Shown here: in pieces, positions 1 to 64,000 of the stretch | Numbering within the stretch: the first letter of the stretch is position 1 | Layout of the letters: each line of letters begins with the position of its first letter | Assembly: GCA_947625375.1 (NCBI GenBank) | Contig: CANQOC010000005.1 | Coordinates: forward strand, 45,630 to 109,629 | Source of the DNA: an uncultured Clostridia bacterium | Lineage (GTDB): Bacteria > Bacillota > Clostridia > Oscillospirales > Ruminococcaceae | Direction: 5' to 3' | Length of the DNA: 64,000 nucleotides | The notes under the pieces: model-generated | Database searches by the model: none | What the model was told of the DNA's origin: nothing | What the model saw: only the letters and a program-made list of their open reading frames with translations | Program-made: the position numbers and the translations under genes

Positions 1-8339: not shown

Positions 8340-9220
8340 TCGATTTCGCTGTCGTCGGGTTCGCGGGTCGTGAGGCGCTGAATCCAGAGTCCGGGCGCGG
8401 AGATGATTTTTGTGAATATGTTGTCATATCTCCCCGCGAGCTTTATAAGCTCATAGGCGACCGAGACGATTACCGGGAGTATGCAGAGCTTAAGGACGAC
8501 GCGCAGCCAGAGGTTCCCCCACTGAATCCGGAACAGCGAGGTCACGACTATCGAGATAAAGAGGACGAGGAACATGAACGACGTCCCGCACCTCGGGTGG
8601 AAGCGGCGGTGCTTTCTGACGTTTTCGACGGTGAGCTCTTCGCCAGCCTCGTAACAGGCGATGGTCTTGTGCTCGGCGCCGTGATATTCATAAGTCCTGC
8701 GAATGTCCTTTAAAAGCGCCGTCAGCGCAATATAGACGATGAACACCGCCATCTTTATAAGTCCCTCGATGACGTTCTTCGCAAGGTCGGGAAGCTCGAC
8801 AAATTTTGATATAATCTTTGTGACCGTCGCGGGGACGAGGATAAAGAGTCCGAGCGCGAGCGCGATTCCGAGCACCGAGGCAATCACCATCACCACCGCC
8901 ATAAGCTTGTCGCCGAGCTTTTCGGTAATCCACTTTTCGGCCTTCGAGGGTTCCTCCTCGGGAAGACCCTGCATCGACTTGTCCGCCGACTTCGAGAGGC
9001 ACTTATAGCCGTCGACCATCGAGCTGACGAAGTTGAACGGTCCGCGGATAAACGGGACCTTTTTGTACCACCCCGCGGGTTTAAGCTCCCACTGCTCGAC
9101 GTCGATTTCTCCGTTCGGGAGCCTTACCGCCATCGCCTCGGTCTTCGGTCCTCTCATCATAACGCCCTCGATGAGCGCCTGTCCGCCTATCTGCGTCTTA
9201 AAAGGTTTTTTATCAGCCAA
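8279..9220 (-). CDS. DUF1385-family membrane protein (commonly linked to prmC)
   Basis: N-terminal IGGQALIEGVMMRGP, several TM helices and YHGAEHK motif. Immediately upstream of prmC, as is usual for this family. Confidence 0.85.
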   Translation of the reverse strand: MADKKPFKTQIGGQALIEGVMMRGPKTEAMAVRLPNGEIDVEQWELKPAGWYKKVPFIRGPFNFVSSMVDGYKCLSKSADKSMQGLPEEEPSKAEKWITEKLGDKLMAVVMVIASVLGIALALGLFILVPATVTKIISKFVELPDLAKNVIEGLIKMAVFIVYIALTALLKDIRRTYEYHGAEHKTIACYEAGEELTVENVRKHRRFHPRCGTSFMFLVLFISIVVTSLFRIQWGNLWLRVVLKLCILPVIVSVAYELIKLAGRYDNIFTKIISAPGLWIQRLTTREPDDSEIECAIAAFMPCIPEEKGSDRW

Positions 9221-9222
9221 TT

Positions 9223-10650
9223 TTACTTCTCCTTTCCGCCTCCGGCTTTCATTCCGGGGAGGGATATCCTTACGGTTGTTCCCTTTCCGAGCTCGCTGTT
9301 GATGAGGAGCTGTCCGCCGTGCATTTCGATTATTTCATCAGCGACCGCAAGCCCGATTCCCGAGCCGCGGCGCGTGTGATTCGCCTTATAAAACTTTGTC
9401 TTGACCTTCGGTAAATCCTCGGCGCTTATTCCGACGCCGGTGTCCGAGACAAGTACGACCGCGTCGCCGTGGTCCTCGAACGCCTCGATAGATACCGTCC
9501 CTCCCGGGTTTGAATACTTGACCGCGTTGTCGATAATATTGATGAACACCTGTCTTAATCGCTGCGCGTCGCCGTAGACGAACGGGAGCATCTCCGGCTC
9601 GAAGTATTCAATTCCGATTCCGAGCTCCTTCGCCCTCTCGGTATATATCAGGACCGCGTCGCCGAGCTCGGCCAGAATGTCGGTCTTCTCTTTCGTCAGG
9701 GTGAACCGCCCGTCTTCAATCCGAGAGAAGTCCAAAAGCTCCTCGACCATTCCCGAAAGACGCTCGGTCTCTCCGGTGATGACCCTCATTCCCTTTCGGA
9801 AGGTTTCGGGGTCGTTCCCGACCTCGCAAAGCGTCTCGCTCCAGCCTTTTATCGCGGTCAGCGGCGTCCTTAATTCGTGCGACACCGAGGAAATAAACTC
9901 GTTCTTCATCTTCTCGGTGTTCTCGAGGGCGCTCGCCATATAGTTTATCGAGTCACAGAGGTCGCCGAGCTCGTCGTCGGTCCGCTTTTCTATTCTTACG
10001 CTGAAATCGCCGTCGGCATATCCCCGCGCGGTCTCGCTTATCTGTCTCACCGGGAGGACGATTGACTTTACGAAATAAAGTCCCGACGCGAGCATCAGAA
10101 GAAATATCACCGCCGACACCGAGACAAGCACCGCGGCGATTCCCCCGAGCTGTCGGTCAACGGTGTCGAGCGAGGTCATTATGCTCATCGCGCTGTACTC
10201 TTTTAACGGACTCGGGAGGATTACGGTATAGCTCATAACGTGCTCCCCGCTCTGTAGCCTGCGCTCCGAGGAGGCGGTTCCGTCGTCCGAGACGAGCGCC
10301 GAGAAATAGTCGCCTGTGCCGAGCCAGTCGGCAGGCTGAAATCCCGAGCTCGTAAGGGTGACCTTTCCGGCGTCGTCGATAGCCATAAGCTCGAAGCGCT
10401 CTTTCTCCGAAAACTGCTCCACCGTGTTCCTGACCTCGGTGCGGTATGACGCCGAGCCGGAAAACCGGGACAGCGACCCGCTAACGGTCTCCATTCGGGA
10501 GACGAGGTACTGCCTCACCGTGCCGAGATAATAGTTCCGCGCCATAAACAGCGTCAGCACCGACACCGCCGTGAGCACAAGGAGAACAAGGCCGAGCGTA
10601 TTGAACGCCCAGCGTATCGTTATCGAATGCTTGAAGCCTTTTTTTCTCAT
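9223..10650 (-). CDS. Sensor histidine kinase (2 TM, HAMP, HisKA, HATPase)
   Basis: H-box SHELRTPLTAI, N-box IDNAVKYS, G-boxes DTGVGI and GSGIGL. Confidence 0.92.
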   Translation of the reverse strand: MRKKGFKHSITIRWAFNTLGLVLLVLTAVSVLTLFMARNYYLGTVRQYLVSRMETVSGSLSRFSGSASYRTEVRNTVEQFSEKERFELMAIDDAGKVTLTSSGFQPADWLGTGDYFSALVSDDGTASSERRLQSGEHVMSYTVILPSPLKEYSAMSIMTSLDTVDRQLGGIAAVLVSVSAVIFLLMLASGLYFVKSIVLPVRQISETARGYADGDFSVRIEKRTDDELGDLCDSINYMASALENTEKMKNEFISSVSHELRTPLTAIKGWSETLCEVGNDPETFRKGMRVITGETERLSGMVEELLDFSRIEDGRFTLTKEKTDILAELGDAVLIYTERAKELGIGIEYFEPEMLPFVYGDAQRLRQVFINIIDNAVKYSNPGGTVSIEAFEDHGDAVVLVSDTGVGISAEDLPKVKTKFYKANHTRRGSGIGLAVADEIIEMHGGQLLINSELGKGTTVRISLPGMKAGGGKEK

Positions 10651-10656
10651 GATTTA

Positions 10657-11364
10657 CTAAGCGTCCTGACTGCACCACTTATAGCCGTAGCCCCAGATTG
10701 TTGTGATATACTTCGGGTTGGTCGGCTCGTCCTCTATCTTCATTCTTATTCTTCTTATGTTCACGTCGACGATTTTCTCGCCGTAATAGTCGTCGCCCCA
10801 GATTGAGCGGAGTATGCTTGTGCGGTCGAGGGCGGTGTTCTGGTTCCTGAAGAAAAATTCGAGTATCTGATACTCAATCTGCGTCAAATCAATCGGGACG
10901 CCGTTCTTTCTCACCGTCCTGCTCTTTGTGTCGAGTATAAAGGGACCGGAGGAGATGACCGAGGGGTCGTCCGAGGTGCGGTCCGCGGTCATGCTGACCC
11001 TTCGGCAAACCGCGTCGACCCGCGCGACAAGCTCGGTGACCGAAAACGGCTTTGTGATGTAGTCGTCCGCGCCCATCATAAGCGAGCTGACCTTATCAAT
11101 CTCCTGAGACTTCGCCGAGAGCATTATTATTCCGACCTTGTCGGACATCTCGCGGAGCCGCTTGCAGACCTCGAAGCCGTCGATTCCCGGCATCATTATG
11201 TCGAGCAGGGCGACGTCGAATTCTCCCTTTTTTTCTTCAAAGACCTTAACGGCGTCTTCGCCGCAGCCGACGTCGGTGACTTCATAGCCGCTCCGGCTGA
11301 GGTTGAGGACAATAAACTCCCTTATCGATGCCTCGTCCTCGCAGACAATGATTCGCTTGCTCAT
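10657..11364 (-). CDS. OmpR/PhoB-family response regulator
   Basis: Receiver domain (DVALLDIMMPGIDG) plus a winged-helix output domain (ITTIWGYGYKW). Confidence 0.93.
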   Translation of the reverse strand: MSKRIIVCEDEASIREFIVLNLSRSGYEVTDVGCGEDAVKVFEEKKGEFDVALLDIMMPGIDGFEVCKRLREMSDKVGIIMLSAKSQEIDKVSSLMMGADDYITKPFSVTELVARVDAVCRRVSMTADRTSDDPSVISSGPFILDTKSRTVRKNGVPIDLTQIEYQILEFFFRNQNTALDRTSILRSIWGDDYYGEKIVDVNIRRIRMKIEDEPTNPKYITTIWGYGYKWCSQDA

Positions 11365-11379
11365 TAAAAATCATCTCCG

Positions 11380-12669
11380 TCAGTCTATAGTGTGGAAGTT
11401 GTCGCGGATTTCGTCGGACGTCAGCACAAGGGGCTCGTCCGGCTTTGCGCGCACAAGGAAATAATAATTCTTTGTCTCTTCGGCGAGAAGTATGTCATAT
11501 CCCGCGGCGGTATACGCGTCTCCGCCCGAGCTTTCGGCCGAGGCGAAGCTTATAATCGGGGTCATCAGCGAAATGTCCCCCTTTTCGGGTTCATAGCGGC
11601 AGAAGGTCACCTCGCCGGTGCTCTGGTTTCTTATCACGGTGACGACGTTGAGCCATCTGTTCGGGATTGTGAAGATATATCCGTCCCGGAGGTTGCAGTA
11701 TGCACTTGAACCGTATTCAAAAAGTCCGGTAGTAAAGTTGAATTTAAGGAAAGTCGCGAGATATTCCGCCTCGCCCCAAGACGCCGAGCCGTACCCCGTG
11801 AAGAGACCCACCGTCGGGATTTCGACCGTTCCGTCGCCGTCGTAGTCGCGGGAGAGATATCCCGCCGGGCGCTGTGTCGCGGAATACATTCCCCGCCCGA
11901 AGACAAGGCTCGTCAGACCCGCGCGTCCGAATGTGAATATATCGCTCGAAAGACCGCCGTTTTCCCCGGCGATGTCGAGATAAAGCGCGGTCCCGCCGTC
12001 AATCTTCCCAAAGGCAAACCCCGCGACCGACGACGCGCCGGTGTCGAGCTCGCAGACATAGCTCTCATATCCCGCTTCTCCGCCCGCCTTTAATACGCTG
12101 ACGGAGACGCCGAGCGCGCTTCGCTTTACAAGCGCGATTTCCTCGGTGCCGCAGCCGTCTAAGTCGGCGGTCTCGAGGAGGGAATAGGTGTCTTCATATA
12201 CCGATTCGAGGAGACCCGAGCCGTAGCGGTACATTCTGACCGAGTTTTCGTCATATTCCTGCGACGCGAAGCCGACGACGGTGTCGCTTCCGCTGAAAAT
12301 AACCTTGTCGACCGAGCTTCCCGCGCCGGCAAGCTCGCACATCGAATGCCAGTCGCCGTCGCCGTCGCGGTCGAGAACCGCTATCTTAACATTGGACTCG
12401 GCAACCGAGCTCAGCGAATAGAACGCGAGCGCCTCGTCCGAGCCGTCTCCGTCGACGTCGTTTAAAATGAAGGCCGAGCGGTAGTCGCCGTTTCGGGGAT
12501 ATTCAAGGGTGATGCCCCGCCCCGTGCTTTCAATCAGAGCCTGATAAATTGCGGACTGCTCGTCGGCAATGCTGGGTGCGCTGAGAAGACCGTCCACCGA
12601 GAACGTAATCGCCTGACATCCGCAAAGAAGCAGACAGGCAAGTATCATCAAAAGCTTTCTCACCGGCAC
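11380..12669 (-). CDS. Lipoprotein with FG-GAP/VCBS-like Asp-Gly repeats
   Basis: Signal peptide with lipobox LLLCGC. Repeated DVDGDGSDE, DRDGDGDW, DLDGCGTEE and DYDGDGTVE motifs. The start may be the GTG at 12663. Confidence 0.7.
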   Translation of the reverse strand: MPVRKLLMILACLLLCGCQAITFSVDGLLSAPSIADEQSAIYQALIESTGRGITLEYPRNGDYRSAFILNDVDGDGSDEALAFYSLSSVAESNVKIAVLDRDGDGDWHSMCELAGAGSSVDKVIFSGSDTVVGFASQEYDENSVRMYRYGSGLLESVYEDTYSLLETADLDGCGTEEIALVKRSALGVSVSVLKAGGEAGYESYVCELDTGASSVAGFAFGKIDGGTALYLDIAGENGGLSSDIFTFGRAGLTSLVFGRGMYSATQRPAGYLSRDYDGDGTVEIPTVGLFTGYGSASWGEAEYLATFLKFNFTTGLFEYGSSAYCNLRDGYIFTIPNRWLNVVTVIRNQSTGEVTFCRYEPEKGDISLMTPIISFASAESSGGDAYTAAGYDILLAEETKNYYFLVRAKPDEPLVLTSDEIRDNFHTID

Positions 12670-12682
12670 CCCTCTTTAACGC

Positions 12683-12720
12683 AAAAATGAGACAGGCAAA
12701 TTCCGCCTTATCTCATTTTA
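12683..12720 (-). terminator. Rho-independent terminator downstream of hicB
   Basis: On the minus strand aaaatgaga...tctcatttt forms a stem followed by a T-run. Confidence 0.55.
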
Positions 12721-12855
12721 GCACAAATTTATAAAAGTTGCAAGTAGTAGTTAGAGAATAGTAGTCAGTAGTTAGTTATTCTTTTAAAACCGCAAGCATG
12801 AGCGGTGACAAAGCTGCTGTTTACAAAATCCGGCATCTATCCTCTAATCATCTAA

Positions 12856-13245
12856 CTATCTATCCTCCAAATGCAGTCTCTTTTTCAGTCCCTCCTGCAA
12901 TACTCCGGAGAAGTTTATGTGTGCGGATTCGGCCGCTTCGTTGAGCCATGACGGAACGGTGAGCGTTTTCTTTACCGAGCGGGTGTCGTGCGCACGCTTA
13001 TAGGAAAGGTCGTCATAGTCGATTATCATCATGAAATCCGGCGCTTCGACCTTAATCTCCTCTGGACGGGACGGAGCGGGAACAGACTTAAGTCCGTCAA
13101 GATAGAGTCCGACGGCGTCGCGAATCATCTCCACCGCCTCGGCGACGGTTTCGCCCTGTGAAAAACAGCCGTCAAGGTCGGGCACGCTCACCGAATAACC
13201 CTCGGCTTCGGGGTGAAAAACTGCGGGATAATATAGCTTTTTCAT
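12856..13245 (-). CDS. hicB: HicB-family antitoxin
   Basis: N-terminal YPAVFHPEAEGYSVSVPDLDGCFSQGETVAEAVEMIRDA (HicB fold) and a C-terminal RHH-like DNA-binding part. Follows hicA. Confidence 0.88.
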   Translation of the reverse strand: MKKLYYPAVFHPEAEGYSVSVPDLDGCFSQGETVAEAVEMIRDAVGLYLDGLKSVPAPSRPEEIKVEAPDFMMIIDYDDLSYKRAHDTRSVKKTLTVPSWLNEAAESAHINFSGVLQEGLKKRLHLEDR

Positions 13246-13285
13246 TATAAATCACTCCTTAATTCGGTATGTTTAACGGCGCGGA

Positions 13286-13474
13286 TTATTTTATCCCCGC
13301 CTGTTTAAGAATACTCTGCTCGGTGCCTTTTTTAAGCTCCTTGGCGTGAAAGGGGACGATTGCGGTCTTGCCCGTTTCGGGATTGTAATATTTTCGGTGA
13401 GAGCCGTTCGAGCTTATGAACTCAAACCCGTTTTCTTCAAGCAGCTTTACTATCTCCCGAGGCGTCATCGGCAT
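13286..13474 (-). CDS. hicA: HicA-family mRNA interferase toxin
   Basis: 62 aa with REIVKLLEENGFEFISSNGSHRKY...VPFHAKELKKGT, typical of HicA/YcfA. Confidence 0.88.
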   Translation of the reverse strand: MPMTPREIVKLLEENGFEFISSNGSHRKYYNPETGKTAIVPFHAKELKKGTEQSILKQAGIK

Positions 13475-13675
13475 TTTATAATCCCCACCTTTCAGCGATT
13501 ATATTATAGCACGTATTATACGTACTGTCAAGCGATTTAGAGGTTAGATGATTAGAAGATAGATAGTTAGAGGATAGAAATCCTATCCTCCACTTTTATA
13601 AACTATAAACATTTTCGCGCTCTATCTTCTATCCTCTAACTCTCTAATCATCTGTCCTCTCAATTCTGCCAATCT

Positions 13676-13701
13676 AAAAGCCTTCCTTTCGGAAGGCTTT
13701 C
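13676..13701 (-). terminator. pspA terminator
   Basis: Stem aaagccttcc, loop, stem ggaaggcttt, with a T-run on the minus strand. Confidence 0.75.
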
Positions 13702-13719
13702 TTTACGAATATGTGTGAA

Positions 13720-14388
13720 TCAGAGGCCGAGCTCGGCTTTCATCTTCGCAAGCTCGTCGTCGACCGAGGCGTCGGTCTTGCTGTACTTGTCGACAAGGTC
13801 TTCGACGGTGTCCTTCTTGACGTTGAGCTCGGCTTCGGCCATCGCCTTGTCGAATGCCTCGTTTGCCTTTGCTTCCATTCTGTCAAAAGCCTCGAGGGAG
13901 GCGGTCGAATCCATGCCGGCGGTCATGTCGTTGATTTTGTCCTGTGCCTTGGCGGCGGCGCTCTTCGCCTTGATGTTCGCCTTTCTGTCCTCAAGCTCGC
14001 GGATGTCGTCTACAAGCTTGTCGTACATCTGACGCATCTTTTCGGCGTTGTCGTGCGCAAGAGCATAAGCCTTTTCACGGTCGGCGACAACGCTCTCGTA
14101 GCGCTGTTTCTCCGCGATAAGCTTTCTTGCGGCGTCTTCGTCTCCCGCCTTAAGGGCGTTCTGTGCGCTCTTGACGGCCTTGTCGACCTTCTCCTGAGCG
14201 TCGTCGAGGTCGCGCTTCGCCTTGTTTTCGGCGGCGATGACTCCGGCGGTCTCCTTTTTGACCTCGGCGAGATTCTCGCGCATGTCGAGCAGATACTGGT
14301 CTACCATCTTTGCGGGGTCCTCGGCCTTGTCAAGAAGGGCGTTGATATTAGATTTCATAATATCAGCGAATCTCGAAATAATACCCAT
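13720..14388 (-). CDS. pspA: PspA/IM30-family membrane stress protein
   Basis: MGIISRFADIMKSNINALLDKAEDPAKMVDQYL... Long coiled coil, 222 aa. Confidence 0.92.
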   Translation of the reverse strand: MGIISRFADIMKSNINALLDKAEDPAKMVDQYLLDMRENLAEVKKETAGVIAAENKAKRDLDDAQEKVDKAVKSAQNALKAGDEDAARKLIAEKQRYESVVADREKAYALAHDNAEKMRQMYDKLVDDIRELEDRKANIKAKSAAAKAQDKINDMTAGMDSTASLEAFDRMEAKANEAFDKAMAEAELNVKKDTVEDLVDKYSKTDASVDDELAKMKAELGL

Positions 14389-14408
14389 TTTAATCTTCCT
14401 TTCGGCTT

Positions 14409-15485
14409 TTATTCCAAAGGCGTTTCGAGAATCCTGCGCGTCTCTTCGTTGCGCTCTTTCTCTTGTTTACGCCGTTTGTTCATGATTATGATAATGATTA
14501 CCGCGACAACTATCACGAGCACGATTATAAGCACAATCTTCGCGATGTCGTTCCCCGTCGTCGTCTTGGTCATAATGCGCTCGGCGGTGCGGTTAAAGGT
14601 GTTTGCGATGGCGTCCTCGGTCGTTCCGTAGCCGTACCACTCCTGGTCGCAAATCGTCCAGAAGATGTCGACCGCCTCGGAGTCCATCACCCCGAGAGCG
14701 TCTGACCCGCCCTCGTAGTGCATATATCCGACGTCGTCGCTGTATTCCTCTTCAAAATAGAAGAACGCGAAGGTATAGCCGTTGCCGATTTCGGTTTCAT
14801 AGTATTCGCTCGCGAATTCCGCCTTTTCTGCGTCGGTTCTGAGCTCGGGGCGGTAGGCGACGAGGTAGACATAAGGCTGTACGCCGGTCATGTCGTAGAA
14901 CTCCCGAAGCTGACGCTCAAGGCCGGAGACCGAGCCATCCTCGCTTATCCAGCCGATTTCGTCGACGACGCAGTCGTTGGTCCACGACGTATTTTCGAGC
15001 TTTTCACGGTTATACGAGCTTGCGGGGACCGCCTCCGAGGAGGAGCCGCCGCCAGTGCCGCCGACCATCGACATTATCAGCATAAATATCACCGCAATGA
15101 TGACGATGACGACCAAGCCGGTTATGCACCCGGAGCAGCCGAAGAGGGAGCTTCGCCCGAACAAGCCTCCGCCGCCGTTGTTGTTTATGATGACGGGGCC
15201 GCTCTGCCGCCGCGATGTGTTATATGTATTCGGCATACCGAAACCTCCGATGCCACCCAAGCCGCCGAACGAGCCGGACGTTCCCGACGTCCTCTGTGCC
15301 GACGGTGACGACGACGGCCGGGACGCGCTTCTGCTGTTTGATGAACCCGCGCGCGACGAGCCGCCGAACGACGCGCGGTGCCCGCCGCCGCTGTGACTCG
15401 ACGAGCGGTGTCCTCCGCCGCTGCTGCTGTGAAAACCTCCGCCGCTGCTGTGGAAGCTTCCGCCTCCGCCGCCCGCTCTGCCCAT
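14409..15485 (-). CDS. Membrane protein with Gly/Ser/His-rich N-terminus and a possible TPM-like domain (PspA-associated)
   Basis: Low-complexity GGGFHSSSGGGHRSSSHSGGGH region, a TM helix, a globular domain of about 190 aa and a second C-terminal TM. The TPM assignment is tentative. Confidence 0.6.
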   Translation of the reverse strand: MGRAGGGGGSFHSSGGGFHSSSGGGHRSSSHSGGGHRASFGGSSRAGSSNSRSASRPSSSPSAQRTSGTSGSFGGLGGIGGFGMPNTYNTSRRQSGPVIINNNGGGGLFGRSSLFGCSGCITGLVVIVIIAVIFMLIMSMVGGTGGGSSSEAVPASSYNREKLENTSWTNDCVVDEIGWISEDGSVSGLERQLREFYDMTGVQPYVYLVAYRPELRTDAEKAEFASEYYETEIGNGYTFAFFYFEEEYSDDVGYMHYEGGSDALGVMDSEAVDIFWTICDQEWYGYGTTEDAIANTFNRTAERIMTKTTTGNDIAKIVLIIVLVIVVAVIIIIIMNKRRKQEKERNEETRRILETPLE

Positions 15486-15499
15486 TTCCGACCGCTCCT

Positions 15500-16393
15500 T
15501 TCCTTAAAAAGCATATTCCGATATAAGTGTAGCATATTTATCGAAAGTTGTCAACTTTTAGAGGGAAAAGGTATTCGCTTCGCTCATGCTATTTTCAGTC
15601 ACCCCTCCCCGACCCTCCCCTCGAGGGGAGGGGGTGTGGAGGAAACTTACACTAATATAATATAGCAAAGTGTACGTCTCACCTTTCTAAAAGGTATTCG
15701 CTGCGCTCATGCTATTATAGACTCCCTCCCCCTTCCCCTCCCACATGGGAGGGGGTTGTATTGCTCATACTTTACAGCGCCGCCTAACGGCGGGGAAAAT
15801 TTGCGTGATGTCATACTTCACTAAATGCGTTCACTTTGTGGCGGACGTAAATGTATCACCTTTGACAACTTCTCCGTCCATTTTCTTCCACACCCCCTGC
15901 CCCCTCTCCCTCAGTGAGAGAGAGGGGGTTCCACCCCACACCCGGCCGTTCACGTTCGTGAACGGCGCGACCACTCCCCTCGAGGGGAGTGGTACTTGGC
16001 ATGGAGGATACTTTGGCAGGTTTTAGAAAAGTTGCGTGCTGACGAACTGCCTTGCTATAAGGAGTCCGCCTGCGGCGGACGCTCCTCGCGTCACTCGGTC
16101 GTGACGCGTTTCGCTGGTTCCCCCACCCCCTATCCCCCTCCCCGACGGGGAGGGGGATACAACACCAAAGTTTGGCTTGCCGCCTATCGGCGGGGAAAAT
16201 TTGTACGACAACTTGACATGCTCAAGGCGGTTCCCCTGCTTCTGACATCTGACCTCTCACTTCTGTTCTCTGAAAGTGCGCAATCCGGCGCGCTTGCGCT
16301 CAGCGAATTCCTTTTACAAGTCCGTACTCCCCCTCTCCAATCGCTCACGCCCCCATCTCCACCCTCTATCCTCCAACTTTCCAATCATCTATC
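15500..16393. repeat. Mosaic intergenic block of hairpin modules
   Basis: Contains aaggtattcgcttcgctcatgct plus ccctcccctcgaggggaggg modules. 16061-16300 is colinear with 21171-21415. Pyrimidine tracts at 16229-16272 and 16345-16394. Confidence 0.9.
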
Positions 16394-16422
16394 TTGACAA
16401 CCTCGAAAAAGTCCGCTATAAT
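16394..16422 (+). promoter_or_regulatory. Sigma-A type promoter of the alaS leader
   Basis: TTGACA (16394-16399), 17 nt spacer, TATAAT (16417-16422). Confidence 0.75.
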
Positions 16423-16435
16423 TTTATCGGAAAAG

Positions 16436-16650
16436 CGTTGACGGGAATGACCGGGTGACTGCCCGAAGAGAGCGCGCGGACGGTGAAAGCGCGCGGCACG
16501 ACCCCCGGGTGCTACCCCCGAGCTCCGCGGAAAACCGCGGCGTCCGACCGGCGTTAGCGGTCGCTAAAGGCGGACTCTGTCCGCGAATTTGGGTGGTACA
16601 GCGAGCGACTTCGCCCCAATTTAAGGGGCGGGGTCTGTATTTTTTCGGAC
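16436..16650 (+). promoter_or_regulatory. T-box leader (Ala specifier) with terminator
   Basis: AGAGA box (gaagagagcg), candidate specifier GCU at 16511-16513 followed by A, T-box sequence aatttgggtggtacagcg at 16587-16604, terminator hairpin gccccaatttaaggggc followed by a T-run. Confidence 0.85.
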
Positions 16651-16687
16651 TGCCGCCGCTCGGAAATAATTTTTTGGAGGAATATAT

Positions 16688-19333
16688 ATGAAATGGACCG
16701 GACTTAACGACCTTCGCGAAAGCTTTCTGACCTTTATGGAGTCAAAGGGCTGCCTGAGGCATAAGAGCTATCCCCTTGTGCCGCAAAACGACAAGAGTGC
16801 CCTTCTCACAATCGCCGGAATGGCTCCGCTGAAGCCGTATTTCACCAAACAGGAGGTTCCGCCGAGGACCCGCATGACGACCTGTCAGAAGTGCATACGC
16901 ACGAACGACATCGAAAACGTCGGCAAGACCGCGCGTCACGGAACTTTCTTCGAGATGCTCGGAAACTTCTCCTTCGGCGATTACTTTAAAAAAGAGGCCA
17001 TCCCGTGGGCGTGGGAGTATTTCACAAAGGTGCTCGAAATCCCAGAGGAAAAGCTCTATGTGACCGTCTATGAGGACGACGACGAGGCCGCGAAAATCTG
17101 GCACGAGGACGTCGGTCTTCCCGAGGAAAAAATCTTCCGCTTCGGGCGGGTGGACAACTTCTGGGAGGCCGGAATCGACGGCCCCTGCGGACCCTGCTCC
17201 GAAATCTATTACGACCGTGGACCCGAATACGGCTGCGGCAAGCCGGACTGCGCCGTCGGGTGCGACTGCGACAGGTATATGGAGGTCTGGAACCTCGTTT
17301 TCACACAGTTTGAGAGGCACGAGGACGGGACCTATACCGAGCTTGAACAGAAGAACATCGACACCGGAATGGGACTCGAACGCCTTGCGACGGTGATGCA
17401 GGGGGTCGACTCAATCTTCGACGTCGACACCGTCAAGGCAATAAGGGACCACGTCTGCCGGATTGCCGGCTGTGAATACGGCGTCGACCACAAAAAGGAC
17501 GTCTCAATCCGCGTCATCACCGACCACATCAGGGCGGTCACCTTCCTCGCCTCCGACGGCGTCCTTCCGTCGAACGAGGGAAGAGGATATGTCATGAGAC
17601 GGCTTCTGAGAAGAGCCGTGCGGCACGGAAAGCTCCTCGGAATAAACGGTCTCTTCCTCAAAGACCTTGTACGGACGGTCGCAGACTGCTCGATGTCGGA
17701 ATACAGCGAGCTCGACGAAAAATACGACTACATCGTAAAGCTCCTCACAAACGAGGAGAAGAACTTCAACGACACAATCGACCGCGGAATGGTGATGCTC
17801 GGGGGATATATCGACGAGCTTACGGCGTCGGGCAAAAAGGTCCTCGACGGAAAGAAGTGCTTCTTCCTCTCCGACACATACGGCTTCCCGATTGACCTTA
17901 CCCGCGAAATTCTCGAGGAAAAGGGCCTTGAATGTGACGAGGAAGGCTTCAAGGAGGCATTGCAGGTCCAGAAGGACACCGCGAGGGCGGCGCGCGGCGA
18001 CTCGAAATACATGGGCGCCGACGAAACCGTCTTCCACCGAATCGACAGGGAGTATTCGACCGAATTCGTCGGATATGAGCGGCTCGAGGCCGAGTCGGTC
18101 ATCGACTTTATCGCGACCGAGGACGAGCTGATTGAAGCCGCCGGCGCTGGCGACGAGGTATATATCGTCTCAAAGTTGACCCCGTTCTATGCCGAGAGCG
18201 GCGGACAGGTCGGCGACCGCGGCGAAATCACCACAAAGACCGGTAAATGCGAGGTCGTCGACACCAAAAAGGCGGTCGGCGGAAAGACCGCTCACAAGGT
18301 CAGGGTTGTCGAGGGCGCAATCGAGGTCGGACAGACCGCCGAGTTCAGGGTCGACCGCGAATACAGGCTTGCGGTCATGAGGAACCACTCCTGCGCTCAC
18401 CTTCTCCAAGCGGCGCTCCGCTCGGTCCTCGGGGACCACGTCCACCAGGCCGGACAGCTCGTCGACAGCGAAAGGCTCCGCTTCGACTTCAACCACTTCA
18501 GCGCGATGACTCTCGACGAGATACAGCGCGTCGAAATGCTCGTCAACAGCTTTATTCTCCGCGCGCTCGACATCACCACACAGGTCCTGCCGATTGAAGA
18601 GGCGAGAAAGCTCGGCGCGATGGCGCTCTTCGGCGAAAAATACGGCGAGACAGTTAGGGTCGTCTCGATGGGAAACGCCTCGATGGAGTTCTGCGGCGGC
18701 ACTCATATGGACAACACCTCTAAAATAGGTCTGTTTAAGATAATCTCCGAAAGCTCGGTCGCCGCCGGCGTCAGAAGAATCGAGGCGGTCACCGGAAAGG
18801 GCGTCCTCGAGGTGATGGGTCACCAGATTGAAATGCTCAACGAAGCCTCGGGAATCCTTAAGCTCACCAACCAGAACGAGCTTGTCGGACGGGTCAAGGG
18901 GCTTATGGAGGAAATCCGTGCGCTCGAAAAGGACAAGTCCGAGCTTGCGGCGTCGATTGCCGAAATGCGCTCGAAGTCTTTGATGGACCACACCGTCGAC
19001 GTCAAGGGAATCAAGCTTATCACCGCGATGTTCAACCCGATGAAGCCGGACGAAATCAAGCTTATGGCCGAGAAGATAAGAGACAAGGTTCCCGAAATCG
19101 TCTGCGTAATCGCGGGGGTAAACGGCAAGGCCGCGAACATCGTCGTGACCGCCGGAAAGGAAGCCGTCGCGAAGGGTGTCCACGCCGGAAAGGCGGTCGG
19201 AAAAATCGCCGCGGTCACCGGTGGACGCGGGGGCGGACGCCCCGACACCGCGATGGCGGGCGTCGGAGACATCTTTAAGATAGACGAGGCGCTCGCCGCC
19301 GCCGAGGAAATCGTCGCAGAGTTTATATCATGA
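16688..19333 (+). CDS. alaS: Alanine--tRNA ligase
   Basis: 881 aa. Class II catalytic core, editing-domain zinc motifs HSCAHLL and CGGTHM, C-terminal DHHA1-like region. Confidence 0.98.
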   Translation: MKWTGLNDLRESFLTFMESKGCLRHKSYPLVPQNDKSALLTIAGMAPLKPYFTKQEVPPRTRMTTCQKCIRTNDIENVGKTARHGTFFEMLGNFSFGDYFKKEAIPWAWEYFTKVLEIPEEKLYVTVYEDDDEAAKIWHEDVGLPEEKIFRFGRVDNFWEAGIDGPCGPCSEIYYDRGPEYGCGKPDCAVGCDCDRYMEVWNLVFTQFERHEDGTYTELEQKNIDTGMGLERLATVMQGVDSIFDVDTVKAIRDHVCRIAGCEYGVDHKKDVSIRVITDHIRAVTFLASDGVLPSNEGRGYVMRRLLRRAVRHGKLLGINGLFLKDLVRTVADCSMSEYSELDEKYDYIVKLLTNEEKNFNDTIDRGMVMLGGYIDELTASGKKVLDGKKCFFLSDTYGFPIDLTREILEEKGLECDEEGFKEALQVQKDTARAARGDSKYMGADETVFHRIDREYSTEFVGYERLEAESVIDFIATEDELIEAAGAGDEVYIVSKLTPFYAESGGQVGDRGEITTKTGKCEVVDTKKAVGGKTAHKVRVVEGAIEVGQTAEFRVDREYRLAVMRNHSCAHLLQAALRSVLGDHVHQAGQLVDSERLRFDFNHFSAMTLDEIQRVEMLVNSFILRALDITTQVLPIEEARKLGAMALFGEKYGETVRVVSMGNASMEFCGGTHMDNTSKIGLFKIISESSVAAGVRRIEAVTGKGVLEVMGHQIEMLNEASGILKLTNQNELVGRVKGLMEEIRALEKDKSELAASIAEMRSKSLMDHTVDVKGIKLITAMFNPMKPDEIKLMAEKIRDKVPEIVCVIAGVNGKAANIVVTAGKEAVAKGVHAGKAVGKIAAVTGGRGGGRPDTAMAGVGDIFKIDEALAAAEEIVAEFIS

Positions 19334-19350
19334 TACGGGAGGATTTAAAA

Positions 19351-19704
19351 ATGAAAGACTGTTTATTCTGTAAAATAATCGGCGGGGAGATTCCGTCGAA
19401 AAAGGTCTATGAGGACGAATACTGCTATGCCTTCGAGGACATCGCGCCGGTCGCTCCGGTCCATATCCTCTTTGTCCCGAAGGAGCACATCGGCGGTGCG
19501 TGTGAAATCACCCCCGAGAATTCGGCGGTCGTCGGAAAGATTTATGAGGCAATCGCCAAGGTCGCGGCGGAAAAGGGTCTTAAGGACGGCTGGCGGGTCG
19601 TCTCGAACAACGGCCCCGACGCGGGACAGACCGTGTTTCACCTCCACTTCCACCTCATCGGCGGACGTCCGCTCGGAGTGATGGTGAGCGAGGAAAAAAA
19701 GTGA
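19351..19704 (+). CDS. HIT-family nucleotide hydrolase
   Basis: Histidine triad HLHFHLIGG. The ATG at 19351 follows SD gggagga. Confidence 0.9.
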   Translation: MKDCLFCKIIGGEIPSKKVYEDEYCYAFEDIAPVAPVHILFVPKEHIGGACEITPENSAVVGKIYEAIAKVAAEKGLKDGWRVVSNNGPDAGQTVFHLHFHLIGGRPLGVMVSEEKK

Positions 19705-20213
19705 TAGTCTGGATAAGCGGGGCATACGGCGTCGGGAAGTCGACACTTGCCGAGGCGCTCTCCCCGAAGATGAACGGCGCAATCATATTTGACGCCGAAG
19801 AGGTTGGAAACGCTGTGCGGGAAAACTATCCCGGCGAGCCGTTCGGCGTCGTCTTCGAGGACTATCCCCTCTGGGGCGAGTTCTGTATCCGCCTTTTAAA
19901 AGATATCGCCGAAAAGTATGACAAAGACATTCTTGTGCCGATGACGCTTGTCCGTAAAAAGTCGCAGAGGATTATCGACACCTTAAAAAAGGACGGCCTT
20001 GACACGCGGCTCGTGATTTTAGAGGCGTCGCACAAAACCGTCCGCGACAGGATTCTGATGCGCGGCGAGGACGAGGACTGTTGGTGCATCGAAAACATCG
20101 AGATGTCGCGGAACGGCTCGGGTCTTTTAGACGGCATAAAAATATCCGCCGACGGGAGGACACCTGAGGAAATCGCCGAAGAAGTATTATACAAATTGAA
20201 ATATAAATCTTGA
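19701..20213 (+). CDS. P-loop NTPase/kinase, TmrB-like
   Basis: N-terminal Walker A ISGAYGVGKST. The GTG start overlaps the HIT gene stop (GTGA). Confidence 0.7.
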   Translation: MIVWISGAYGVGKSTLAEALSPKMNGAIIFDAEEVGNAVRENYPGEPFGVVFEDYPLWGEFCIRLLKDIAEKYDKDILVPMTLVRKKSQRIIDTLKKDGLDTRLVILEASHKTVRDRILMRGEDEDCWCIENIEMSRNGSGLLDGIKISADGRTPEEIAEEVLYKLKYKS

Positions 20214-20236
20214 ATTATACCGAAAGGAGTCATTTT

Positions 20237-20782
20237 ATGGCAGATTATTACACCTTACACGTCGCGGGACTTGAGCGTCAGCTTGCAATCTGTCCGGTGA
20301 ACGAGCACCTTGATATCGCGGGGTTCATCATGTTTTCCGACGTTGAGCTTACGGTCGCGTGCGCGAGGGAGCTTTTAAAAAAGGTCCCGGAGTTCGACGT
20401 AATCGTCACCGCCGAGTCGAAGGGAATTCCGCTCGCTTATGAGATGGCGAGGCAGGCGGGAAACGGCATGAAATACATTGTCGCGAGGAAGATGCCGAAG
20501 CTCTATATGCGCGACCCGATTTCGGTCGACGTCCGCTCAATCACCACCGCCGCCGACCAAAAGCTTTGGCTCGACAGGAACGAGGCGGACTATATGAGCG
20601 GGAAGAGGATACTCATCGTCGACGACGTCGTCTCGACCGGAGAGAGCCTTGAAGCGCTTTTGAAGCTCATCTCGCACACCGGCGGCGCAGTCGCCGCACA
20701 GGCCGCTGTTCTCGCCGAGGGCGACGCCGCGAACCGCGACGACCTGATTTACCTCGAAAAGCTGCCGCTGTTCTTTAAGTAG
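20237..20782 (+). CDS. Phosphoribosyltransferase-family protein (purine/adenine PRTase-like)
   Basis: PRPP-binding loop ILIVDDVVSTGESL. SD aaaggag lies upstream of the ATG at 20237. Confidence 0.8.
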   Translation: MADYYTLHVAGLERQLAICPVNEHLDIAGFIMFSDVELTVACARELLKKVPEFDVIVTAESKGIPLAYEMARQAGNGMKYIVARKMPKLYMRDPISVDVRSITTAADQKLWLDRNEADYMSGKRILIVDDVVSTGESLEALLKLISHTGGAVAAQAAVLAEGDAANRDDLIYLEKLPLFFK

Positions 20783-20785
20783 AGC

Positions 20786-21797
20786 AAAAATAAAAGTTTT
20801 CGATTGAACCTTTTTCAAAAGGTTCACGAGAGTCCAGAGGCGAGCAGCCTCTGGTCGCGACCGCAGTCGCGAAATCCTATACGAAGTGCGCTCCGCAAGG
20901 GGTGAATTGAAAAAGCAGTCCGGTGGACTGTTTTTTCAAGAGGGGACGACCTGTAAGAGAGGGCGTCCCCTTTATATTTCCGTCATGCGACAGCATGGCG
21001 GCACCTTGCGTCAATGCGGCGTCTGCACAAACTTATCCCGCCGACAGGCGGCACTCTCGCCTTTAGCTATGCAGAGCCCCCTCCCATGTGGGAGGGGATT
21101 GCTTTGTCAAAGCTTAGTGAGCCGCCCGACTGCGGGAGAAATTTGTGACAGTACCGTACGCTGCTAAAAAGGAGTCCACCTAACGGCGGACGCTCCTCGC
21201 GTCACTCGGCCGTGACGCGTTTCGCCTGTTCCCCCACCCCCTACCCCCTCCCCGCCGGGGAGGGGGTTATGCGTCGCTAAGCTTTTGATTGCCACCTGAC
21301 GGCGGGGAAAAATTGAGCGGCAACAAGACTTGCTCAAGGCGGGTCTGTTGGCTCTGATATCTGACAATTTCAATTCTGCTCTCCGACCGGGCGCAGTCCG
21401 GCGCGCTTCGCGCGCAAACGAAAGGAGCAGGAAAACTCCCTCCGGAGTTTTCCTGCTCCTTTCGTTTCGGCAGCCTTCGGCTGCCGCGGACTGCGCCCTC
21501 ATGGGAGCTGAAGCCTAAGCTATGCGTTCCCCCTTCCCATGTGGGAAGGGGGACAGGGGGATAGGAGTTTATAAATAGCATGAGCGCAGCGAATTCCTTA
21601 TAGCAAGGTATGACACCGCGCTCATGTTTTATTTTACCTGCGCAAGTGTCCTCCCCGCCGGTACCACTCCCCTCGAGGGGAGAGCAGTCAGAATACAGAT
21701 ATCAGAAGTTAGAAATCAGATTCTATCCTCTATCTTCCATCATCTAATCTCTAACTTCTGACATCTGACTTTCTCACTTCTGTTCTCTGTCAGCGGC
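20786..21797. repeat. Mosaic intergenic block of hairpin modules (about 1 kb)
   Basis: Starts with aaaaataaaagttttcg plus palindrome 20805-20826. Shares ordered modules with 24262-24650 and 45165-45690. Carries nested hairpin 21391-21497 and ends in an inverted purine/pyrimidine tract pair at 21690-21795. Confidence 0.9.
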
Positions 21798-22193
21798 TCA
21801 ATACGTCTCCATCTGCCCGCTGAACATTCCGCGGAATCCGAAGCGCTCGTAAAACGGTCTGAGACTCTCTTCGTATATCACCGAAATCATGTAGATATGC
21901 CTCGACCTGAGATATTCAATCATTCTGTTCATCAGCTCGGTGCCGATGCCCCTGCCCTGACAGTCCGGCGAAACCGTCAAGTCCTGAATATATGCGTCGG
22001 TCACGCCGTTTGATACACAGTCGATATATCCGACAAGCCTTTCGCCGTCATAAGCCGCGATGTGGCAATACGACGTCATCAGCGGGTTCTTATATTCGTC
22101 TTCCATTCGGTTCCAGCCGACGGATTCGCGCAAATCCGCCAAATCCTTTGCCGACACTTTTTCATTTAATTTATATAACATATCTGCCTTCAC
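21798..22193 (-). CDS. GNAT-family N-acetyltransferase
   Basis: Acetyl-CoA binding motif QGRGIGTELMNRMIEY. 131 aa. Confidence 0.85.
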   Translation of the reverse strand: MKADMLYKLNEKVSAKDLADLRESVGWNRMEDEYKNPLMTSYCHIAAYDGERLVGYIDCVSNGVTDAYIQDLTVSPDCQGRGIGTELMNRMIEYLRSRHIYMISVIYEESLRPFYERFGFRGMFSGQMETY

Positions 22194-24220
22194 TCCTCCA
22201 CCCTCTCAAACAGCCTCTTCACCCTCTCCCTGAGCGGTTCGCAGCCGGGGAGGGATATCCTGCCGGTGTCGGTAAGGCTGTCGGCGGTGGACTGCGCCAG
22301 CGCGACAAGCTCGCTGTCCGAGGCGAGGTCGGCAATCTTCAGCGGCGGGAGACCGTGCTGCGCCGAGCCGAAGAAGTCGCCGGGGCCGCGTATCTCGAGG
22401 TCGGCCTCGGAAATCTCGAAGCCGTTGTTTGTGGAACACAGGATTTTCAGCCGCTTTCTGACGTCCTCCGATGGGTTGTCGGTGATGAGTATACAGGACG
22501 AAGCGCGCTCGCCCCTGCCGACGCGCCCCCTGAGCTGGTGGAGCTGAGACAACCCGAAGCGGTCGGCGTTTTCGACGGTCATGACCGACGCGTTCGGGAC
22601 ATCGACCCCGACCTCGACTACGGTCGTGCAGACCAAAAGGTCGTATTTCCCGTCCTTGAAGTCGCGCATGACCTCGTCCTTCTTTGCCGCGGGAAGCTGT
22701 CCGTGGAGGACGCCGACGCGGTATCCCGAAAATTCACCCTCGGAAAGCTCCTTCGCATAGTCGACGACGTTCTTCATCGCGCCGTCGCCCGCTTCGACCG
22801 CCGGACAGACGATATATGCCTGACCCCCGGCGTCGAGCTCCTTTCTGACAAAGGCCATCGCGCGGCTTCTGAGGCTTTTTCCGGTGACGGCGTAGGTCTT
22901 GATTTCCTTTCGACCCGCCGGAAGCTCGTCGAGCACCGAGATGTCGAGCTCGCCGTAAATCATAAGCGCGAGGGTCCGCGGAATCGGCGTCGCCGACATT
23001 ACGAGGCGGTGCGGGTTCTCCCCTTTTTGCGCAAGCGCGGACCTCTGTGCGACGCCGAAGCGGTGCTGTTCGTCGGTGATGACAAGCCCGAGGCGGGAGT
23101 ATTCAACCCCGGTCTGGAAGAGAGCGTGCGTCCCGACGATGACGTCGAGCTCGCCGTTTTTTGCCGCGTCGACGACCGCCGTCTTCTGCTTTTTCGTCAG
23201 CGACCCGGTAAGGAGACCGACGCGGACGCCGGAGGGTTCGAGAAATCCCCTGAGCGAATCGTAATGCTGTGACGCAAGAATTTCGGTCGGCGCCATCATG
23301 ACCGACTGCGCGCCGTTTTTCGCGGCAAAATAGCAGCACGCCGCCGCGACGGCGGTCTTGCCCGAGCCGACATCACCCAAGAGGAGGCGGTTCATCGGGG
23401 TCGGACAGGCCATGTCGCGCATACACTCGGAAATCGCGCGGAGCTGTGCGCCGGTGAGGCGGAACGGGAGGGCGGAGGTATACCCCGAAATGTCGACAGG
23501 CTTCATCGCGAAGGTCGTCGAGCGGCGGACGCGCTCTCTCATCTCGGTCATTCCGAGGCGGAGGGTGAGAAGCTCGTCGAAGGCAAGGCGCTTTCGGGCG
23601 GGTTCGGCCTCGCCGCGGGTCCTCGGGAAGTGGATTGCGCGGAGGGCGTCGTATTCCGGCATCAGCCCCGCTTTTTTAATGATGTCGGCGGGGAGGAATT
23701 CGAGCTCGTCGGGGCGGACGAGCGACAGCGCGTTTTTGACGGCGACGGTGACGGCGTTGCGGTTGAGTCCGGCGGTGAGCGGATAGACCGGAATGATTTT
23801 GTCGGCGGAGGTGCTCTTAATAACGGTCGGCGAGGACATCTCGCGGCGGGTGAGGTTTCCGGTGACTTTTCCGCAGAGGAGGTATTTTTCCCCGATTTTA
23901 AGGGAGTCAAAGAGATACTGGAGGTTGTATATAGTGACGGTGAGGTCGTCGGTGCCGTCGGTCGCGAGGAGGCGGAAGACGGTCATTCCCTTGCGAATTC
24001 GCGCCGGCGCCTGTTTCCTGACGATTTCGACCTCAACGACATTTACCCCGCCGAGCTCGGTCATCATAACCGGCACAGGCGAGGTGCAGTCGATATAGCT
24101 CCGCGGGAGGTGGTAGATGAGGTCGCGGACGGTTTTTATGCCGAGCTTAAGAAAAAGCGCGGCTTTTTTCTCGCCGACGCCCTTTACGCCGGTGATGCTT
24201 TCGTCAAGCCTTGAGGACAT
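22190..24220 (-). CDS. recG: ATP-dependent DNA helicase RecG
   Basis: Walker A GDVGSGKT, DEQH box (ITDEQHRFG) and motif VI QLRGRVGRG. The ATG at 24220 follows SD gaggag (the ORF track extends to 24286). Confidence 0.95.
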   Translation of the reverse strand: MSSRLDESITGVKGVGEKKAALFLKLGIKTVRDLIYHLPRSYIDCTSPVPVMMTELGGVNVVEVEIVRKQAPARIRKGMTVFRLLATDGTDDLTVTIYNLQYLFDSLKIGEKYLLCGKVTGNLTRREMSSPTVIKSTSADKIIPVYPLTAGLNRNAVTVAVKNALSLVRPDELEFLPADIIKKAGLMPEYDALRAIHFPRTRGEAEPARKRLAFDELLTLRLGMTEMRERVRRSTTFAMKPVDISGYTSALPFRLTGAQLRAISECMRDMACPTPMNRLLLGDVGSGKTAVAAACCYFAAKNGAQSVMMAPTEILASQHYDSLRGFLEPSGVRVGLLTGSLTKKQKTAVVDAAKNGELDVIVGTHALFQTGVEYSRLGLVITDEQHRFGVAQRSALAQKGENPHRLVMSATPIPRTLALMIYGELDISVLDELPAGRKEIKTYAVTGKSLRSRAMAFVRKELDAGGQAYIVCPAVEAGDGAMKNVVDYAKELSEGEFSGYRVGVLHGQLPAAKKDEVMRDFKDGKYDLLVCTTVVEVGVDVPNASVMTVENADRFGLSQLHQLRGRVGRGERASSCILITDNPSEDVRKRLKILCSTNNGFEISEADLEIRGPGDFFGSAQHGLPPLKIADLASDSELVALAQSTADSLTDTGRISLPGCEPLRERVKRLFERVEE

Positions 24221-24261
24221 GATACTCTCCTCACATAAAAATAAAGTTTGATTGACCTGTT

Positions 24262-24650
24262 GCAAAAATAAAAGTTTTCGGTCCACCCTTTTTCAAAAGG
24301 GTGGCGAGAGTCCAGAGGCGAGAAGCCTCTGGCCGCGACCGCAGTCGCGGAACACTTGCGAAGCGAAGCGCAGGAGGGTAGTCAAAACAATTCGGTGAAT
24401 TGTTTTGACGTAGGGAACCCTCGCCGGGGGTTCCCTACTTGCTGAGCGATGAGCGAAGCAAGCAAAAAGCACAGTTATGCTCAAATATCCCCCGCCGCAA
24501 GGCGGCACTGCAAGGGCGTCCCCTTATGATACCGTCATGCGTCAGCATGACGGCACCTCATGGGTACAAAGATTCCCCCGTTCTTCCCTCTCCCCTACCC
24601 GCTCAGATGTCGGAAGTCCAATTTCTATCTTCTATCCTCTAACCTCTATC
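24262..24650. repeat. Mosaic intergenic block of hairpin modules
   Basis: aaaaataaaagttttcg plus palindrome 24283-24304, ccagaggcgagaagcctctgg, ccgtcatgcgtcagcatgacgg, and a terminal pyrimidine tract at 24612-24650. Confidence 0.9.
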
Positions 24651-25263
24651 TCACAAAATTAGTAAACGTCATCTTCCCCTTTTCGGGCAGACCGAATTTC
24701 TCCTTGCCGAGAGCGATTGAGCGGATTAAAAAGCTCATGTTCTCGGCGAGCATCCTGACGGTTTCGATGCCCTCGGCGTCCTGCTCGGCCTCGCCCTTCG
24801 ACATTCCGTGGACCATGTTCCAATAGCGGCTCGAGGCGACCGGCATTCCGCTGATGGTGAAATACTTGTTGAGGACGTCGAACGTCGCGGTACAGCCGCC
24901 CCGCCTCGCGACGGCAACGGCGGCGCCGACCTTCATCGTCTTGTCGAAGGAGGTGCTGTAAAAAAGTCTGTCCAAAAAGCTGATGATATTGCCGTTCGGC
25001 GAGGCGTAATAGACCGGACTCGCGGCGACAAGTCCGTCCGCGCGTTCAAAAATCTCCGCGGCTCTGTTGACGGAGTCGTCGAAGACGCATTTTCCGGTCT
25101 GACCGCACTTCCCGCAGGCGATGCAGCCTCTGATATCCTCCCCGCCGATTTCGAGGATTTCGGTGTCAATCCCGTTTTTGGCGAAGACCTCGGCCATGTT
25201 TTTAAGCGCAATCGAGGTGTTCCCGCCGCGTCGCGGACTTCCGTTTATCATCAGAACATTCAT
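24646..25263 (-). CDS. NADPH-dependent FMN reductase / iron-sulfur flavoprotein-like
   Basis: MNVLMINGSPRRGGNTS and a Cys cluster CIACGKCGQTGKC. ATGA start/stop overlap with the upstream flavodoxin gene. Confidence 0.85.
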   Translation of the reverse strand: MNVLMINGSPRRGGNTSIALKNMAEVFAKNGIDTEILEIGGEDIRGCIACGKCGQTGKCVFDDSVNRAAEIFERADGLVAASPVYYASPNGNIISFLDRLFYSTSFDKTMKVGAAVAVARRGGCTATFDVLNKYFTISGMPVASSRYWNMVHGMSKGEAEQDAEGIETVRMLAENMSFLIRSIALGKEKFGLPEKGKMTFTNFVR

Positions 25264-25754
25264 GCGAGCACCTCTTTTTTGATGTCGGCAATCCAAGCGT
25301 CAATCTCCTTTTCGGGGGTGATGAGTCCGAGCTTTCCGAATTCAAGCCTCATTCCCGAGAAGAGCATCGCGCCCTTTGTCTCTTTTCTCATGTCCGAAAT
25401 GGCGTGCCCCGGCTGTCCGGCGTGGGTCTGGAACGGAATCACGGTCTTTCCGGCGAAGTCGGTCGACCTCATGAAGCTCAGCACCGCCGGCGCCATCGTG
25501 TACCACCATGTCGGGGTGCCGACGACGATGCAGTCATAGTCGGCGGGATTGTGCACAAGCGGCTTGAGTTCGGGACAGAACCCGCTTTCGGCCTCGCGCT
25601 TCCCCTGTTCGACGGCGGCGTCATAGTCCGCGGGATAGGGCACGGCGGTCTCGAGCCTCTCGACGTCCGCCCCGAGCTCCCCGGCGATTTTCAGCGCCGC
25701 GCTCTCGGTGTCCTTCCCCGACATCGAATAGTATACAACCAGTGTTTTTGACAT
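25260..25754 (-). CDS. Flavodoxin-family protein
   Basis: TLVVYYSMSGKDT FMN-binding loop. The ATG at 25754 follows SD aaggaagga. Confidence 0.85.
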   Translation of the reverse strand: MSKTLVVYYSMSGKDTESAALKIAGELGADVERLETAVPYPADYDAAVEQGKREAESGFCPELKPLVHNPADYDCIVVGTPTWWYTMAPAVLSFMRSTDFAGKTVIPFQTHAGQPGHAISDMRKETKGAMLFSGMRLEFGKLGLITPEKEIDAWIADIKKEVLA

Positions 25755-25989
25755 ACAAATCCTTCCTTTCGGCTTTTTATTTAATTGTATACTCTGCACG
25801 GGAGTTTGTCAAGTTAGAGGGTTGGAGGATAGATGATTAGAGGGTAGAAGATAGAGCGTTGGAGGATAGAAGTCCCCAAAAAATGACCAATCACAAAATA
25901 ATCCTGCAAATTGGACGGGGTTATGCAGGGTGTACACCTTAAAAGCGCGGTAATTATGAATATTTGGAGATTATGTTATTCATTTTCGG

Positions 25990-26018
25990 TTGACAACGGG
26001 ACTTTTATATGATAAAAT
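25990..26018 (+). promoter_or_regulatory. Sigma-A promoter upstream of citrate synthase
   Basis: TTGACA (25990-25995), 17 nt spacer, TGaTAAAAT extended -10 (26010-26018). Confidence 0.65.
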
Positions 26019-26059
26019 ATCATTATCACTCTTAAAAACTTCCGGAGAAAGGAAAGAAA

Positions 26060-27415
26060 ATGAAACTCAGGATTGACGAGCGCTACCGCAAGGCTTTGGG
26101 CAGCGCGATTACCCGCAACAACATCATCGACCCGAAATACTACGCCAAGTACGACGTTAAGCGCGGCCTCCGCAACGCCGACGGAACCGGCGTTATGGCG
26201 GGCATCACCAATATCTGCAACGTCCACGGATACATTATGAACGAGGGCGAAAAGCAGAACATCGAGGGCGAGCTTTTTTACCGCGGATACAGCATCAACG
26301 ACATCGTCGCCTCGGTCGAGGAGTCGGACAGATTCGGCTACGAAGAGGTCGTCTACCTCCTTCTGATGGGAAAGCTTCCCTCGGCCGACGAGCTCGGGAG
26401 GTTCAACAAGGCGATTTCCCTTAACCGCGAGCTTCCCGAAGGATTTTTTGAAGACATGATTCTAAAAGCGCCGTCGCGGGACATTATGAACAAAATCGCC
26501 CGCTCGATTCTCGCGCTGTATTCCTATGACGATTCGCCCGAGACGAAGGATCCCGAGGACGAGCTTATGACCGCGATTTCGATTATCTCAAAGCTTCCGG
26601 TTATCGTCGCTTCGGCGTATCAGGCAAAAAGGCGCTTCTATGATTCACAGACGATGTATATGCATCAGGTCAGACCGGAGGAGAGCACCGCCGAGACGAT
26701 TCTCTCGCTTTTAAGGTTCGACCGCAAATTCACCTTTGAGGAGGCAAAGCTCCTCGACGTCATGCTTATGCTTCACGCCGAGCATGGCGGCGGAAATAAC
26801 TCCGCATTTGCCTGCCGCGTTCTGACGTCGTCCGGGACCGACCCCTATTCGGCATATTCCGCGGCCATCGGCGCATTAAAAGGACCTCTTCACGGCGGCG
26901 CGAACCTTAAGATTCTCGAACAGCTCGACTATTTAAAGGGCAATATCCGCAACTGGCAGGACGAGGGCGAAATCCGCGACATGATTAAAAAAATCCTCTT
27001 AAAAGAGGCGGGAGACCGCTCCGGAAAGCTCTACGGAATGGGGCACGCGGTTTATACCCTCTCCGACCCGAGGGCGGTTATCCTTAAGCGCGAGGCGAAA
27101 AAGCTCGCCGAGGGGACGGAATACGAGGCCGAAATCGGTCTTTTGGAGGCTATCGAGCGGAACGCACAGGAGGTCTTCACCGAGGTCACCGGCAAGGAAA
27201 AGACCCTTTGCGCCAATGTCGACATGTACTCCGGAATGTGCTACCGTATGCTCGGAATACCCGACGAGCTCTGCACGCCGATGTTCGCGATTGCGCGAAT
27301 TGCCGGCTGGGCCGCCCACAGAATCGAGGAAAAGCTCACCGGCGGAAGAATAATCCGCCCGGCATATAAGGCGGTCAGCAGGCCGAGGACATATCTGAAG
27401 CCGGAAGAAAGATAA
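26060..27415 (+). CDS. Citrate (or 2-methylcitrate) synthase
   Basis: Signature GMGHAVYTLSDPR, catalytic His contexts LHAEHGGGNNS, 451 aa. Confidence 0.92.
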   Translation: MKLRIDERYRKALGSAITRNNIIDPKYYAKYDVKRGLRNADGTGVMAGITNICNVHGYIMNEGEKQNIEGELFYRGYSINDIVASVEESDRFGYEEVVYLLLMGKLPSADELGRFNKAISLNRELPEGFFEDMILKAPSRDIMNKIARSILALYSYDDSPETKDPEDELMTAISIISKLPVIVASAYQAKRRFYDSQTMYMHQVRPEESTAETILSLLRFDRKFTFEEAKLLDVMLMLHAEHGGGNNSAFACRVLTSSGTDPYSAYSAAIGALKGPLHGGANLKILEQLDYLKGNIRNWQDEGEIRDMIKKILLKEAGDRSGKLYGMGHAVYTLSDPRAVILKREAKKLAEGTEYEAEIGLLEAIERNAQEVFTEVTGKEKTLCANVDMYSGMCYRMLGIPDELCTPMFAIARIAGWAAHRIEEKLTGGRIIRPAYKAVSRPRTYLKPEER

Positions 27416-27433
27416 ACTGTACATTTAAAAAGC

Positions 27434-27462
27434 ATTGGCGGGAATGAGATTTTCCCGCCAAT
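27434..27462. terminator. Bidirectional terminator between citrate synthase and degV
   Basis: Stem ttggcggga / tcccgccaa with flanking A- and T-runs. Confidence 0.65.
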
Positions 27463-27495
27463 CTTTATTTTATTAAAGGAGGTCACTGTCAAGGG

Positions 27496-28344
27496 TTATC
27501 TGTCGGCCGCAAAGTATGCCGCGCCGATTGCGCCTGGCCCGACGTGTGTCCCGACAAGGCAGCCAATCTCGGCGATGTCGAGGCTGTCGGCATGGCCGGT
27601 CCAAAGGTGCGAGAAGTCCGAGATATAGCTTTTCAGCACCGAGTCGTCGGTGCCGGTATATCCGAGCAGCACCGGCATCGAGAAGTCGACGCCGCCGGAC
27701 TTGGCGATTTCCTGCTCAAGAAGGTTGTTGCTCTGCTTCGCGCCGCGCGCCTTTCCGAGAAGGACGACCTCGCCGCCCTCGACCGCTATGACCGGCTTGA
27801 AGGACAAAAGCTCGCCCGCGAAAGCGACGGTCCTTGAAATGCGTCCGCCGCGCTTCAGGTATTCAAGCGTTTCTACCCGCGCGACAATCCTCACCCGTCC
27901 TTTTTTCGCCTCGATTTCTTCGGCAGTCTCCTTCGCCGAAAGTCCCTCGCCGATGAGCTTTAGGGCATATGCCGAAAGGACGCCGGTCCCGATTGTGACG
28001 GTTTCGGAGTCGACGACGAAGATTTTCCCGGGATAGTCCCGCGCCGCGACCGAAGCGCTCTGATAAGTCCCCGAGAGCTTTTTCGACAGCGTTATAACGA
28101 CCGCCTCGTCCCCCGCTTCGACCGTCTCTTTATATACCTTTGAGTAGTCGAACGGCGTCGCCTGACTCGTCGTCGGCAGGACGCTCGATTCGGCGAGCAT
28201 TTTGTAAAATTCCGCGTGGGAAAGGTTTACGCCGTCCTCGTATCTCTTTTCGCCGAAAAACACCGGCAGCGGCACGAATTTAAAGTTCTTCTTTATCCCC
28301 TCGGCGACGTCCGCCGAAGAGTCGAGTATGATTCTTACAGACAT
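27496..28344 (-). CDS. DegV-family fatty-acid-binding protein
   Basis: 282 aa. N-terminal IILDSSADV and overall DegV pattern (TSQATP...). Confidence 0.9.
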   Translation of the reverse strand: MSVRIILDSSADVAEGIKKNFKFVPLPVFFGEKRYEDGVNLSHAEFYKMLAESSVLPTTSQATPFDYSKVYKETVEAGDEAVVITLSKKLSGTYQSASVAARDYPGKIFVVDSETVTIGTGVLSAYALKLIGEGLSAKETAEEIEAKKGRVRIVARVETLEYLKRGGRISRTVAFAGELLSFKPVIAVEGGEVVLLGKARGAKQSNNLLEQEIAKSGGVDFSMPVLLGYTGTDDSVLKSYISDFSHLWTGHADSLDIAEIGCLVGTHVGPGAIGAAYFAADR

Positions 28345-28356
28345 TATATACCTCCG

Positions 28357-28854
28357 TTAAGCCTCGGAAAGCTGTTCTTTTACGGGCGCCTCTTCGGGCG
28401 CAGGGTTCGGGATACCGGTACGGCAGAGCTCGCGAAGGTTTTCGCTGACCGTTTTAAGCGCCGAATAGAGCACCTCGCGCTGTTCCGCCGAAATCCCCTC
28501 TCCGGCGATTCTCTCGGCGGCCTCGGCCTTTCTCACGACGCTTTCGGTGATTGCGAGACCGTATTCGGTGAGGACGAGCCTTGCGCGGTAGAGGTTCCCC
28601 GAGCCGCTCTCTTTTTTAAGTATTCCCTGTGCCTCAAGGACCGCGACCGCCCGCGAGACGTCGGCTTTATCGCGCGAGCAAAGCTGTCCGAGCTGGGTCG
28701 CCGTGACCCCCTCGGGGCGGCGGTACATCGCTATAAGATAGACCGCGTATGCGCCCTTTAGGCCGTAAAACTCCATCTCCTCGGCGGCAATCCTGTTCCA
28801 GCAGCGCTGGATTTCGTAAACGGTGTTGGTGAATTTTTCAAATCTTTCTAACAT
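28357..28854 (-). CDS. MarR-family transcriptional regulator
   Basis: Winged-HTH region TATQLGQLCSRDKADVSRAVAVLEAQGIL. 165 aa. Confidence 0.88.
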   Translation of the reverse strand: MLERFEKFTNTVYEIQRCWNRIAAEEMEFYGLKGAYAVYLIAMYRRPEGVTATQLGQLCSRDKADVSRAVAVLEAQGILKKESGSGNLYRARLVLTEYGLAITESVVRKAEAAERIAGEGISAEQREVLYSALKTVSENLRELCRTGIPNPAPEEAPVKEQLSEA

Positions 28855-28881
28855 AGGTCATTCTCCTCCCGTACCTCAATC

Positions 28882-28915
28882 ATTATAGCCGAAAGATGTT
28901 GAATTGTCAACATCT
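28882..28915 (-). promoter_or_regulatory. marR promoter with overlapping palindromic operator candidate
   Basis: On the minus strand: TTGACA (28905-28910), 17 nt spacer, TATAAT (28882-28887). A 9-bp inverted repeat agatgttga-N4-tcaacatct (28894-28915) covers the -35 element. Confidence 0.6.
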
Positions 28916-29024
28916 ATTTTGCGGTTTCACCCAATTTTCATAATTCGCGGGGTCATATCCCGATTGCATTTTTTCCGCCGGTATGATATACTTGTGCCGA
29001 TGAAAGGATTTAGGAGGAGATATT

Positions 29025-30569
29025 ATGGCAGCATGGCTTGAAAACGCGATTTTTTACGAGATATATCCCCAGTCGTTCCGCGACAGCAACGCCGACGGCA
29101 TCGGCGACTTCAACGGAATTGCCGAAAAGCTTGACTATATCCGCAGCATCGGCTGCAACGCAATCTGGATGAATCCCTGTTTCGAGTCGCCGTTCGGCGA
29201 CGCGGGGTATGACGTGTCCGACTACTATAAGACCGCGCCGAGATACGGCACAAACGAGGACTTAAAGCGCCTCTTCGACGCCGTCCATCAGCGGGGGATG
29301 CACATACTTCTGGACCTCGTCCCGGGGCACACCTCGGTGGAGCACCCTTGGTTCCGGGAGTCGATGAAGCCGGAAAAGAACGAGTTCACCGACAGATACG
29401 TCTGGACCGATTCGGTCTGGACCGAGCCGGACGGAATGGCGAGCCTCCGCGGGATATCCGACCGCGACGGCTCCTGCGCCGTAAACTTCTTCTCGCACCA
29501 GCCGGCGCTCAACTACGGCTTCTATAAACCCGACCCGAAAAAGAGCTGGCAGCAGGCGACCGACGCCGAGGGTCCCCGCGCGACCCTCGAGGCGATGAAG
29601 GACGTGATGAGATTCTGGCTCGGACTCGGCGCCGACGGCTTCCGCGTCGACATGGCTGGGTCGCTCGTCAAGAACGACGAGGACGGGAAGGGGACGATTG
29701 CCCTCTGGCGGAATGTCCGCGAGTTTTTGGACAAAGAATTCCCCAACGCGGCGATGGTCTCGGAGTGGGGCGAGCCGGATAAATCCCTCCTCGGCGGCTT
29801 CCACATGGACTTCCTTCTTCACTTCGGCCCGTCACACTATAACGACCTCTTCCGCTGTGAAAATCCGTTCTTCTCGGACAGCGGAAAGGGCGACGCCTCG
29901 GAGTTTGTGAAAAAATATCTCGACAGCTATAATAAAGCGGGCGGAAAGGGACTTATCTGTATTCCGTCCGGAAATCACGACATGGACAGGCTTGCGCGGA
30001 CGATTCACGGCGACAACCTTAAGATTGCCTTTGCGTTTCTTTTGACGATGCCGGGCGCGCCGTTCATCTATTACGGCGACGAAATCGGAATGAGGTATGT
30101 CGAAGGACTCGTTTCGGTCGAGGGAGGGTTCGGGCGGACCGGCTCGCGCTCGCCGATGCAGTGGGACAGCTCGCCGAACGCCGGTTTCAGCTCTGCGCCG
30201 AAGAGCGCGCTCTATATCCCGATTGACGAATCGCCCGACCGCCCGACGGTTGAAAGACAGAATTCCGACCCCGGGTCGCTTTTGAACGAAATCCGCCGGC
30301 TAACCGCGGTGAGACAGGCTCATAAGGCGCTCGGCAGCAGCGGCGGAATCGAGTTTGTGTGCGTAAAAAAGAACGAGTGCCCGCTTGCGTATATCCGCAG
30401 CGACGGCGACAAGGACCTCCTTGTAATCCTGAACCCGTCGGCCCACGAGGTCGAGTTCGACTTCGGTAAAAAGCCGAAGTACAAGGTCTACAGCTTCGGC
30501 GGCGAGAGCTTTTTTGCCGCCGGAAAGGTGCGGGTTCCGGCGCGATTTGCGGGGATTTACGGAATATAA
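29025..30569 (+). CDS. GH13 alpha-amylase-family glycosidase (alpha-glucosidase-like), cytoplasmic
   Basis: GH13 regions DLVPGH, GFRVDMAG, VSEWGE and GNHDMDR. No signal peptide. Confidence 0.9.
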   Translation: MAAWLENAIFYEIYPQSFRDSNADGIGDFNGIAEKLDYIRSIGCNAIWMNPCFESPFGDAGYDVSDYYKTAPRYGTNEDLKRLFDAVHQRGMHILLDLVPGHTSVEHPWFRESMKPEKNEFTDRYVWTDSVWTEPDGMASLRGISDRDGSCAVNFFSHQPALNYGFYKPDPKKSWQQATDAEGPRATLEAMKDVMRFWLGLGADGFRVDMAGSLVKNDEDGKGTIALWRNVREFLDKEFPNAAMVSEWGEPDKSLLGGFHMDFLLHFGPSHYNDLFRCENPFFSDSGKGDASEFVKKYLDSYNKAGGKGLICIPSGNHDMDRLARTIHGDNLKIAFAFLLTMPGAPFIYYGDEIGMRYVEGLVSVEGGFGRTGSRSPMQWDSSPNAGFSSAPKSALYIPIDESPDRPTVERQNSDPGSLLNEIRRLTAVRQAHKALGSSGGIEFVCVKKNECPLAYIRSDGDKDLLVILNPSAHEVEFDFGKKPKYKVYSFGGESFFAAGKVRVPARFAGIYGI

Positions 30570-30584
30570 TTAAGGAGATTTATC

Positions 30585-31265
30585 ATGAACAGGATAAAGG
30601 TTTCGGAGGACACATATATTTTCGACGAAGGCGGGGTGCGGTTCTTTCTTCTGACGGGGACCGAGCGCGCGCTTCTGATTGACAGCGGCATGCAGACGAG
30701 GAACGCGAAGGAGCTTGCCGAAGAGCTTACGGCGCTGCCGATTGAGCTTCTGAACACCCACGCCGACTGCGACCACACCGCGAGCAACGGCGAATTTGCG
30801 CGGTTCTACATGAATCCGGCGGAATTCGGCAATTACTATCGGTCGGGCGGATTGGGGGAAGCGGTCCCGGTCTGGGAAGGCGACGTCATCGACCTCGGCT
30901 CGCGCCCGCTGAGGATAATCGCGATGCCGGGGCACACTCCGGGGAGCATCGCCGTTCTCGACGTCAACTCGCGGCGGCTCTTCAGCGGCGACCCGATACA
31001 GGACGGGCGGATATTCATGTTCGGCGTCTGGCGGGACCTCCGCGCATATATTTCGAGCCTCGACCGGCTGATGACAATGACCGGCGACTTCGACGCAATC
31101 TACCCCTCACACGGGAGCTGTCCGGTCGGCAAGGAGCTTATCCCCGCGCTTCGCTCCGCCGCGGCGGATATCCTCGTCGGAAAGCTTGCGGGCCGCCCCG
31201 AGGAGATGTTCGGCACCAAGGTTACGGCCTATGACGCCGGCGCCGCGGTGATACTCGGGGACTGA
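30585..31265 (+). CDS. MBL-fold metallo-hydrolase
   Basis: Variant metal motif NTHADCDHT and downstream MPGHTPGS. Confidence 0.8.
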   Translation: MNRIKVSEDTYIFDEGGVRFFLLTGTERALLIDSGMQTRNAKELAEELTALPIELLNTHADCDHTASNGEFARFYMNPAEFGNYYRSGGLGEAVPVWEGDVIDLGSRPLRIIAMPGHTPGSIAVLDVNSRRLFSGDPIQDGRIFMFGVWRDLRAYISSLDRLMTMTGDFDAIYPSHGSCPVGKELIPALRSAAADILVGKLAGRPEEMFGTKVTAYDAGAAVILGD

Positions 31266-31353
31266 GAAAAGGTGAAGCGGGACAACGCATGAGGGCGGGG
31301 TTCCGCTTTTTTGATTTCTAACTTCTATCCCCCAACCCTCTACCCCTCCATTA

Positions 31354-31382
31354 TTGACATTCCCTCCCCTTTGTGGTAAAAT
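31354..31382 (+). promoter_or_regulatory. Sigma-A promoter of metY-metA
   Basis: TTGACA (31354-31359), 17 nt spacer, TGgTAAAAT extended -10 (31374-31382). Confidence 0.65.
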
Positions 31383-31418
31383 TGTCAGAAAAGCCTGATA
31401 TGAAAGGATGCGCAAGAT

Positions 31419-32702
31419 ATGTCCGAAAAAAGAATAGAGACCGTTTGTGTACAGGGGGGATATGTCCCCGGGAACGGAGAGCCGCGGCAGGTGCCGATTA
31501 TTCAGTCCACAACCTTTAAATACGCCACCGGTGCCGAGATGGCGAAGCTTTTCGACCTCGAGGCCGAGGGATATTTCTATTCGAGACTTCAGAACCCGAC
31601 CTGCGACACCGTCGCCCGTAAAATCTGCGAATTGGAGGGCGGGACCGCCGCGATGCTGACCTCGTCGGGACAGGCGGCAAACTTCTTCGCCGTCTTCAAT
31701 ATCGCCTCCTGCGGGGACCACGTCGTCGCCGAGTCGTCAATCTATGGCGGGACCTTCAACCTCTTCGCCGTCACGATGAAGAAGATGGGCATCGACTTCA
31801 CCTTTGTCGCGCCCGACTGCTCCGAAAGCGAGCTCGAGGCCGCGTTCCGCCCGAACACAAAGGCCGTCTTCGGCGAGACCATCGCCAATCCCGCGCTCCG
31901 CGTCCTCGATATCGAGCGCTTCGCGAATGCCGCGCACCGCCATGGCGTCCCCCTTATCGTCGACAACACCTTCGCGACACCGATAAACTGCCGTCCGTTC
32001 GACTTCGGCGCCGACATCGTCACCCACTCGACCACCAAATACATGGACGGGCACGGCTCGGCGGTCGGCGGCGCAATCGTCGACGCGGGCCGATTCGACT
32101 GGTTCGCACACGCCGACAAGTTCCCCGGTCTCACCACCCCCGACGACAGCTATCACGGCATCACCTATGCCGAGCGCTTCGGGAAAGAGGGCGCTTTTAT
32201 CACCAAGGCCACCGCACAGCTTATGCGCGACTTCGGCTCGACCCCGTCGCCGTTCAGCGCCTATCTTCTCAGCCTCGGCCTCGAAAGCCTCCACGTCAGG
32301 GTCGCGCGGCACTGTGAAAACGCTCGGGCGGTCGCCGAATATCTTCTTACCGACGACAGAATCAGCTGGGTCTTCTATCCCGATTTAAAGGACAACGTCG
32401 ACCATAAGCTCTGCGAAAAATACCTCCCGAACGGCTCCTGCGGGGTCATCAGCTTCGGGGTAAAGGGCGGGCGCGAGGCCGCCGAGAGGTTCATGTCGAA
32501 CCTGAAGCTCTGCGCAATCGAGACACATGTCGCCGACGCGCGCACCTGCTGCCTCCACCCGGCAAGCACCACCCACCGTCAGATGAACGACGCCGAGCTC
32601 GAGGCTGCCGGGGTATCTCCCGACCTTATCCGCCTCTCCTGCGGCATCGAAAACGCCGACGATTTAATCGGAGACATAAAGCAGGCGCTTGACAATCTGT
32701 AA
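31419..32702 (+). CDS. metY: O-acetylhomoserine aminocarboxypropyltransferase/sulfhydrylase
   Basis: Cys/Met-metabolism PLP family. PLP-lysine context HSTTKYMDGHG. 427 aa. Confidence 0.92.
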   Translation: MSEKRIETVCVQGGYVPGNGEPRQVPIIQSTTFKYATGAEMAKLFDLEAEGYFYSRLQNPTCDTVARKICELEGGTAAMLTSSGQAANFFAVFNIASCGDHVVAESSIYGGTFNLFAVTMKKMGIDFTFVAPDCSESELEAAFRPNTKAVFGETIANPALRVLDIERFANAAHRHGVPLIVDNTFATPINCRPFDFGADIVTHSTTKYMDGHGSAVGGAIVDAGRFDWFAHADKFPGLTTPDDSYHGITYAERFGKEGAFITKATAQLMRDFGSTPSPFSAYLLSLGLESLHVRVARHCENARAVAEYLLTDDRISWVFYPDLKDNVDHKLCEKYLPNGSCGVISFGVKGGREAAERFMSNLKLCAIETHVADARTCCLHPASTTHRQMNDAELEAAGVSPDLIRLSCGIENADDLIGDIKQALDNL

Positions 32703-32758
32703 TATCACCGGCAGAATATACCGAAAGTTGACAAAATCGCGTATTTTAAGGAGTATTT

Positions 32759-33676
32759 ATGCCAATAAAGATACCGAATTCACTGCCCGCCGCGAAAACC
32801 CTCGCGGCGGAAAACATCTTTGTGATGGACGAATCCCGCGCCACGACGCAGGACATCCGCCCGCTGAGAATACTTATACTCAACCTCATGCCGACAAAAA
32901 TCGCGACCGAGACACAGCTTGCGCGGCTTCTGGGAAACACCCCGCTGCAGGTCGAGATGGAGCTTATCCGCACGGCGAGCCACGAGTCGAAGAACACCTC
33001 GGCGGAGCACCTTATTTCGTTCTACAAGACCTTTGACGACATAAAGAACGAGCGCTTCGACGGAATGATTATAACCGGCGCGCCGGTCGAGCACCTTGAA
33101 TTTGCCGAGGTCGAATACTGGGACGAGCTCTGCCGGATATTCGAGTGGTCGAAGAGCCATGTCCACTCGACGTTCCACATCTGCTGGGGCGCACAGGCGG
33201 GGCTCTATTATCACTTCGGCGTGAAGAAGATTCCGCTCGAAAAAAAGCTCTTCGGCGTCTTTGAGCACCGCGTGAGCTATAAGAACCCCATTCTGTTCCG
33301 CGGCTTCGACGACGTCTTTTATGCCCCTCATTCCCGAAATTCCGCCGTCGACGAGGCTGCCCTCCGCGCAGTTCCCGAGCTTAAAATCCTCGCCGAAAGC
33401 GACGAGGCGGGGATATATGCCTGTATGACCGAGGGCGGGAGACAGATTTTCATCACCGGTCACTCGGAATACGACCCCGACACTCTCGCGAAGGAATATT
33501 TCCGCGACCGCGGCAAGGGGATTGACATTGCGCCGCCGAAAAACTATTTTCCGAACGACGACCCGAACAATCCGCCCGAGGTCCGCTGGAGGGCGCACGC
33601 AAATCTTCTGTTCTCAAACTGGCTCAACTACTTCGTTTATCAGACGACGCCCTATGACGTCGGAGAAATACACTAA
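32759..33676 (+). CDS. metA: Homoserine O-acyltransferase MetA
   Basis: [11 protein letters not shown]...[15 protein letters not shown], a typical MetA N-terminus, plus the catalytic Cys context HICWGAQ. Confidence 0.93.
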
Positions 33677-33690
33677 GACCGGAGGAAGAC

Positions 33691-34707
33691 ATGACCGAAA
33701 ACAACAGCGGGGCGCTGTCCTGCGGCATCGAAAAACAGACCGAGAAGCTCGCCGAATCGGTTAAGGAGCTTCAGACCGAGCTTGAAGAGCTTTATTACGT
33801 CCCGCTGGCCGAGAATGCCGGAAAGAAAGAGGGGCGCGACGCCGAATGTCTTAAGGCGGCGGAGGAAGAGCTTGAATCGCTCAAAAGGACCGCGCGCGGG
33901 CTCTTTGCCGCGCATCAGTCGGTCTCGGCGATGGAGGACGAGCTTCGTTCGCGGACCCGCGACACAAAGCGGAGCATTAAGCGGCGGAAGCTCGGCGCGT
34001 TCAATCCCCCGCCGAACGGCGCGATTGACCTCGAGGAAGTCCGGAAGGACCACTTTGCGCGCGGACTCAACCTCTATAAGCTGCTCCTGCTCCTTATTGT
34101 CGGAAGCTTCGCCGGGGTCATCATCGAGATGATATGGTGCTATCTCTCGCGGGGATATCTCGAAAGCCGCCGCGGACTCGTCTACGGCCCGTTCAACCTC
34201 CTCTACGGCGCCGGCGCGGTGCTCCTGACTCTTGCGCTCTATCGGTTCCGCAACCGCGGATACTTCTGGTCCTTCGCGGGAGGATTCATCGTCGGAAGCG
34301 TCCTCGAATACGTCTGTTCATGGGGACAGGAGCTTGTGCTCGGCTCGCGCTCCTGGGACTACAGCGATATGCCGCTGAATATAAACGGGAGGATATGCTT
34401 TGTATACTCCGTCTTCTGGGGAGTCCTCGGCGTGCTTTGGATAAAAGACCTCTATCCCCGCGCGGCAAAGCTTATCCTGAAGATTCCGAACACCGCCGGG
34501 CGCGTAATCACGGTATCGGTCACGGTATTTCTCGTCCTTGACGCGGCGGTCACGGGAGTTGCGCTCGCAAGGTGGTCGCAGAGAATGTCGGACAAGGCCG
34601 CGCCGGACAGCGGCTTCTGGGAGTTCATCGACGAGCGCTTCCCCGACAGCCGAATGGAGCGGATTTTCGCGAATATGGAGTTCGGCAGCGGCGAGGCGGG
34701 GTCATAA
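33691..34707 (+). CDS. Membrane protein: N-terminal coiled coil plus PF06541-like (putative ABC-transporter type IV / DUF1113) domain
   Basis: About 110-aa charged helical N-terminus, then 5-6 TM helices with GLVYGPFNLLYGAGAV and SWDYS motifs. Confidence 0.65.
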   Translation: MTENNSGALSCGIEKQTEKLAESVKELQTELEELYYVPLAENAGKKEGRDAECLKAAEEELESLKRTARGLFAAHQSVSAMEDELRSRTRDTKRSIKRRKLGAFNPPPNGAIDLEEVRKDHFARGLNLYKLLLLLIVGSFAGVIIEMIWCYLSRGYLESRRGLVYGPFNLLYGAGAVLLTLALYRFRNRGYFWSFAGGFIVGSVLEYVCSWGQELVLGSRSWDYSDMPLNINGRICFVYSVFWGVLGVLWIKDLYPRAAKLILKIPNTAGRVITVSVTVFLVLDAAVTGVALARWSQRMSDKAAPDSGFWEFIDERFPDSRMERIFANMEFGSGEAGS

Positions 34708-34909
34708 AAATAATAAAATCCCTAAAGAAAATCTCAAAAAGGGGTTGCAAACGGCAAATCTTTGTGGTAGAATGGTAAAAGTGTATGACTTTACACCCGA
34801 AGAGATGCCGTTTTTGTAACCGAAATGTAATTGCTATTTTCGGGAAAACGTGATACAATAATAAAGCAAATTATTACAAGGGATTAACCCCGTATGGAGA
34901 TAGATATAT

Positions 34910-36190
34910 ATGGATAGATTCGTAATTCACGGCGGAAAGCCGCTTAAGGGCGAGGTCGCCATCAGCGGCGCAAAGAACGCCGCCGTCGCAATTATCGCCG
35001 CGACAATCCTCTCGGACGAGCCCTGCCTTTTGGAGAACGTCCCCGAGATTCAGGACATAAACGTATGCGTCAAGATTCTCTATGAGATGGGCGCAAGCAT
35101 TAAGATAATAGATAAAAACACCATCCGCGTTGACACCCGCGGGATTTCCGACCCCGTGGTTCCCTATGAGCTCGCAAGAGCCTGCCGCGCATCGAGCTAT
35201 TTCCTCGGTACGCTTCTGGGAAGATTTAACAAGGCGGATGTTCCTATGCCCGGGGGATGCGACCTCGGCGACCGCCCCATCGACCAGCACCTTAAGGCGT
35301 TCAACACCCTCGGTGCGCGTCACGCCATCGACGGCGGCGTCGTGAGCCTGCGCGCGGATAAGCTGATTGGGAGTCAGATTTATTTTGATATAGTCACCGT
35401 CGGCGGAACGATTAACGCAATCTTTGCAGCGGTAAAGGCCGAGGGTCTGACCGTCATCGAGAATGCCGCCAAGGAGCCTCAGATTGTCGACCTCGCGAAC
35501 TTTCTGAACTCGATGGGCGCGGACATCATGGGCGCGGGTACCGACGTCATCAAAATCCGCGGAGTCAAGCGCTTAAAGGGCGTGACCTACGGCGTTATCC
35601 CCGACCCGATTGAAGCGGGAACATATATGGTCGCGGCGGCCGCCACCAAAGGCGACGTCGTCATCACAAACATCATTCCGAAGCACCTTGAGTCCATCAC
35701 CGACAAGCTCCGCAAGGCGGGCGCTTTTGTCGAGGAATTCGACGAGAGTATTCACGTCAGGGCGGACGGTCCCCTTATGAAGACAAGCTTCAAGACTCTT
35801 CCGCACCCCGGCTTCCCGACCGACATGCAGCCGCAGTTTTCGACGATGCTCTCGACCGCCGAGGGGACAAGCGTTGTCACCGACAACATTTTCGACAACC
35901 GCTTCCGCTACGCCAACGAGCTTCGCCGCTTCGGCGCCGACATCACCGTCGAGGGCACTACCGCGGTGATACAGGGCGTTCCCGAGCTTTCGGGCGCAAC
36001 CGTCAAGGCGACCGACCTCCGTGCCGGCGCGGCGCTTATAATCGCGGGACTTATGGCGAACGGGACGACCGTCGTCGAGGACATATACCACATCGAGCGC
36101 GGCTATGAGAACATCGACGAAAAGCTCCGCGCGCTCGGCGCCGACATCGTCCGCGAGACCGATTACGACAGCACAAGAAGAGCCGGATGA
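34910..36190 (+). CDS. murA: UDP-N-acetylglucosamine 1-carboxyvinyltransferase
   Basis: Active-site loop [15 protein letters not shown]. 426 aa, full-length MurA pattern. Confidence 0.97.
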
Positions 36191-36298
36191 GCGGAATCGC
36201 GGTCTGCGGAATGAACGGCAAGGGCGCTTTTCGAGCTTGACGGCGAAAGACCGGCCGCGGAGAACGTCGGAATCATTCTCAACTATATAACGGAGCAT

Positions 36299-36326
36299 AA
36301 GCTGTCTCTCTGACAGCTTTCTTTTT
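36299..36326 (+). terminator. murA terminator
   Basis: Stem aagctgtc, loop tctc, stem tgacagctt, followed by a T-run. Confidence 0.7.
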
Positions 36327-36341
36327 GAAAGGAAGACGGAT

Positions 36342-37127
36342 TTGGCAAGATTTTACCCTCTTTTTTCGTCAAGCTCGGGCAACTGTCACTTTATCGGCTC
36401 GCCGTCGGGCGGAATACTGATTGACGCGGGCGCAAGCTGCAAAAAGACGGTGGCGGCGCTCAGGCAGAACGGAATCATGCCCGAGGCGGTGCACGCGGTG
36501 TTCATCACCCACGACCACTCGGACCATATAAACGGGTTAAAGGTTTTTCTCAAGTGCTTTAACGTCCCGGTGTTCGCCTCGGCGGGGACGGTTGGGTTTT
36601 TGGAGAGCGGCGGATATCTCCCCGATGGCGCTTTTGCGCACGACATCGGTAGCGGCGCCGAGGTCGGCGGGTTCTTCGTCACATCGTTCAAAACGCCGCA
36701 CGACGCCGTCGACAGCGTCGGATATAAGATACATACCCCGGACGGCAAGACCTGCTGTGTCTGCACCGACCTCGGGACCGTCACCAAAGAGGTTCACGGC
36801 GAGCTTTTAGGCTCGGACCTCGTCCTCCTGGAGTCGAACTATGACGAATCGATGCTCCGCAACGGCGGGTACCCGTTCTATCTCAAAAAGAGGATATCCT
36901 CGGAAAACGGGCATTTATCGAACGCGGACAGCTCAAAAGAGGTCAGGATTCTGATTGAAAACGGAACGCGGCGGATTATCCTCGGGCACCTCAGCCGCGA
37001 GAACAACACCCCGCGAATCGCCGAGAATACGCTTTTGAGGACGCTCGGCGCGGATTTCGTCCGCAACCGCGACTATATGCTTATGATAGCGCCGGTCGAG
37101 ACGCCGGGAATGGAGGCGGTGTTCTGA
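36342..37127 (+). CDS. MBL-fold hydrolase (YycJ/WalJ-like)
   Basis: HxHxDH motif ITHDHSDH. TTG start with SD aaaggaag. Confidence 0.8.
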   Translation: MARFYPLFSSSSGNCHFIGSPSGGILIDAGASCKKTVAALRQNGIMPEAVHAVFITHDHSDHINGLKVFLKCFNVPVFASAGTVGFLESGGYLPDGAFAHDIGSGAEVGGFFVTSFKTPHDAVDSVGYKIHTPDGKTCCVCTDLGTVTKEVHGELLGSDLVLLESNYDESMLRNGGYPFYLKKRISSENGHLSNADSSKEVRILIENGTRRIILGHLSRENNTPRIAENTLLRTLGADFVRNRDYMLMIAPVETPGMEAVF

Positions 37128-37612
37128 TGCTCGGGGTAAATGTCGTCTGTGTCGGAAAGCTTAAGGAGCAGTATTGGCGCGACGCCTGTGCAGAATACAT
37201 CAAACGTCTCGGGGCGTACTGCCGCCTGTCGGTGATTGAGCTGAGCGAGTCGAGACTGCCGCAAAAGCCGTCCGACGCCGAAATAAACGCGGCGCTCTCA
37301 GCCGAAGGGAAGCTGATGGACGCTTATTTATCGCAGAAGGGCGCTTTTAACATCGCGCTCTGTGTCGAGGCGGAACAGATGACCAGCGAGGAGCTTTCAA
37401 AGCGCATAGATGCGATGTCCGTCTCGGGTTTCGGGTCGGTCAATATCTTTATCGGAAGCTCGTTCGGACTCGACCAAGGGGTCAAATCCGCCTGTGATTT
37501 AAGGCTCGGAATGTCAAAATTTACCCTGCCGCATCAGCTGGCGCGGGTCGTGATTCTGGAACAGCTTTACCGCGCGTTCGGCATATCGGCAGGGTCGAAG
37601 TATCACAAATGA
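37127..37612 (+). CDS. rlmH: 23S rRNA (pseudouridine1915-N3)-methyltransferase
   Basis: SPOUT-family RlmH pattern: CVGKLKEQYW...FIGSSFGL...LPHQLARVVILEQLYRA. Confidence 0.92.
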   Translation: MLGVNVVCVGKLKEQYWRDACAEYIKRLGAYCRLSVIELSESRLPQKPSDAEINAALSAEGKLMDAYLSQKGAFNIALCVEAEQMTSEELSKRIDAMSVSGFGSVNIFIGSSFGLDQGVKSACDLRLGMSKFTLPHQLARVVILEQLYRAFGISAGSKYHK

Positions 37613-37623
37613 CAGGTGAGGAT

Positions 37624-38061
37624 ATGTTAAAGATAAGAAAAATGGAAAGCCGCGACACCGAGGCCGTCATCGGCATGATGGAGACGTTTTATGCCTCCCC
37701 TGCGGTGATGACAAACGGTTCGCGGCAGATTTTTATGAACGACGCCGCCGAATGTGTCGGCGAAAGTCCGTTTCTCGACGGAATAATTTTCGAGGAGGAC
37801 GGCGAAATCGCGGGGTACGCGATGATTGCGCACAGCTTTTCGACCGAGTTCGGGCGGCGCTGCGTCTGGGTCGAGGACCTCTATATCCTCCCGGAATACC
37901 GCCGGCGCGGCATCGGGAGCGAATTCTTCGCGTGGCTCGAAAAGAGCTTTCCGGGGCAGGCCGTCAGGCTCGAGGCCGAGCGCGAAAACTCGGCGGCAAT
38001 AGCGCTCTATGAAAAGTGCGGCCTGCGGGAGCTCGGCTATCTCGAGATGATAAAGCTTTAA
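37624..38061 (+). CDS. GNAT-family N-acetyltransferase
   Basis: Motif A RRRGIGSEFFAWLE. SD ggtgagga lies upstream of the ATG at 37624. Confidence 0.8.
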   Translation: MLKIRKMESRDTEAVIGMMETFYASPAVMTNGSRQIFMNDAAECVGESPFLDGIIFEEDGEIAGYAMIAHSFSTEFGRRCVWVEDLYILPEYRRRGIGSEFFAWLEKSFPGQAVRLEAERENSAAIALYEKCGLRELGYLEMIKL

Positions 38062-39071
38062 AGTCCCGCGCCTTTAAGAAGTCCCTCGAAGACCGGCTTC
38101 GCGTCGTCATAGATACAGAGGCGCCTGCGGTCGAAGAGGCGGAAGTCGCGGCCCCCGTTGTCCCACCAGACCGGCACCATTCCGTATCTTATTGCACCTC
38201 CGACGAAGCACTCGCCCCAGCGGCGGCGGTCGTCGGGGTTGTTTTTGTTTATGATTCCCATTTCGCCGATTACGACCGGTATCCCCTTTGAGACAAAGCA
38301 CTCGTTAAGCTTCTTAAAGGTAAAGTCGAGCTCGCGTTCGCCCGCCTCGCCGAAGCGGTTGACGGCGGGGTCCTCCAAAAGACAGAGCGGCACCGGCTGG
38401 TATGAATGTACCGAGACGATAATCCTGTCCGACGGGTCGGAGGGGACGCGGAACGCGGGGACAAAGGTGTGATGCGGGGCGGCGGCGTATGACGGGGTCA
38501 TTAAAAACCGCTCGGAATTGTTCCCGCCCGACGCCCTCACCGTCTCGACAAAGACCTCGTTATAGCGGTTGATGTATTCAATCGCGTCGAGACAGAGGCG
38601 GTCGGAGAGGTCGAGGTTCCATTCGTATTTGTGCCGCAGCATTCTCGGCTCGTTCATCGACTCGAAAATCAGCTTCTGACCGAAGCCGCCGAAGCGCTCG
38701 GAAAGCTGTTCCCAGATTCGGCGGATATATACCTTTCCGCTCTCGAAGCCCTCGGCGGTCGGTTGGAAGAGGTGGTTGTCGTGATGAATGTTGACGATTG
38801 TGTAAAGTCCGGCGTCGAGGGAATACCCCGCGGCCTCGGCGACGCGCTCCAGAAACGCGGGGTCGATGTTATACTCCGCGTCGACATGGCGGCTCCACGA
38901 CACCGGCAGACGCAGCGTTTTAAAGCCGTATGACGCGATTTTTTCGAGCATCGCGCGCTCGGTTCGCGGGTTGCCCCATGAGGTTTCGTCCGGGGCGGCG
39001 TCGAAGGTGTTGCCGAGGTTCCATCCGATTCCCATGTCGGTCATAAGCCTTTCGGCGAGACGTTTCTCCAT
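38058..39071 (-). CDS. GH5 glycoside hydrolase (cellulase family), no signal peptide
   Basis: GWNLGNTFDA, acid/base ESMNEPR and nucleophile context VIGEMG. Confidence 0.88.
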   Translation of the reverse strand: MEKRLAERLMTDMGIGWNLGNTFDAAPDETSWGNPRTERAMLEKIASYGFKTLRLPVSWSRHVDAEYNIDPAFLERVAEAAGYSLDAGLYTIVNIHHDNHLFQPTAEGFESGKVYIRRIWEQLSERFGGFGQKLIFESMNEPRMLRHKYEWNLDLSDRLCLDAIEYINRYNEVFVETVRASGGNNSERFLMTPSYAAAPHHTFVPAFRVPSDPSDRIIVSVHSYQPVPLCLLEDPAVNRFGEAGERELDFTFKKLNECFVSKGIPVVIGEMGIINKNNPDDRRRWGECFVGGAIRYGMVPVWWDNGGRDFRLFDRRRLCIYDDAKPVFEGLLKGAGL

Positions 39072-39089
39072 CTGACAGTCCTTTCGGGA

Positions 39090-40271
39090 TTACTCGGGTC
39101 TCGATGACTTGATTTCGTCGAGCGGGGTGACAAGTCCTGCCATAAGCCCGTCATATGCCGACTTGCTCTCTCCGTATACCTCGAGGTTTACGCGGTCGAA
39201 GAGACCGAACGCCTCGCTTCCGGGGGCGACGTTTCCGTTGTCCCACCAAACACAAACCTGTCCGCGGCTCTTCGCCTTCGCGACAAAATAGGTCGCCCAA
39301 TCCTGACGGTCATAGGGGTTGCTCTTGTTCGTGATTCCCATTTCGTCGATGATGACGCCGACGCCGTTTTTGCCGAATTTCTCGTAGTTTTTATCGATGA
39401 CGTCGTCAATCGAGCCGCGCGCCGCGGCGTCAAAGGTCTTTATATCCATTCTGTCGCCGTTCATCGCGAGGTCATAGGGGGTATAGGCGTGGACCGAAAT
39501 CAAAAGCTTTCCCTCGGCCGAGTCGGTCGGGAGCTTATAGGGGTCTTGGAGCGCATAGTACCCCGAGCCGCAGTATACCCCGAGGAGAAGATATCTCTCG
39601 GGATTCCTTCCGCCGGCGGCGCGGACGATGTCGACAAACCTCTGGTTGCAGTTGCTGATGATTTTTAAGGCGTCGAGGCAGTCGGTGTTGTTATAGTCGA
39701 CCCACCACTCATACTGCGTATTCGTAAGGCGCGGCTCGTTCATCGACTGGAAGATAAGGTGCTGGTCATAGTCCTTGAACCTCTCCGCAATCTGTGCCCA
39801 GATTTTTTCGATATAGTTATAGGTCTCGTCCTCGTGGGACTTCGAGGGATAATAGAAATCGTTGTCGTGATGAGAATTGAGGATTACGAACATGTCGTTG
39901 TCGAGAGCATAGTTCACAACCTCTTCGACGCGGTCCATCCAGTCTTCGTCGATGACGTAGTCCGGGGCGCCGGAGGTATGAAGTCCCCAAGAGGTCGGAA
40001 TCCTTATCGTGTTGAACCCGAGCTCGTGGATTTTATCTATCATCTCGTGGGTCGTGACCGGCTGGTACCAAGCGGTTTCGCCCTCGGGCGCGTCAAGGGT
40101 ATTTCCGAGGTTCCACCCCACGCCCATCTCGGACAAAAGCTCGTCCATCGAATATTCCTCGGCATTTACGGCCGCGTCGCCGTGGGTGTTGCCGACAGAA
40201 TCGCCGTTCCCGCAGGAGACGAGCGACAGCGCAATCAGCGCCGCAAGCATCAGAGTAAGAAATCTTTTCAT
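39090..40271 (-). CDS. GH5 glycoside hydrolase (cellulase family), lipoprotein
   Basis: Signal peptide with lipobox LVSCG, then GWNLGNTLDA, QSMNEPR and IIDEMG. Confidence 0.88.
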   Translation of the reverse strand: MKRFLTLMLAALIALSLVSCGNGDSVGNTHGDAAVNAEEYSMDELLSEMGVGWNLGNTLDAPEGETAWYQPVTTHEMIDKIHELGFNTIRIPTSWGLHTSGAPDYVIDEDWMDRVEEVVNYALDNDMFVILNSHHDNDFYYPSKSHEDETYNYIEKIWAQIAERFKDYDQHLIFQSMNEPRLTNTQYEWWVDYNNTDCLDALKIISNCNQRFVDIVRAAGGRNPERYLLLGVYCGSGYYALQDPYKLPTDSAEGKLLISVHAYTPYDLAMNGDRMDIKTFDAAARGSIDDVIDKNYEKFGKNGVGVIIDEMGITNKSNPYDRQDWATYFVAKAKSRGQVCVWWDNGNVAPGSEAFGLFDRVNLEVYGESKSAYDGLMAGLVTPLDEIKSSRPE

Positions 40272-40447
40272 ATCAAATCCTCCTTTAAATCAAAAAACTC
40301 CGGACTTATTATAATCCAACCCGCCGCTGTTGTCAACCGGATTAGAGGTTAGAAATTAGAGATTAGAAATTAGAAGTCAGAAAAATGCCCGCACGGTTAG
40401 ATGCGGGCGATTTTAAGGAAAAAGCTGTTATGCCGTTGTCGGTTAAA

Positions 40448-40708
40448 TCAGTCTCCCGAGCCGACCGGGCCGTTATATCCGCACCAGTCGCAGACAAGGC
40501 TGTTTCCGCCGTCGTACAGATAGATATACGACCCGCCGGACTTCTTGCACATCGGGCAGCAGGGCGCCGGGCGCGTCTTCTGCTCCGCGCCGTCGGATTT
40601 TTTCAGCATCGCGCCGACGCTCTTAATCACGTCGCCGACAATTCCGCCCCCGACAGCTCCCGAGAGCTCGCCGTCTTTAAGCTCGCAATCCTCTTTTCTG
40701 TTGGACAT
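40448..40708 (-). CDS. Array A member A10: double-glycine-leader peptide with zinc-ribbon-like core
   Basis: Leader ...ELKDGELSGAVGG. Core GIVGDVIKSVGAMLKK, a linker, then CCPMCKK...CDWCGYNGP. Confidence 0.75.
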   Translation of the reverse strand: MSNRKEDCELKDGELSGAVGGGIVGDVIKSVGAMLKKSDGAEQKTRPAPCCPMCKKSGGSYIYLYDGGNSLVCDWCGYNGPVGSGD

Positions 40709-40751
40709 TCCGTCAGCCTCCTTTCGTCCTCGGCCGGTCGGCCTTGGGTTA

Positions 40752-41069
40752 TCATCTCATCGTGACAAAGCCGAATTCGTCTTTTCCGATAGAGTCAGGC
40801 TTCGGGGGTTCTTTTTCCTCATGCTTTGGGCGGAACATGGACAGCCAAAAGTCTCCGCACGCTTCCAAAAAATCGTCAAGGATTTCAATTCCTCCGGCGG
40901 CGCCTTCGATTTCCTCGTCAGAAATCTCTCCGCTCCTCGCGTTTATCTTAGAGAAAAACTTCTCGGCGTCTTCCGGCGCGAGGTCCTTGCCGTTTTCCTT
41001 TGCAAGCTCGATAAGCTCGCCGGCGGACTTTGCCGCCCTTGCCCTTTTAATGAATTCTTCTTGTGTCAT
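40752..41069 (-). CDS. Array A member A9: Nif11-type-leader precursor
   Basis: Leader MTQEEFIKRARAAKSAGELIELAKENG...SGEISDEEIEGAAGG. 45-aa core IEILDDFLEACGDFWLSMFRPKHEEKEPPKPDS... Confidence 0.8.
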   Translation of the reverse strand: MTQEEFIKRARAAKSAGELIELAKENGKDLAPEDAEKFFSKINARSGEISDEEIEGAAGGIEILDDFLEACGDFWLSMFRPKHEEKEPPKPDSIGKDEFGFVTMR

Positions 41070-41092
41070 AATATTATCTCCTTTCGGTATTT

Positions 41093-41410
41093 TTATCTCA
41101 TCGTGACAAAGCCGAATTCGTCTTTTCCGATAGAGTCGGGCTTCGGGGGTTCTTTTTCCTCATGCTTTGGGCGGAACATGGACAGCCAAAAGTCTCCGCA
41201 CGCTTCCAAAAAATCGTCAAGGATTTCAATTCCTCCGGCGGCGCCTTCGATTTCCTCGTCAGAAATCTCTCCGCTCCTCGCGTTTATCTTGGAGAAAAGC
41301 TTCTCGGCGTCTTCCAACGCGAGGTTATTGCCGTTTTCCTTTGCAAGCTCGATAAGCTCGCCGGCGGACTTTGCCGCCTTTAATGTTTTAATAATTTCTT
41401 CGTTAGCCAT
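41093..41410 (-). CDS. Array A member A8: Nif11-type-leader precursor (paralog of A9, identical core)
   Basis: The C-terminal two thirds are identical in protein to A9, while the N-terminal leader is diverged. 341-bp tandem duplication. Confidence 0.8.
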   Translation of the reverse strand: MANEEIIKTLKAAKSAGELIELAKENGNNLALEDAEKLFSKINARSGEISDEEIEGAAGGIEILDDFLEACGDFWLSMFRPKHEEKEPPKPDSIGKDEFGFVTMR

Positions 41411-41458
41411 AATAATATCCTCCTGTAAATAAGTATCGGCTTTACTGTCCGAAGATTC

Positions 41459-41782
41459 TCAGTTCTTAATGATAACCTTCTTATTACGCGGATCCAACAG
41501 CTGGCAGAGCAGCATATCGGGTTCATGACCCAGATGTCTGCAGGTTCCGCAGCACCCCTGAAGAATAACCTTGGCTTCGCCGTTGGTAATGCCCTTTTGG
41601 CGCGCGTAAAGGGAAATATTCATTTCGCTCGGAGTGCTGTCGCCCGGCTGATACTGTCCGATAATACACTTGGTGTCAAGCTTAATGACGGGATAGTCGA
41701 GAGAGCCTTCGCCCCCGCCCGCCGCGGCGCTGAGCTTAACGTCGTTAATTTCGCTGTGCTTAATAATCTCTTCATCTGCCAT
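41459..41782 (-). CDS. Array A member A7: short GG-leader precursor with 84-aa core
   Basis: Leader MADEEIIKHSEINDVKLSAAAGG. The core ends ...LQGCCGTCRHLGHEPDMLLCQLL... Confidence 0.72.
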   Translation of the reverse strand: MADEEIIKHSEINDVKLSAAAGGGEGSLDYPVIKLDTKCIIGQYQPGDSTPSEMNISLYARQKGITNGEAKVILQGCCGTCRHLGHEPDMLLCQLLDPRNKKVIIKN

Positions 41783-41823
41783 AATATCGCCTTCTTTCTT
41801 AACGATTAAATTAACCCGGGTTA

Positions 41824-42159
41824 TTAGTTTAGATATAACGGTCCTTCATATCCGCAGTCGTCACAGTAAATCATCTTTGTGCCGTCGGGAGCGTCGTGAA
41901 TAAAAATCCATGCCGACGACGTCTGACCGCAAATCGGGCATTTTTCGGGAGTCCAAGGCGGCGCCGCGGGAGTGGGAGCTTTCGGCTCTTTCTGCTTTTT
42001 CGGCTTAGAGTCCTTTCCACCGTAAAACAAACCGCCGATAGATTCCTTGACCCAGTCAACTACTCCCCCGCCGGCGACATTGTCGAGATTGTCGTCCGAG
42101 ATTTCGTGCGGCTCGGCGGCCTCGATTTTTTCTTCTTTTTTGATTTCCTTTTCAGACAT
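41824..42159 (-). CDS. Array A member A6: GG-leader peptide with zinc-ribbon-like core
   Basis: Leader ...HEISDDNLDNVAGG. Core GVVDWVKESIGG, a Lys/Pro-rich linker, then CPICGQ...CDDCGYEGP. Confidence 0.75.
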   Translation of the reverse strand: MSEKEIKKEEKIEAAEPHEISDDNLDNVAGGGVVDWVKESIGGLFYGGKDSKPKKQKEPKAPTPAAPPWTPEKCPICGQTSSAWIFIHDAPDGTKMIYCDDCGYEGPLYLN

Positions 42160-42205
42160 AATATTATCTCCTTTAAATAAATTTCGTCAGTCGGATATGC
42201 GGTCA

Positions 42206-42451
42206 TCAGACCGAGGACAAGGGCCCCTCATATCCGCACAGCAAGCATTTAATCATAACCGTGCCGTCATCGGCCGCGGTGCCGAAAACAAAAACATTGT
42301 CCACAGGCTTATGGCAAAAGGGGCAGAGGTCGGGTTCCTTCGGCTTCTCCCAAGGATAATGCAAATCCGCCTTAATCCAATCATCGATTGCTCCCCCTCC
42401 CGACGCCTTTTCGAGAGCGCCGTCCGAGAGCTCGCTGTTAAGCCTTTTCAT
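42206..42451 (-). CDS. Array A member A5: GG-leader peptide with zinc-ribbon-like core
   Basis: The ATG at 42451 follows SD aaggagga. Leader MKRLNSELSDGALEKASGG. Core GAIDDWIKADL...CPFCHK...CLLCGYEGP. Confidence 0.75.
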   Translation of the reverse strand: MKRLNSELSDGALEKASGGGAIDDWIKADLHYPWEKPKEPDLCPFCHKPVDNVFVFGTAADDGTVMIKCLLCGYEGPLSSV

Positions 42452-42474
42452 TGCAGCTCCTCCTTCGCGGGTCA

Positions 42475-42657
42475 TCAAAGCCTGCACATGCCGTTGCCGC
42501 AATATTGTCTGCAGTTGTCACAGGACTTATCTTTACTGCCATACTTCCCATTAAAAAGGTCGCAGTAATGCTCGGGCGGGCAGTCGTGACCCCCGTCGAC
42601 CCCGACGCTCTTTCCGCCGGTAACCTTCTCGGTTTCAATGTCTTTAGATTCTTTCAT
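42475..42657 (-). CDS. Array A member A4: bacteriocin-type GG-leader, 6-Cys core
   Basis: MKESKDIETEKVTGG then KSVGVDGGHDCPPEHYC...SCDNCRQYCGNGMCRL. Confidence 0.8.
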   Translation of the reverse strand: MKESKDIETEKVTGGKSVGVDGGHDCPPEHYCDLFNGKYGSKDKSCDNCRQYCGNGMCRL

Positions 42658-42682
42658 TGTAAAGTCCCCTTTCTTCAGTCAA

Positions 42683-42868
42683 TCAAAGTCTGCACCTGTT
42701 GTTGCCGGAATACGCCTGACAGTTGTCACAGGACGTATCCTTCTTCCACTTATCCTTCGCGCAAAATCCTCCGCAGGTATGCGCGGGCGGGCAGTCGTGA
42801 CCCCCGTCGACTCCGACGCTCTTTCCGCCGGTTGCTTCCTCAATCTCGAAATCATTAAGCTCTTTCAT
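42683..42868 (-). CDS. Array A member A3: bacteriocin-type GG-leader, 6-Cys core
   Basis: MKELNDFEIEEATGG then KSVGVDGGHDCPPAHTCGGFC...SCDNCQAYSGNNRCRL. Confidence 0.8.
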   Translation of the reverse strand: MKELNDFEIEEATGGKSVGVDGGHDCPPAHTCGGFCAKDKWKKDTSCDNCQAYSGNNRCRL

Positions 42869-42891
42869 TGTAAATCCTCCTTAAAATAATG

Positions 42892-43110
42892 TTATCGTGC
42901 ATGGTTGCACAGGTCTTTTCCGTCGTTGTTTTTTCCGCAATGGTGACGGCAGTTGTAACAGGAATCCGGGTCTCCCGGAAGTCTTCCGCTGCCCTCTTTC
43001 TCGTGATAATACTTGCATATCTTGCTTTCGGGACAGGTCCAATAGCCGTAGACGTTGACGGTTCTTCCGCCGGTGACTTCCTCAATCTCGAAATCATTAA
43101 GCTCTTTCAT
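42892..43110 (-). CDS. Array A member A2: bacteriocin-type GG-leader, 6-Cys core
   Basis: MKELNDFEIEEVTGG then RTVNVYGYWTCPESKIC...GDPDSCYNCRHHCGKNNDGKDLC. Confidence 0.8.
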   Translation of the reverse strand: MKELNDFEIEEVTGGRTVNVYGYWTCPESKICKYYHEKEGSGRLPGDPDSCYNCRHHCGKNNDGKDLCNHAR

Positions 43111-43127
43111 TGTAATTCCTCCTTAAA

Positions 43128-43355
43128 TTACGGTTCCCACCAAGCTAATGTGCACAGGTTTTCTCCCTTTTGATTATATCCGCAGAAGAAGCGGCAGTAG
43201 ATGCAGGAATCAGGGTCTCCCGGCTGTTTGACCATGCCATCCTTAAATAAATAATGCTTACACATACGGCTTTCGGGACCAACCCAATAACCTATCGGGT
43301 TGACACTTCTTCCTCCGGCGGCCGTCTCGAGTTCCTTGTCGTTAATTTCTTTCAT
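43128..43355 (-). CDS. Array A member A1: bacteriocin-type GG-leader, 5-Cys core
   Basis: MKEINDKELETAAGG then RSVNPIGYWVGPESRMC...GDPDSCIYCRFFCGYNQKGENLC. Confidence 0.8.
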   Translation of the reverse strand: MKEINDKELETAAGGRSVNPIGYWVGPESRMCKHYLFKDGMVKQPGDPDSCIYCRFFCGYNQKGENLCTLAWWEP

Positions 43356-43405
43356 TGTAATTTCTCCTTTCAGCGATTTAGCTCGCGTTGTTTTCTTGTA
43401 CTTCC

Positions 43406-43469
43406 ATTATACCACTATTTTTTGATTTTGGCGTGTCGTTTACGTCACATTTCGTGTCGTTTACGTCAC
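43406..43469 (-). promoter_or_regulatory. Array A promoter: two phased 16-bp direct repeats plus an extended -10
   Basis: On the minus strand: GTGACGTAAACGACAC, gaaat, GTGACGTAAACGACAC, 21 nt, TGgTATAAT. The -35 is weak (ACGCCA). Confidence 0.7.
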
Positions 43470-44245
43470 TTTTGCGCGTCAACCGAAACCGCGAACAGCC
43501 TTTCGGCATTTTCCCGCGCCGAAAATAGGATTGAATCGGGGTCGGTGCCGCGAAGCTCGGCGGCCTTTGCGGCGGTATATTTTATCATCGAGCTGTCGCT
43601 GGTCTTCCCGCGGAAGGGTTCGGGCGCCATATAGGGGCAGTCGGTCTCGAGGAGAAGCCTGTCCCCCGGCATTTTTTGGACGACCTCCTGTGCCTTCTTC
43701 GAGTTTTTGAAGGTGAGTGCGCCGGTGAAGCCGAGATACATTCCGAGCGAGAGAATCTCCTTCGCAGTCTCCCATGAGCCGGAGAAGCAGTGCATCACCC
43801 CGCGTGGTCTAAGCTCGCGGAGGATTTCGACACAGTCCCCGGTGGCGTCGCGCGAGTGGACGATTATCGGGAGTCCGAGTGAATTCGCCATCTCAATCTG
43901 TGCGCGGAAAAGCTCAATCTGCGCCGCGCGGTCGTATCCCTCATAGTGATAGTCGAGGCCGATTTCGCCGACGGCGACGACCTTTTTCGAGCCGAGAGCA
44001 ATATCCCTGAGCCGCGAGAGGCTGTCCGAGGAATACTCCGAGGCATATTCGGGGTGAATTCCGACAGAGGTATAATACCGCGGGTATTTTTCCGACATCA
44101 TTAAGCCGAATTCCGCCGACTTCGGGTCGGTCGAAGCGTGAATAATCCCGCAGACATCGCCCGAAAATAGCGACGAAACAAGGGCGTCGGGGTCGGGAAA
44201 ACGCGGGTCGTCGTAGTGGGAATGAGTGTCGAAAATAAGTGACAT
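43466..44245 (-). CDS. tatD: TatD-family metal-dependent hydrolase/DNase
   Basis: FDTHSHYDD and further conserved His/Asp positions (VHSRD, MHCFSG, ETDCPY). The ATG at 44245 follows SD aaaggcgg. Confidence 0.9.
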   Translation of the reverse strand: MSLIFDTHSHYDDPRFPDPDALVSSLFSGDVCGIIHASTDPKSAEFGLMMSEKYPRYYTSVGIHPEYASEYSSDSLSRLRDIALGSKKVVAVGEIGLDYHYEGYDRAAQIELFRAQIEMANSLGLPIIVHSRDATGDCVEILRELRPRGVMHCFSGSWETAKEILSLGMYLGFTGALTFKNSKKAQEVVQKMPGDRLLLETDCPYMAPEPFRGKTSDSSMIKYTAAKAAELRGTDPDSILFSARENAERLFAVSVDAQK

Positions 44246-44334
44246 AATAAAACCGCCTTTCGGAAAATATTGACTTGAAAAAAATGTATGATATAATAAA
44301 GACACCGAAGATTTTACTAAGAGGAGCTGTAAAT

Positions 44335-45162
44335 ATGTTAAAAACGCTTTTCCCGAACGGACTGAAAAAGGCGTTCACGCTTAGCTATGACGACGGCTGT
44401 TATGATGATATCAGACTTTTGGGCATGATGTCAAGCCGCGGGATTCGCGGGACGTTCAACATTAGCTCGGGAATAACCCGTCCCGAGGGGCAGGAATTTA
44501 TCGGCGCTTGGGAGAGAATGACGCCGTCGGAGCTTGAAAACTATGACCGCGAGGGAATCGAGGTCGCGGTTCACGGCGTCCGCCACCGCGATTTTACGAA
44601 AATTTCGGAGTCCGAGCTTATCTATGAGATTATGGCGGACAAGAGCGCGATTGAGCGCCGGTTTTCGAGGGTCATACGCGGCGCGGCGTACCCCTATGGC
44701 AGCTTTGACGACCGCTCGGTCGAGGCGCTGAGGCGCTGCGGGATAAAATACTGCCGGACAGTCTGGTCCGACGATTCGTTAAAAATGCCGGCGGACTGGC
44801 TTCGGCTGCGCCCGAGCTGTCACCACAGCGACCCGAAGCTCGGCGAGATGACCGAAAGGCTTTTGGGCGAGGATGAGCCGGAGAGGAGAATGCTCTATGT
44901 CTGGGGGCATACGCCCGAGTTCCGGCGGGACAGCAACTGGGAGCTGATGGAGAGGCTGCTCGACCGCGTCGCGGGGCGGAAAGACGTCTGGTACGCGACG
45001 AACATCGAGATTTGCGAGTATGAGCTTGCGGCGCGTGCGCTCGAATACTCCGCCGACGGCGGGTACGTCTTTAATCCGACGTCGCTCGAAATCTGGCTCG
45101 AGCGCAACGGCGAGCCGATGAGCGTCAAGCCGAACGAGACCGCCGAAGCGTGGAGAGAATAA
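44335..45162 (+). CDS. Polysaccharide deacetylase-family protein
   Basis: NodB-like FTLSYDDG motif and HGVRH. The ATG at 44335 follows SD agaggag. Confidence 0.8.
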   Translation: MLKTLFPNGLKKAFTLSYDDGCYDDIRLLGMMSSRGIRGTFNISSGITRPEGQEFIGAWERMTPSELENYDREGIEVAVHGVRHRDFTKISESELIYEIMADKSAIERRFSRVIRGAAYPYGSFDDRSVEALRRCGIKYCRTVWSDDSLKMPADWLRLRPSCHHSDPKLGEMTERLLGEDEPERRMLYVWGHTPEFRRDSNWELMERLLDRVAGRKDVWYATNIEICEYELAARALEYSADGGYVFNPTSLEIWLERNGEPMSVKPNETAEAWRE

Positions 45163-45164
45163 AA

Positions 45165-45690
45165 ACTAAAAGTTTTCGCTCAAGCCTTTTTCAAAAGGCT
45201 TGCTGTGCAAGCCGGTTTTGTTCCTGCTCGACCGCCCTCGCGATACCGAACCGTTTCGGTTGTCTTGCAGACAAAACCGGCGTGCACCGGTCCAGAGGCG
45301 AGTAGCCTCTGGTCGCGCTCCGCAGAGCGCGAAATCCCCTACGAAGTGCGCTCCGCAAGGGGTGAATTGCAAAAAACTATCCTGTGGATAGTCGATTACG
45401 ACAAAATGAGGGCAAAGGCGAAGCCTTTGCTTAGGCGTCGCTGACGAAAGTACGACACTGTAGTCATTTGGGCGACGCCTTGAGGCCACTGCAAGAGAGG
45501 GCCTCCCCTTATGATTCCGCCGTGCGACAGCGCGGCGGCACCTCGTAGTCACTCGTGCGACGCCTTGGGACCCCTCGCCGGGGGTCCCCTGCTTGCCGAA
45601 CGATGAGTGAGGCAAGTGAAAAGTCCGGCGATGTGCAAGCCTTCCCCGTCATGCGACAGCATGACGGCACCATCGTCCCCACACAAAAAA
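45165..45690. repeat. Mosaic intergenic block of hairpin modules
   Basis: aaaaactaaaagttttcg plus palindrome 45181-45202, ccagaggcgagtagcctctgg, tgcgctccgcaaggggtgaattgc, ccgtcatgcgacagcatgacgg. Colinear with the 20.8 kb and 24.3 kb blocks. Confidence 0.9.
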
Positions 45691-45731
45691 CCGAGGAGCA
45701 AATGCCCCTCGGCTCTTTATTTATTCTGCTG

Positions 45732-46427
45732 TCATACGCCGTACTTGGCGGTGTTGCACTTGATTCCGACGCCCATGGTCGAAGAGATGACGATGGACTT
45801 GAGATACTGGCCCTTTGCGGCGGCAGGCTTTGCCTTTACGACCGCCTCGACAAGCGTCTCATAGTTCTCGGCGAGCTTTTCCTTGCCGAACGAAGCCTTT
45901 CCGATGGGGCAGTGAATGATGTTGGTCTTGTCGAGCCTGTATTCAATCTTACCGGCCTTGGCCTCGGTGACCGCCTTGGCGACGTCGGCGGCGACGGTGC
46001 CCGCCTTCGGGTTCGGCATCAGTCCGCGGGGACCGAGGACCTTACCGAGACGTCCGACAACGCCCATCATATCGGGCGAGGCGATTACAACGTCGAAGTC
46101 CATCCAGTTTTCCTTCATAATTTTGTCGACATATTCCATTCCGCCGACATAGTCCGCGCCGGCTTCCTTTGCGGCGTCATACTTATCTTCCTTGCAGAAT
46201 ACAAGGGTGCGGACGGTCTTGCCGGTGCCGTTCGGAAGGACGACGGCGCCGCGGACCTGCTGGTCTGCGTGACGCGAGTCGACGCCGAGGCGGATATGAA
46301 CCTCAATCGTCTCGTCAAACTTTGCCTTCGCGTTGGAAGCGGCGAGCTCGCAGGCTTCGAGGGAATCGTAGAATTTTGTTTTGTCGACAGTCTTTAAGCT
46401 GTCAGTATATTTCTTACCGTGTTTCAT
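45732..46427 (-). CDS. rplA: 50S ribosomal protein L1
   Basis: 231 aa, [20 protein letters not shown]... with conserved L1 core. Confidence 0.97.
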
Positions 46428-46507
46428 TATAGATAATCTCCTTTATAATCGTTGTGGTAAGCGGATAAGGAAAATCCTCCCACTGATACAGACAGGGCCA
46501 AAGCCGC

Positions 46508-46933
46508 TTATTCGGCGACGGTGACGCCCATCGAACGGGCAGTGCCCGCAATCATCGACATTGCGGCTTCGACGGAACCGGCGTTGAGGTCGGGAAGCTT
46601 TTGCTCAGCAATCGCCCTAAGCTGGTCCTTGGTGATGGTCGCAACCTTCTGTTTGTTCGGGACGCCCGAACCCGACTCGATGCCGCATGCCTTCTTGATG
46701 AGGACGGCAGCCGGCGGAGTTTTGGTGATAAAGGTGAACGAACGGTCCGCGTATACGGTGATGACAACGGGGATTATCAAACCGATGTCGTTTTTGGTTC
46801 TTTCGTTGAAGTCCTTGGTGAACGCCACGATGTTTACGCCGTGCTGACCGAGCGCGGGTCCGACCGGCGGCGCGGGGGTGGCTTTGCCCGCGGGAATCTG
46901 TAACTTAATGATGCCTGTTACTTTCTGTGCCAT
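46508..46933 (-). CDS. rplK: 50S ribosomal protein L11
   Basis: [35 protein letters not shown]. The ATG at 46933 follows SD ggagg (the ORF track extends to 46993). Confidence 0.97.
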
Positions 46934-47023
46934 AATAATCTTCCTCCAAAATTTGTGGTAAAGGCGGGCCGTTAAAAATTTCGGCTCTCCCACTCAGGCT
47001 TGCGGAAAATACCCGCAAGCCGC

Positions 47024-47566
47024 TTATTCTTCGGCTCTCGCGACCTGTGATACCGGCAGGGTTGCCGGGGTTTCGCGGCCGAACATTGATACAACGATGT
47101 CGACGGTCTGTTCCTCAAGATTGATTGACCGAACGGTTCCGACCCAGCCGTCGAACGGTCCGCCGAGAACGGTGACCTCGTCGCCGACCTTGTAGTTGAC
47201 GCTGGTCTGTACCTTTCTGACGTCGACTCCGAGCGCCGCGACCTCTTTATCGGTGAGCGGCACGGGCTTTGAGCCGGGTCCGACAAATCCGGTGACTCCG
47301 CGGGTGTTGCGGACGATATACCACGACTCGTCGGTCATGACCATCTTTACGAGAACATAGCTCGGGAAGAGCTTTGATTCCGCCTCTTTCTTGTTGCCGT
47401 TTGCGTCGGTCTGTTCAACAATCTCGACCGGCACCCTGACCTGTTGAATGGTGTCCTGAAGCTTTCGGTTTTCAACGACCTTTTCGATATTCTGGGCGAC
47501 CTTGTTTTCATAGCCCGAATATGTGTGGACGACGTACCACTTTGCGGTAAGCTCTGTATCCATCAT
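47024..47566 (-). CDS. nusG: Transcription termination/antitermination factor NusG
   Basis: NGN domain WYVVHTYSGYENKV and KOW motif GDEVTVLGGPFDGWVGTV. The ATG at 47566 is preferred over the TTG at 47572. Confidence 0.95.
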   Translation of the reverse strand: MMDTELTAKWYVVHTYSGYENKVAQNIEKVVENRKLQDTIQQVRVPVEIVEQTDANGNKKEAESKLFPSYVLVKMVMTDESWYIVRNTRGVTGFVGPGSKPVPLTDKEVAALGVDVRKVQTSVNYKVGDEVTVLGGPFDGWVGTVRSINLEEQTVDIVVSMFGRETPATLPVSQVARAEE

Positions 47567-47605
47567 AATCAATTCCTTTCGCTATCGGGCCGGACTTAAA
47601 CCGAA

Positions 47606-47833
47606 TCAGGCTCCTATCACAAGTCTCATCAGAAGCGCGAATACCGAGTCGACGGCAAAGAGCGCCGCGCCGCTGATAATGCAGACGACAAGAACAACGG
47701 CTGTGTTGTTCAGCACCTGTTTCTTACTGGGCCATACAACCTTTTTTACTTCGGCGACCGAGTCGCGGAAGAACTTTACGATTGCTTTCCAAATCCGAAC
47801 AAAGATGTTGGGGCCCTTCTTTTCGCTTGCCAT
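47606..47833 (-). CDS. secE: Preprotein translocase subunit SecE
   Basis: 75 aa with a single C-terminal TM and EVKKVVWPSKKQV motif. Lies between rpmG and nusG. Confidence 0.9.
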   Translation of the reverse strand: MASEKKGPNIFVRIWKAIVKFFRDSVAEVKKVVWPSKKQVLNNTAVVLVVCIISGAALFAVDSVFALLMRLVIGA

Positions 47834-47847
47834 TCCTGCTCCCCCTT

Positions 47848-47997
47848 TTACTTTGTCTCTCTGTGGAGAGTGTGCTTGCGGCAGAACTTGCAGTATTTGT
47901 TCATTTCAAGCCTGTCCGGATCGTTTTTCTTGTTCTTTTTTGAACAATAGTTTCTTTGCTTGCACTCTGTGCACGCCAGTGTAATCTTTACCCTCAT
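47848..47997 (-). CDS. rpmG: 50S ribosomal protein L33
   Basis: 49-aa ORF absent from the track: [49 protein letters not shown]. Confidence 0.9.
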
Positions 47998-48274
47998 TTT
48001 CGGCACCTCCTAAAGTATTTGCCCGCACGGGTGATGCGGACTTTGTTATTGCCTCCCTCCCTGACTCGGCGGAAAAGTCACCGCCGGTCTGCGGGCGCAC
48101 TAAAAAAGACCCCGCAAAGAGGTAAAGCTATTTTATCACGCCTCCTCCCGCTTGTCAAGCGTTTGGAGTAAAAATTTTTTAGATGATTAGATGATTAGAA
48201 GATAGAAGATGGTAATCTTGACGGTTGCGGGATGATATGATAAAATGATGAAAAAACAGAGAGAGGGTCGCGGA

Positions 48275-49069
48275 ATGAAGAAAAAACGGATTATTTGCGC
48301 GTGCGCGGCGGTGACGGCGGCGGTCGCGTATCTCACCTTTGAAAATACTGCCATCGGCGTGACGAGATACCGCTTCGACTCGGAAAAGGCGCCCGAGAGC
48401 GGTCTTCGGATATGTCTTCTTTCGGACATTCACGTCAAGGAGCACGGCGGGAATCACGGACGGCTTATCCGCCTTACCGCCGCACAGAAGCCGGACGTCA
48501 TCGCGATATCCGGCGACCTCGTCGACTCGCGCGACACCGACACCGACGCCGCAATCGCGCTCGCCGAAACGCTTTGCTCGATAGCGCCGGTATATTATGT
48601 CACCGGGAATCACGAGGAGCGCCTTCCGGTGGAGATGTACCTCCGGCTTTTGGACAGCCTTTCGGCGGCCGGGGTCCATGTCCTCGACGGCGAATCGGCG
48701 CTCATCGCGAAAAACGTCTTTATCTCGGGAATTCACGACTCGCCGTCCTTCGACGCGAAGTCCGCGGCGGCGCTCGTCCGCCCCGGCGCTTATAACATCA
48801 TTATAAATCACCGCCCGCAATTCGCGCCCGACTTTTCGTCGGCGGGGTTCGACCTCGCCCTCTGTGGGCACGCTCACGGCGGACAGGTGCGAATCCCCTT
48901 TATCGGCGGACTTATCGCGCCGGACCAGATGCTCTTTCCGAAGCTTTCCGAGGGCGTCCACCGCTACGGAGCCGGCGCAACCGTCATCAGCCGCGGAATC
49001 GGGAACAGCCTTATCCCGTTCAGAATCAACAACCGCCCCGAGATAGTCGTTATCGACATTAACGGTTGA
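48275..49069 (+). CDS. Metallophosphoesterase (calcineurin-like), membrane-anchored
   Basis: Motifs LSDIHV, GDLVD, GNHE and GHAHGG, with an N-terminal hydrophobic anchor. The ATG at 48275 has an SD. Confidence 0.85.
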   Translation: MKKKRIICACAAVTAAVAYLTFENTAIGVTRYRFDSEKAPESGLRICLLSDIHVKEHGGNHGRLIRLTAAQKPDVIAISGDLVDSRDTDTDAAIALAETLCSIAPVYYVTGNHEERLPVEMYLRLLDSLSAAGVHVLDGESALIAKNVFISGIHDSPSFDAKSAAALVRPGAYNIIINHRPQFAPDFSSAGFDLALCGHAHGGQVRIPFIGGLIAPDQMLFPKLSEGVHRYGAGATVISRGIGNSLIPFRINNRPEIVVIDING

Positions 49070-49221
49070 TTTTTTATCATCAAAGACCCCCGAATTTTTT
49101 GATATAATATACAAAACAAGCCGAAGATTATTGTAATAACTGTTAGTTGAAATGAGGTTGTTTCGGTGATATAATATATATGTTACATTCCGCCCGTCAG
49201 GCGGATGAATGGAGGTAAACT

Positions 49222-50721
49222 ATGTTGAAAAAAATCATATCGCTGCTCCTTGCGGTACTTATGATTGTCGCGCTTGTCGGCTGTGGAAAATCCGGGAGAG
49301 AGATTATTAAGCTCACCCTTTCCACCGAAGACTCCGCCGCAATCCTTGCCGCCGCGGGCATCAGACTCCCCGCGCCCGAAGAGGCCGCCGGAGCCGGCAC
49401 CACCGTCAAGTGGTTCAGCCACGACGACTGGTTCCACAACTATGACGAAGGCGAAGTCGTAAACACCGGATTCTTCACCTTCACCGAAATGTACGGCTGT
49501 GAGCTCGAATGGGTACAGACCGTTTGGGGACAGAGATTCGACGACCTTGCGAATCAGATTCTCGGCGGAACCCCCCCGGATTTCACCTCGGCCGAGACCT
49601 CGCTCTTCCCGATGAAGGTTATGAAGGGCATCATTCAGCCTGTTGAGGACTACATAGACTACGATTCTCCGCTCTTTGCCGAGATGAAGCCCTATGTCGA
49701 CACCTATTTCACCCTCAACGGACACCAGTATTACATGCTCACCGATATGGGATTCGGCTGTGTCTTCCCGTATAACAGAAGAGTCATCAACGACTTCGGC
49801 TATGACGACCCCGCCGACCTCTTCTATAACGACCAGTGGACCTGGGACGAATTCTCCGAAATGTGCCTCGACTTTACCGACCCCGACGCCGACAGATACG
49901 CGCTCGACGGCTGGTACTTCTCGAGAGCGATTATGCAGTCCACCGGCGTATCCGTTGTCGGATATAACGCCGATACCGGACGCTTCTTCTCGAACCTCGA
50001 CGATCCGAGACTCGAAAGAGCCGCGGACGCCCTCTATGAGCTTCAGAAGAACGAGACCTGCTATCCTTGGTGGAACGGTTGGGTCACAAGAAACGGCGGC
50101 GTCGAGGGCGGCGGCGTAAAGGACGGCCTCTGCCTGTTCTGGCCTGTCGGCTCTTGGGGATTCACCGGTCCTGTTGAGACGATTGCCGCCAACTGGGGCG
50201 ACGTAACCCAGAACGAGCTTATGTTCGTTCCTTCCCCGAGAGACCCGAACGGCGACGGCAACTATTACCTCGACTGTGAGCCGAACGGATACGTCCTCAT
50301 CAATCAGGCCGAGAACCCCGAGGGCGTTGCGCTTCTTGCGATGTGCGACCGCTTCAAGATTGTCGACCCGACCGTCGTGAACATCGACGAGTATCAGCTT
50401 AAGAACACCTATAAGTGGACCGACGAGATGCTCGACATGTATCACACCTGCTACGAGATGGCCAACTCGGGCGTCGGAAATATCCTCCTCACCTACGGCG
50501 TTGACGCCGACGCGGGATACGGCTCCGACATCGGCGGAATGCTCCGCAACTTCAACGACGACATCGGTCACCCGACCTCTGCCGGCGGTGCCGCGACTTG
50601 GGCACAGGCAAAGGCTTCGTATCAGGATACGCTTGAATACAACATCGACGAGCTCAACAAGAGACTCGACGAGTTTGAAGCAAGCGGCGGTGTCGCAGAG
50701 CCTTCTGCGGGCAACAGCTGA
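49222..50721 (+). CDS. Lipoprotein, extracellular solute-binding-protein-like (orphan)
   Basis: Signal peptide with lipobox LVGCG. About 470-aa SBP-like body, paralogous to 50922..52379. No permease or ATPase genes are adjacent. Confidence 0.75.
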   Translation: MLKKIISLLLAVLMIVALVGCGKSGREIIKLTLSTEDSAAILAAAGIRLPAPEEAAGAGTTVKWFSHDDWFHNYDEGEVVNTGFFTFTEMYGCELEWVQTVWGQRFDDLANQILGGTPPDFTSAETSLFPMKVMKGIIQPVEDYIDYDSPLFAEMKPYVDTYFTLNGHQYYMLTDMGFGCVFPYNRRVINDFGYDDPADLFYNDQWTWDEFSEMCLDFTDPDADRYALDGWYFSRAIMQSTGVSVVGYNADTGRFFSNLDDPRLERAADALYELQKNETCYPWWNGWVTRNGGVEGGGVKDGLCLFWPVGSWGFTGPVETIAANWGDVTQNELMFVPSPRDPNGDGNYYLDCEPNGYVLINQAENPEGVALLAMCDRFKIVDPTVVNIDEYQLKNTYKWTDEMLDMYHTCYEMANSGVGNILLTYGVDADAGYGSDIGGMLRNFNDDIGHPTSAGGAATWAQAKASYQDTLEYNIDELNKRLDEFEASGGVAEPSAGNS

Positions 50722-50921
50722 TAAATATCAACCTCAAGAGGGGCATTTCGCCCCTCTTTGTTATATCTCTCCGCGAAATTCCTTAAAGCAAGGTATTGTA
50801 TAACATGATAATAAATATAAGCAGTTTTTGTGTTTAATGCCTATTGCCAATATGCCGCGGGGTATGATAAAATTAAGAGACGGCTTTTACCGTAAAAACA
50901 TTATATTTAGGAGGACTGAAA

Positions 50922-52379
50922 ATGATAAAAAGGGTTCTGGCTCTCGGTCTTGCCCTTTTGGTGATTATCGCGCTGATGGGCTGCGGCGCCAATAAGAGAC
51001 AGATTATTGAGCTTACACTTTCGACCGAAGACGCAGAGGCGATTCTCGCCGCGGCGGGAATTCGGCTTCCCGACCCCGCGACCGCTCCGGGCGCGAATTC
51101 GACAATCGTCTGGTACAGCTGGTACGACGACTTCCACGCTTACAGCGAGGGCGAGGTTGTCAACACCGGTTACTTTACCTTCAAAAACTTCTACGGCTGC
51201 GAAATCGACTGGGTTGAGTGCACTTGGGACGAAAGGTTCACAAGAGTTGCGGCGCTCGTCCTCGGAGGCACCCCCCCGGACTTCTATAACGGCGAAACCG
51301 AAAACTTCCCTTATTACGCTATTCACAACGTATTCCAGCCGATTAACGACTATATCGACCTTGACGACCCGCTCTGGGACGGCATTTCGGACTATATGCG
51401 TAAATATTTCTCGCTCGGCGACGACGTATATCTCCTTTGCACCGACCTGTTCTTCGGAAGCGTTATGGCTTATAACCGAAGAGTCATCGAGGACTACGGC
51501 TTCGACGACCCCGCCGAGCTCTTCTATGACGGCGAGTGGACTTGGGACGCATTCGAGGAAATGGCGATGGACTTCTCGGACGAGGAGCTTGACCAATACG
51601 CTCTCGACGGCTGGTTCTATGCCGGCGCATTCCAGCGCGCAAGCGGCGCCCCGATAGTTACATATGACCTTGAGACCGAAAAGTTCGTCTCGAATATGGA
51701 CGACCCGAGACTCGAGCGCGCAAACGACTTTCTCTATAACCTCAACAAGAACGGCTGTATCTTCCCGTGGTTCAACAACGGGTATCAGGTCAGGAATCAG
51801 GGCGCTTCCTCTGCCGCCGACTACGGCGACGGCCTTAAGGAAGGACAGCTTCTCTTCAGCACCGGCGGTCCTTACTTCTTCACCGGACCCGTCGACGAAA
51901 TCTCGATGGAATATGCCGACGTAACCGCGGGCGAGCTTATGTTCGTCCCGATTCCGAGAGACCCGCAGGGCGACGGCATAAACTATGTCGAATCCGACCC
52001 GGCAGGCTACAGCATCATTCAGGACGCTCCCAACCCCGAGGGCGTTGCGCTCCTTGCGATGTGCGACCGCTTCAAGGTCATCGACCCGACCGTCATCAGC
52101 ATCGACAAGCTCCAGAAGATTGAAAAATACCTCTGGACCGACGAGATGCTCGAGATGTATGACTACTGCGTCGAGATGGCAAACAACTCCGACTCGGTTA
52201 TCCTCGCCTATGACGCGGCGGGATTCGGCGGAAACCTCTACTCGACCATCGACACCATCGAAAAGAACGGCATGCAGCTCAACACCAGCACTTGGGCACA
52301 GATTAAGGAAGCCAACAGCGATATGCTCCAGTATTATCTCGACGACATCAACGCCGAGATTGAAGGACTTTTAAGCTGA
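50922..52379 (+). CDS. Lipoprotein, extracellular solute-binding-protein-like (orphan paralog)
   Basis: Lipobox LMGCG. Shares LTLSTED..AILAAAGIRLP, GGTPPDF and ENPEGVALLAMCDRFK with the upstream paralog. Confidence 0.75.
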   Translation: MIKRVLALGLALLVIIALMGCGANKRQIIELTLSTEDAEAILAAAGIRLPDPATAPGANSTIVWYSWYDDFHAYSEGEVVNTGYFTFKNFYGCEIDWVECTWDERFTRVAALVLGGTPPDFYNGETENFPYYAIHNVFQPINDYIDLDDPLWDGISDYMRKYFSLGDDVYLLCTDLFFGSVMAYNRRVIEDYGFDDPAELFYDGEWTWDAFEEMAMDFSDEELDQYALDGWFYAGAFQRASGAPIVTYDLETEKFVSNMDDPRLERANDFLYNLNKNGCIFPWFNNGYQVRNQGASSAADYGDGLKEGQLLFSTGGPYFFTGPVDEISMEYADVTAGELMFVPIPRDPQGDGINYVESDPAGYSIIQDAPNPEGVALLAMCDRFKVIDPTVISIDKLQKIEKYLWTDEMLEMYDYCVEMANNSDSVILAYDAAGFGGNLYSTIDTIEKNGMQLNTSTWAQIKEANSDMLQYYLDDINAEIEGLLS

Positions 52380-52398
52380 TACGGCTCTGTTGAAAAAT

Positions 52399-52430
52399 AA
52401 AGCGGTGTACTTCGGTGCACCGCTTTTTTT
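52399..52430 (+). terminator. Terminator after the second SBP-like gene
   Basis: Stem agcggtgtac, loop ttcg, stem gtgcaccgct, followed by ttttttt. Confidence 0.8.
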
Positions 52431-52449
52431 ATATATTTTCACGCCGAAT

Positions 52450-52513
52450 TTGACGCAGATGACACCTTTTTCCCGCAAACGACAAGGCACAGAGGGAAAA
52501 GATGTGATATAAT
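52450..52513 (+). promoter_or_regulatory. Array B promoter: degenerate copies of the array A direct repeat plus an extended -10
   Basis: TTGACGCAGATGACAC (12/16 match to GTGACGTAAACGACAC), about 20 bp on TTCCCGCAAACGACAA (11/16), then 22 nt to TGaTATAAT (52505-52513). Confidence 0.6.
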
Positions 52514-52557
52514 CATAATGTAAAGTAATTTTTTATCCACCGAAAGGAGCTATTATC

Positions 52558-52989
52558 ATGAACGAAATCATTAAAAAAGCAAGAGCGGCAAAGTCGGCCG
52601 GAGAGCTCATCGAGCTTGCGAAAGCCAACGGCAAGGACCTCACCAAAGAACAGGCCGAGATGTTCTTCAAAAGCCTCAGCCAAGGCGGCGAGATATCCGA
52701 CGAGGAGCTTTCGAGCGCGGTCGGCGGGTGCGGCGGTTCGGAAATATCCTGGGAGAAGAGCCTCGGCTTCTCGAGAATCGATTGCCGAAAGGGCGACTTC
52801 GTCGGGGGACACACCTTTGCGGCGAAGACGTATTGGAAGTGCGCCATCTGCGGGGGACACATCTACTGCGACGGTCCTTTGACCGCATACACCAACTGCA
52901 CCCACCTCAAGCAGCATAAGGTCCTCGGCTGTAACAACTGCTTTTTCAACGAGAACGGAAAATGCAACTACTATGACGACAGCCTTTGA
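52558..52989 (+). CDS. Array B member B1: Nif11-type-leader precursor, 86-aa 9-Cys core
   Basis: Leader MNEIIKKARAAKSAGELIELAKANG...GEISDEELSSAVGG. The core starts CGGSE, contains WKCAIC and ends GCNNCFFNENGKCNYYDDSL. Confidence 0.8.
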   Translation: MNEIIKKARAAKSAGELIELAKANGKDLTKEQAEMFFKSLSQGGEISDEELSSAVGGCGGSEISWEKSLGFSRIDCRKGDFVGGHTFAAKTYWKCAICGGHIYCDGPLTAYTNCTHLKQHKVLGCNNCFFNENGKCNYYDDSL

Positions 52990-53019
52990 TTAAGGGCAGG
53001 GTTCTGAGGAGGTATTATC

Positions 53020-53445
53020 ATGAACGAGGAAATTTTAGCAAAGGCAAAGGCGGCAGGTTCGCCGGAGGAGCTTTTAAAGCTTGCTCACGAAAACGGCATG
53101 TCCTACTTTACCGAGGAGAACGCGAACGCTTATTTCAACGTCCTGCACCAGAGCGGCGAGATTACGGACGAAGAGCTTGAAAAAGCGGCGGGAGGCTGCA
53201 AGAGCAACAAGAGGCGTGTCGTTACGCTCGGATACATCTGCCCCGTAAACTACGGAGGCTGGAAGTGCAAGGACTGCCTTGCGCCGAACAACGTCTGCAA
53301 GTGCTGGCTACAGCCGCCGGAGCTTTCGCGCAAGTTCCACGCGTCAATCTTCGCGTGGTGCGCCGATACATGCAGCACCTGCGCGTGGTGTTCATATGAA
53401 AGCGGCATATGGTACTGCAACAACCCCGAAGCAAACGAACTGTAA
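53020..53445 (+). CDS. Array B member B2: Nif11-type-leader precursor, 82-aa 11-Cys core
   Basis: Leader ...AAGSPEELLKLAHENG...SGEITDEELEKAAGG. The core starts CKSNK, contains WKCKDC and CSTCAWCSYESGIWYCNNP. Confidence 0.8.
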   Translation: MNEEILAKAKAAGSPEELLKLAHENGMSYFTEENANAYFNVLHQSGEITDEELEKAAGGCKSNKRRVVTLGYICPVNYGGWKCKDCLAPNNVCKCWLQPPELSRKFHASIFAWCADTCSTCAWCSYESGIWYCNNPEANEL

Positions 53446-53465
53446 TCCCGAAGGGAGAATTTAAC

Positions 53466-53891
53466 ATGTTTAACGAAGAAATGATTAAAAAAATCCGCGG
53501 ACTCGGCTCGCCCGAGGAGCTTATTGAGTTCGGAAAGGAAAACGGCGTCGCAATCAGCAAGGAGACGGCGGAGAAGTATTTTAACTCGCTTCACGGCAGC
53601 GGCGAAATCTCGGACGAGGAGCTTGAGAACACCGCCGGCGGCTGCGGCGGAGGCTATTCGCCGTCGATATATAAGCAATGCCCCGAATGCGGGACAAATA
53701 TCGCGATGAAGGACTTCCGCGACGTCAAGGTTATCGTCAGCGACGAGGTTCTCCACCAGTGGGGATATCCGACCGGCGTATGCCCGAAATGCAACGTCCG
53801 CTATGCTTATGTCCGCGCGCTGAATATGCTCTATCCCGTATCGGTTGACGAAAAGGGCACTTGGGTCATAAGACCGCCGCACAGATATTAA
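53466..53891 (+). CDS. Array B member B3: Nif11-type-leader precursor, 82-aa core with two CxxC pairs
   Basis: The ATG at 53466 follows SD aagggaga. Leader ...SGEISDEELENTAGG. Core CGGGYSPSIYKQCPEC...GVCPKC. Confidence 0.8.
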   Translation: MFNEEMIKKIRGLGSPEELIEFGKENGVAISKETAEKYFNSLHGSGEISDEELENTAGGCGGGYSPSIYKQCPECGTNIAMKDFRDVKVIVSDEVLHQWGYPTGVCPKCNVRYAYVRALNMLYPVSVDEKGTWVIRPPHRY

Positions 53892-53903
53892 AGGAGCTTT
53901 ATC

Positions 53904-54398
53904 ATGAACGACGAAATTTTAGCAAAGGCAAAGGCGGCGGGGTCGCCGGAGGAGCTTTTGAAGCTGGCTCACGAAAACGGCATGTCCTACTTTACCGAGG
54001 AGAACGCAAGGGCGTATTACAGCCTTATGCACCAAAGCGGTGAGATATCCGACGAGGAGCTTGAAAACGCGGCGGGAGGCTGTCGGAAGGGCGGGTATAG
54101 GGTTGTCTCGCGCGGAAATGTATGCGGCTTGGGGCAGTCGGTGGCAATCAACGGCTTCTATGCGTTCACTGAGTGGAAATGCAAGACCTGTAAAGAAATG
54201 CCGGGAGCCGGACTTAGCTTTGAAGACTGGTATAATGTTCACAGGTCATGCAGCTGCAACCGCAGCATATTAGACTCTGTTGCATTTTCGCTCGGCGTAT
54301 CCGTCAACTTCGGGGCGGTCGGAGTCTGCGGCTCCTGCGATTGGTGCAATTACGTCGACGGCGTTTGGATTTGCACAAACCCGCGTGATGCCGAGTGA
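53904..54398 (+). CDS. Array B member B4: Nif11-type-leader precursor, 105-aa 10-Cys core
   Basis: The leader is nearly identical to that of B2. The core starts CRKGG, contains WKCKTC and CGSCDWCNYVDGVWICTNP. Confidence 0.8.
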   Translation: MNDEILAKAKAAGSPEELLKLAHENGMSYFTEENARAYYSLMHQSGEISDEELENAAGGCRKGGYRVVSRGNVCGLGQSVAINGFYAFTEWKCKTCKEMPGAGLSFEDWYNVHRSCSCNRSILDSVAFSLGVSVNFGAVGVCGSCDWCNYVDGVWICTNPRDAE

Positions 54399-54415
54399 AC
54401 ATAACTGAGAAAGCC

Positions 54416-54547
54416 ATGAAAGAAGAAATCATTAAAAACGGCGAGATTTCAGACGACGAGCGTGAAAGCGCGGTCGGCGTCCTCGACTACAGGCGCTTCT
54501 CGGAGGTGCAGATTATCGAGGTCTATCACGCATACGGCGGCTTCTGA
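54416..54547 (+). CDS. Array B member B5: 43-aa ORF with a collapsed or decayed leader (remnant or possible signalling peptide)
   Basis: Not in the ORF track. MKEEIIKNGEISDDERESAVGVLDYRRFSEVQIIEVYHAYGGF. Retains the leader ends (EEIIK and GEISDDE..SAVG) but has GV in place of GG. Weak SD. Confidence 0.4.
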   Translation: MKEEIIKNGEISDDERESAVGVLDYRRFSEVQIIEVYHAYGGF

Positions 54548-54557
54548 TTAAAGAAAA

Positions 54558-54587
54558 GGCTTTCCGAATTTCGGTAAGTCCTTTTTT
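54558..54587 (+). terminator. Terminator closing array B
   Basis: Imperfect stem ggctttccga / tcggtaagtc followed by tttttt. Confidence 0.55.
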
Positions 54588-54660
54588 ATGACCCTTGCGG
54601 CGGACAACGCTTAAAAACTCCGTTTTCGCATATAATCATTATATACGAAGAAAGGGAGCG

Positions 54661-54852
54661 ATGAAGATGGCAGATTCAAAGTACACAAGCGTGAGATACT
54701 GTCCTCATCTCGGGCACAACGTGATTATCGAGCAAAGGATTCGCGGCGGGGTTATTTGTCTCGAGTGCCTCAACCGTGCGGACTGCGGGTATTCGGAGGA
54801 AGGCTGCCGGAATAGACTGATAGAGGATAGACGGTTAGAGGATAGAAGTTAG
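54661..54852 (+). CDS. Small leaderless Cys-rich protein (63 aa)
   Basis: SD aaagggag lies upstream of the ATG at 54661. MKMADSKYTSVRYCPHLGHNVIIEQRIRGGVICLECLNRADCGYSEEGC... The last ~10 codons and the stop lie in a purine tract. Confidence 0.5.
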   Translation: MKMADSKYTSVRYCPHLGHNVIIEQRIRGGVICLECLNRADCGYSEEGCRNRLIEDRRLEDRS

Positions 54853-55075
54853 AGAAGTGCGTCATGCGGGTTTGATGAGACATCGCACCCCGGGCGCAGC
54901 CGGCGCGCGGAGCGCGCGAGGGTATAAAAGGAAAACTCCTGCCGGAGTTTTTCTTTTTATACCCTCCGGCCGCCTTTCGGCGGCCGCGGGCTGCGCCCGT
55001 CGGAGAGCGAAGTCAGGAGGGTTGATGCAGGAACTCACTCCCCCGCCCCCGATTTTCTGACAATCTGTACTCTAA
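54815..55075. repeat. Purine tract plus nested-hairpin module (third copy)
   Basis: Purine tract gatagaggatagacggttagaggatagaagttagag. Nested hairpin at 54892-54998, homologous to 3521-3623 and 21391-21497. Confidence 0.85.
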
Positions 55076-55080
55076 ACGGC

Positions 55081-55109
55081 TTGACACCCGGGGAAAATGC
55101 GGGTATAAT
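55081..55109 (+). promoter_or_regulatory. Sigma-A promoter of greA-lysS
   Basis: TTGACA (55081-55086), 17 nt spacer, TATAAT (55104-55109). Confidence 0.7.
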
Positions 55110-55148
55110 TGTATCCGAATAGACCGAAATAAACGGAGGTATGTTATT

Positions 55149-55625
55149 ATGGCTATGAAACAGACAACTATGTCGCGCGAGGGATTCACAAGGCTCCAGG
55201 AAGAGCTCGAAAACCTTGTCACAATAAGAAGAAAGGAAGTCGCGGAAAAGCTTAAAGAGGCGCGGTCATACGGCGACCTTTCCGAAAACGCCGAATATGA
55301 CGAGGCGAAGAACGAGCAGGGTATGCTTGAGGCACAGATTGCGGACCTCGAAATGATTATCGCGAACGCGATTATCGTCGACGACGACAGCCTGAGCCTC
55401 GACGAGGTCGGAATCGGTTCCCTTGTAAAGCTCAAGGACTTCGACCTTGACGAGATTATTGAGTATCAGATTGTCGGCTCGACCGAATCCGACCCCGACG
55501 CAGGAAAAATCTCGGACGAGTCCCCTATCGGCAAGGCATGCCTTAAAAAGCGCGTCGGCGACGTATTCGAGGTCGACGTTCCGTCGGGTACGCTAAAGTT
55601 TGAAATCCTCGACATCAGCAGATAG
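55149..55625 (+). CDS. greA: Transcription elongation factor GreA
   Basis: 158 aa. Coiled-coil N-domain with DLSENAEYDEAK and the Gre C-terminal domain. Confidence 0.96.
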   Translation: MAMKQTTMSREGFTRLQEELENLVTIRRKEVAEKLKEARSYGDLSENAEYDEAKNEQGMLEAQIADLEMIIANAIIVDDDSLSLDEVGIGSLVKLKDFDLDEIIEYQIVGSTESDPDAGKISDESPIGKACLKKRVGDVFEVDVPSGTLKFEILDISR

Positions 55626-55639
55626 GATTGGAGAAAAGC

Positions 55640-57217
55640 ATGACAGAAGAAATCATCAACGCCGAGGAGCGCGAGCTTTCCGGCGAGGAAATCAACGAGC
55701 TGAAGAGAATAAGAATGGACAAGCTCGACGCCCTTAAGGCAGAGGGCCGAAATCCGTTCGTCATCACAAAATTCGACTGGAATATCCGCTGCACCGAGCT
55801 TAAGGAATATTATCTCAAGGAAGAAAACAAGGCCAAGGAAGCCGCGGGCGGCGACGAGGAAAAGCTTGCCGCCGAGCTTGAAAAAATCAAGGAGAAGAAG
55901 TGGCGCGTCGCCGGAAGAATACTCTCCCGCCGCGACATGGGCAAGGCAAATTTTATTGACGTACAGGATTCGACCGAGCGGCTTCAGGTCTATGTCCGCT
56001 CGAACGACATCGGCGACGGTGTATTTTCCGACTTCAAAAAGTGGGACATCGGCGACATCGTCGGCGTCGAAGGCTTTGTTTTCAGGACGAGAAGGGGCGA
56101 AATCTCGCTCCACGCGACGAGCATCGTCCTGCTCACAAAATCGCTCCTACCGCTCCCCGAGAAGTGGCACGGACTTAAGGACCGCGACCAGCGTTACCGC
56201 CAGAGGTATGTCGACCTTATCGTCAACCCGGACGTCAGAAAGACGTTCATCAACCGCTCGAAGATAATAAGCTCAATCCGCCGCTATCTTGATTCACAGG
56301 GATTTATCGAGGTCGAGACGCCGATGCTTGTGCACAACGCCGGCGGCGCCGCGGCGCGTCCTTTTAACACGCATTACAACGCGCTGAACGAGGACGTGAA
56401 ACTCAGAATCTCGCTCGAGCTTTACTTAAAGAGGCTTATTGTCGGCGGCATCGACAGGGTGTACGAAATCGGGCGGGTCTTCCGCAACGAGGGCGTCGAT
56501 ACCCAGCACAACCCCGAGTTCACGCTGATGGAGCTTTATCAGGCATACACCGACTATCACGGAATGATGGATTTGACCGAGAATCTCTACCGCCACGTCG
56601 CGAACGAAGTTCTCGGAACGACACAGGTCCCTTGGGGCGACGTTATAATCGACCTCGGAAAGCCTTTTGAGCGAATCACGATGGTCGACGCGGTGAAAAA
56701 ATACGCCGGAATCGACTGGAAGACCGTGAAGACCGACGAAGAGGCCTTCGCGATTGCCGACGAAAAGCATATTGAGTATGACAGAAAGCGTCACAAAAAG
56801 GGAGATATCCTTAATCTGCTCTTTGAGGAATATGTCGAGGAGCACCTTGTTCAGCCGACGTTCATCATGGACCACCCGGTCGAAATCAGTCCGCTGACAA
56901 AGCGCAAGCCGGACGACCCCGACTATGTCGAGCGGTTCGAGATGTATATCAACTGCGGCGAGATGTGCAACGCCTACAGCGAGCTGAACGACCCCGTCGA
57001 CCAGCGCGAGCGCTTCATGCGGCAGGAGGAGCTTTTGAAGCTCGGCGACGAGGAAGCCAACTCGATTGACGAGGACTTCATGCGCGCCCTCGAAATCGGA
57101 ATGCCCCCCACCGGCGGCATCGGCTTCGGCATCGACCGCATGATTATGCTCCTCACCAACTCTCCGGCGATAAGAGATGTCCTGCTGTTCCCGACGATGA
57201 AGTCAATCGACAAGTAA
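55640..57217 (+). CDS. lysS: Lysine--tRNA ligase (class II)
   Basis: OB-fold anticodon-binding domain, class II motifs (FRNEG, GGIGFGIDR). The ATG at 55640 with SD ggag is preferred over the TTG at 55628. Confidence 0.96.
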   Translation: MTEEIINAEERELSGEEINELKRIRMDKLDALKAEGRNPFVITKFDWNIRCTELKEYYLKEENKAKEAAGGDEEKLAAELEKIKEKKWRVAGRILSRRDMGKANFIDVQDSTERLQVYVRSNDIGDGVFSDFKKWDIGDIVGVEGFVFRTRRGEISLHATSIVLLTKSLLPLPEKWHGLKDRDQRYRQRYVDLIVNPDVRKTFINRSKIISSIRRYLDSQGFIEVETPMLVHNAGGAAARPFNTHYNALNEDVKLRISLELYLKRLIVGGIDRVYEIGRVFRNEGVDTQHNPEFTLMELYQAYTDYHGMMDLTENLYRHVANEVLGTTQVPWGDVIIDLGKPFERITMVDAVKKYAGIDWKTVKTDEEAFAIADEKHIEYDRKRHKKGDILNLLFEEYVEEHLVQPTFIMDHPVEISPLTKRKPDDPDYVERFEMYINCGEMCNAYSELNDPVDQRERFMRQEELLKLGDEEANSIDEDFMRALEIGMPPTGGIGFGIDRMIMLLTNSPAIRDVLLFPTMKSIDK

Positions 57218-57399
57218 AGGCCGCTGTTTATGCGCCTTCGCGAATATTTAAGCGCATTGAATACACCGGTGTATACATCATGAGGCGTTGAGCTATAGTA
57301 AATGATAAAGTGCCCCCGTTTCGTAAGAGACGGGGACGGATTTTTGTCTGTGACCAGTATATTTTTATATTTTTAAATATAAAGTTGTTCTTCACTACG

Positions 57400-57666
57400 C
57401 ACTGTGAAACTACCGATATCGATAATGATTTTGTCAGCGCAAACGATTTGTATACCGAGTATCTCGCATTTTGCAGAGAAAACAGCATGCAGGCGTTGAA
57501 CTCAATGCCGGGGTTCTCGCAAAGGCTGATGTACTTGTACGCTCCTGCTATTGAATCGGATAGAAAGGGCAGTCTCAACGGATACCGAAGGCTTAAACTA
57601 TACAAAGACCCTGTCGTGTTTGTAGGGTCGAAGTCAGCTACAAGCGAAAAAGCAGATCAAGAGTAA
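57400..57666 (+). pseudogene. C-terminal remnant of a phage/plasmid (P4-family-like) primase
   Basis: DFVSANDLYTEYLAFCRENSMQALNSMPGFSQRL resembles the primase C-terminal region. The N-terminal catalytic part is absent, and the upstream part of the ORF is AT-rich and unconvincing. Confidence 0.3.
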
Positions 57667-57755
57667 TAATAACCTAAAGACGATATTTTTAAATATTTAA
57701 ACTGTATAATATCCTTCTGAAACATCGTTTCAATTATATTTCAAGAGGATTTATT

Positions 57756-58127
57756 ATGTCTAAAATCACTATTTTGGTCGTCGAGCCCAGCAAAAAGCCC
57801 TATGTCAAAGAAATCGAAAACACCCTTAAATCACTTCAACATGAAGTCGAAGGTTACATTCAAGCCGTCTATCCTTGGAAGGAGCCAGCAGCTCTGATTT
57901 GCGACGAAGAATCAAAGCTAAAGAATAAGCCTTTCAACCGAGCAATGAGAGATGAGGACGGCAAAATCTACGATTATATCTCCGGCACTTTCCTGATCAC
58001 CGGTCTCGGCGAGGAAGACTTTGCTTCGCTGTCGCCGGAGCTGGTTACTCACTTCTCCGACCTATTCTCCGTTTCCGAAATGCTCGTCAGCATCGACGGG
58101 AAGCTGACCGTCCTGCCGATGAATTAA
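57756..58127 (+). CDS. DUF3846-domain protein
   Basis: ITILVVEPSKKPYVKEIENTLKSLQHEVEGYIQAVYP...ALICDEESKLKNKPFN, the pattern typical of DUF3846 found on Firmicutes mobile elements. Confidence 0.7.
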   Translation: MSKITILVVEPSKKPYVKEIENTLKSLQHEVEGYIQAVYPWKEPAALICDEESKLKNKPFNRAMRDEDGKIYDYISGTFLITGLGEEDFASLSPELVTHFSDLFSVSEMLVSIDGKLTVLPMN

Positions 58128-58168
58128 GAAGGCAGATTCAGTCCCACCTTCTATATAAGAGGAGAGAC

Positions 58169-60088
58169 TTAATTTTGAAAGTACTCCGATACCGCCTTAA
58201 CAAACTCATCTTTGGTAAGAGGCTGCTTGCCGGATTTACCGCTTACGGGCGCCTGTGACTGCCCCTGCGCAGGCGCAGCAGTTTCAGTCGAATTTTCGGA
58301 AAGCATTTCAGGATTAAGGTCAAAGAGAGTCATCTGACCTGAGTCTTCATTCTTTTCCTTCTTCTGTGTAGCCATGAAGTTCTTAACATATTCCTGATAA
58401 ATCTCAAGCTGCGTTTTCGGATTGCTGACTTCGGCAAACGACTTCACGCCGGACGCCGTAATTGCAAAATCAAGCAGAGAAAGCTGACCATCGTCCACAG
58501 TAGCCGATACACCTACGGACTCCGAAGGCTCAACAGCAGCCTTATCGAGATCACGATAACGGAAGATATCACTGCTCTTGATTTCATCTACAATTTCTCT
58601 GTAATGGTCATGTGCAACAATGTCAAGAGAGTCCAAGTCCTCATTGCCCGTCTGTTCTCCAAATGGGAGCCTCAAGCCGCGGCCAATAGTCTGCATAGCA
58701 AGAATTTCGCTTTTTGCCGCATTAAGCGGGATAATCGTAAAGAGGTTATTGACATCCCAGCCTTCCTTCAGCTTATAAACGTGCAAAACAATCTCAATCG
58801 GGTTGGAAGAACTCTCTATAGAGAGCAAAAGACGGATATTCTCTTCTGATTCTTCACCAGTCTGTTTTGAATGGATTTCTATAACCTTGCCCTTATACTT
58901 GCCGTTTTGGAAGTCATCGCTGTCGATAAGCACACGTATTTTCTTTGCATGGTCTGTATCTTTGCAGGCAATAAGAACAATCGGTTTCACATAGCCGAGA
59001 TCATTCTCATTGCAATAGTCTCCTTTTTCATCACAAAGTAACAGTACCGGGAAGAGAAGTTTTGAGGAATCGCAGAAGGCTCCTATAAACAGGATTCCGT
59101 GCGATCCGAGAACTTTTTCTCCCCAATTATCAACTTTCCAGTAGTGAAGTCCGCCGTCAACTTCCAGCTCATCAAATGCACTCCAGTATTCCACGTCGTG
59201 CAGGTACCTTGCAATGTCAGCCTTAGTCGCTTCGAGTGCCTGTTCCTTTGCACCGCTGCTTTCGGTGAGCAGAATGGAGCGGAGTTCTCTTGCTTTCTTG
59301 TCCCGATTTGCGTTCAGTTTGCGATCCAGCTTGTCAAAGGCTTTCTTAAACTCCGCTGTGGTGTTGCAGGTCTGGTAGTCCTGACCTTCGATGTAGCGTT
59401 TGATAAATACCTTTTCGCTTCCGAAAATACGCTGGTCAATAAATGATACCAGTCCGTGAAGATCTGTCAGCGAATTCTGAAGAGGTGTAGCAGTCAGCAA
59501 AATCTTCGGTATGCCCTTGGATAGTTCATACAGATTCTTTGCACGTTTCGTTCCGTGAAATACGTTTCTTAGGTTGTGCGCCTCATCGATAATGATGAAA
59601 TCCCACTTCACCTCCGGGAACCGTTTCATCAACTTTGATGAGTAGTCGTAGGTGGTAATGACAATTCTGACAGAATTATTGTCAGTAAGTCTCTTACGCC
59701 AGTCTGAACTATCTTTTTCTACTGTAATCCTGTCAAGTATCACTGACTCCAAATTGAACTTATCCTCAAGTTCCAGTTCCCACTGTTTTCTCAATGATGC
59801 CGGGAGTGCAATCAAGACACGCTTTGCGCCGGACTCAAGAACATATTTCAGTACAAGTCCGGCTTCGATGGTCTTTCCGAGTCCTACCTCATCGGCAAGT
59901 ACGATACCACCTGTTTTCAACGCTTGGATAGCAGCGCAGAAGGCATTTATCTGATGAGGATTCAATTCAATGTTCGCGTCCAAAAGGAAGTGGAACGGAG
60001 ATGCCTCAAGTTCCAGCTTTTTATATCTGCTGAATTGCTCAAGGAGCAGGTTACCTTCCATCTGTATCTCCTTTATACAGTTGCTCAA
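58169..60088 (-). CDS. Superfamily-2 helicase: SNF2-like N-terminal lobe, type III Res-like C-terminal lobe, no nuclease domain
   Basis: Motif I ADEVGLGKT, II IIIDEAHNL, III LLTATPLQN, then KLKEGWDVNNLFTIIPL...QTIGRGLRLPFG. The start (60088 or 60061) overlaps the MTase stop. Confidence 0.8.
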   Translation of the reverse strand: MSNCIKEIQMEGNLLLEQFSRYKKLELEASPFHFLLDANIELNPHQINAFCAAIQALKTGGIVLADEVGLGKTIEAGLVLKYVLESGAKRVLIALPASLRKQWELELEDKFNLESVILDRITVEKDSSDWRKRLTDNNSVRIVITTYDYSSKLMKRFPEVKWDFIIIDEAHNLRNVFHGTKRAKNLYELSKGIPKILLTATPLQNSLTDLHGLVSFIDQRIFGSEKVFIKRYIEGQDYQTCNTTAEFKKAFDKLDRKLNANRDKKARELRSILLTESSGAKEQALEATKADIARYLHDVEYWSAFDELEVDGGLHYWKVDNWGEKVLGSHGILFIGAFCDSSKLLFPVLLLCDEKGDYCNENDLGYVKPIVLIACKDTDHAKKIRVLIDSDDFQNGKYKGKVIEIHSKQTGEESEENIRLLLSIESSSNPIEIVLHVYKLKEGWDVNNLFTIIPLNAAKSEILAMQTIGRGLRLPFGEQTGNEDLDSLDIVAHDHYREIVDEIKSSDIFRYRDLDKAAVEPSESVGVSATVDDGQLSLLDFAITASGVKSFAEVSNPKTQLEIYQEYVKNFMATQKKEKNEDSGQMTLFDLNPEMLSENSTETAAPAQGQSQAPVSGKSGKQPLTKDEFVKAVSEYFQN

Positions 60089-61337
60089 AAATACCCATTG
60101 CTATCCCTTTGGCCATCATCGGAGGCACAGCATTTCCAATCTGAACAAATTGAGATGTGCGTGGTCCCTCAAAGAAATAGCTGTCCGGGAAGGACTGTAT
60201 TCTTGCTGCCTCGCGGACGGTAATTGATCTATTCTGTTCAATATCAGGATGAATGAAATAATGACCATCCTTTGAAAGGTGTGCCAGAATGGTATGGCAA
60301 CACGATTCATCACCTTCGACAACTTTGAACCTATCCGTGAACGAATGTCTGTTTTTATGCGTCTTCAATTCATCCGGGAGATTGTTGTAGTTGAGGCGTT
60401 TATGACCATCATTCCACAGTTCAACCGCTCTCCTGTAAATCTTGATATCCCGATCTATATTCGGTCGGCAATTATGGTGAGTCAGAACATCATCTTTCGT
60501 CCGTATTCCATATTCCGTGACATAACTGCTTGCTTTTGATTTAGCATATTTATCGGAGCTCTCGCCTGGATGCAGTTTAGGCAGATCAACAAAGAGATCA
60601 TTGACTATAGCGCCCGTTTTGATTTCAAGAAAATCGGGATACTTTAGACCGCTTTTCTTTAGCCACCCCACGATAATCATTCGGCGCCTGTTTTGGAGAA
60701 CGCCGAACGTGTGTGCGTTCTGCTCCCGACATTCAATTTCGTAACCCACTCGTTTTAAGTATTTCTGAATGTTCTTCCAAGTAGCTCCGCCGTTGGCCGA
60801 TTCAATACCCGTGACATTCTCGAAAACGAACATACGAGGCTGATAGCGTTTTAGGAAACGTGCGTACAGTTTGTATAAGTAGTTACGAGGGTCTTCTGCC
60901 ATTGGCACTTCCATGTGGCTGCTTTGCGCTCTGCCCACTAAGGAGTAAGCTTGGCAAGGAGGGCCTCCAACAATAACATCAATCTTAGTGATGCCTCGAA
61001 TTTTCATTATCCCATCAATGGTCTTGAAAATTGCCGGGAGCGTCTCGTCTGACATCGTTTCATTGATGATGGTTTTTGTTATGGAAGCAGGTATCTGCTT
61101 CATAAAATCGTCGCGGGAGATTTTCCCCAACACGTATTTTTTATATAAGCCGAGATTGTCAGTGCCTTTCAAATAATAATAGGCACTTCTCGTTTCAAGC
61201 GTTTTTGCTGCAAACTTATTCATTTCAACATGAGCTACAGGTTTGAACCCAGCCTGAAGAAACCCTTCTGAAAGACCACCTGCTCCTGCAAAAAGGTCAA
61301 TGAAATTGTAGCTATATTGCGCATCTATCTTTGGCAT
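60051..61337 (-). CDS. dcm: DNA (cytosine-5)-methyltransferase
   Basis: Motif I DLFAGAGGLSEGF, IV GGPPCQAYS, VI FVFENV, X QIGNAVPP. Confidence 0.93.
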   Translation of the reverse strand: MPKIDAQYSYNFIDLFAGAGGLSEGFLQAGFKPVAHVEMNKFAAKTLETRSAYYYLKGTDNLGLYKKYVLGKISRDDFMKQIPASITKTIINETMSDETLPAIFKTIDGIMKIRGITKIDVIVGGPPCQAYSLVGRAQSSHMEVPMAEDPRNYLYKLYARFLKRYQPRMFVFENVTGIESANGGATWKNIQKYLKRVGYEIECREQNAHTFGVLQNRRRMIIVGWLKKSGLKYPDFLEIKTGAIVNDLFVDLPKLHPGESSDKYAKSKASSYVTEYGIRTKDDVLTHHNCRPNIDRDIKIYRRAVELWNDGHKRLNYNNLPDELKTHKNRHSFTDRFKVVEGDESCCHTILAHLSKDGHYFIHPDIEQNRSITVREAARIQSFPDSYFFEGPRTSQFVQIGNAVPPMMAKGIAMGIFEQLYKGDTDGR

Positions 61338-61361
61338 ATAGTTTCCTCGTCACTCTTCGTT

Positions 61362-61619
61362 TTAATCGGAAGGCTCTTGTTCTTCCACACTGTTCTTGTC
61401 CGATTTCATTGGCGCCGAATCTGGGACGAATTCCATAATGTCAGCAACATCGCATTTTAGTTCCTGACAGATTTTTGAAAGAACCTCTGTGGTTACATTC
61501 TCATCTTTGGTGAGCTTAGCGAGTGAAGAAGAGCTGATACCTGCTTTTTTTCGCAGATCAGACTTTTTCATCTGCTTATCAATCAGTAACTTCCACAGCT
61601 TGTTATAACTCATCTTCAT
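61362..61619 (-). CDS. XRE-family HTH regulator (controller-protein-like, upstream of the MTase)
   Basis: 85 aa. HTH MKKSDLRKKAGISSSSLAKLTKDENVTTEVLSKICQEL. Confidence 0.85.
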   Translation of the reverse strand: MKMSYNKLWKLLIDKQMKKSDLRKKAGISSSSLAKLTKDENVTTEVLSKICQELKCDVADIMEFVPDSAPMKSDKNSVEEQEPSD

Positions 61620-62070
61620 TTTGTTTTATTCCTCCGTGTCCCATTGTCTTCAATATAGTTTACGATTATTTGTTGGCAGTTTCAATTATTTTATTATAAT
61701 GACATCAGTGCTGGAAAAGAAGCTACATTGAGACGTAAAATACGTTAAATTTATTATAGCATAAAAGTGTCCGTTTGTCAAATCAATCGTTCGCGTTGTG
61801 GATATTTTTCGGTCATTAAGGATGTATTTATGGCGATACCCCAATTATACACCAATCCGGCAGTTGACGCATTAGTTTACATTGATAAATAATCACCGGT
61901 AAATGTATAAAGTGCAACGGCAGCAAGTCCGATAAAATTTAGTCCCTTACTTATCCCGCAAAATATCCAAAAAACTGTTTACAAAACGGAAAAAGTGTGG
62001 TAAAATATACATAGGTCATATCAGCCGATTAAAGCGGCGGGTGACACTATTTTTGAGAAAAGGTGATTTT

Positions 62071-62451
62071 ATGGATTTCAAAACCGCGGTCACAAGCGTA
62101 CTGAAGACCAACTACGCCAACTTTAACGGAAGGGCAAGGCGCAGCGAATACTGGTACTACACCCTGTTTACCATCATCGTCGAGCTCGTCCTCACCGTCA
62201 TTCAGAAGCTGACGTCGGGCGTACCCGTTGTCGGCCTGATTGTGAACATTCTCATCGTGATAATCGGCCTTGCGCTCTTCATTCCCGGCCTCGCCCTCTG
62301 TTTCAGAAGGCTTCACGACACCGGCCGCAGCGGCATCTGGATTCTTATCGGACTGATTCCGCTCATCGGCGAGATTATTCTCATCGTCTTCTTCGTCCAG
62401 GACAGCCAGCCCGGCGACAACAAATACGGCGCCAACCCCAAAGGGGTATGA
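62071..62451 (+). CDS. DUF805-family inner-membrane protein
   Basis: GRARRSEYWYYTLF signature, TM helices and RRLHDTGRSGIW. The ATG at 62071 follows SD aaaggtga. Confidence 0.88.
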   Translation: MDFKTAVTSVLKTNYANFNGRARRSEYWYYTLFTIIVELVLTVIQKLTSGVPVVGLIVNILIVIIGLALFIPGLALCFRRLHDTGRSGIWILIGLIPLIGEIILIVFFVQDSQPGDNKYGANPKGV

Positions 62452-62498
62452 CGGAAAGCGCTCCGAGAGGAGCGCCCCGATAAAACAGATATGTTTTC

Positions 62499-62532
62499 CG
62501 AACCGATGTATCACTGCATCGGTTCGTTTTTT
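62499..62532 (+). terminator. DUF805 gene terminator
   Basis: 10-bp stem cgaaccgatg / catcggttcg followed by tttttt. Confidence 0.8.
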
Positions 62533-62762
62533 ATGACGGCGAAAGCGTATACATAAGCATTATTTCCTCCTACGCGCGGCGTGAGCGGTGATGCCCGAAA
62601 AAGGCATAAAAAGCGTCACAAGCGATACAAAGCTTGCGACAGGGGTCCCCGCAAAGCGAAGCTTTGTGGGGAAAAAGCCGGAGCGACGGAGCGAGTGAGA
62701 GGCGGCATTGAGTGCGTAAGCATGAAAATGCCGTCGCGAACGATACGAAGTCCGCGACGGCT

Positions 62763-62818
62763 TGGCGGAGAGGAAGGGATTCGAACCCTTGTGCCTTTTG
62801 GGCAAACGGTTTTCAAGA
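62763..62818 (-). pseudogene. Truncated tRNA-Ser(UGA) 3' fragment: putative att site of an integrated element
   Basis: The reverse complement CTTGAAAACCGTTTGCCCAAAAGGCACAAGGGTTCGAATCCCTTCCTCTCCGCCA covers the anticodon loop, long variable arm, T-arm, acceptor 3' strand and CCA. No matching 5' acceptor or D-arm is found upstream. Confidence 0.7.
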
Positions 62819-63070
62819 CTTTTCGGTTATTCGGAAGTTAAAGTAAGTTGACCGAAATCAGTTTAAGATAAGCAACCCGTAAAACCGCTTGTATAAGCGC
62901 TTTGCAAGGTCTGATTATCCGAAAAGCCTTTAAAATCGGGCGTTTGCAAGGTCGGCTCGAAAACAGCATTTTGGGGGAGAAAAATGCACGTTGGAGAGAA
63001 AAAGGAGAGAAAACAGGAGAGAAAAGTGATAACCTTGCCATGCTGATTTTAACGATAGGAGTTATCACTT

Positions 63071-63673
63071 ATGAGAGAAAATAAAAGGCTTTTCAATCAG
63101 CTCCGTTCTGAATATCCCAACGGACTGTCTAAGGAGCAATTTTACAAAATCGCGCATATCAGCAAGGCTACCGCCCGTTATCTTCTTCAAAGCGGCAAGG
63201 TTCCGTGCAAGGACACCGGCAAGAAAACGCGCTGCTATCTAATACAAGTCGAAGATGTGATTTTTTATCTGCAAGACCGCGAGGCACACCCGGACAAATA
63301 TTTGGCGATTGACGGTTGGTATTCCGCAAACTCTAAAGTTCGGAAAGACTTTATATCATACCGTCAAGAGCTTCGCAGGATCAGCAAGAAACAGGTCAAG
63401 AAGCTCAAAGAGCATATCGAAACTCAGACAGACGAAGTCGGCGACCTGCTGAACATCAAAATAATCAGCAAGGTCACCGGATACAGCTGCTCTTCAATTT
63501 GCAGATGGTGCGAAAGCGGGAGACTCCGCTCCTTCAGAATCTCAGGGGCATATAATGTACCGAAAGAATGGCTCGTTGAGTTTTTGATTTCGGAATACGC
63601 GAGCGAGATAGTGAGAAAGTCAAAGCGGCATCTTGAAATGATAAGGGAGTTTTTGGCGAAAGAAAACTGCTGA
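63071..63673 (+). CDS. Helix-turn-helix (excisionase-family-like) DNA-binding protein
   Basis: Two HTH-like segments (YKIAHISKATARYLLQSGKVPC; SKVTGYSCSSICRWCESGRLRSFRISGAYNVPKEWLVEFL). Confidence 0.55.
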   Translation: MRENKRLFNQLRSEYPNGLSKEQFYKIAHISKATARYLLQSGKVPCKDTGKKTRCYLIQVEDVIFYLQDREAHPDKYLAIDGWYSANSKVRKDFISYRQELRRISKKQVKKLKEHIETQTDEVGDLLNIKIISKVTGYSCSSICRWCESGRLRSFRISGAYNVPKEWLVEFLISEYASEIVRKSKRHLEMIREFLAKENC

Positions 63674-63836
63674 AATCGGACAGGATTTTGTCAATGATGA
63701 TACTGTAATCTAACAAAAAATCAAGACACGTGCCACAAATAGCCTTGACAAGTTCAGAAAAATGTGATATAATAACCCCGCTTACGATTGTATCGCGCAC
63801 GGATGTTTATATATTTCATTTGGAGGCTTTTCAATA

Positions 63837-64000
63837 TGGCAAATGACAGAACAAGTAGATTTAAAATCGGGGACATTGTAGTCTTAACACACTCCACATG
63901 TGGATTGCTTGAAAATATGAAAGTGGTTGTCAAAAAAGCTACGAAGGATAACGATGAAAAAATTGAAGTTGAGACATTTTGCGGACCTGAAGTTGAGGCA
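63837..64000 (+). CDS. Hypothetical protein, N-terminal part (3' end outside window)
   Basis: SD ggagg lies 8 nt upstream of the ATG. MANDRTSRFKIGDIVVLTHSTCGLLENMKVVVKK... is open to the window end. Confidence 0.4.

What the first reader, a model, noticed from the sequence alone, without database searches (positions are those of the whole stretch)
42475..43355. A1-A4 form a family of 45-60-aa cores with a conserved Cys framework
The four cores after the short leaders align as two pairs (A1/A2 and A3/A4). They share an N-terminal (R/K)(S/T)V-x-(V/P) start and an early Cys pair, CP-x4-C in A2-A4 (CPESKIC, CPPAHTC, CPPEHYC), with A1 having GPESRMC at the equivalent position. They also share a C-terminal block, SC-x2-C-x3-C-G-x(3-8)-C (SCIYCRFFCGYNQKGENLC, SCYNCRHHCGKNNDGKDLC, SCDNCRQYCGNGMC, with A3 having SCDNCQAYSGNNRC). 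I do not recognise this framework as a named bacteriocin family. The C-x2-C-x3-C spacing also loosely recalls metal- or cluster-binding and thioether-precursor motifs.
Basis: partly seen in the sequence, partly recalled or inferred. Interest (0 to 1): 0.6.

Follow-up and report, generated by a model that had tools for sequence, protein, structure and literature searches.

The report
Four tandem cysteine-rich secreted-peptide genes
Four neighbouring small genes in an uncultured gut Clostridia bacterium encode export-tagged, cysteine-rich mini-proteins of an undescribed family that is regulated together with, and always co-occurs with, an uncharacterised radical-SAM enzyme, so they are probably precursors of a new modified secreted peptide.

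Summary
A1-A4 are four real, tandem, paralogous genes. Each has a Shine-Dalgarno site, a 15-residue double-glycine leader and a hydrophilic 45-60-residue core. No Pfam, NCBIfam or PDB family matches, and a scan of 1.84 billion representative proteins found only this species.

The six-Cys framework is only partly conserved. Four Cys (C2, the C-x2-C pair and the last Cys) are kept in 27 of 28 alleles. C1 and C5 vary.

These four Cys align with a wider short-leader family, C-x2-[YF]...C-x2-C-x-[HYF]...C. That family lies beside the genome's only radical-SAM/SPASM enzyme, here and in sister species.

A1-A4 head a ten-gene operon behind a LytTR-type promoter. The same promoter type precedes the other peptide arrays and the radical-SAM gene, with a looser copy before the only C39 export transporter. 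All five peptide-bearing genomes among 401 sampled also have the enzyme.

Best reading (about 55%): quorum-controlled precursors, crosslinked in trans by the radical-SAM enzyme, then cleaved and exported. Main rival: unmodified, metal-stabilised secreted mini-proteins. The chemistry and biological activity are untested.

The parts
43406..43469 (-). Promoter of the array. It has two perfect 16-bp direct repeats GTGACGTAAACGACAC (43433-43448 and 43454-43469) spaced 21 bp apart. An extended -10 TGGTATAAT (43406-43414) follows 19 nt downstream. This is a LytTR-type activator layout.
   Evidence: Sequence read. The composite motif occurs only 9 times in the 2.04-Mb genome, always before a GG-peptide array or the radical-SAM gene. 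A LytTR response regulator (73.7 bits) and a GHKL kinase lie beside the export transporter.
43128..43355 (-). A1: 75-aa precursor with leader MKEINDKELETAAGG and a 60-aa core carrying 5 Cys (C1 replaced by Gly).
   Evidence: ORF and RBS. Alignment. Nine near-identical alleles plus one 59%-identical alternative allele in a sister strain.
42892..43110 (-). A2: 72-aa precursor with leader MKELNDFEIEEVTGG and a 57-aa core carrying 6 Cys.
   Evidence: AlphaFold2 with the 38-sequence family alignment gave core pLDDT of 73-86.
42683..42868 (-). A3: 61-aa precursor with a 46-aa core. C5 is Ser, and there is an extra Cys in GGFC.
42475..42657 (-). A4: 60-aa precursor with a 45-aa core carrying 6 Cys here. 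Most population alleles have Ser at C5.
40448..42451 (-). Six further double-glycine-leader precursor genes of the same operon: 42206-42451, 41824-42159, 41459-41782, 41093-41410, 40752-41069 and 40448-40708. Three have zinc-ribbon-like cores and two have Nif11-type leaders.
   Evidence: ORFs. Weak Lar-type zinc-ribbon and Nif11-leader matches.
40387..40408 (-). Intrinsic terminator closing the ten-gene operon. A 12/12 sigma-70 promoter for the GH5 cellulase genes follows at 40336-40308.

Best explanation
A1-A4 are four paralogous precursor genes at the head of a ten-gene operon switched on by a quorum-sensing-type LytTR response regulator. Each product has a minimal 15-residue double-glycine leader and a hydrophilic 45-60-residue core. 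The core is built on four conserved cysteines: C-x2-[YF], then C-x-N-C-x2-[YFH], then a last C. The leader is recognised and cut after Gly-Gly by the genome's only C39-peptidase ABC exporter, an NHLP-type ABC1/ABC2 pair encoded on another contig, and the core is released outside the cell. Before export, the genome's single radical-SAM/SPASM enzyme most likely crosslinks the core in trans. A thioether or similar crosslink involving the conserved Cys is the chemistry I favour. This enzyme sits beside related short-leader four-Cys peptides. The mature products probably act in competition between bacteria. Shown: the genes, leaders, operon, shared promoter type, exporter, enzyme, family relationship and co-occurrence. 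Inferred: cleavage, modification of A1-A4 by this enzyme, its chemistry, and the biological activity.
For: Genes and selection.

Leader: it fits the double-glycine consensus (L-12, E-8, I/L-7, GG). The 13 C-terminal leader residues suffice for C39 recognition (PMC6363468).

Exporter: there is one C39 locus in the genome, scoring 943 bits for TIGR03796 and 729 bits for TIGR03797, both above cut-off.

Enzyme: there is one radical-SAM/SPASM gene, placed divergently beside eight short-leader four-Cys peptides.

Framework:
- hhalign of A against the enzyme-adjacent family gave 97% probability, or 53% (E=1.3e-4) on cores alone.
- In a 38-sequence alignment A2's C51, C54 and C68 are invariant and C32 is nearly so.
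- A profile built without A scores A cores above their own shuffles; 0-37 of 500 shuffles reached the real score.

Sister species:
- They encode near-identical leaders (MKEINDKDLEKASGG) directly downstream of the orthologous enzyme.
- In one of them the enzyme ORF runs in frame into such a peptide.

Regulon: nine composite LytTR-type promoters occur genome-wide, all before peptide arrays or the enzyme gene.

Co-occurrence:
- All 5 peptide-bearing genomes among 401 in the family have the enzyme, against 19 of 401 overall.
- In the genus, 6 of 7 do.

Disulfides: odd Cys counts and the absence of DsbB and VKOR argue against a disulfide scaffold.
Against: - A1-A4 are not adjacent to the enzyme.
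- Core-only similarity to the enzyme-adjacent peptides is modest, at 2-13 bits.
- Peptides beside the enzyme are very diverse, so adjacency may only reflect a shared bacteriocin island or regulon.
- One 99%-complete MAG (G427) has four-Cys peptides but no detectable enzyme or C39 exporter.
- The co-occurrence statistics are not corrected for phylogeny and rest on only two genera.
- The enzyme matches no curated maturase equivalog; its best PDB relative is SkfB at E=1e-11. Its chemistry is therefore unknown.
Confidence: 0.55

Rival explanations
1. A1-A4 are exported but unmodified mini-proteins, in the manner of class II bacteriocins. The four conserved Cys bind a metal ion, most plausibly zinc, or form disulfides that stabilise a small fold. 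The radical-SAM enzyme serves other peptides of the regulon.
For: - AlphaFold2 with the family alignment gives a moderately confident compact core, with pLDDT of 73-86, a short helix at the C-x2-C and a following hairpin.
- The same operon carries clear zinc-ribbon-like cores, with weak Lar-type matches.
- A1-A4 are not adjacent to the enzyme.
- G427 keeps such peptides without a detectable enzyme.
- The cores are long and hydrophilic, with GRAVY of -0.55 to -1.29, more like a folded domain than a typical small crosslinked peptide.
Against: - No zinc-ribbon or other metal-binding model matches A1-A4.
- No structural neighbour was found.
- There is only one C-x2-C knuckle.
- Odd Cys counts and the lack of DsbB and VKOR disfavour disulfides.
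- The tight co-occurrence and shared promoter with the enzyme would then be coincidental.
Confidence: 0.3
2. One or more of A1-A4 are the signalling peptides sensed by the histidine kinase / LytTR regulator pair, rather than antagonistic products.
For: Double-glycine-leader pheromones that control LytTR regulons are classical (ComC, BlpC and PlnA, from general knowledge). The array sits behind a LytTR-type promoter, which would allow autoinduction.
Against: - The cores are 45-60 residues, against about 17-27 for known pheromones.
- Four divergent paralogs with allele replacement (dS 0.74 against 0.12 in the flank) fit conflict better than a matched signal-receptor pair.
- A better pheromone candidate exists: a peptide with repeated GG modules at C14:11777-12091.
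Confidence: 0.08
3. The ORFs are non-functional remnants or annotation noise.
For: No homolog was found outside one species.
Against: Every gene has an RBS. dN/dS is 0.23-0.47. The frames are intact in 28 alleles on dozens of contigs. The locus is syntenic in a sister strain. It has its own promoter and terminator.
Confidence: 0.02

Closest known systems
Multi-precursor double-glycine/Nif11 arrays processed by one C39-peptidase ABC transporter (LahA1-9 with LahT in Lachnospiraceae C6A11; prochlorosin ProcA peptides)
   Same: Many diverse cores sit behind conserved GG leaders. One substrate-tolerant C39 exporter serves them, and the C-terminal 13 or so leader residues suffice for cleavage (PMC6363468). 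The exporter here is the NHLP-type pair.
   Different: Those systems use a lanthipeptide synthetase encoded with the precursors. Here the only candidate maturase is a radical-SAM/SPASM enzyme on another contig. The A leaders are minimal at 15 aa, and the cores are 45-60-aa hydrophilic four-Cys units with no Ser/Thr-Cys lanthionine pattern.
Radical-SAM/SPASM thioether RiPPs (sactipeptides such as SkfA/SkfB and ruminococcin C; ranthipeptides such as SCIFF/CteB)
   Same: These pair a Cys-rich precursor with a radical-SAM/SPASM maturase. SkfB is the nearest solved relative of the enzyme (E=1e-11). Their Cys counts need not be even.
   Different: There was no match to SCIFF or any curated maturase equivalog; the best was 110 bits against cut-offs of 400-725. 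The precursors are much longer, dispersed over at least five loci, and number about 20 per genome. The crosslink type is unknown.
LytTR-regulated class II bacteriocin regulons (pln of Lactiplantibacillus plantarum, blp of Streptococcus pneumoniae)
   Same: Paired direct repeats about 21 bp apart lie upstream of the -10 of several peptide operons and the transporter operon. A histidine kinase and a LytTR regulator lie next to the C39 ABC exporter.
   Different: The products here are not small amphipathic or hydrophobic pore-formers. No immunity genes are interleaved. A radical-SAM enzyme is part of the regulon.

Membership tests
Double-glycine (C39/PCAT-processed) leader peptide precursors | N-terminal leader ending in Gly-Gly with conserved hydrophobic residues at -4, -7 and -12 and an acidic residue at -8 | tested here: met
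   MKELNDFEIEEATGG has L-12, E-8, I-7, A-4 and GG, and the pattern is kept in all four genes and all alleles. The curated 15-position model TIGR01847 reported no hit for A1-A4, but it hit the related enzyme-adjacent peptides at 16.7 bits.
Double-glycine (C39/PCAT-processed) leader peptide precursors | A C39-peptidase ABC transporter is present in the genome | tested here: met
   There is one PF03412 locus, C2:54557-56737. It scores 942.6 bits for TIGR03796 (cut-off 853.3), and its partner scores 729 bits for TIGR03797.
Double-glycine (C39/PCAT-processed) leader peptide precursors | Cleavage after Gly-Gly coupled to export | not testable with these tools
   This needs an in vitro C39 assay or mass spectrometry of secreted peptides.
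Nif11-type (N11P) leader precursors | Leader of about 60-70 aa matching TIGR03798 or PF07862 | tested here: not met
   A1-A4 have 15-aa leaders and no hit. Only the operon members at 41093-41410 and 40752-41069 match weakly, at 24 bits.
SCIFF / ranthipeptide precursors | Match to the SCIFF six-Cys-in-45 model, with the cognate maturase adjacent | tested here: not met
   No SCIFF hit at E<=1 in NCBIfam. The enzyme does not reach any SCIFF- or Clo7bot-type maturase cut-off.
Sactipeptide/ranthipeptide class in the broad sense (radical-SAM/SPASM thioether RiPPs) | A radical-SAM/SPASM maturase is genetically linked to the precursor | tested here: inconclusive
   The enzyme is present once in the genome, shares the promoter type and always co-occurs. 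It lies on another contig from A1-A4.
Sactipeptide/ranthipeptide class in the broad sense (radical-SAM/SPASM thioether RiPPs) | Cys-to-carbon thioether crosslinks in the mature peptide | not testable with these tools
   This requires MS/MS or NMR of modified peptide.
DUF1540 (PF07561) | Match to the Pfam model | tested here: not met
   No hit at E<=1.
Zinc ribbon / rubredoxin-like knuckle domains | Two C-x2-C knuckles, or a match to a zinc-ribbon model | tested here: not met
   A1-A4 have a single C-x2-C and no zinc-ribbon hit, whereas the neighbours at 42206-42451 and 41824-42159 give such hits. Foldseek found no neighbour.
High-potential iron-sulfur proteins | C-x2-C followed by two downstream Cys ligands, with significant sequence similarity | tested here: not met
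   There is only a local SC-x2-C-x2-Y-x-GK resemblance to 1hlq at E=0.81, and the ligand order differs.

The most novel reading that the evidence does not exclude
The short-leader four-Cys peptides, with about 20 genes in this genome including A1-A4, are substrates of an uncharacterised radical-SAM/SPASM clade. They would define a new RiPP class of 45-60-residue hydrophilic crosslinked mini-proteins. One enzyme and one exporter would serve many dispersed, rapidly diversifying precursor arrays under a single quorum-sensing regulon.
Probability: 0.4. Interest if true: 0.7.

Novelty: new member of a known kind. Interest (0 to 1): 0.5.

Why it matters
If the radical-SAM link is real, this is a testable entry point to a new enzyme chemistry and a new class of large ribosomal peptides from uncultured gut Clostridia. 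The precursors, the candidate maturase, the exporter and the regulator site are all defined. The locus also shows how such systems diversify. It carries tandem paralogs, gene conversion between A3 and A4, and replacement of A1 by an old divergent allele within one species. If the peptides turn out to be unmodified, they would instead be an example of metal-stabilised secreted mini-proteins in a strict anaerobe that lacks disulfide-forming machinery.

Tried and rejected
- **Named families.** Pfam and NCBIfam scans of A1-A4 at E<=1 found no SCIFF, DUF1540, zinc-ribbon or bacteriocin family. The only hit was a sub-threshold leader match to the plantaricin C family, at 13-14 bits against a cut-off of 29.
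- **Homolog searches.** Searches of 5.8 billion and 1.84 billion proteins and of 401 genomes of the family gave no homolog outside the species.
- **Synteny.** Fourteen other species of the genus have no peptide genes downstream of TatD, so there are no orthologous arrays to compare.
- **Structure.**
  - AlphaFold2 with the 8-sequence family alignment gave pLDDT 52 and was uninformative.
  - The better model from the 38-sequence alignment found no PDB neighbour; the best Foldseek E was 7.5.
  - I could not read model coordinates to measure Cys-Cys distances.
- **PDB profile search.** Only non-significant hits came back: myohemerythrin at E=0.69 and a HiPIP at E=0.81. The HiPIP resemblance was rejected because the ligand order differs.
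- **Literature.** Three searches found no description of this family.
- **Earlier notes.** A sequence look-up found nothing for a sister-species member of the wider four-Cys family; A1-A4 themselves were not queried.

Full report
**What is there.** Four ORFs lie head to tail on the minus strand:

| Gene | Coordinates | Precursor |
|---|---|---|
| A1 | 43128-43355 | 75 aa |
| A2 | 42892-43110 | 72 aa |
| A3 | 42683-42868 | 61 aa |
| A4 | 42475-42657 | 60 aa |

- Each has an AAGGAGG-type ribosome-binding site 7-8 nt before its ATG.
- Each starts with a 15-residue leader of the form MKELNDFEIEEATGG.
- After the Gly-Gly, the cores are 60, 57, 46 and 45 residues long.
- The genes fall into two pairs. 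A1/A2 are 54% identical and A3/A4 are 64-65% identical, against 37-45% across pairs.

**The genes are real.**
- dN/dS between paralogs is 0.23-0.47.
- Public metagenomes hold 28 distinct allelic sequences with intact frames, on dozens of contigs.
- A sister strain (L010) carries the same locus in the same place, between TatD and two GH5 cellulase genes.
- Between the two strains the flanks are about 98.3-98.6% identical, but the array is more diverged.
  - A2 differs by one residue.
  - A3 and A4 have been homogenised, probably by gene conversion.
  - A1 is replaced by an allele only 57-59% identical (57% over the 74 aligned codons, 59% by BLASTP). Its dS is 0.74, against 0.12 for TatD. This looks like an old allele swapped in by recombination.

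**Operon and context.**
- A1-A4 open a ten-gene array of double-glycine-leader peptides at 40448-43355.
- The array ends at an intrinsic terminator (40387-40408). A consensus sigma-70 promoter for the cellulase genes follows.
- The flanks are housekeeping genes. No modifying enzyme, transporter or immunity gene lies nearby.
- In 14 other species of the genus, the region downstream of TatD holds no such peptides. The array is therefore a species-specific insertion.

**No named family fits.**
- Pfam and NCBIfam gave nothing for A1-A4 at E<=1 except a sub-threshold leader match.
- A profile search of the PDB gave nothing significant.
- An HMM search of 1.84 billion representative proteins returned only the species' own clusters.
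- A word-indexed search of 5.8 billion proteins added only the alternative A1 allele.
- Among 401 genomes of the family, only the own genome matched strongly.

**Export.**
- The genome is 2.04 Mb and 98.6% complete. It has a single C39-peptidase locus.
- That locus is an NHLP-type pair scoring above the curated cut-offs: TIGR03796 at 943 bits and TIGR03797 at 729 bits. A short HlyD-like gene accompanies it.
- A GHKL histidine kinase and a LytTR response regulator lie alongside.
- Published work on LahT shows that the last 13 or so leader residues suffice for C39 recognition, and that such proteases tolerate diverse cores (PMC6363468).
- The A leaders amount to that minimal motif.

**The cysteine framework, re-examined.**
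- Across the paralogs and 28 alleles, four Cys are conserved: C2 (the second of CP-x4-C), the C-x2-C pair, and the last Cys. The single exception is a singleton allele with C4 changed to Phe.
- C1 is Gly in A1.
- C5 is Ser in A3 and in most A3/A4 alleles, and Ala in the alternative A1 allele.
- About half the members therefore have five Cys. That is awkward for an all-disulfide scaffold.
- The genome also lacks DsbB and VKOR.

**Link to a radical-SAM enzyme: gene neighbourhood.**
- The genome has exactly one radical-SAM/SPASM gene, at C14:10265-11698.
- It belongs to no curated maturase equivalog. Its nearest solved relative is the sactipeptide enzyme SkfB, at E=1e-11.
- Divergently beside it lie eight short-leader peptides. 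They share a GG-[RK]-[ST]-V start and the skeleton C-[P]-x-[YF] ... DC-x-N-C-x-[HF]-Y ... C.

**Link to a radical-SAM enzyme: sequence relationship.**
- Profile-profile comparison of A1-A4 with these peptides gave 97% probability. With leaders removed it gave 53%, E=1.3e-4.
- In a 38-sequence alignment that includes sister-species peptides, three A2 cysteines are invariant and a fourth is nearly so.
- A profile built from 43 non-A cores scored each A core above its own shuffles; 0, 1, 3, 19, 22 and 37 of 500 shuffles reached the real score. This support is consistent but individually modest.
- Orthologous enzymes in rabbit-gut Clostridia MAGs are followed directly by peptides with near-identical leaders (MKEINDKDLEKASGG) and the same skeleton.
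- In one of these MAGs the enzyme ORF runs in frame into such a peptide.
- The own genome holds about 20 members of this wider family.

**Shared regulation.**
- Upstream of A1 lie two perfect 16-bp repeats, 21 bp apart, followed by an extended -10.
- A composite search for this layout found nine sites in the whole genome. All lie before peptide arrays or the radical-SAM gene.
- The exporter operon has a looser copy.
I re-derived it here and extended it to the enzyme gene.

**Co-occurrence.**
- In 41 genomes of the genus, the enzyme and the peptide family coincide in six. One genome has peptides only (G427), one has only an enzyme fragment (G430), and 33 have neither. Fisher p is 1e-5.
- In 401 genomes of the family, peptides occur in five genomes from two genera. 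All five have an enzyme homolog, against 19 of 401 overall. Fisher p is 1.4e-7.
- These tests are not corrected for phylogeny.
- MAG incompleteness blurs the absences. G180 has the enzyme and peptides but no detected exporter.

**Structure.**
- AlphaFold2 with eight sequences was uninformative, at pLDDT 52.
- With the 38-sequence alignment the core rose to pLDDT 73-86. It shows a short helix at the C-x2-C and a following hairpin.
- Foldseek found no PDB neighbour.
- The cores are hydrophilic, with GRAVY of -0.55 to -1.29. They are unlike pore-forming class II bacteriocins.

**Mechanism.**
- I judge the following most likely, at about 55%. A quorum signal activates the LytTR regulator. The regulator switches on the arrays, the enzyme and the exporter. 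The radical-SAM/SPASM enzyme crosslinks the cores. The C39 exporter then removes the leader and secretes the product, which acts against competitors.
- The main rival, at about 30%, is that A1-A4 are unmodified and the four Cys hold a metal.
- A pheromone role (about 8%) and non-function (about 2%) are unlikely.

**Comparison with known systems.**
- The architecture resembles multi-precursor Nif11/double-glycine systems such as LahA/LahT. It also resembles LytTR-controlled bacteriocin regulons.
- The candidate chemistry points to sactipeptides or ranthipeptides.
- Membership is met only for the double-glycine leader class. SCIFF, DUF1540, zinc-ribbon, Nif11 and HiPIP were tested and not met.

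**Limits.** The enzyme's reaction, the cleavage step and any biological activity are all inferred.

Noticed in passing
G000 C14:11777-12091 (minus strand; outside the window): A 104-aa peptide has three successive GG-ending leader-like modules and a repeated TFT[IF]LSM[ND]DEQQSK unit. It lies behind a LytTR-type promoter, just downstream of and convergent with the radical-SAM gene. It is a candidate multi-copy pheromone precursor for the regulon.
   Followed up: no
window 40448-40708: The tenth array gene, an 86-aa peptide with a zinc-ribbon-like core, is missing from the sister strain L010. That strain has about 186 bp where the window has about 359 bp.
   Followed up: partly
window 43128-43355 versus L010 6001-6225: A1 exists as two deeply diverged alleles within one species (57% identical over the 74 aligned codons, dS 0.74), while the neighbouring A2 differs by one residue. 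In L010 both A3 and A4 carry the same core, which points to gene conversion.
   Followed up: partly
L030 5001-6620 (same place as G180:C4): The radical-SAM/SPASM ORF has no stop codon before the first downstream precursor. It reads in frame into MNEKNEISEKDLEQATGG plus a four-Cys core, giving 539 aa instead of about 475.
   Followed up: partly
G000 C14:29531-31358: A further array of seven short-leader peptides has doubled Cys (DCC-x2-[FY] ... CC-x2-C-x-[YH][FL] ... C). It lies behind the same promoter type.
   Followed up: no
L056 and L057 (G424:C8 and G424:C57): One sister species carries at least 22 matches to the short-leader four-Cys profile. They lie in arrays on both sides of its radical-SAM gene and near its NHLP exporter.
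   Followed up: no
L055 (G427:C5:111296-112675): A 99%-complete MAG keeps four-Cys peptides, but no radical-SAM homolog or C39 exporter was detected. This is either a decaying system or a binning gap.
   Followed up: partly
window 52558-54398: A second array, on the plus strand, holds Nif11-leader precursors whose cores begin with Cys right after GG. It lies behind the same repeat-plus-extended -10 promoter type.
   Followed up: partly

What the first reader, a model, noticed from the sequence alone, without database searches (positions are those of the whole stretch)
43406..43469. Two perfect 16-bp direct repeats phased 21 bp apart abut a weak -35 / extended -10 promoter upstream of array A
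Read on the minus strand, the region is GTGACGTAAACGACAC-gaaat-GTGACGTAAACGACAC, then 21 nt, then TGgTATAAT, then ~50 nt to the SD and ATG of A1. The promoter-proximal repeat ends where a -35 hexamer should be, and that hexamer is poor (ACGCCA). A 21-bp phasing puts both sites on the same face of the helix. This is the classical layout of activator-dependent promoters in bacteriocin and competence regulons, where response regulators bind direct repeats. The distal repeat overlaps the tatD stop codon, so it is not simply spacer DNA.
Basis: seen in the sequence. Interest (0 to 1): 0.8.

Follow-up and report, generated by a model that had tools for sequence, protein, structure and literature searches.

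The report
LytTR-type activator site before peptide array
Two phased DNA repeats just upstream of a cluster of small secreted-peptide genes are very probably the docking site of a quorum-sensing-type (LytTR) response regulator that switches the cluster on; the layout is classical, but this particular motif and its regulon in uncultured gut Clostridia have not been described.

Summary
Two perfect copies of GTGACGTAAACGACAC(G) lie 21 bp apart on the minus strand. They are followed by a poor -35 (ACGCCA), TGgTATAAT, and about 50 nt to the SD/ATG of the first of ten double-glycine-leader peptide genes.

The same layout recurs at nine other promoter types: core, 9-10 nt, core, 19-21 nt, TGnTATAAT, with no usable -35.
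- It precedes the window's second peptide array (52454-52513).
- It occurs at four divergent promoters of homologous peptide/radical-SAM loci.
- It occurs at four promoter types in gut-metagenome contigs; two unrelated species carry the identical CGTAAACGACA core directly beside a divergently transcribed GHKL (AgrC-type) histidine kinase and a LytTR response regulator.

This geometry matches published LytTR sites (9-11-nt repeats with 11-13-nt spacers, next to the -35).

Three things remain open. The regulator gene of this genome was not found in the window or within 10 kb beyond either edge. Binding and activation are inferred, not shown. The signal is unknown.

Verdict: a new member of a known kind, of moderate interest.

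The parts
43454..43469 (-). Distal direct repeat GTGACGTAAACGACAC. The conserved core CGTAAACGACA is 43465-43455, centred near -61 relative to the predicted start. It overlaps the tatD stop codon (43468-43466).
   Evidence: Invariant in 15 conspecific contigs.
43433..43448 (-). Proximal direct repeat GTGACGTAAACGACAC. The conserved core CGTAAACGACA is 43444-43434. It ends 22 nt before TATAAT, i.e. it abuts and overlaps the -35 position.
   Evidence: In 3 of 15 conspecific contigs only position 16 (C>T) and the base 5' of the repeat (T>A) differ; the core is unchanged.
43429..43434 (-). Non-consensus -35 hexamer ACGCCA (3 of 6 matches to TTGACA) at 17-nt spacing from the -10.
   Evidence: The -35 is poor (0-4 of 6) at all ten promoter types.
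43406..43414 (-). Extended -10 element TGgTATAAT. The predicted transcription start is near 43399 (inferred, not mapped).
   Evidence: TGnTATAAT is present at the same distance at A-F (found without requiring it) and at G-J, where the search pattern required it.
43353..43368 (-). Shine-Dalgarno AGGAG (43368-43364) and ATG (43355-43353) of the first peptide gene A1.
40448..43355 (-). Array A: ten tandem genes for small double-glycine-leader peptides. A1-A4 are Cys-rich with MKE(L/I)ND...GG leaders. A5, A6 and A10 have GGG leaders and a zinc-ribbon-like C-terminus. A7 also has a GGG leader and a Cys-rich C-terminal part without the ribbon match. A8 and A9 have Nif11-like leaders. A terminator-like hairpin lies at 40408-40387. 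This is the presumed regulated operon.
   Evidence: Gene calls in conspecific contigs.
43466..44245 (-). tatD-family hydrolase gene immediately upstream. No terminator separates it from the array, so read-through is possible.
   Evidence: PF01026, E = 1.8e-75.
52454..52513 (+). Second copy of the same promoter layout in front of array B: CGCAGATGACA (52454-52464), 9 nt, CGCAAACGACA (52474-52484), 20 nt, TGaTATAAT (52505-52513). The -35 position reads AGGCAC.
52558..54547 (+). Array B: five tandem genes. Four encode Nif11-like-leader, Cys-rich peptides of 141-164 aa; one encodes a 50-aa peptide. This is the second presumed member of the regulon in the window.

Best explanation
The two repeats are the binding sites of a LytTR-family response regulator. 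One monomer is proposed to bind each 11-bp core (CGTAAACGACA). The cores are centred about 21 bp apart, on the same face of the helix, near -61 and -40. The proximal monomer abuts the position where a -35 hexamer is missing.

Once phosphorylated by an AgrC-type (GHKL / HATPase_c_5) histidine kinase, the regulator would recruit sigma-A RNA polymerase. The polymerase would otherwise have only the extended -10 (TGgTATAAT) to hold on to. This would switch on the ten-gene double-glycine-leader peptide array. The same regulator would switch on array B (52454-52513) and, elsewhere in this or closely related genomes, divergent peptide/radical-SAM maturase operons.

Shown: the repeats, their geometry, their conservation at ten promoter types, and their adjacency to a LytTR two-component pair in two other species.

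Inferred: that a LytTR protein binds them, that binding activates rather than represses, the position of the transcription start, and the existence of the cognate kinase and regulator in this genome.
For: 1. Anatomy. Perfect repeats at a 21-bp period; the proximal core ends 22 nt before TATAAT; the -35 is 3 of 6; the extended -10 is perfect.

2. The same layout precedes the window's other GG-peptide array. These are the only two such pairs in 64 kb.

3. Homologous peptide arrays were found by protein similarity, not by the motif. They carry the layout on both sides of two divergent intergenic regions (L098 C/D, L102 E/F). The spacers are unrelated, so the cores rather than a duplication are what is kept.

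4. A metagenome scan for the layout returned 60 contigs. About 50 belong to one human-gut species and two to another (GC 47% and 37%). In both, CGTAAACGACA repeats sit in the intergenic region shared with a divergently transcribed GHKL histidine kinase (564 and 555 aa, 39% identical). A convergent LytTR response regulator follows (268 and 244 aa, 52% identical; Pfam LytTR E = 1e-22 and 4e-20). The kinase and regulator were not part of the search pattern.

5. That regulator matches solved LytTR domains (3d6w, ComE 4cbv, AgrA 3bs1).

6. In one of those species the regulated operon is PqqD + radical SAM + ABC exporter, i.e. also a modified-peptide locus.

7. Literature. LytTR sites are two 9-11-nt repeats separated by 11-13 nt, without a shared consensus (PMC4847170). 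They lie just upstream of the -35, often with an extended -10 (PMC6193735).

8. All ten promoter types lack a good -35 (0-4 of 6). In contrast, the kinase genes' own promoters in L112 and L149 have recognisable -35 hexamers (read).

9. There is no RNA structure (z = -0.04) and no Rfam family in the spacer.
Against: - No LytTR regulator or GHKL kinase is encoded in the 64-kb window, within 10 kb beyond either edge, or in the fetched loci of the peptide-array clade.
- A perfect TGnTATAAT can support transcription without an activator, so the sites might modulate or repress rather than be required.
- Promoter types G-J were retrieved with a pattern that fixed 6 of the 11 core positions and the -10. 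Their agreement at those positions is therefore by construction. The independent parts are the identity at the free positions and the neighbouring genes.
- Types D-F were found with a regular expression derived from A-C.
- Within the species the whole 110-bp spacer is almost invariant, so strain comparison says little.
- There is no experimental datum of any kind.
Confidence: 0.75

Rival explanations
1. The repeats are bound by a different kind of direct-repeat-binding activator. Candidates are an AraC/XylS-family dimer (half-sites about 21 bp apart, the proximal one overlapping the -35) or tandem OmpR/PhoB-type dimers, such as the OmpR-type regulator encoded at 10657-11364.
For: Direct repeats with about 21-bp phasing that overlap the -35 are also the AraC/XylS arrangement (established knowledge). 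The window encodes an OmpR-family regulator and kinase. No LytTR gene was found in this genome's available sequence.
Against: In the two species where neighbours are informative, the adjacent regulator is LytTR, not AraC or OmpR. The conserved core is a single 11-bp block. It does not consist of two boxes one helical turn apart, as expected for two-HTH AraC proteins, nor of half-sites at 10-11 bp as for OmpR/PhoB. The OmpR-type pair lies 32 kb away next to unrelated genes and has no motif nearby.
Confidence: 0.1
2. The sites are a negative operator. A protein (LytTR or other) bound at -34 to -70 hinders an intrinsically strong extended -10 promoter, and the array is derepressed when the protein leaves.
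For: All ten promoters have a perfect TGnTATAAT (required by the search pattern at G-J). In Firmicutes this can drive transcription without a -35 (established knowledge). Some LytTR regulators, such as PlnD, repress from the same repeats used by the activator (cited in PMC4847170).
Against: Repressor sites normally overlap the -10 or the start site, not only the region upstream of -34. The systematic lack of a -35, together with a site abutting that position, is the signature of activation.
Confidence: 0.08
3. Each 16-mer is a palindromic operator (GTGnCGTnnACGnCAC, 12 of 16 self-complementary) for a dimeric helix-turn-helix protein. Two dimers would be centred at about -41.5 and -62.5, as at class II/class I CRP/FNR-type promoters.
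For: The 16-mer is partly self-complementary (read; one search shows the reverse strand scoring 12 of 16). The centres fall near -41.5 and -62.5.
Against: The left half (GTGA) is not conserved at the other nine promoter types; only positions 5-15 are. All twenty sites have the same polarity relative to the -10. This is a property of direct, asymmetric sites.
Confidence: 0.04
4. The pair is a neutral 21-bp tandem duplication at the 3' end of tatD with no regulatory role.
For: The two 21-bp units are 19 of 21 identical, as a recent slippage duplication would be.
Against: The same core pair recurs with unrelated spacers at the same distance from an extended -10 at nine other promoter types in several species. 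None occurs with an extended -10 in 1.23 Mb of control sequence.
Confidence: 0.02

Closest known systems
AgrA sites at the staphylococcal agr P2/P3 promoters (LytTR response regulator with AgrC kinase)
   Same: Two direct repeats with about 21-22-bp phasing immediately upstream of a promoter with a deficient -35 region. The regulator has a LytTR domain, and the kinase has the GHKL/HATPase_c_5 catalytic domain that Pfam finds in the kinases next to the motif here (established knowledge for agr).
   Different: The core sequence is CGTAAACGACA / CGCAGAYGACA rather than ACAGTTAAG. The associated kinase (555-564 aa) is longer than AgrC and has a long N-terminal region before its membrane domain. 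No AgrB/AgrD-like genes were seen next to it.
Class II bacteriocin and competence regulons of lactic acid bacteria and streptococci (PlnC/PlnD, ComE, BlpR, SppR)
   Same: Double-glycine-leader peptide genes are driven from promoters with two 9-11-nt direct repeats about 21 bp apart in place of a -35. Several unlinked operons share the motif (established knowledge; geometry cited in PMC4847170).
   Different: Here the peptide arrays lie among housekeeping genes. No C39-peptidase ABC exporter, kinase or regulator lies beside them. The peptides are long and Cys-rich, many with Nif11-like leaders, and in related loci they are tied to radical SAM/SPASM maturases. The host is an uncultured Oscillospiraceae-like Clostridium.
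LytTR regulatory systems of Streptococcus mutans (HdrRM, BrsRM)
   Same: Two 9-bp direct repeats separated by 11-13 bp lie a few bp upstream of the -35. An extended -10 is present, and bacteriocin genes are controlled (PMC6193735).
   Different: Those regulators lack a receiver domain and are held by a membrane inhibitor. The regulators next to the motif here are full response regulators with a receiver domain and a partner kinase.
VirR boxes of Clostridium perfringens (VirS/VirR)
   Same: A clostridial LytTR response regulator binds two imperfect direct repeats upstream of toxin promoters (reference listed in PMC4847170; established knowledge).
   Different: The box sequence and the target genes differ, and there is no evidence of orthology. 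NCBIfam gives only sub-threshold matches to BtsR, LytR and AgrA.

Membership tests
LytTR-type direct-repeat operator (AgrA/ComE/PlnC class of promoters) | Two repeats of 9-11 nt in the same orientation | tested here: met
   Two identical copies with an 11-nt conserved core. All 20 sites at 10 promoter types have the same polarity relative to the -10.
LytTR-type direct-repeat operator (AgrA/ComE/PlnC class of promoters) | Repeats separated by 11-13 nt (start-to-start about 20-22 bp for a 9-nt repeat) | tested here: met
   Start-to-start distance is 21 bp here and 20-21 bp at all ten promoter types. That is 9-10 nt between 11-nt cores, equivalent to 11-12 nt between 9-nt repeats (criterion from PMC4847170, and PMC6193735).
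LytTR-type direct-repeat operator (AgrA/ComE/PlnC class of promoters) | Position immediately upstream of, or abutting, a weak or absent -35, with a good (often extended) -10 | tested here: met
   The proximal core ends 22-24 nt before TATAAT. The -35 hexamers match TTGACA at 0-4 of 6 positions. TGnTATAAT is present at 10 of 10 types, but the search pattern required it at G-J.
LytTR-type direct-repeat operator (AgrA/ComE/PlnC class of promoters) | Bound by a LytTR-domain protein | not testable with these tools
   Only indirect evidence. The identical core lies beside a LytTR response regulator plus GHKL kinase in two unrelated species (L112 type and L149 type).
LytTR-type direct-repeat operator (AgrA/ComE/PlnC class of promoters) | Cognate LytTR regulator (and kinase) encoded in the same genome | tested here: inconclusive
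   tblastn with the L112 and L149 regulator and kinase found nothing in the window, in its 10-kb extensions, or in L081-L102. The rest of the genome could not be searched.
Three-component class II bacteriocin locus (inducer peptide + kinase + regulator + C39 ABC exporter next to the bacteriocin genes) | Double-glycine-leader peptide genes | tested here: met
   Fifteen peptide genes in arrays A and B, fourteen with ...GG/GGG leader ends; the 50-aa gene of array B lacks a clear one.
Three-component class II bacteriocin locus (inducer peptide + kinase + regulator + C39 ABC exporter next to the bacteriocin genes) | Dedicated C39-peptidase ABC exporter and kinase/regulator genes adjacent to the peptide genes | tested here: not met
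   None in the window or its extensions. Exporters are adjacent only in the distant, ECF-sigma-type arrays.
CRP/FNR-type class II promoter site | Palindromic site whose two halves are both conserved, centred near -41.5 | tested here: not met
   The centre is near -41, but the left half of the 16-mer is not conserved at the other promoters and all sites are unidirectional.
Nif11-like leader RiPP precursor family (TIGR03798 / PF07862), for part of the regulated genes | Score above the curated cut-off of the leader model | tested here: inconclusive
   Window peptides score 24-26 bits against a cut-off of 32.3. A profile of their leaders retrieves 721 proteins, several carrying PF07862 or named Nif11-like RiPP precursor by NCBI.

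The most novel reading that the evidence does not exclude
The motif marks a so far undescribed, widely distributed regulon of gut Clostridia. It would be governed by one orthologous LytTR two-component system whose kinase carries a large N-terminal sensor region. The binding specificity (CGTAAACGACA / CGCAGAYGACA) would have stayed nearly constant across genomes of 37-54% GC, while the targets were rewired: giant FG-GAP-like surface proteins in one species, a PqqD/radical-SAM peptide operon in another, and multiple precursor-peptide arrays in this organism. Those arrays are scattered among ribosomal and other housekeeping genes, unlinked from any maturase, exporter or regulator. The regulator would thus co-ordinate in trans a dispersed, strain-variable arsenal of modified peptides. 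One of the array peptides might be its own signal.
Probability: 0.4. Interest if true: 0.6.

Novelty: new member of a known kind. Interest (0 to 1): 0.4.

Why it matters
If correct, this gives a testable cis-regulatory code (CGYARAYKRCA, 9-10 nt, CGYARAYKRCA, 19-21 nt, TGnTATAAT). With it, the peptide and radical-SAM regulon of uncultured Oscillospiraceae-like gut bacteria could be read directly from metagenomes.

It also links orphan precursor-peptide arrays, which have no neighbouring maturase, exporter or regulator, to a specific sensor system.

It points to a candidate LytTR two-component family, common in human-gut contigs, whose signal and targets are unknown. Those targets include roughly 1,950-aa secreted proteins.

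It does not reveal a new principle of regulation. The architecture is the textbook LytTR one.

Tried and rejected
1. Phylogenetic footprinting through tatD. Eighty orthologous loci from GTDB species (best 74% aa identity) have no peptide array next to tatD and no motif. The array is lineage-specific, so this route was uninformative.

2. Strain comparison. The 110-bp spacer is almost invariant in 15 conspecific contigs, so it gives little resolution.

3. Homologues of peptide A1. None exist outside the species.

4. Palindrome / CRP-like reading. Rejected because the left half is not conserved.

5. Spo0A-box, cre, PhoP/WalR-type half-sites and a -35 element at a 22-23-nt spacer. These were considered from memory and rejected because the conserved columns do not fit.

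6. RNA-level explanations (a tatD terminator or a leader structure). The fold z-score is -0.04 and there is no Rfam hit.

7. ECF-sigma promoter. Distant homologous arrays do carry an ECF-like sigma with STAS and anti-sigma genes. They lack the motif, and the window's promoters have sigma-A-type -10 elements.

8. The OmpR-type pair in the window (9223-11364). No motif lies nearby and nothing links it to the arrays.

9. Literature search for the motif string. Only unrelated primers were found.

10. Search for the regulator by extending the window edges and by looking at further arrays. Not found.

11. One strict-pattern hit (L029) lies inside an htrA-like coding region without a -10 and was discarded as chance. 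L160 (in front of smpB) is also probably chance.

Full report
**Observation**

On the minus strand the sequence reads AAAA-GTGACGTAAACGACAC-GAAAT-GTGACGTAAACGACAC-GCCAAAATCAAAAAATAG-TGGTATAAT (43469 down to 43406). About 50 nt follow before AGGAG and the ATG at 43355. The repeat is perfect over 17 nt, with a start-to-start distance of 21 bp. The tatD stop codon TGA (43468-43466) lies inside the distal copy. The hexamer at 17-nt spacing from the -10 is ACGCCA. With up to three mismatches the 16-mer occurs three times in the window, against 0.41 expected; the third hit is a 3-mismatch match in a coding region.

**Context**

The window has 54% GC. It carries housekeeping genes (recA, rimO, alaS, recG, secE-nusG-rplK-rplA, greA, lysS) of a Clostridia-type chromosome. 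The closest TatD in GTDB species representatives is 74% identical and comes from rabbit-gut MAGs. The next relatives are Oscillospiraceae and Ruminococcus MAGs.

Downstream of the repeats lie ten tandem genes (43355 to 40448, minus strand) for small peptides with double-glycine leader ends.
- Four are Cys-rich peptides with MKE(L/I)ND...GG leaders.
- Three have GGG leaders and a zinc-ribbon-like C-terminus.
- One has a GGG leader and a Cys-rich C-terminal part.
- Two have Nif11-like leaders.

The array ends at a terminator-like hairpin. A second array of five genes lies at 52558-54547 on the plus strand; four encode Nif11-like-leader, Cys-rich peptides and one a 50-aa peptide. Neither array has a maturase, exporter, kinase or regulator next to it.

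**The same layout precedes array B**

Upstream of array B the sequence is TTGA-CGCAGATGACA-CCTTTTTCC-CGCAAACGACA, then 20 nt, then TGATATAAT (52454-52513). It shows that only positions 5-15 of the 16-mer are kept. Scored against the resulting core CGYARAYKRCA, the window contains exactly two pairs at 20-21-bp spacing. Both are perfect, both have TGnTATAAT 19-20 nt downstream, and both sit in front of the only two peptide arrays. Shuffles gave 0.2 pairs on average. The 1.23 Mb of tatD-centred control loci gave 17 pairs at the same score, none of them with the extended -10.

**Related loci found through the peptides, not through the motif**

- tatD orthologue loci in 80 species have neither array nor motif.
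- Fifteen conspecific contigs keep the cores unchanged. Their only differences are the base 5' of the proximal repeat and its position 16. The spacer as a whole is nearly invariant, so this says little. The number of array genes varies between strains.
- Searches with the Nif11-like leaders led to loci L098-L101 and L102. There, arrays of homologous peptides flank radical SAM/SPASM enzymes.
- Both loci have a divergent intergenic region, and both sides of each carry the layout:
  - L098 plus strand: CGCAAACGGCA-9-CGTAGATTACA-20-TGATATAAT
  - L098 minus strand: CGCAGATTACA-9-CGCAGACTACA-20-TGATATAAT
  - L102 plus strand: CGCAGACGACA-9-CGCAGATGACA-20-TGTTATAAT
  - L102 minus strand: CGCAGAAAACA-9-CGCAGACAACA-20-TGGTATAAT
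- The spacers and tails are unrelated in sequence. The cores and their geometry are therefore what is maintained, and a neutral tandem duplication is excluded.
- More distant homologous arrays lack the motif (L103-L106, L167-L171, L179). They are organised as C39 ABC exporter + ABC + array + rSAM/SPASM. In L103-L106 and L167-L171, where that part of the locus was fetched, a small protein and an ECF-like sigma factor follow, with STAS or anti-sigma genes nearby. The motif is thus restricted to one clade of these systems.

**Which protein binds?**

A scan of the metagenome collection for the layout used the reverse-complement pattern ATTATANCA N{18,21} TGNNNTYTRCG N{9,10} TGNNNTYTRCG. It returned 60 contigs.

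- About fifty contigs are one human-gut species (for example L112). They carry CGTAAACGACA-9-CGTAAACGACA-20-TGATATAAT, the very core of the window's array A, in front of a 1,985-aa secreted protein. Eighty bases away and divergently transcribed is a 564-aa histidine kinase with the GHKL/HATPase_c_5 domain. Converging on it is a 268-aa response regulator with a LytTR domain (Pfam E = 1e-22).
- A second, AT-rich species (L149, L137) has CGTAAACGACA-10-CGTAGATAACA-21-TGGTATAAT in front of a PqqD / radical SAM / ABC-exporter operon. This promoter too diverges from an orthologous kinase (39% identity) and a LytTR regulator (52% identity).
- Two further promoter types (L154 and L161) have the motif without a regulator in the fetched flank.
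- The kinase and regulator were not part of the search. A LytTR pair lying directly beside the motif in two unrelated species is very unlikely by chance.
- The regulator matches solved LytTR domains, including ComE and AgrA. It reaches no curated NCBIfam equivalog, so it belongs to an uncharacterised subfamily.

**Fit to the known class**

According to PMC4847170, the sites of almost all LytTR regulators are two repeats of 9-11 nt separated by 11-13 nt, with no common consensus. According to PMC6193735, the repeats lie a few bp upstream of the -35, are usually 12 bp apart (11-13), and can accompany an extended -10.

The ten promoter types here are summarised.
- The period is 20-21 bp.
- The proximal core ends 22-24 nt before TATAAT, so it reaches the -35 position.
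- The -35 hexamers match TTGACA at only 0-4 of 6 positions.
- TGnTATAAT is perfect in all ten, although the search pattern required it at G-J.

By contrast, the kinase genes' own promoters in L112 and L149 have recognisable -35 hexamers (read). This is the signature of activator-dependent promoters. With a predicted start near 43399, the cores are centred near -40 and -61, on one face of the helix.

**Rivals**

- The partial dyad symmetry of the 16-mer (12 of 16) suggested a dimeric HTH site centred at -41.5. The left half is not conserved and all sites share one polarity.
- AraC/XylS-type or OmpR-type binding cannot be excluded without the genome. It is not supported by the neighbours or by the single-block shape of the core.
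- A repressor role is possible, because the extended -10 is strong. The position upstream of -34 and the missing -35 argue for activation.
- RNA-level roles are excluded.

**Limits**

- The regulator of this genome was not found in the window, within 10 kb beyond either edge, or in the related array loci.
- Promoter types D-J were retrieved with patterns derived from earlier examples. The invariance of six core positions is therefore partly by construction. The independent evidence is their position relative to the -10 and to homologous genes, the identity at unconstrained positions, and the LytTR neighbours.
- Nothing here is experimental.

**Verdict**

The element is best described as a LytTR-type activator site. 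Its core motif does not appear in the searched literature. It is shared by a small regulon of peptide and radical-SAM operons in this clade, and by targets of an orthologous two-component system in other gut Clostridia. It is a new member of a known kind, with moderate interest (0.4) and confidence of about 0.75.

Noticed in passing
window 52454-52513 (+): Array B, whose genes encode Nif11-like-leader Cys-rich peptides, has its own copy of the repeat / extended -10 layout (CGCAGATGACA-9-CGCAAACGACA-20-TGaTATAAT). It is a second member of the presumed regulon, not listed in the finding.
   Followed up: yes
window 40448-43355 (-); L086-L095: The number of genes in array A differs between conspecific contigs: one to three copies of the 60-61-aa A3/A4 type, and one or two Nif11-type genes. 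The array is therefore evolving by tandem gain and loss. A8 and A9 are 95% identical over 300 nt.
   Followed up: partly
L103-L106, L167-L171, L179: More distant homologous peptide arrays are wired differently. They have a C39-peptidase ABC exporter + second ABC + array + rSAM/SPASM. In L103-L106 and L167-L171 a 60-78-aa protein and an ECF-like sigma factor follow, with STAS and HATPase_c_2 (partner-switching) genes nearby. The direct-repeat motif is absent.
   Followed up: partly
L114 10757 (-), L145 6593 (-): In two human-gut species the same motif drives genes for giant secreted proteins (1,985 and 1,931 aa). One has FG-GAP/VCBS-like Asp-rich repeats and the other has a three-fold internal repeat. 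Their function is unknown.
   Followed up: no
L149 6103-6113 (+): A weaker third core-like sequence (AGTAAAAGATA) lies 20 bp upstream of the distal core in the PqqD/rSAM promoter. It may be a third binding site.
   Followed up: no
window 54595-54852 (+): This is an 85-aa Cys-rich ORF (CPHLGH...CLECLNRADCGYSEEGC) just after array B. It has its own CATATAAT -10-like element, no family match and no repeat motif.
   Followed up: no
window 2949-3370, 15566-15742, 21529-21618; also 3521-3626, 20784-20914, 21184-21266, 21392-21497, 24262-24494, 45162-45648, 54929-54997: Several families of dispersed intergenic repeats were seen. One forms tandem units of about 122 bp. Others contain GC-rich hairpins such as AGGAAAACTCC...GGAGTTTTCCT. 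They look like REP/MITE-like or terminator-associated elements and give rise to spurious ORFs.
   Followed up: no
window 58169-63673; L175: The right end of the window is an integrated element. It carries a DNA methyltransferase + SNF2 helicase + HTH gene set, an HTH_17 protein and, just beyond the window, RelB, DUF3801 and a large serine recombinase.
   Followed up: partly
window 40308-40336 (-): A perfect consensus promoter (TTGACA-17-TATAAT) precedes the two GH5 cellulase genes (39090-40271, 38058-39071) directly downstream of array A. This contrasts with the -35-less array promoter.
   Followed up: no
window 49222-52379 (+); L086, L090: Two tandem paralogous solute-binding lipoprotein genes lie between the ribosomal genes and array B. 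The second is replaced or truncated in some conspecific contigs.
   Followed up: no

What the first reader, a model, noticed from the sequence alone, without database searches (positions are those of the whole stretch)
52450..52513. Array B has the same repeat-plus-extended -10 architecture, suggesting a shared regulator for two loci 9 kb apart on opposite strands
Upstream of B1 the sequence reads TTGACGCAGATGACAC (12/16 identical to the array A repeat). About 20 bp later comes TTCCCGCAAACGACAA (11/16, retaining the AAACGACA half). After 22 nt comes TGaTATAAT. In array A the corresponding spacings are 21 bp between repeats and 21 nt to TGgTATAAT. Motif, copy number, phasing and distance to an extended -10 all recur in front of the only two GG-leader arrays in the window. 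The array B copies are degenerate, so the match is suggestive rather than exact.
Basis: seen in the sequence. Interest (0 to 1): 0.78.

Follow-up and report, generated by a model that had tools for sequence, protein, structure and literature searches.

The report
Shared LytTR-type promoter for peptide arrays
Both clusters of small secreted-peptide genes in this gut Clostridia genome sit behind the same pair of DNA repeats and the same promoter layout, which in other genomes lies next to LytTR-type response regulators, so one such regulator very probably switches both clusters: a familiar bacteriocin-style circuit using a DNA motif I could not find described.

Summary
Array B (52450-52513) carries two degenerate copies of the array A repeat, with cores CGCAGATGACA and CGCAAACGACA against CGTAAACGACA. 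They are 20 bp apart, followed by 23 nt and TGaTATAAT, and no -35 is present. From the distal core to the -10 hexamer is 54 nt in both A and B.

A matrix trained only on sites from other genomes scores A at 47.8 bits and B at 33.1 bits. The next best site in the window scores 9.2, and the best of 200 simulated windows scores 21.8.

The same module precedes GG-leader or Nif11-like peptide arrays in two rabbit-gut Clostridia MAGs, three times in one of them. It also lies beside a GHKL histidine kinase and a REC-LytTR response regulator in many Clostridia. That includes two loci fetched through the regulator protein alone.

So A and B are most likely co-regulated targets of a LytTR-family regulator. 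That regulator is not encoded in the window or within 10 kb of either end. Activation is inferred, not shown.

This is the textbook bacteriocin-promoter design (pln, blp, com, agr) with an apparently undescribed motif, in uncultured gut Clostridia. It is a new member of a known kind and of moderate interest.

The parts
52399..52436 (+). Intrinsic terminator of the upstream solute-binding-protein gene (50922-52379). It insulates the array B promoter from read-through.
   Evidence: 12-bp stem followed by a T-run; sequence.
52450..52465 (+). Array B distal repeat TTGACGCAGATGACAC. Its core CGCAGATGACA lies at 52454-52464.
   Evidence: 12/16 match to the A repeat. Single-site matrix score 16.6 bits. 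The same variant core is seen at L016 and L094.
52470..52485 (+). Array B proximal repeat TTCCCGCAAACGACAA. Its core CGCAAACGACA lies at 52474-52484 and directly abuts the position a -35 hexamer would occupy.
   Evidence: 11/16 match to the A repeat, with one mismatch in the 11-nt core. Single-site score 16.5 bits. 23 nt to the -10 hexamer.
52505..52513 (+). Extended -10 element TGATATAAT of the array B promoter, with no -35 match. The transcription start is predicted near 52519-52521.
   Evidence: Sequence. Not picked up by the -35/-10 scan. TGn before the -10 in most related sites.
52558..54398 (+). Array B: four genes for Cys-rich peptides of 141-164 aa with leaders of about 60 aa, Nif11-like and ending in GG. 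The genes lie at 52558-52989, 53020-53445, 53466-53891 and 53904-54398.
   Evidence: ORFs. leader_Nif11 TIGR03798 hits of 15.8-26.3 bits, below the 32.3-bit cutoff. Alignment with the L016 orthologues.
54416..54590 (+). Truncated peptide-gene remnant (54416-54547; GG is replaced by GV) and a terminator-like hairpin with T-run (about 54555-54590). This is the probable end of the array B operon.
   Evidence: Sequence. A full-length homologue is present in L162. A related strain carries 9 genes here.
43454..43469 (-). Array A distal repeat GTGACGTAAACGACAC, with core at 43465-43455. It overlaps the tatD stop codon.
   Evidence: Exact copy. Core invariant in strains that are 95-98% identical.
43433..43448 (-). 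Array A proximal repeat GTGACGTAAACGACAC, with core at 43444-43434. Period 21.
   Evidence: Exact copy. 22 nt to the -10 hexamer.
43406..43414 (-). Extended -10 element TGGTATAAT of the array A promoter, with no -35 match.
   Evidence: Sequence; scan.
40387..43355 (-). Array A operon: ten GG-leader peptide genes from 43355 down to 40448. Eight have shorter GG leaders, about 15-30 aa before the GG. Two have Nif11-like leaders of about 60 aa (41410-41093 and 41069-40752). The operon ends at the terminator 40408-40387.
   Evidence: ORFs and translations; terminator; genes as called in other assemblies.

Best explanation
The two repeats in front of array B, like the two perfect repeats in front of array A, are the tandem binding sites of one LytTR-family transcription regulator, most likely a REC-LytTR response regulator phosphorylated by a GHKL histidine kinase.

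Proposed mechanism:
- Two regulator molecules bind head-to-tail on one face of the DNA. The sites have a period of 20-21 bp and a conserved core aCGTAAACGACAc.
- The proximal core abuts the position where a -35 hexamer would sit.
- The promoter has no -35 but has an extended -10 (TGnTATAAT). The bound regulator is therefore inferred to recruit RNA polymerase and switch on a polycistronic message.
- That message encodes secreted, double-glycine-leader, Cys-rich peptides: 10 genes in A and 4 in B.
- A and B would thus belong to one regulon, and the weaker B sites probably need more active regulator.

What is shown: the module, its statistical significance, its recurrence at peptide arrays in other genomes, and its co-location with LytTR regulator and kinase pairs.

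What is inferred: binding by a LytTR protein in this organism, the positive sign of control, and co-expression. The regulator, the signal and the exporter are encoded outside the window.
For: Anatomy:
- Searches give periods of 21 (A) and 20 (B), and 22 and 23 nt from the proximal core to TATAAT.
- The distance from distal-core start to the -10 hexamer is 54 nt in both. That is the commonest value, found in 8 of 15 related sites.
- There is no -35.

Significance:
- A and B are the only qualifying pairs in the window.
- B scores 33.1 bits against a next best of 9.2 and a simulated maximum of 21.8.
- in about 636 kb of other fetched loci, two-site scores of at least 16 bits occur only at A and B promoters and at the regulator-family loci.

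Recurrence at peptide arrays:
- L016 (nine peptides, including orthologues of B2 and B3), L038, L093 and L094 all carry the module.
- L038, L093 and L094 are three contigs of one MAG. A second genome therefore shows the same multi-locus pattern.

Link to LytTR regulators:
- In the motif-seeded loci, Pfam confirms PF04397 LytTR plus PF00072, and the PF14501 GHKL kinase, next to the module.
- 13 of 99 motif-seeded loci hold such a regulator within 8 kb.
- A regulator-seeded test was run without reference to the motif. Both testable loci (L182/L183 and L185) carry the motif pair plus a -10 element in the intergenic region between the kinase gene and its divergently transcribed neighbour, at 22.2 and 32.3 bits.

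Strain comparison:
- The array A cores are invariant while the spacer and a flanking base vary.
- The B intergenic region has substitutions at 52388, 52390, 52414, 52445 and 52530, but none within 52450-52513.

Literature on LytTR promoters:
- Two 9-bp tandem repeats with a 12-bp spacer lie directly upstream of the -35/-10. The right repeat is better conserved and binding is cooperative (PMC2714321).
- Spacers of 11-13 bp and an extended -10 are reported (PMC6193735).
- The consensus and a 12-13 bp separation upstream of the -35 are given in PMC5600425.
Against: - No LytTR regulator, cognate kinase or peptidase-containing exporter is encoded in the window or within 10 kb of either end. The rest of the source genome could not be searched.
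- The published LytTR 9-mer consensus [TA][AC][CA]GTTN[AG][TG] is matched at only 5 of 8 specified positions, in either orientation.
- 55 Nif11-type peptide loci fetched by protein similarity, mostly from human gut, lack the motif. The link between arrays and motif is therefore lineage-specific.
- The B cores carry 3 and 1 mismatches, and their period is 20 rather than 21.
- A perfect extended -10 can work without a -35, so the bound protein could repress instead of activate.
- The strains compared are too close for strong phylogenetic footprinting.
- There are no expression data.
Confidence: 0.72

Rival explanations
1. The same sites bind the same LytTR-family protein, but it represses. The extended -10 promoters would be intrinsically active. 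The regulator, sitting from about -36 to -66, would block polymerase or upstream contacts until a signal removes it.
For: - Both promoters have a perfect TATAAT with a TG extension, which can be independent of a -35.
- The proximal core abuts the -35 position.
- LytTR repressors that use the same repeats as an activator are known, for example PlnD against PlnC (PMC2714321).
Against: - Most characterised LytTR regulators at two-repeat sites just upstream of a weak or absent -35 are activators.
- The fixed 22-23 nt register to the -10 across distant genomes suits a precise activating contact better than simple occlusion.
Confidence: 0.13
2. The repeats are operators for a regulator that is not LytTR. 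Candidates are the OmpR-type two-component system in the window (10657-11364 and 9223-10650, minus strand), or a helix-turn-helix dimer that recognises each partly palindromic 16-mer.
For: - An OmpR/PhoB-type response regulator and a HAMP-HisKA kinase lie 32 kb from array A.
- The A 16-mer is 12/16 self-complementary, GTGnCGTn/nACGnCAC.
Against: - OmpR-type sites repeat every 10-11 bp, not every 20-21 bp.
- The palindromic flanks (GTG...CAC) are not conserved in other genomes or in B. Only the asymmetric core is conserved.
- Across genomes the motif co-occurs with LytTR regulators in 13 motif-seeded loci and in 2 of 2 regulator-seeded loci. No other regulator type recurs.
Confidence: 0.07
3. 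The B repeats are a decayed, non-functional relic or a chance resemblance. Array B would then be driven constitutively by its extended -10.
For: - The B copies match at only 12/16 and 11/16, with a period of 20 instead of 21.
- The regulator is unknown.
Against: - B scores 33.1 bits against a simulated maximum of 21.8.
- Its register to the -10 is identical to A and to the commonest geometry in other genomes.
- The variant CGCAGAYGACA recurs at array promoters in L016 and L094.
- A period of 20 is the commonest value among related sites.
- No substitutions fall within 52450-52513 in strains that vary elsewhere in the same intergenic region.
Confidence: 0.05

Closest known systems
pln bacteriocin regulon promoters of Lactobacillus plantarum C11 (PlnC/PlnD, LytTR response regulators)
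   Same: - Several separate operons of double-glycine-leader peptides each carry two tandem repeats at about 21-bp periodicity directly upstream of the -35/-10.
- The repeats are imperfect. Binding is dimeric and cooperative, and different operons have sites of different quality (PMC2714321).
   Different: - The repeat is TACGTTAAT (9 bp) there, against a conserved 11-13 nt core aCGTAAACGACAc here.
- The pln regulator, kinase, inducer peptide and transporter lie within the locus. Here none lies within the window or 10 kb of its ends.
- The peptides here are much larger (60-164 aa precursors), Cys-rich, and partly carry Nif11-like leaders.
- The host is an uncultured gut Clostridia bacterium.
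AgrA P2/P3 promoters of Staphylococcus aureus, and the ComE/BlpR boxes of streptococci
   Same: Imperfect direct repeats 12-13 bp apart upstream of a poor -35, used for activation by a phosphorylated LytTR response regulator (PMC5600425). The ComE/BlpR comparison rests on my own knowledge.
   Different: - The consensus [TA][AC][CA]GTTN[AG][TG] is matched at only 5 of 8 positions.
- The kinases found next to this motif in other genomes are about 555 aa, with a predicted external domain of about 140 aa. They are not the polytopic AgrC/ComD type, so the signal may not be a peptide pheromone.
HdrR/BrsR LytTR regulatory systems of Streptococcus mutans
   Same: Direct repeats with 11-12 bp spacers upstream of promoters that have an extended -10, controlling bacteriocin genes. 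The repeat sequences diverge from the family consensus (PMC6193735).
   Different: - Those repeats lie 4-11 bp upstream of a recognisable -35. Here the core abuts the -35 position and no -35 is present.
- Those regulators lack a receiver domain and pair with a membrane inhibitor. The regulators found next to this motif are classical REC-LytTR proteins paired with a kinase.
Nif11-like leader peptide precursor family (NCBIfam TIGR03798)
   Same: An N-terminal helical leader of about 60 residues ending in GG, and multiple paralogous precursors arranged in tandem.
   Different: - All six window peptides score below the curated cutoff, at 15.8-26.3 bits against 32.3.
- No modifying enzyme or exporter is adjacent.
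- The cores are long, Cys-rich domains resembling zinc ribbons.

Membership tests
LytTR-regulated promoter (AgrA/ComE/PlnC type) | Two direct, often imperfect, repeats of the recognition sequence | tested here: met
   A has two perfect 17-mers. B has 12/16 and 11/16 copies, with 3 and 1 mismatches in the 11-nt cores.
LytTR-regulated promoter (AgrA/ComE/PlnC type) | Repeat period of about 20-22 bp (9-bp sites with an 11-13 bp spacer), placing both sites on one DNA face | tested here: met
   Period is 21 in A and 20 in B, and 20 or 21 in all 13 related sites.
LytTR-regulated promoter (AgrA/ComE/PlnC type) | Sites immediately upstream of the -35 position of a promoter with a poor or absent -35, often with an extended -10 | tested here: met
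   The proximal core ends 22-23 nt before TATAAT, so it abuts the -35 position. There is no -35 match. TGnTATAAT is present.
LytTR-regulated promoter (AgrA/ComE/PlnC type) | Repeat matches the consensus [TA][AC][CA]GTTN[AG][TG] | tested here: inconclusive
   GACGTAAAC (forward) and GTCGTTTAC (reverse) each match 5 of the 8 specified positions. The consensus comes from PMC5600425. Divergent repeats are documented for bona fide LytTR systems.
LytTR-regulated promoter (AgrA/ComE/PlnC type) | A LytTR-domain regulator is encoded in the same genome | not testable with these tools
   None in the window or within 10 kb of either end. The source genome is not in the searchable genome collection, because the A site was not retrieved. 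In other genomes the motif lies beside REC-LytTR regulators.
LytTR-regulated promoter (AgrA/ComE/PlnC type) | The regulator binds the repeats and changes transcription | not testable with these tools
   Needs EMSA or footprinting, and reporter or RNA data.
Three-component peptide-pheromone bacteriocin locus (pln/blp/spp type) | Kinase, response regulator and inducer peptide genes linked to the bacteriocin operons | tested here: not met
   The neighbours of both arrays are housekeeping genes: tatD, GH5 cellulases, solute-binding proteins, greA and lysS. No such genes lie in the 64 kb or within 10 kb of its ends.
Three-component peptide-pheromone bacteriocin locus (pln/blp/spp type) | Linked ABC exporter with a C39 peptidase domain for GG-leader cleavage | tested here: not met
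   The three ORFs of 600 aa or more are alaS, recG (both Pfam) and an SNF2-type helicase (precomputed Pfam families). No ABC exporter with a peptidase domain was seen among the ORFs scanned with Pfam.
Nif11-like leader peptide precursors (TIGR03798) | Score above the curated cutoff of the family model | tested here: not met
   B1-B4 and the two 105-aa array A peptides score 15.8-26.3 bits against a cutoff of 32.3. They resemble the family only in leader architecture.
OmpR/PhoB-type response regulator site | Direct half-sites repeated every 10-11 bp | tested here: not met
   The conserved unit is an 11-13 nt core repeated every 20-21 bp, with no internal 10-11 bp repeat.

The most novel reading that the evidence does not exclude
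The motif aCGTAAACGACAc may define an undescribed, dispersed LytTR regulon in herbivore-gut Clostridia.

- It would coordinate many unlinked operons of large, Cys-rich mini-proteins with double-glycine leaders, some resembling zinc ribbons. The operons are embedded among housekeeping genes.
- The sensor kinase may carry a sizeable external domain, so the input could be an environmental cue and not a peptide pheromone.
- The same 11-nt word is used by a second LytTR regulator family that is only 22-32% identical. That family uses it in the opposite orientation and 10 bp further upstream. This implies convergent or very ancient DNA specificity and two different activation geometries.
Probability: 0.3. 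Interest if true: 0.55.

Novelty: new member of a known kind. Interest (0 to 1): 0.4.

Why it matters
If confirmed, this gives a concrete cis-element with which to find the whole regulon in uncultured gut Clostridia. It consists of an 11-13 nt core, a period of 20-21 bp, and 22-23 nt to an extended -10. That regulon would include further peptide arrays, the exporter and the regulator itself.

The element would also allow silent peptide arrays to be switched on in heterologous hosts.

It further shows that secreted-peptide arrays with no nearby regulator, maturase or transporter can still be tied to a control circuit through promoter comparison. The design principle itself, LytTR direct repeats in front of double-glycine peptide operons, is long established. 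The gain is therefore in scope and tooling, not in concept.

Tried and rejected
1. Protein-seeded metagenome search. I used an alignment of the leaders to ask without motif bias whether the motif precedes such arrays in general. The 55 loci, mostly human gut, have no motif and carry a different conserved promoter. The motif is therefore lineage-specific, and this set could not be used for footprinting.

2. Closest relatives of array B. I fetched them through B1 homologues. The strains are 96-100% identical, too close for strong footprinting. More distant relatives (L161-L166, L190) sit on contigs that begin about 59 nt upstream of the first gene, so the promoter is cut off.

3. Locating the regulator of this organism.
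   - Pfam over the ORFs of the window found only an OmpR-type system and a MarR protein.
   - The 10-kb flanks hold rpoB/rpoC on one side and a mobile element on the other.
   - The cluster-member look-ups returned no accessions, so regulator homologues could not be tied to the same samples.

4. Rfam over the whole window found only two tRNAs and nothing in the leaders.

5. A full-text literature search for the motif strings found only unrelated primers. 'LytTR' together with 'Nif11' gave no paper.

6. I considered reading each 16-mer as a palindromic operator and rejected it, because only the asymmetric core is conserved in other genomes.

7. I considered whether the kinase-adjacent sites serve the kinase promoter instead. 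Those genes have their own -35/-10, placed 19 or 30 nt beyond the repeats. The peptide arrays have no divergent gene, so the orientation towards the extended -10 is the relevant one.

Full report
**What is there**

Array B begins with a strong terminator (52399-52426) that closes a solute-binding-protein gene. It is followed by:
- TTGACGCAGATGACAC at 52450-52465;
- TTCCCGCAAACGACAA at 52470-52485;
- TGATATAAT at 52505-52513;
- a ribosome-binding site;
- four genes for peptides of 141-164 aa (52558-54398). Their N-terminal 57-60 residues look like Nif11-type leaders ending in GG, and their cores are Cys-rich.

A truncated fifth gene (54416-54547) and a terminator-like hairpin end the operon.

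Array A lies on the minus strand, about 9 kb away.
- It has two perfect copies of GTGACGTAAACGACAC(G), at 43469-43454 and 43448-43433.
- TGGTATAAT lies at 43414-43406.
- Ten GG-leader genes run from 43355 to 40448, ending at a terminator at 40408-40387.
- The distal repeat overlaps the stop codon of tatD.

Neither promoter has a recognisable -35.

**Checking the observation**

| | Period | Second 16-mer to TATAAT hexamer | Distal 11-nt core start to -10 hexamer |
|---|---|---|---|
| Array A | 21 | 21 nt | 54 nt |
| Array B | 20 | 22 nt | 54 nt |

In the whole window, on both strands, the only pairs of sites with at least 11/16 matches spaced 18-23 bp apart are A and B.

I built a position weight matrix from 22 sites in 11 other genomes. 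It scores the A pair at 47.8 bits and the B pair at 33.1 bits, with the next best at 9.2. 200 Markov simulations of the window gave a maximum of 7.3 +/- 3.5 bits and never more than 21.8. The four repeats are the only single sites of at least 16 bits.

One caveat applies. The training sites were retrieved with a degenerate pattern designed to admit both the A and the B variants. The matrix is therefore not blind to B's substitutions, but the simple mismatch count gives the same answer.

**Related sequences**

I scanned 185,579 species-representative genomes for two copies of CGYARAYGACA spaced 9-10 nt apart. It returned 99 loci. Many are unrelated tandem repeats, but a Clostridia subset has exactly the same module: period 20-21, then 22-25 nt, then TGnTAnAAT.

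In four of these loci the module directly precedes arrays of GG-leader or Nif11-like Cys-rich peptides:
- L016 has nine peptides, including clear orthologues of B2 and B3.
- L038, L093 and L094 are three contigs of a single rabbit-gut MAG. A second genome therefore shows the same pattern of several dispersed arrays sharing one promoter module.

The 'degenerate' B core CGCAGATGACA recurs in L016 and L094, which argues that it is a tolerated variant.

**Which regulator**

In L001, L005/L060/L081, L026, L066 and L083 the module lies in the intergenic region between a target gene and a divergently transcribed membrane kinase of about 555 aa. A protein of about 237 aa is encoded next to the kinase.
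- Pfam identifies the pair as a GHKL kinase (PF14501) and a REC-LytTR regulator (PF00072 + PF04397).
- A profile search of all ORFs in the 99 loci finds a REC-LytTR regulator within 8 kb in 13 loci. That is far above what a family with a few copies per genome would give by chance. The base rate is my own estimate.

To remove motif-seeding bias I searched for homologues of these regulators, which gave 487 hits at E < 1e-40. I fetched three of them without reference to DNA.
- Both loci that include the kinase-side intergenic region (L182/L183 and L185) carry the motif pair with a correctly placed -10, at 22.2 and 32.3 bits.
- The third (L184) is cut by the contig end.

Across about 636 kb of other fetched DNA, no site of at least 16 bits occurs anywhere else.

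**Comparison with known LytTR promoters**

Published LytTR promoters have these features:
- two 9-bp tandem repeats with a 12-bp spacer (11-13 bp tolerated), directly upstream of the -35/-10;
- often an extended -10;
- cooperative binding of two regulator molecules;
- a proximal repeat that is better conserved than the distal one.

The sources are PMC2714321, PMC6193735 and PMC5600425.

All of this fits A and B. In B the proximal core has one mismatch and the distal core has three.

The fit to the family consensus [TA][AC][CA]GTTN[AG][TG] is only 5 of 8 positions in either orientation, so that criterion is inconclusive. The conserved block here is also longer, at 11-13 nt.

**What could not be shown**

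- No LytTR regulator, partner kinase or C39-peptidase exporter is encoded in the 64-kb window or in the 10 kb beyond either end.
- The source genome is not in the searchable genome collection. The window is part of a 112,570-bp NCBI contig.
- Strain comparisons are consistent with constraint but weak.
  - In A, the cores are invariant while the spacer and the base after the proximal core vary.
  - In B, substitutions fall at 52388, 52390, 52414, 52445 and 52530, and none fall within 52450-52513.
- Whether the regulator activates or represses cannot be decided from sequence. Absence of a -35 and the fixed register favour activation. A perfect extended -10 leaves repression open.

**Scope**

The link between peptide arrays and this motif is lineage-specific. 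55 Nif11-type loci retrieved by protein similarity, mostly from human gut, lack it and share a different conserved promoter.

**Verdict**

I refine it to a LytTR-family regulator encoded elsewhere in the genome.

This is the classical bacteriocin-promoter design in a new lineage. I found no description of the motif in the searchable literature. It is a new member of a known kind, of moderate interest.

Noticed in passing
L111, L114, L120, L127, L130, L131, L133, L135, L138, L140, L145, L148 (upstream of the first peptide gene in each): Human-gut arrays of Nif11-like peptides share a different conserved promoter. It reads TTAGCC or TTTGCAAAAACGG, then about 17 nt, then (C)GTATAAATA(AGTGAAAG). 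It usually lies just after the end of an ABC-transporter-like gene. In L149 an ORF resembling sigma-70 region 4 lies immediately upstream, so a dedicated sigma factor is possible.
   Followed up: no
L010, L031, L049, L055, L071, L072, L085: A second class of site reads GTGTCGTTTGCGCAAAAAAGATGTCGTTTGCG. This is the same word as here but in the opposite orientation, with G in place of A at one position. It is followed by 32 nt and TGTGnTAtAAt. It lies downstream of an operon encoding a 430-aa AgrC-like kinase and a 234-aa LytTR regulator, and it faces a lipoprotein-like gene. The two regulator families are only 22-32% identical.
   Followed up: partly
window 57200-64000, and beyond in L186: A low-GC region (41-46%) carries a DUF3846 protein, an SNF2 helicase (58169-60088), a C5 DNA methylase (60051-61337) and HTH proteins. 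Outside the window it continues to RelB, DUF6017, a serine recombinase and TnpW. This is an integrated mobile element inserted after lysS.
   Followed up: partly
window 54416-54547; L167 5745-9644; L168: Array B varies in length between strains. This strain has four genes plus a truncated remnant. A strain about 98% identical has nine genes at the same site between the solute-binding-protein gene and greA.
   Followed up: partly
L161 1-60, L163 1-61, L190 1-60: Several metagenome contigs begin about 59 nt upstream of the first peptide gene, just after where the promoter module would be. The module may be repeated often enough in these genomes to break assemblies.
   Followed up: no
window 43466-43469 and 43433-43469: The tatD stop codon lies inside the distal repeat of array A. 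No terminator separates tatD from array A, so read-through may give basal expression. The A 16-mer is 12/16 self-complementary.
   Followed up: partly
window 40448-43355: One operon mixes shorter GG leaders (about 15-30 aa before the GG) with Nif11-like leaders of about 60 aa. Several cores have paired CxxC motifs resembling zinc ribbons, with a sub-threshold Lar-family hit. The genes at 41410-41093 and 41069-40752 are 94% identical duplicates.
   Followed up: no
L016 1086-3118 (minus strand): In the rabbit-gut MAG with array B orthologues, a radical SAM/SPASM enzyme (579 aa) follows a single Nif11-like peptide gene that is divergent from the main array. Some of these peptides may therefore be modified.
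   Followed up: no
L005 960-2618, L026 3241-4914, L185 7702-9369: The kinases next to the motif are about 555 aa. A crude hydropathy plot predicts a first transmembrane segment, an external domain of about 140 aa, then 3-5 further hydrophobic segments, and then the GHKL domain. This is unlike AgrC/ComD-type peptide sensors. They are transcribed convergently with their regulator.
   Followed up: partly
window 38058-40336 (minus strand): Two tandem GH5 cellulase genes lie directly downstream of array A. They have their own perfect consensus promoter, TTGACA-17-TATAAT, at 40336-40308.
   Followed up: no

What the first reader, a model, noticed from the sequence alone, without database searches (positions are those of the whole stretch)
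52558..54547. Array B: four Nif11-type-leader precursors whose 82-105-aa cores all begin with Cys immediately after the Gly-Gly site
Four consecutive plus-strand genes encode 57-59-aa Nif11-like leaders (…SPEELLKLAHENG…SGEISDEELENAAGG). The cores that follow are 86, 82, 82 and 105 aa long and contain 9, 11, 5 and 10 Cys. In all four the residue after GG is Cys (AVGG-CGGSE, AAGG-CKSNK, TAGG-CGGGY, AAGG-CRKGG), while none of the ten array A members has Cys at +1. An invariant N-terminal Cys after leader removal could matter for a modification, ligation, cyclisation or metal site. Cores of this size and Cys density attached to a Nif11 leader are atypical for described lanthipeptide or NHLP substrates. 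No processing genes are adjacent.
Basis: partly seen in the sequence, partly recalled or inferred. Interest (0 to 1): 0.88.

Follow-up and report, generated by a model that had tools for sequence, protein, structure and literature searches.

The report
Nif11-leader Cys-rich mini-protein precursor array
Four neighbouring genes encode small cysteine-rich proteins behind a long export leader, and the cysteine at the leader's cut site proves to be a hallmark of a large gut-Clostridia family that co-occurs with an unnamed radical-SAM enzyme, which makes a possible new protein modification testable.

Summary
There are four plus-strand genes with 57-59-aa Nif11-like double-glycine leaders, cores of 86/82/82/105 aa with 9/11/5/10 Cys, and Cys directly after GG in all four. 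A fifth ORF is a deletion remnant.

The array is a strain-variable, "orphan" set of N11P-type precursors. Sister strains carry 8 and 12 full copies at the same chromosomal site.

In 77 loci from gut Clostridia MAGs the same leader family sits in operons with two tandem ABC genes (one tested is an NHLP-type PCAT), a short HlyD-like protein, an ECF sigma factor and an unnamed radical-SAM/SPASM enzyme.

A Cys within three residues of GG occurs in about 85% of long-leader precursors (310/370; independently 124/146), whatever the cargo fold. It occurs in only 3/73 short-leader peptides from the same loci.

The Cys is absent from clusters that have the PCAT but no rSAM. It is the only Cys in some rSAM-adjacent cargos.

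The position shifts to +2 or +3 in most of the family, so chemistry that requires an N-terminal Cys is not supported.

Best reading: PCAT-exported mini-proteins whose junction Cys is the target or anchor of the rSAM/SPASM maturase. That link is inferred and the chemistry is unknown. The window itself has no rSAM or PCAT.

The parts
52505..52513 (+). Possible extended -10 promoter element (TGATATAAT), about 45 nt upstream of gene 1
   Evidence: Read by eye. The two-hexamer scan did not call a sigma-70 promoter here, and relatives carry an ECF sigma factor in the cluster. Weak.
52558..52989 (+). Precursor 1. Leader 52558-52728 (57 aa), junction Cys codon 52729-52731, core 86 aa with 9 Cys. The conserved domain has seven invariant Cys and one invariant His.
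   Evidence: Core family alignment A6. Only 2 core homologues in 5.8e9 proteins.
53020..53445 (+). Precursor 2. Leader 53020-53196 (59 aa), junction Cys codon 53197-53199, core 82 aa with 11 Cys. Core family motif: C-x4-R-x-VVT...WKCxxC...CxxCxWCxYxxGxWxCNN.
   Evidence: AlphaFold2 core model pLDDT 92.6, pTM 0.80. No PDB neighbour.
53466..53891 (+). Precursor 3. Leader 53466-53642 (59 aa), junction Cys codon 53643-53645, core 82 aa with 5 Cys: the junction Cys plus CPEC...CPKC, a zinc-ribbon-like pair of knuckles.
   Evidence: (sub-threshold zinc-ribbon hits only).
53904..54398 (+). Precursor 4. Leader 53904-54080 (59 aa), junction Cys codon 54081-54083 (TGT), core 105 aa with 10 Cys. Same core family as precursor 2.
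   Evidence: The 184-nt leader DNA is 89% identical to that of gene 2.
54417..54547 (+). Degenerate fifth precursor: a short leader remnant fused to the tail (...VLDYRRFSEVQIIEVYHAYGGF) of the last gene of the sister arrays. An internal-deletion relic.
   Evidence: L084:14751, L086:11216. It is the fifth copy of the 52-nt leader-end repeat, at 54438-54489.
40448..43355 (-). Companion array A: ten double-glycine-leader genes. Eight have short leaders and 4-6 Cys; two have the same Nif11-like leader but a core beginning IEILDD... In relatives the two arrays flank the rSAM/SPASM gene.

Best explanation
Array B is a hypervariable set of N11P-type precursor genes located away from its processing genes. 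Each product has three parts: a ~59-aa helical Nif11-like leader ending in a canonical double-glycine motif, a Cys at the junction, and an autonomously folding Cys-rich mini-protein cargo. The array holds three cargo families.

Proposed pathway:
1. The leader targets the protein to an NHLP-type peptidase-containing ABC exporter, which cuts after GG.
2. Before export, a dedicated and so far unnamed radical-SAM/SPASM maturase acts on, or is anchored through, the leader-proximal Cys. The most likely reaction is a Cys-derived thioether (sacti/ranthi-type) cross-link.
3. Both the exporter and the maturase would be encoded elsewhere in this genome.

What is shown: gene structure, leader family, GG register, conservation of the junction Cys and its link to leader type, its co-occurrence with the rSAM gene in relatives, a confident fold prediction for one core family (genes 2 and 4), and copy-number variation between strains.

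What is inferred: cleavage and export, any modification, its chemistry, and the presence of the enzymes in this genome.
For: Leader and export:
- The leader has A/V at -4, L at -7 and I/L at -12 from GG. This matches the PCAT1/LahT recognition rule (PMC6959990).
- TIGR03798 is the only NCBIfam hit for the leaders, and 7/10 relatives pass its cutoff.
- 46/84 related loci carry ~730-aa ABC genes. One tested scores 915.7 on TIGR03796 (cutoff 853.3).

Link to the rSAM:
- 44/84 loci carry one rSAM family with Radical_SAM, Fer4_12 and SPASM above Pfam thresholds.
- 28/49 rSAM genes start within 300 nt of the end of a long-leader precursor on the same strand, 20 of them within 71 nt.
- Cys at +1..+3 occurs in 310/370 long-leader cores and 3/73 short-leader cores, Fisher p = 5e-41. 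Composition alone predicts 93/370.
- An independent set, found with a leader-only profile against 1.84e9 representatives, gives 124/146.
- The same core family carries the extra Cys only when fused to the long leader.
- Loci with the precursor array well inside the contig: 26 of 27 with the rSAM have mostly junction-Cys precursors, against 4 of 9 without it, p = 0.0018.
- PCAT-positive, rSAM-negative loci L067-L069, L074 and L075 have 0 junction Cys.
- L077, L072 and L079 encode SH3-like cargos in which the junction Cys is often the only Cys; in L077 the rSAM gene follows the last of them directly.

Orphan location and dynamics:
- Orphan precursor arrays are a known N11P trait (PMC2887384).
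- Sister strains have 8 and 12 full copies at the same site.
Against: - No rSAM, PCAT, HlyD-like or sigma homologue lies in the 64-kb window. The rest of the genome is unseen.
- The association is correlative and not corrected for shared ancestry.
- Four array-interior loci have junction-Cys precursors but no rSAM within 10 kb.
- L078 has the rSAM but no junction Cys; its cores end in a C-terminal Cys.
- The long leader also occurs in rSAM-less clusters, so it is not specific to the rSAM.
- The core of the gene 2/4 family is predicted to fold on its own with high confidence. Many of its Cys look like metal ligands (CxxC pairs), whereas known sacti/ranthi synthases act on short unfolded cores.
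- No RRE/PqqD domain was detected by Pfam in the rSAM N-terminus.
- The rSAM matches no curated maturase family: best is ScmE at 117-122 bits against a cutoff of 400, and the closest solved structure is SkfB at only E = 2e-9.
Confidence: 0.55

Rival explanations
1. The products are unmodified secreted mini-proteins or bacteriocins, in the manner of class II bacteriocins or microcins. The PCAT exports the cargos as they are. The junction Cys is a structural residue: a zinc ligand, or an intra- or intermolecular disulfide partner. The rSAM in relatives serves other peptides in the cluster.
For: - GG-leader cargos of 66-90 aa exported without modification are known (PCAT1/CtA; colicin V and class II microcins from my own knowledge).
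- The core of the gene 2/4 family folds confidently by itself, and its Cys1 lies next to a beta-bridge at pLDDT about 87.
- The window has no maturase.
- An in-frame rSAM fusion with a short-leader peptide (L004, L007) suggests short-leader peptides may be the rSAM's substrates.
Against: - The Cys is present in cargos with no other Cys; 15 of 19 single-Cys cores have it at the junction. It cannot be an intramolecular disulfide or metal-site residue there.
- It is absent from the same core family when the leader is short.
- It is absent when the cluster has the PCAT but no rSAM.
Confidence: 0.25
2. The junction Cys is a generic conjugation or tether site, comparable to the lipidated Cys of bacterial lipoproteins. 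The architecture would be Cys, then a flexible Gly/Asp/Pro linker, then a globular domain held at the cell surface or joined to a partner.
For: - The six residues after the Cys are enriched in Gly (21% against 9%) and Asp (10% against 5%).
- Many cargos read CGG..., CGD... or CSPSD... followed by an SH3-like or zinc-ribbon domain.
- The preceding A-G-G resembles the end of a lipobox (my reading).
Against: - There is no hydrophobic signal peptide.
- The residues before GG are acidic.
- The Cys is usually at +2 or +3 from the predicted cut, not +1.
- No lipid- or sugar-transferase gene is conserved in the clusters. The only conserved candidate enzyme is the rSAM.
Confidence: 0.08
3. The Cys codon is a neutral passenger of the leader cassette. 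Recombination between conserved leader sequences copies leader plus the first codons onto new cargos, so the Cys has no function.
For: - The 52-nt leader-end repeat includes the Cys codon in all four genes.
- Leaders of genes 2 and 4 are 89% identical over 184 nt.
- Leader and core combinations are shuffled between strains: P0019, P0021 and P0031 differ from the window in this way.
- The fifth ORF is a deletion relic.
Against: - The Cys persists across representatives clustered at 50% identity, at three different registers (+1, +2, +3), and with both codons (TGC and TGT).
- It is selectively missing in rSAM-less clusters that use the same leader.
Confidence: 0.07
4. The proteins are uncleaved cytoplasmic proteins, with a Nif11-like N-domain and a zinc-binding C-domain acting inside the cell.
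For: - The cores contain CxxC pairs typical of intracellular zinc ribbons.
- No exporter lies in the window.
Against: - The GG motif has the full -4/-7/-12 register.
- AlphaFold2 predicts a flexible junction, with residues 54-58 below pLDDT 50.
- Precursors sit in operons with C39-ABC exporters in 46/84 loci.
- Cargos are hypervariable behind a conserved leader.
Confidence: 0.03

Closest known systems
N11P (Nif11-derived leader) precursor families, e.g. prochlorosin ProcA/ProcM systems (Haft, Basu & Mitchell 2010, PMC2887384)
   Same: Both have a long Nif11-like leader ending in Gly-Gly, a hypervariable core, and large paralogous arrays often far from the modification and export genes. Both are associated with the TIGR03796-type export system.
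   Different: - The co-located enzyme is an rSAM/SPASM protein, not LanM or a cyclodehydratase.
- The cores are 50-105-aa mini-proteins with a predicted or recognisable domain fold, rather than 15-30-aa peptides.
- A Cys within 3 residues of GG is a family hallmark.
- The window's own leaders score below the TIGR03798 cutoff.
Sactipeptide and ranthipeptide systems (SkfA/SkfB, subtilosin AlbA, SCIFF CteA/CteB, PapA/PapB)
   Same: An rSAM/SPASM enzyme is encoded next to Cys-containing precursors. SkfB is the closest solved relative of the rSAM by sequence.
   Different: - Similarity is weak: E = 2e-9, covering only the radical-SAM core.
- No curated sacti or ranthi model reaches its cutoff.
- Leaders differ and cargos are several times larger.
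- No thioether has been shown here.
PCAT1/CtA of Clostridium thermocellum, and class II microcins such as colicin V
   Same: A double-glycine leader with hydrophobic residues at -4, -7 and -12, and a protein-sized cargo (66-90 aa), cut and exported by a C39-ABC transporter (microcin sizes from my own knowledge).
   Different: Those leaders are 15-24 aa and the cargos are not known to need an rSAM. Here the leader has an extra ~40-aa helical Nif11-like part and a junction Cys.
QhpC/QhpD: gamma subunit of quinohemoprotein amine dehydrogenase and its rSAM/SPASM maturase (my own knowledge, not tested here)
   Same: This is a precedent for an rSAM/SPASM enzyme installing Cys thioether cross-links in a roughly 80-aa protein that has a leader and a dedicated export and processing route.
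   Different: That system has a single dedicated substrate that becomes an enzyme subunit, in Proteobacteria. It has no GG leader, no arrays and no cargo diversity.
NHLP/Nif11 clusters with radical-SAM and peptidase-transporter genes, noted by genome mining in anaerobes (Letzel, Pidot & Hertweck 2014, PMC4289311)
   Same: The overall gene-cluster type (NHLP/Nif11 precursor, PCAT, rSAM) had been recorded as a putative, uncharacterised class.
   Different: Those examples have leaders of 66-85 aa and cores of 14-59 aa. The paper reports no junction-Cys rule and no cargo folds, and does not treat this rSAM family or the Oscillospiraceae/Lachnospiraceae expansion.

Membership tests
N11P / TIGR03798 (Nif11-like leader peptide family RiPP precursor) | Score at or above the curated TIGR03798 cutoff (32.3 bits) | tested here: not met
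   The window proteins score 15.8, 24.5, 23.5 and 26.3 bits, and TIGR03798 is the only leader hit. Seven of 10 relatives found with the window's leader profile score 33.0-40.8 and pass. The window genes are therefore divergent members of a family that straddles the cutoff.
N11P / TIGR03798 | Leader ends in Gly-Gly, after which family-wide similarity stops and a hypervariable core begins | tested here: met
   Alignments A1 and A2. The 146 representatives have unrelated cores behind the same leader.
N11P / TIGR03798 | Paralogous expansion and association with the TIGR03794/03796/03797 export system | tested here: inconclusive
   Expansion is met: 4 genes here, 8 and 12 in sister strains, up to 17 in L009. 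A TIGR03796 member (915.7 against 853.3) is adjacent in relatives, but none lies in this window. The second ABC gene was not scored. The HlyD-like protein is only 158 aa and scores 42.7 against 156.2.
Double-glycine (C39/PCAT) secretion substrates | GG at -2/-1 with hydrophobic residues at -4, -7 and -12 in an acidic helix | tested here: met
   Window leaders have A at -4, L at -7 and I at -12. Family-wide, L at -7 occurs in 97/112 to 139/141 and L/I at -12 in 109/112 to 128/141, depending on junction class. Rule from PMC6959990.
Double-glycine (C39/PCAT) secretion substrates | Actual cleavage after GG and export by a cognate transporter | not testable with these tools
   This needs in vitro C39 cleavage or peptidomics.
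Sactipeptides / ranthipeptides | Cognate rSAM/SPASM maturase encoded with the precursor | tested here: inconclusive
   Absent from the window. Present in 44/84 related loci, often within 71 nt downstream of a precursor. It belongs to no curated sacti or ranthi family.
Sactipeptides / ranthipeptides | Cys sulfur to alpha-, beta- or gamma-carbon thioether in the mature product | not testable with these tools
   This requires MS/MS or NMR of modified product.
Class II lanthipeptides on N11P leaders (prochlorosins) | LanM-type synthetase in the cluster or genome, and a Ser/Thr plus Cys core | tested here: not met
   Clustering of neighbouring proteins across 84 loci recovered no large LanM-sized conserved protein. 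The recurrent neighbours are ABC exporters, a short HlyD-like protein, a sigma factor, the rSAM, a SpoIIE phosphatase and a MatE-HATPase protein.
Bacterial lipoproteins (Lgt/Lsp pathway) | Hydrophobic signal peptide followed by a lipobox, with Cys at +1 | tested here: not met
   The leaders are acidic and helical with no hydrophobic h-region. In most of the family the Cys is at +2 or +3 from the predicted cut.

The most novel reading that the evidence does not exclude
The leader-proximal Cys is the site of a cargo-independent modification installed by the unnamed rSAM/SPASM family. This would be a generic staple or tag placed at a fixed distance from the Nif11-like leader on folded mini-proteins of unrelated folds: zinc ribbons, SH3-like barrels, and a Cys-rich fold with no PDB neighbour. 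It would amount to a protein-level radical-SAM modification system, widespread in gut Clostridia, rather than a conventional short-peptide RiPP pathway.
Probability: 0.3. Interest if true: 0.85.

Novelty: new variant of a known kind. Interest (0 to 1): 0.62.

Why it matters
The gene-cluster type (Nif11-like leader, C39-ABC exporter, radical-SAM enzyme) is known only from genome mining. Neither this rSAM family nor its products have a described function in the literature I could search.

Both families are large. The rSAM family has at least 1,088 clusters. The leader family has 2,247 representatives at 50% identity. Both are common in rabbit, human (Hadza and other) and livestock gut metagenomes.

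The analysis turns a local curiosity (four Cys after GG) into a family-wide rule with built-in controls:
- the same cargo family with and without the long leader;
- the same leader with and without the rSAM;
- cargos whose only Cys is the junction Cys.

These give a small set of direct experiments to discover what the enzyme does.

If the cargos really are modified as folded 50-100-aa domains, this would widen what counts as a RiPP substrate. It would also add a diverse class of secreted mini-proteins to the biology of gut Clostridia.

Tried and rejected
- **Family scans of the cores.** Pfam and NCBIfam scans of the six ORFs gave nothing above threshold except sub-threshold zinc-ribbon noise for core 3.
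- **Core-only homology search.** Core 1 alone found only 2 near-identical proteins, so deep core homology could not be used.
- **Fold search.** Foldseek against the PDB found no match for the full precursor model or the high-confidence core model (best E = 1.3 and 5.8). Foldseek is weak on small irregular Cys-rich folds, so this is not proof of a new fold.
- **Cys-count parity.** I tested whether the junction Cys is an 'odd one out'. There was no signal: 153 odd against 157 even.
- **Processing genes in the window.** tblastn found none.
- **Self-cleavage idea.** An intein- or Hedgehog-like N-to-S acyl shift at G|C was rejected, because the Cys precedes unrelated folds and is often at +2 or +3.
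- **Lipoprotein idea.** Kept only as a low-probability rival, because there is no signal peptide.
- **Literature.** Seven full-text searches found no paper describing this rSAM family or a junction-Cys rule. This covers only the held library.
- **Source genome.** It could not be identified. The best hit among species-representative genomes is 59% identical.
Full report
**1. The observation**

The region 52558-54547 holds four tandem + strand genes at 52558-52989, 53020-53445, 53466-53891 and 53904-54398. Each has a Shine-Dalgarno-like site upstream.
- Leaders are 57, 59, 59 and 59 aa and end in GG.
- Cores are 86, 82, 82 and 105 aa, with 9, 11, 5 and 10 Cys.
- The residue after GG is Cys in all four.
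- With 9.9% Cys in these cores, four out of four at +1 has a chance probability of about 1e-4 (my arithmetic).

A fifth ORF (54417-54547) lies inside the reported span. It is a relic: a short leader remnant joined to the C-terminal tail of the last gene of the sister-strain arrays. It carries the fifth copy of a 52-nt leader-end repeat.

A rho-independent-type terminator at 52399-52426 closes the upstream gene. By eye there is a TGATATAAT element at 52505-52513 and a hairpin plus T-run after 54547. The scan tool called neither.

None of the ten array-A genes (40448-43355, minus strand) has Cys at +1.

**2. What the genes are**

The only family hit for the leaders is TIGR03798 (Nif11-like leader peptide RiPP precursor), below its cutoff at 15.8-26.3 bits against 32.3. 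Seven of ten relatives found with the window's own leader profile pass the cutoff. The window genes are therefore divergent members of the N11P family.

The last 15 leader residues (GEISDEELENAAGG) have A at -4, L at -7 and I at -12. That is the register shown structurally to dock GG leaders on C39 peptidase domains (PMC6959990).

AlphaFold2 on precursor 2 with 28 homologues gives three leader helices, a disordered stretch at residues 54-58 just before the GG site, and a confident core. The core alone reaches pLDDT 92.6 and pTM 0.80. It has no Foldseek neighbour in the PDB.

The array holds three cargo families:
- **Cores 2 and 4** share a nine-Cys pattern.
- **Core 1** has a domain with seven invariant Cys and one invariant His.
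- **Core 3** is the junction Cys plus a CPxC...CPxC zinc-ribbon-like domain.

**3. Genomic setting**

In the window, the array lies between two solute-binding lipoprotein genes and greA-lysS. No rSAM, PCAT, HlyD-like or sigma homologue exists anywhere in the 64 kb.

Syntenic contigs from sister strains have the same flanks, but 8 (L086) and 12 (L084) full-leader precursors, all with Cys at +1. The array is a copy-number-variable hotspot. The near-identical leader DNA (184 nt at 89% between genes 2 and 4) is an obvious recombination substrate.

**4. Relatives elsewhere**

Protein 4 has only 39 homologues among 5.8e9 proteins, none of them named. A leader-only profile, however, finds 2,247 representatives at E <= 1e-3.

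A scan of species-representative genomes returned 77 loci. Nearly all are gut Clostridia MAGs: Oscillospiraceae, Lachnospiraceae and Ruminiclostridium, from rabbit, Hadza and other human samples, and livestock.

Clustering the neighbouring proteins shows a recurrent operon:
- a short HlyD-like protein;
- two ~730-aa ABC genes, one of which tested scores 915.7 on TIGR03796 against a cutoff of 853.3;
- an ECF sigma factor;
- 1 to 17 long-leader precursors;
- a ~465-aa radical-SAM/SPASM protein.

The rSAM gene occurs in 44/84 loci. In 28 of 49 cases it starts within 300 nt downstream of a long-leader precursor.

The rSAM has Radical_SAM, Fer4_12 and SPASM domains above Pfam thresholds. It belongs to no curated NCBIfam family: the best is ScmE at 117-122 bits against 400. 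Its closest solved relative is the sactisynthase SkfB, at only E = 2e-9. Its 1,088 or more relatives are named, at most, 'radical SAM protein'.

**5. The junction Cys**

*Frequency and position.*
- Among 370 non-identical long-leader precursors in these loci, the first Cys of the core is at +1 in 112, +2 in 164 (mostly GG|GC), +3 in 34, and later or absent in 60.
- That is 84% within three residues, against 25% expected from composition.
- An independent sample, the top 150 representatives of the leader-only search, gives 124/146.
- In every class, L at -7 and L/I at -12 are counted from the first GG. The predicted cut therefore leaves C..., GC..., xC... or xxC...
- The Cys is a junction feature, not a strictly N-terminal one.

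*Three natural controls tie it to the leader and the enzyme rather than to the cargo.*
- **(a) Leader type.** Short-leader peptides in the same loci have it in 3/73 cases, p = 5e-41. Within one cargo family (core 1), the six long-leader members carry an extra C-G-G-type prefix, while the four short-leader members start directly with the domain.
- **(b) rSAM presence.** Clusters with the same leader and a PCAT but no rSAM (L067-L069, L074, L075) encode Cys-free amphipathic cores with no junction Cys. At locus level, 26 of 27 rSAM-containing loci are junction-Cys dominated, against 4 of 9 without, p = 0.0018.
- **(c) Single-Cys cargos.** In L077, L072 and L079 the cargos are SH3-like domains in which the junction Cys is often the only Cys; in L077 the rSAM gene follows the last of them directly. 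15 of 19 single-Cys cores have the Cys at the junction.

These counts are not corrected for shared ancestry.

**6. Mechanism proposed**

Export and cleavage by an NHLP-type PCAT is the conventional reading and fits every sequence feature.

The junction Cys does not appear to be required for export, because rSAM-less clusters use the same leader without it. Its fixed distance from the leader, independence from cargo fold and co-occurrence with the rSAM point to leader-guided action of the rSAM/SPASM enzyme on that Cys. The simplest chemistry is a thioether, as in sacti- or ranthipeptides. Alternatively the Cys may ligate an auxiliary cluster to position the substrate.

None of this chemistry is shown. 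Several facts argue against it:
- the missing enzyme genes in the window;
- four array-interior loci without an rSAM within 10 kb;
- the L078 exception (rSAM present, Cys only at the C-terminus of the cores);
- the confident autonomous fold and probable metal sites of the cores;
- the lack of a detectable RRE domain.

**7. Rivals**

- **Unmodified secreted mini-proteins, with a structural Cys.** This explains the orphan location. It does not explain the single-Cys cargos or controls (a) and (b).
- **A lipoprotein-like tether.** The Gly/Asp-rich linker after the Cys suggests it. There is no signal peptide and no conserved transferase.
- **Neutral hitch-hiking of the Cys codon in the leader cassette.** This fits the repeat structure. 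It does not fit the persistence across 50%-identity clusters, the three registers, or the selective loss.
- **Cytoplasmic proteins.** This is contradicted by the GG register and the exporter operons.

**8. Comparison and novelty**

The array works like N11P multi-precursor systems such as the prochlorosins: one leader family, many cargos, and precursors far from their enzymes (PMC2887384). The cluster type was noted as uncharacterised in anaerobes (PMC4289311).

Three things differ:
- the enzyme, an unnamed rSAM/SPASM family;
- the cargos, 50-105-aa domains, one family with a confident fold prediction that has no PDB match;
- the junction-Cys rule.

Seven searches of the held literature found no description of any of these. 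I class the finding as a new variant of a known kind.

Its 'N-terminal Cys' reading should be replaced by 'leader-proximal Cys linked to a radical-SAM maturase'.

Noticed in passing
L004:4082-5740 (-) and L007:1089-2705 (-): The rSAM/SPASM ORF (552 and 539 aa) runs in frame into a short-leader Cys-rich precursor (...EKDLEKATGG|FGGLSYLDG...). This looks like an enzyme-substrate fusion. In L002 the same two genes are separate (5443-6876 and 5258-5446). It hints that short-leader, array-A-type peptides are also rSAM substrates.
   Followed up: partly
L078 (JAEYAR010000058.1), precursors around 10001-10600: This locus has the same rSAM family and a PCAT, but its seven long-leader precursors have mostly 13-19-aa cores. 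Five of these end in a C-terminal Cys (e.g. PSSLRGRPKMGSC) and none has a junction Cys. It is a distinct sub-class.
   Followed up: no
L015-L018, L022, L029, L041, L042 (e.g. L016:8407-8637): A recurrent short core, GC[SQHN]xx[ND]G[HYK]L[DN][TK]..., 15-20 aa with a single Cys, seen once in each of the clusters where it occurs, among the large cargos. It could be the genuine small peptide product or a signal.
   Followed up: no
window 40448-43355 (-): Array A contains ten GG-leader genes. Four are short-leader 45-60-aa cores with 5-6 Cys and a shared D-x-S-C-x-x-C motif. Three have zinc-ribbon cores with GxVxDWxK-like N-termini. One (41459-41782) has a 23-aa leader and a different Cys-containing core. 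Two are Nif11-like-leader genes with near-identical IEILDDFLEAC... cores.
   Followed up: partly
window 54417-54547 (+): This ORF is an internal-deletion relic of the last precursor of the sister arrays (L084:14751, L086:11216). It shows recombination between leader repeats shrinking the array.
   Followed up: yes
window 54667-54852 (+): A leaderless 61-aa Cys-rich ORF (CPHLGH...CLEC...C...C) lies between array B and greA. A 61-aa gene sits at the same position in L084 (15299-15484). The two sequences were not compared.
   Followed up: no
window 58169-61337 (-), and 58-64 kb generally: An SNF2-family helicase and a C5 cytosine DNA methylase lie side by side, and GC drops from about 54% to 41-46%. 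This is probably a defence or mobile island. SNF2, methylase and AIPR genes also flank the arrays in L004.
   Followed up: no
L051, L068, L069, L074, L075: These rSAM-less clusters use the same long leader for Cys-free amphipathic peptides (NIFDKFLEFFGGFF, GIVDTIKHWVGSLFGR). They share a 422-aa protein of unknown function found only in these five loci.
   Followed up: no
window 1362-1512 (-): Two adjacent tRNA genes (Rfam RF00005, 61.8 and 65.1 bits).
   Followed up: no
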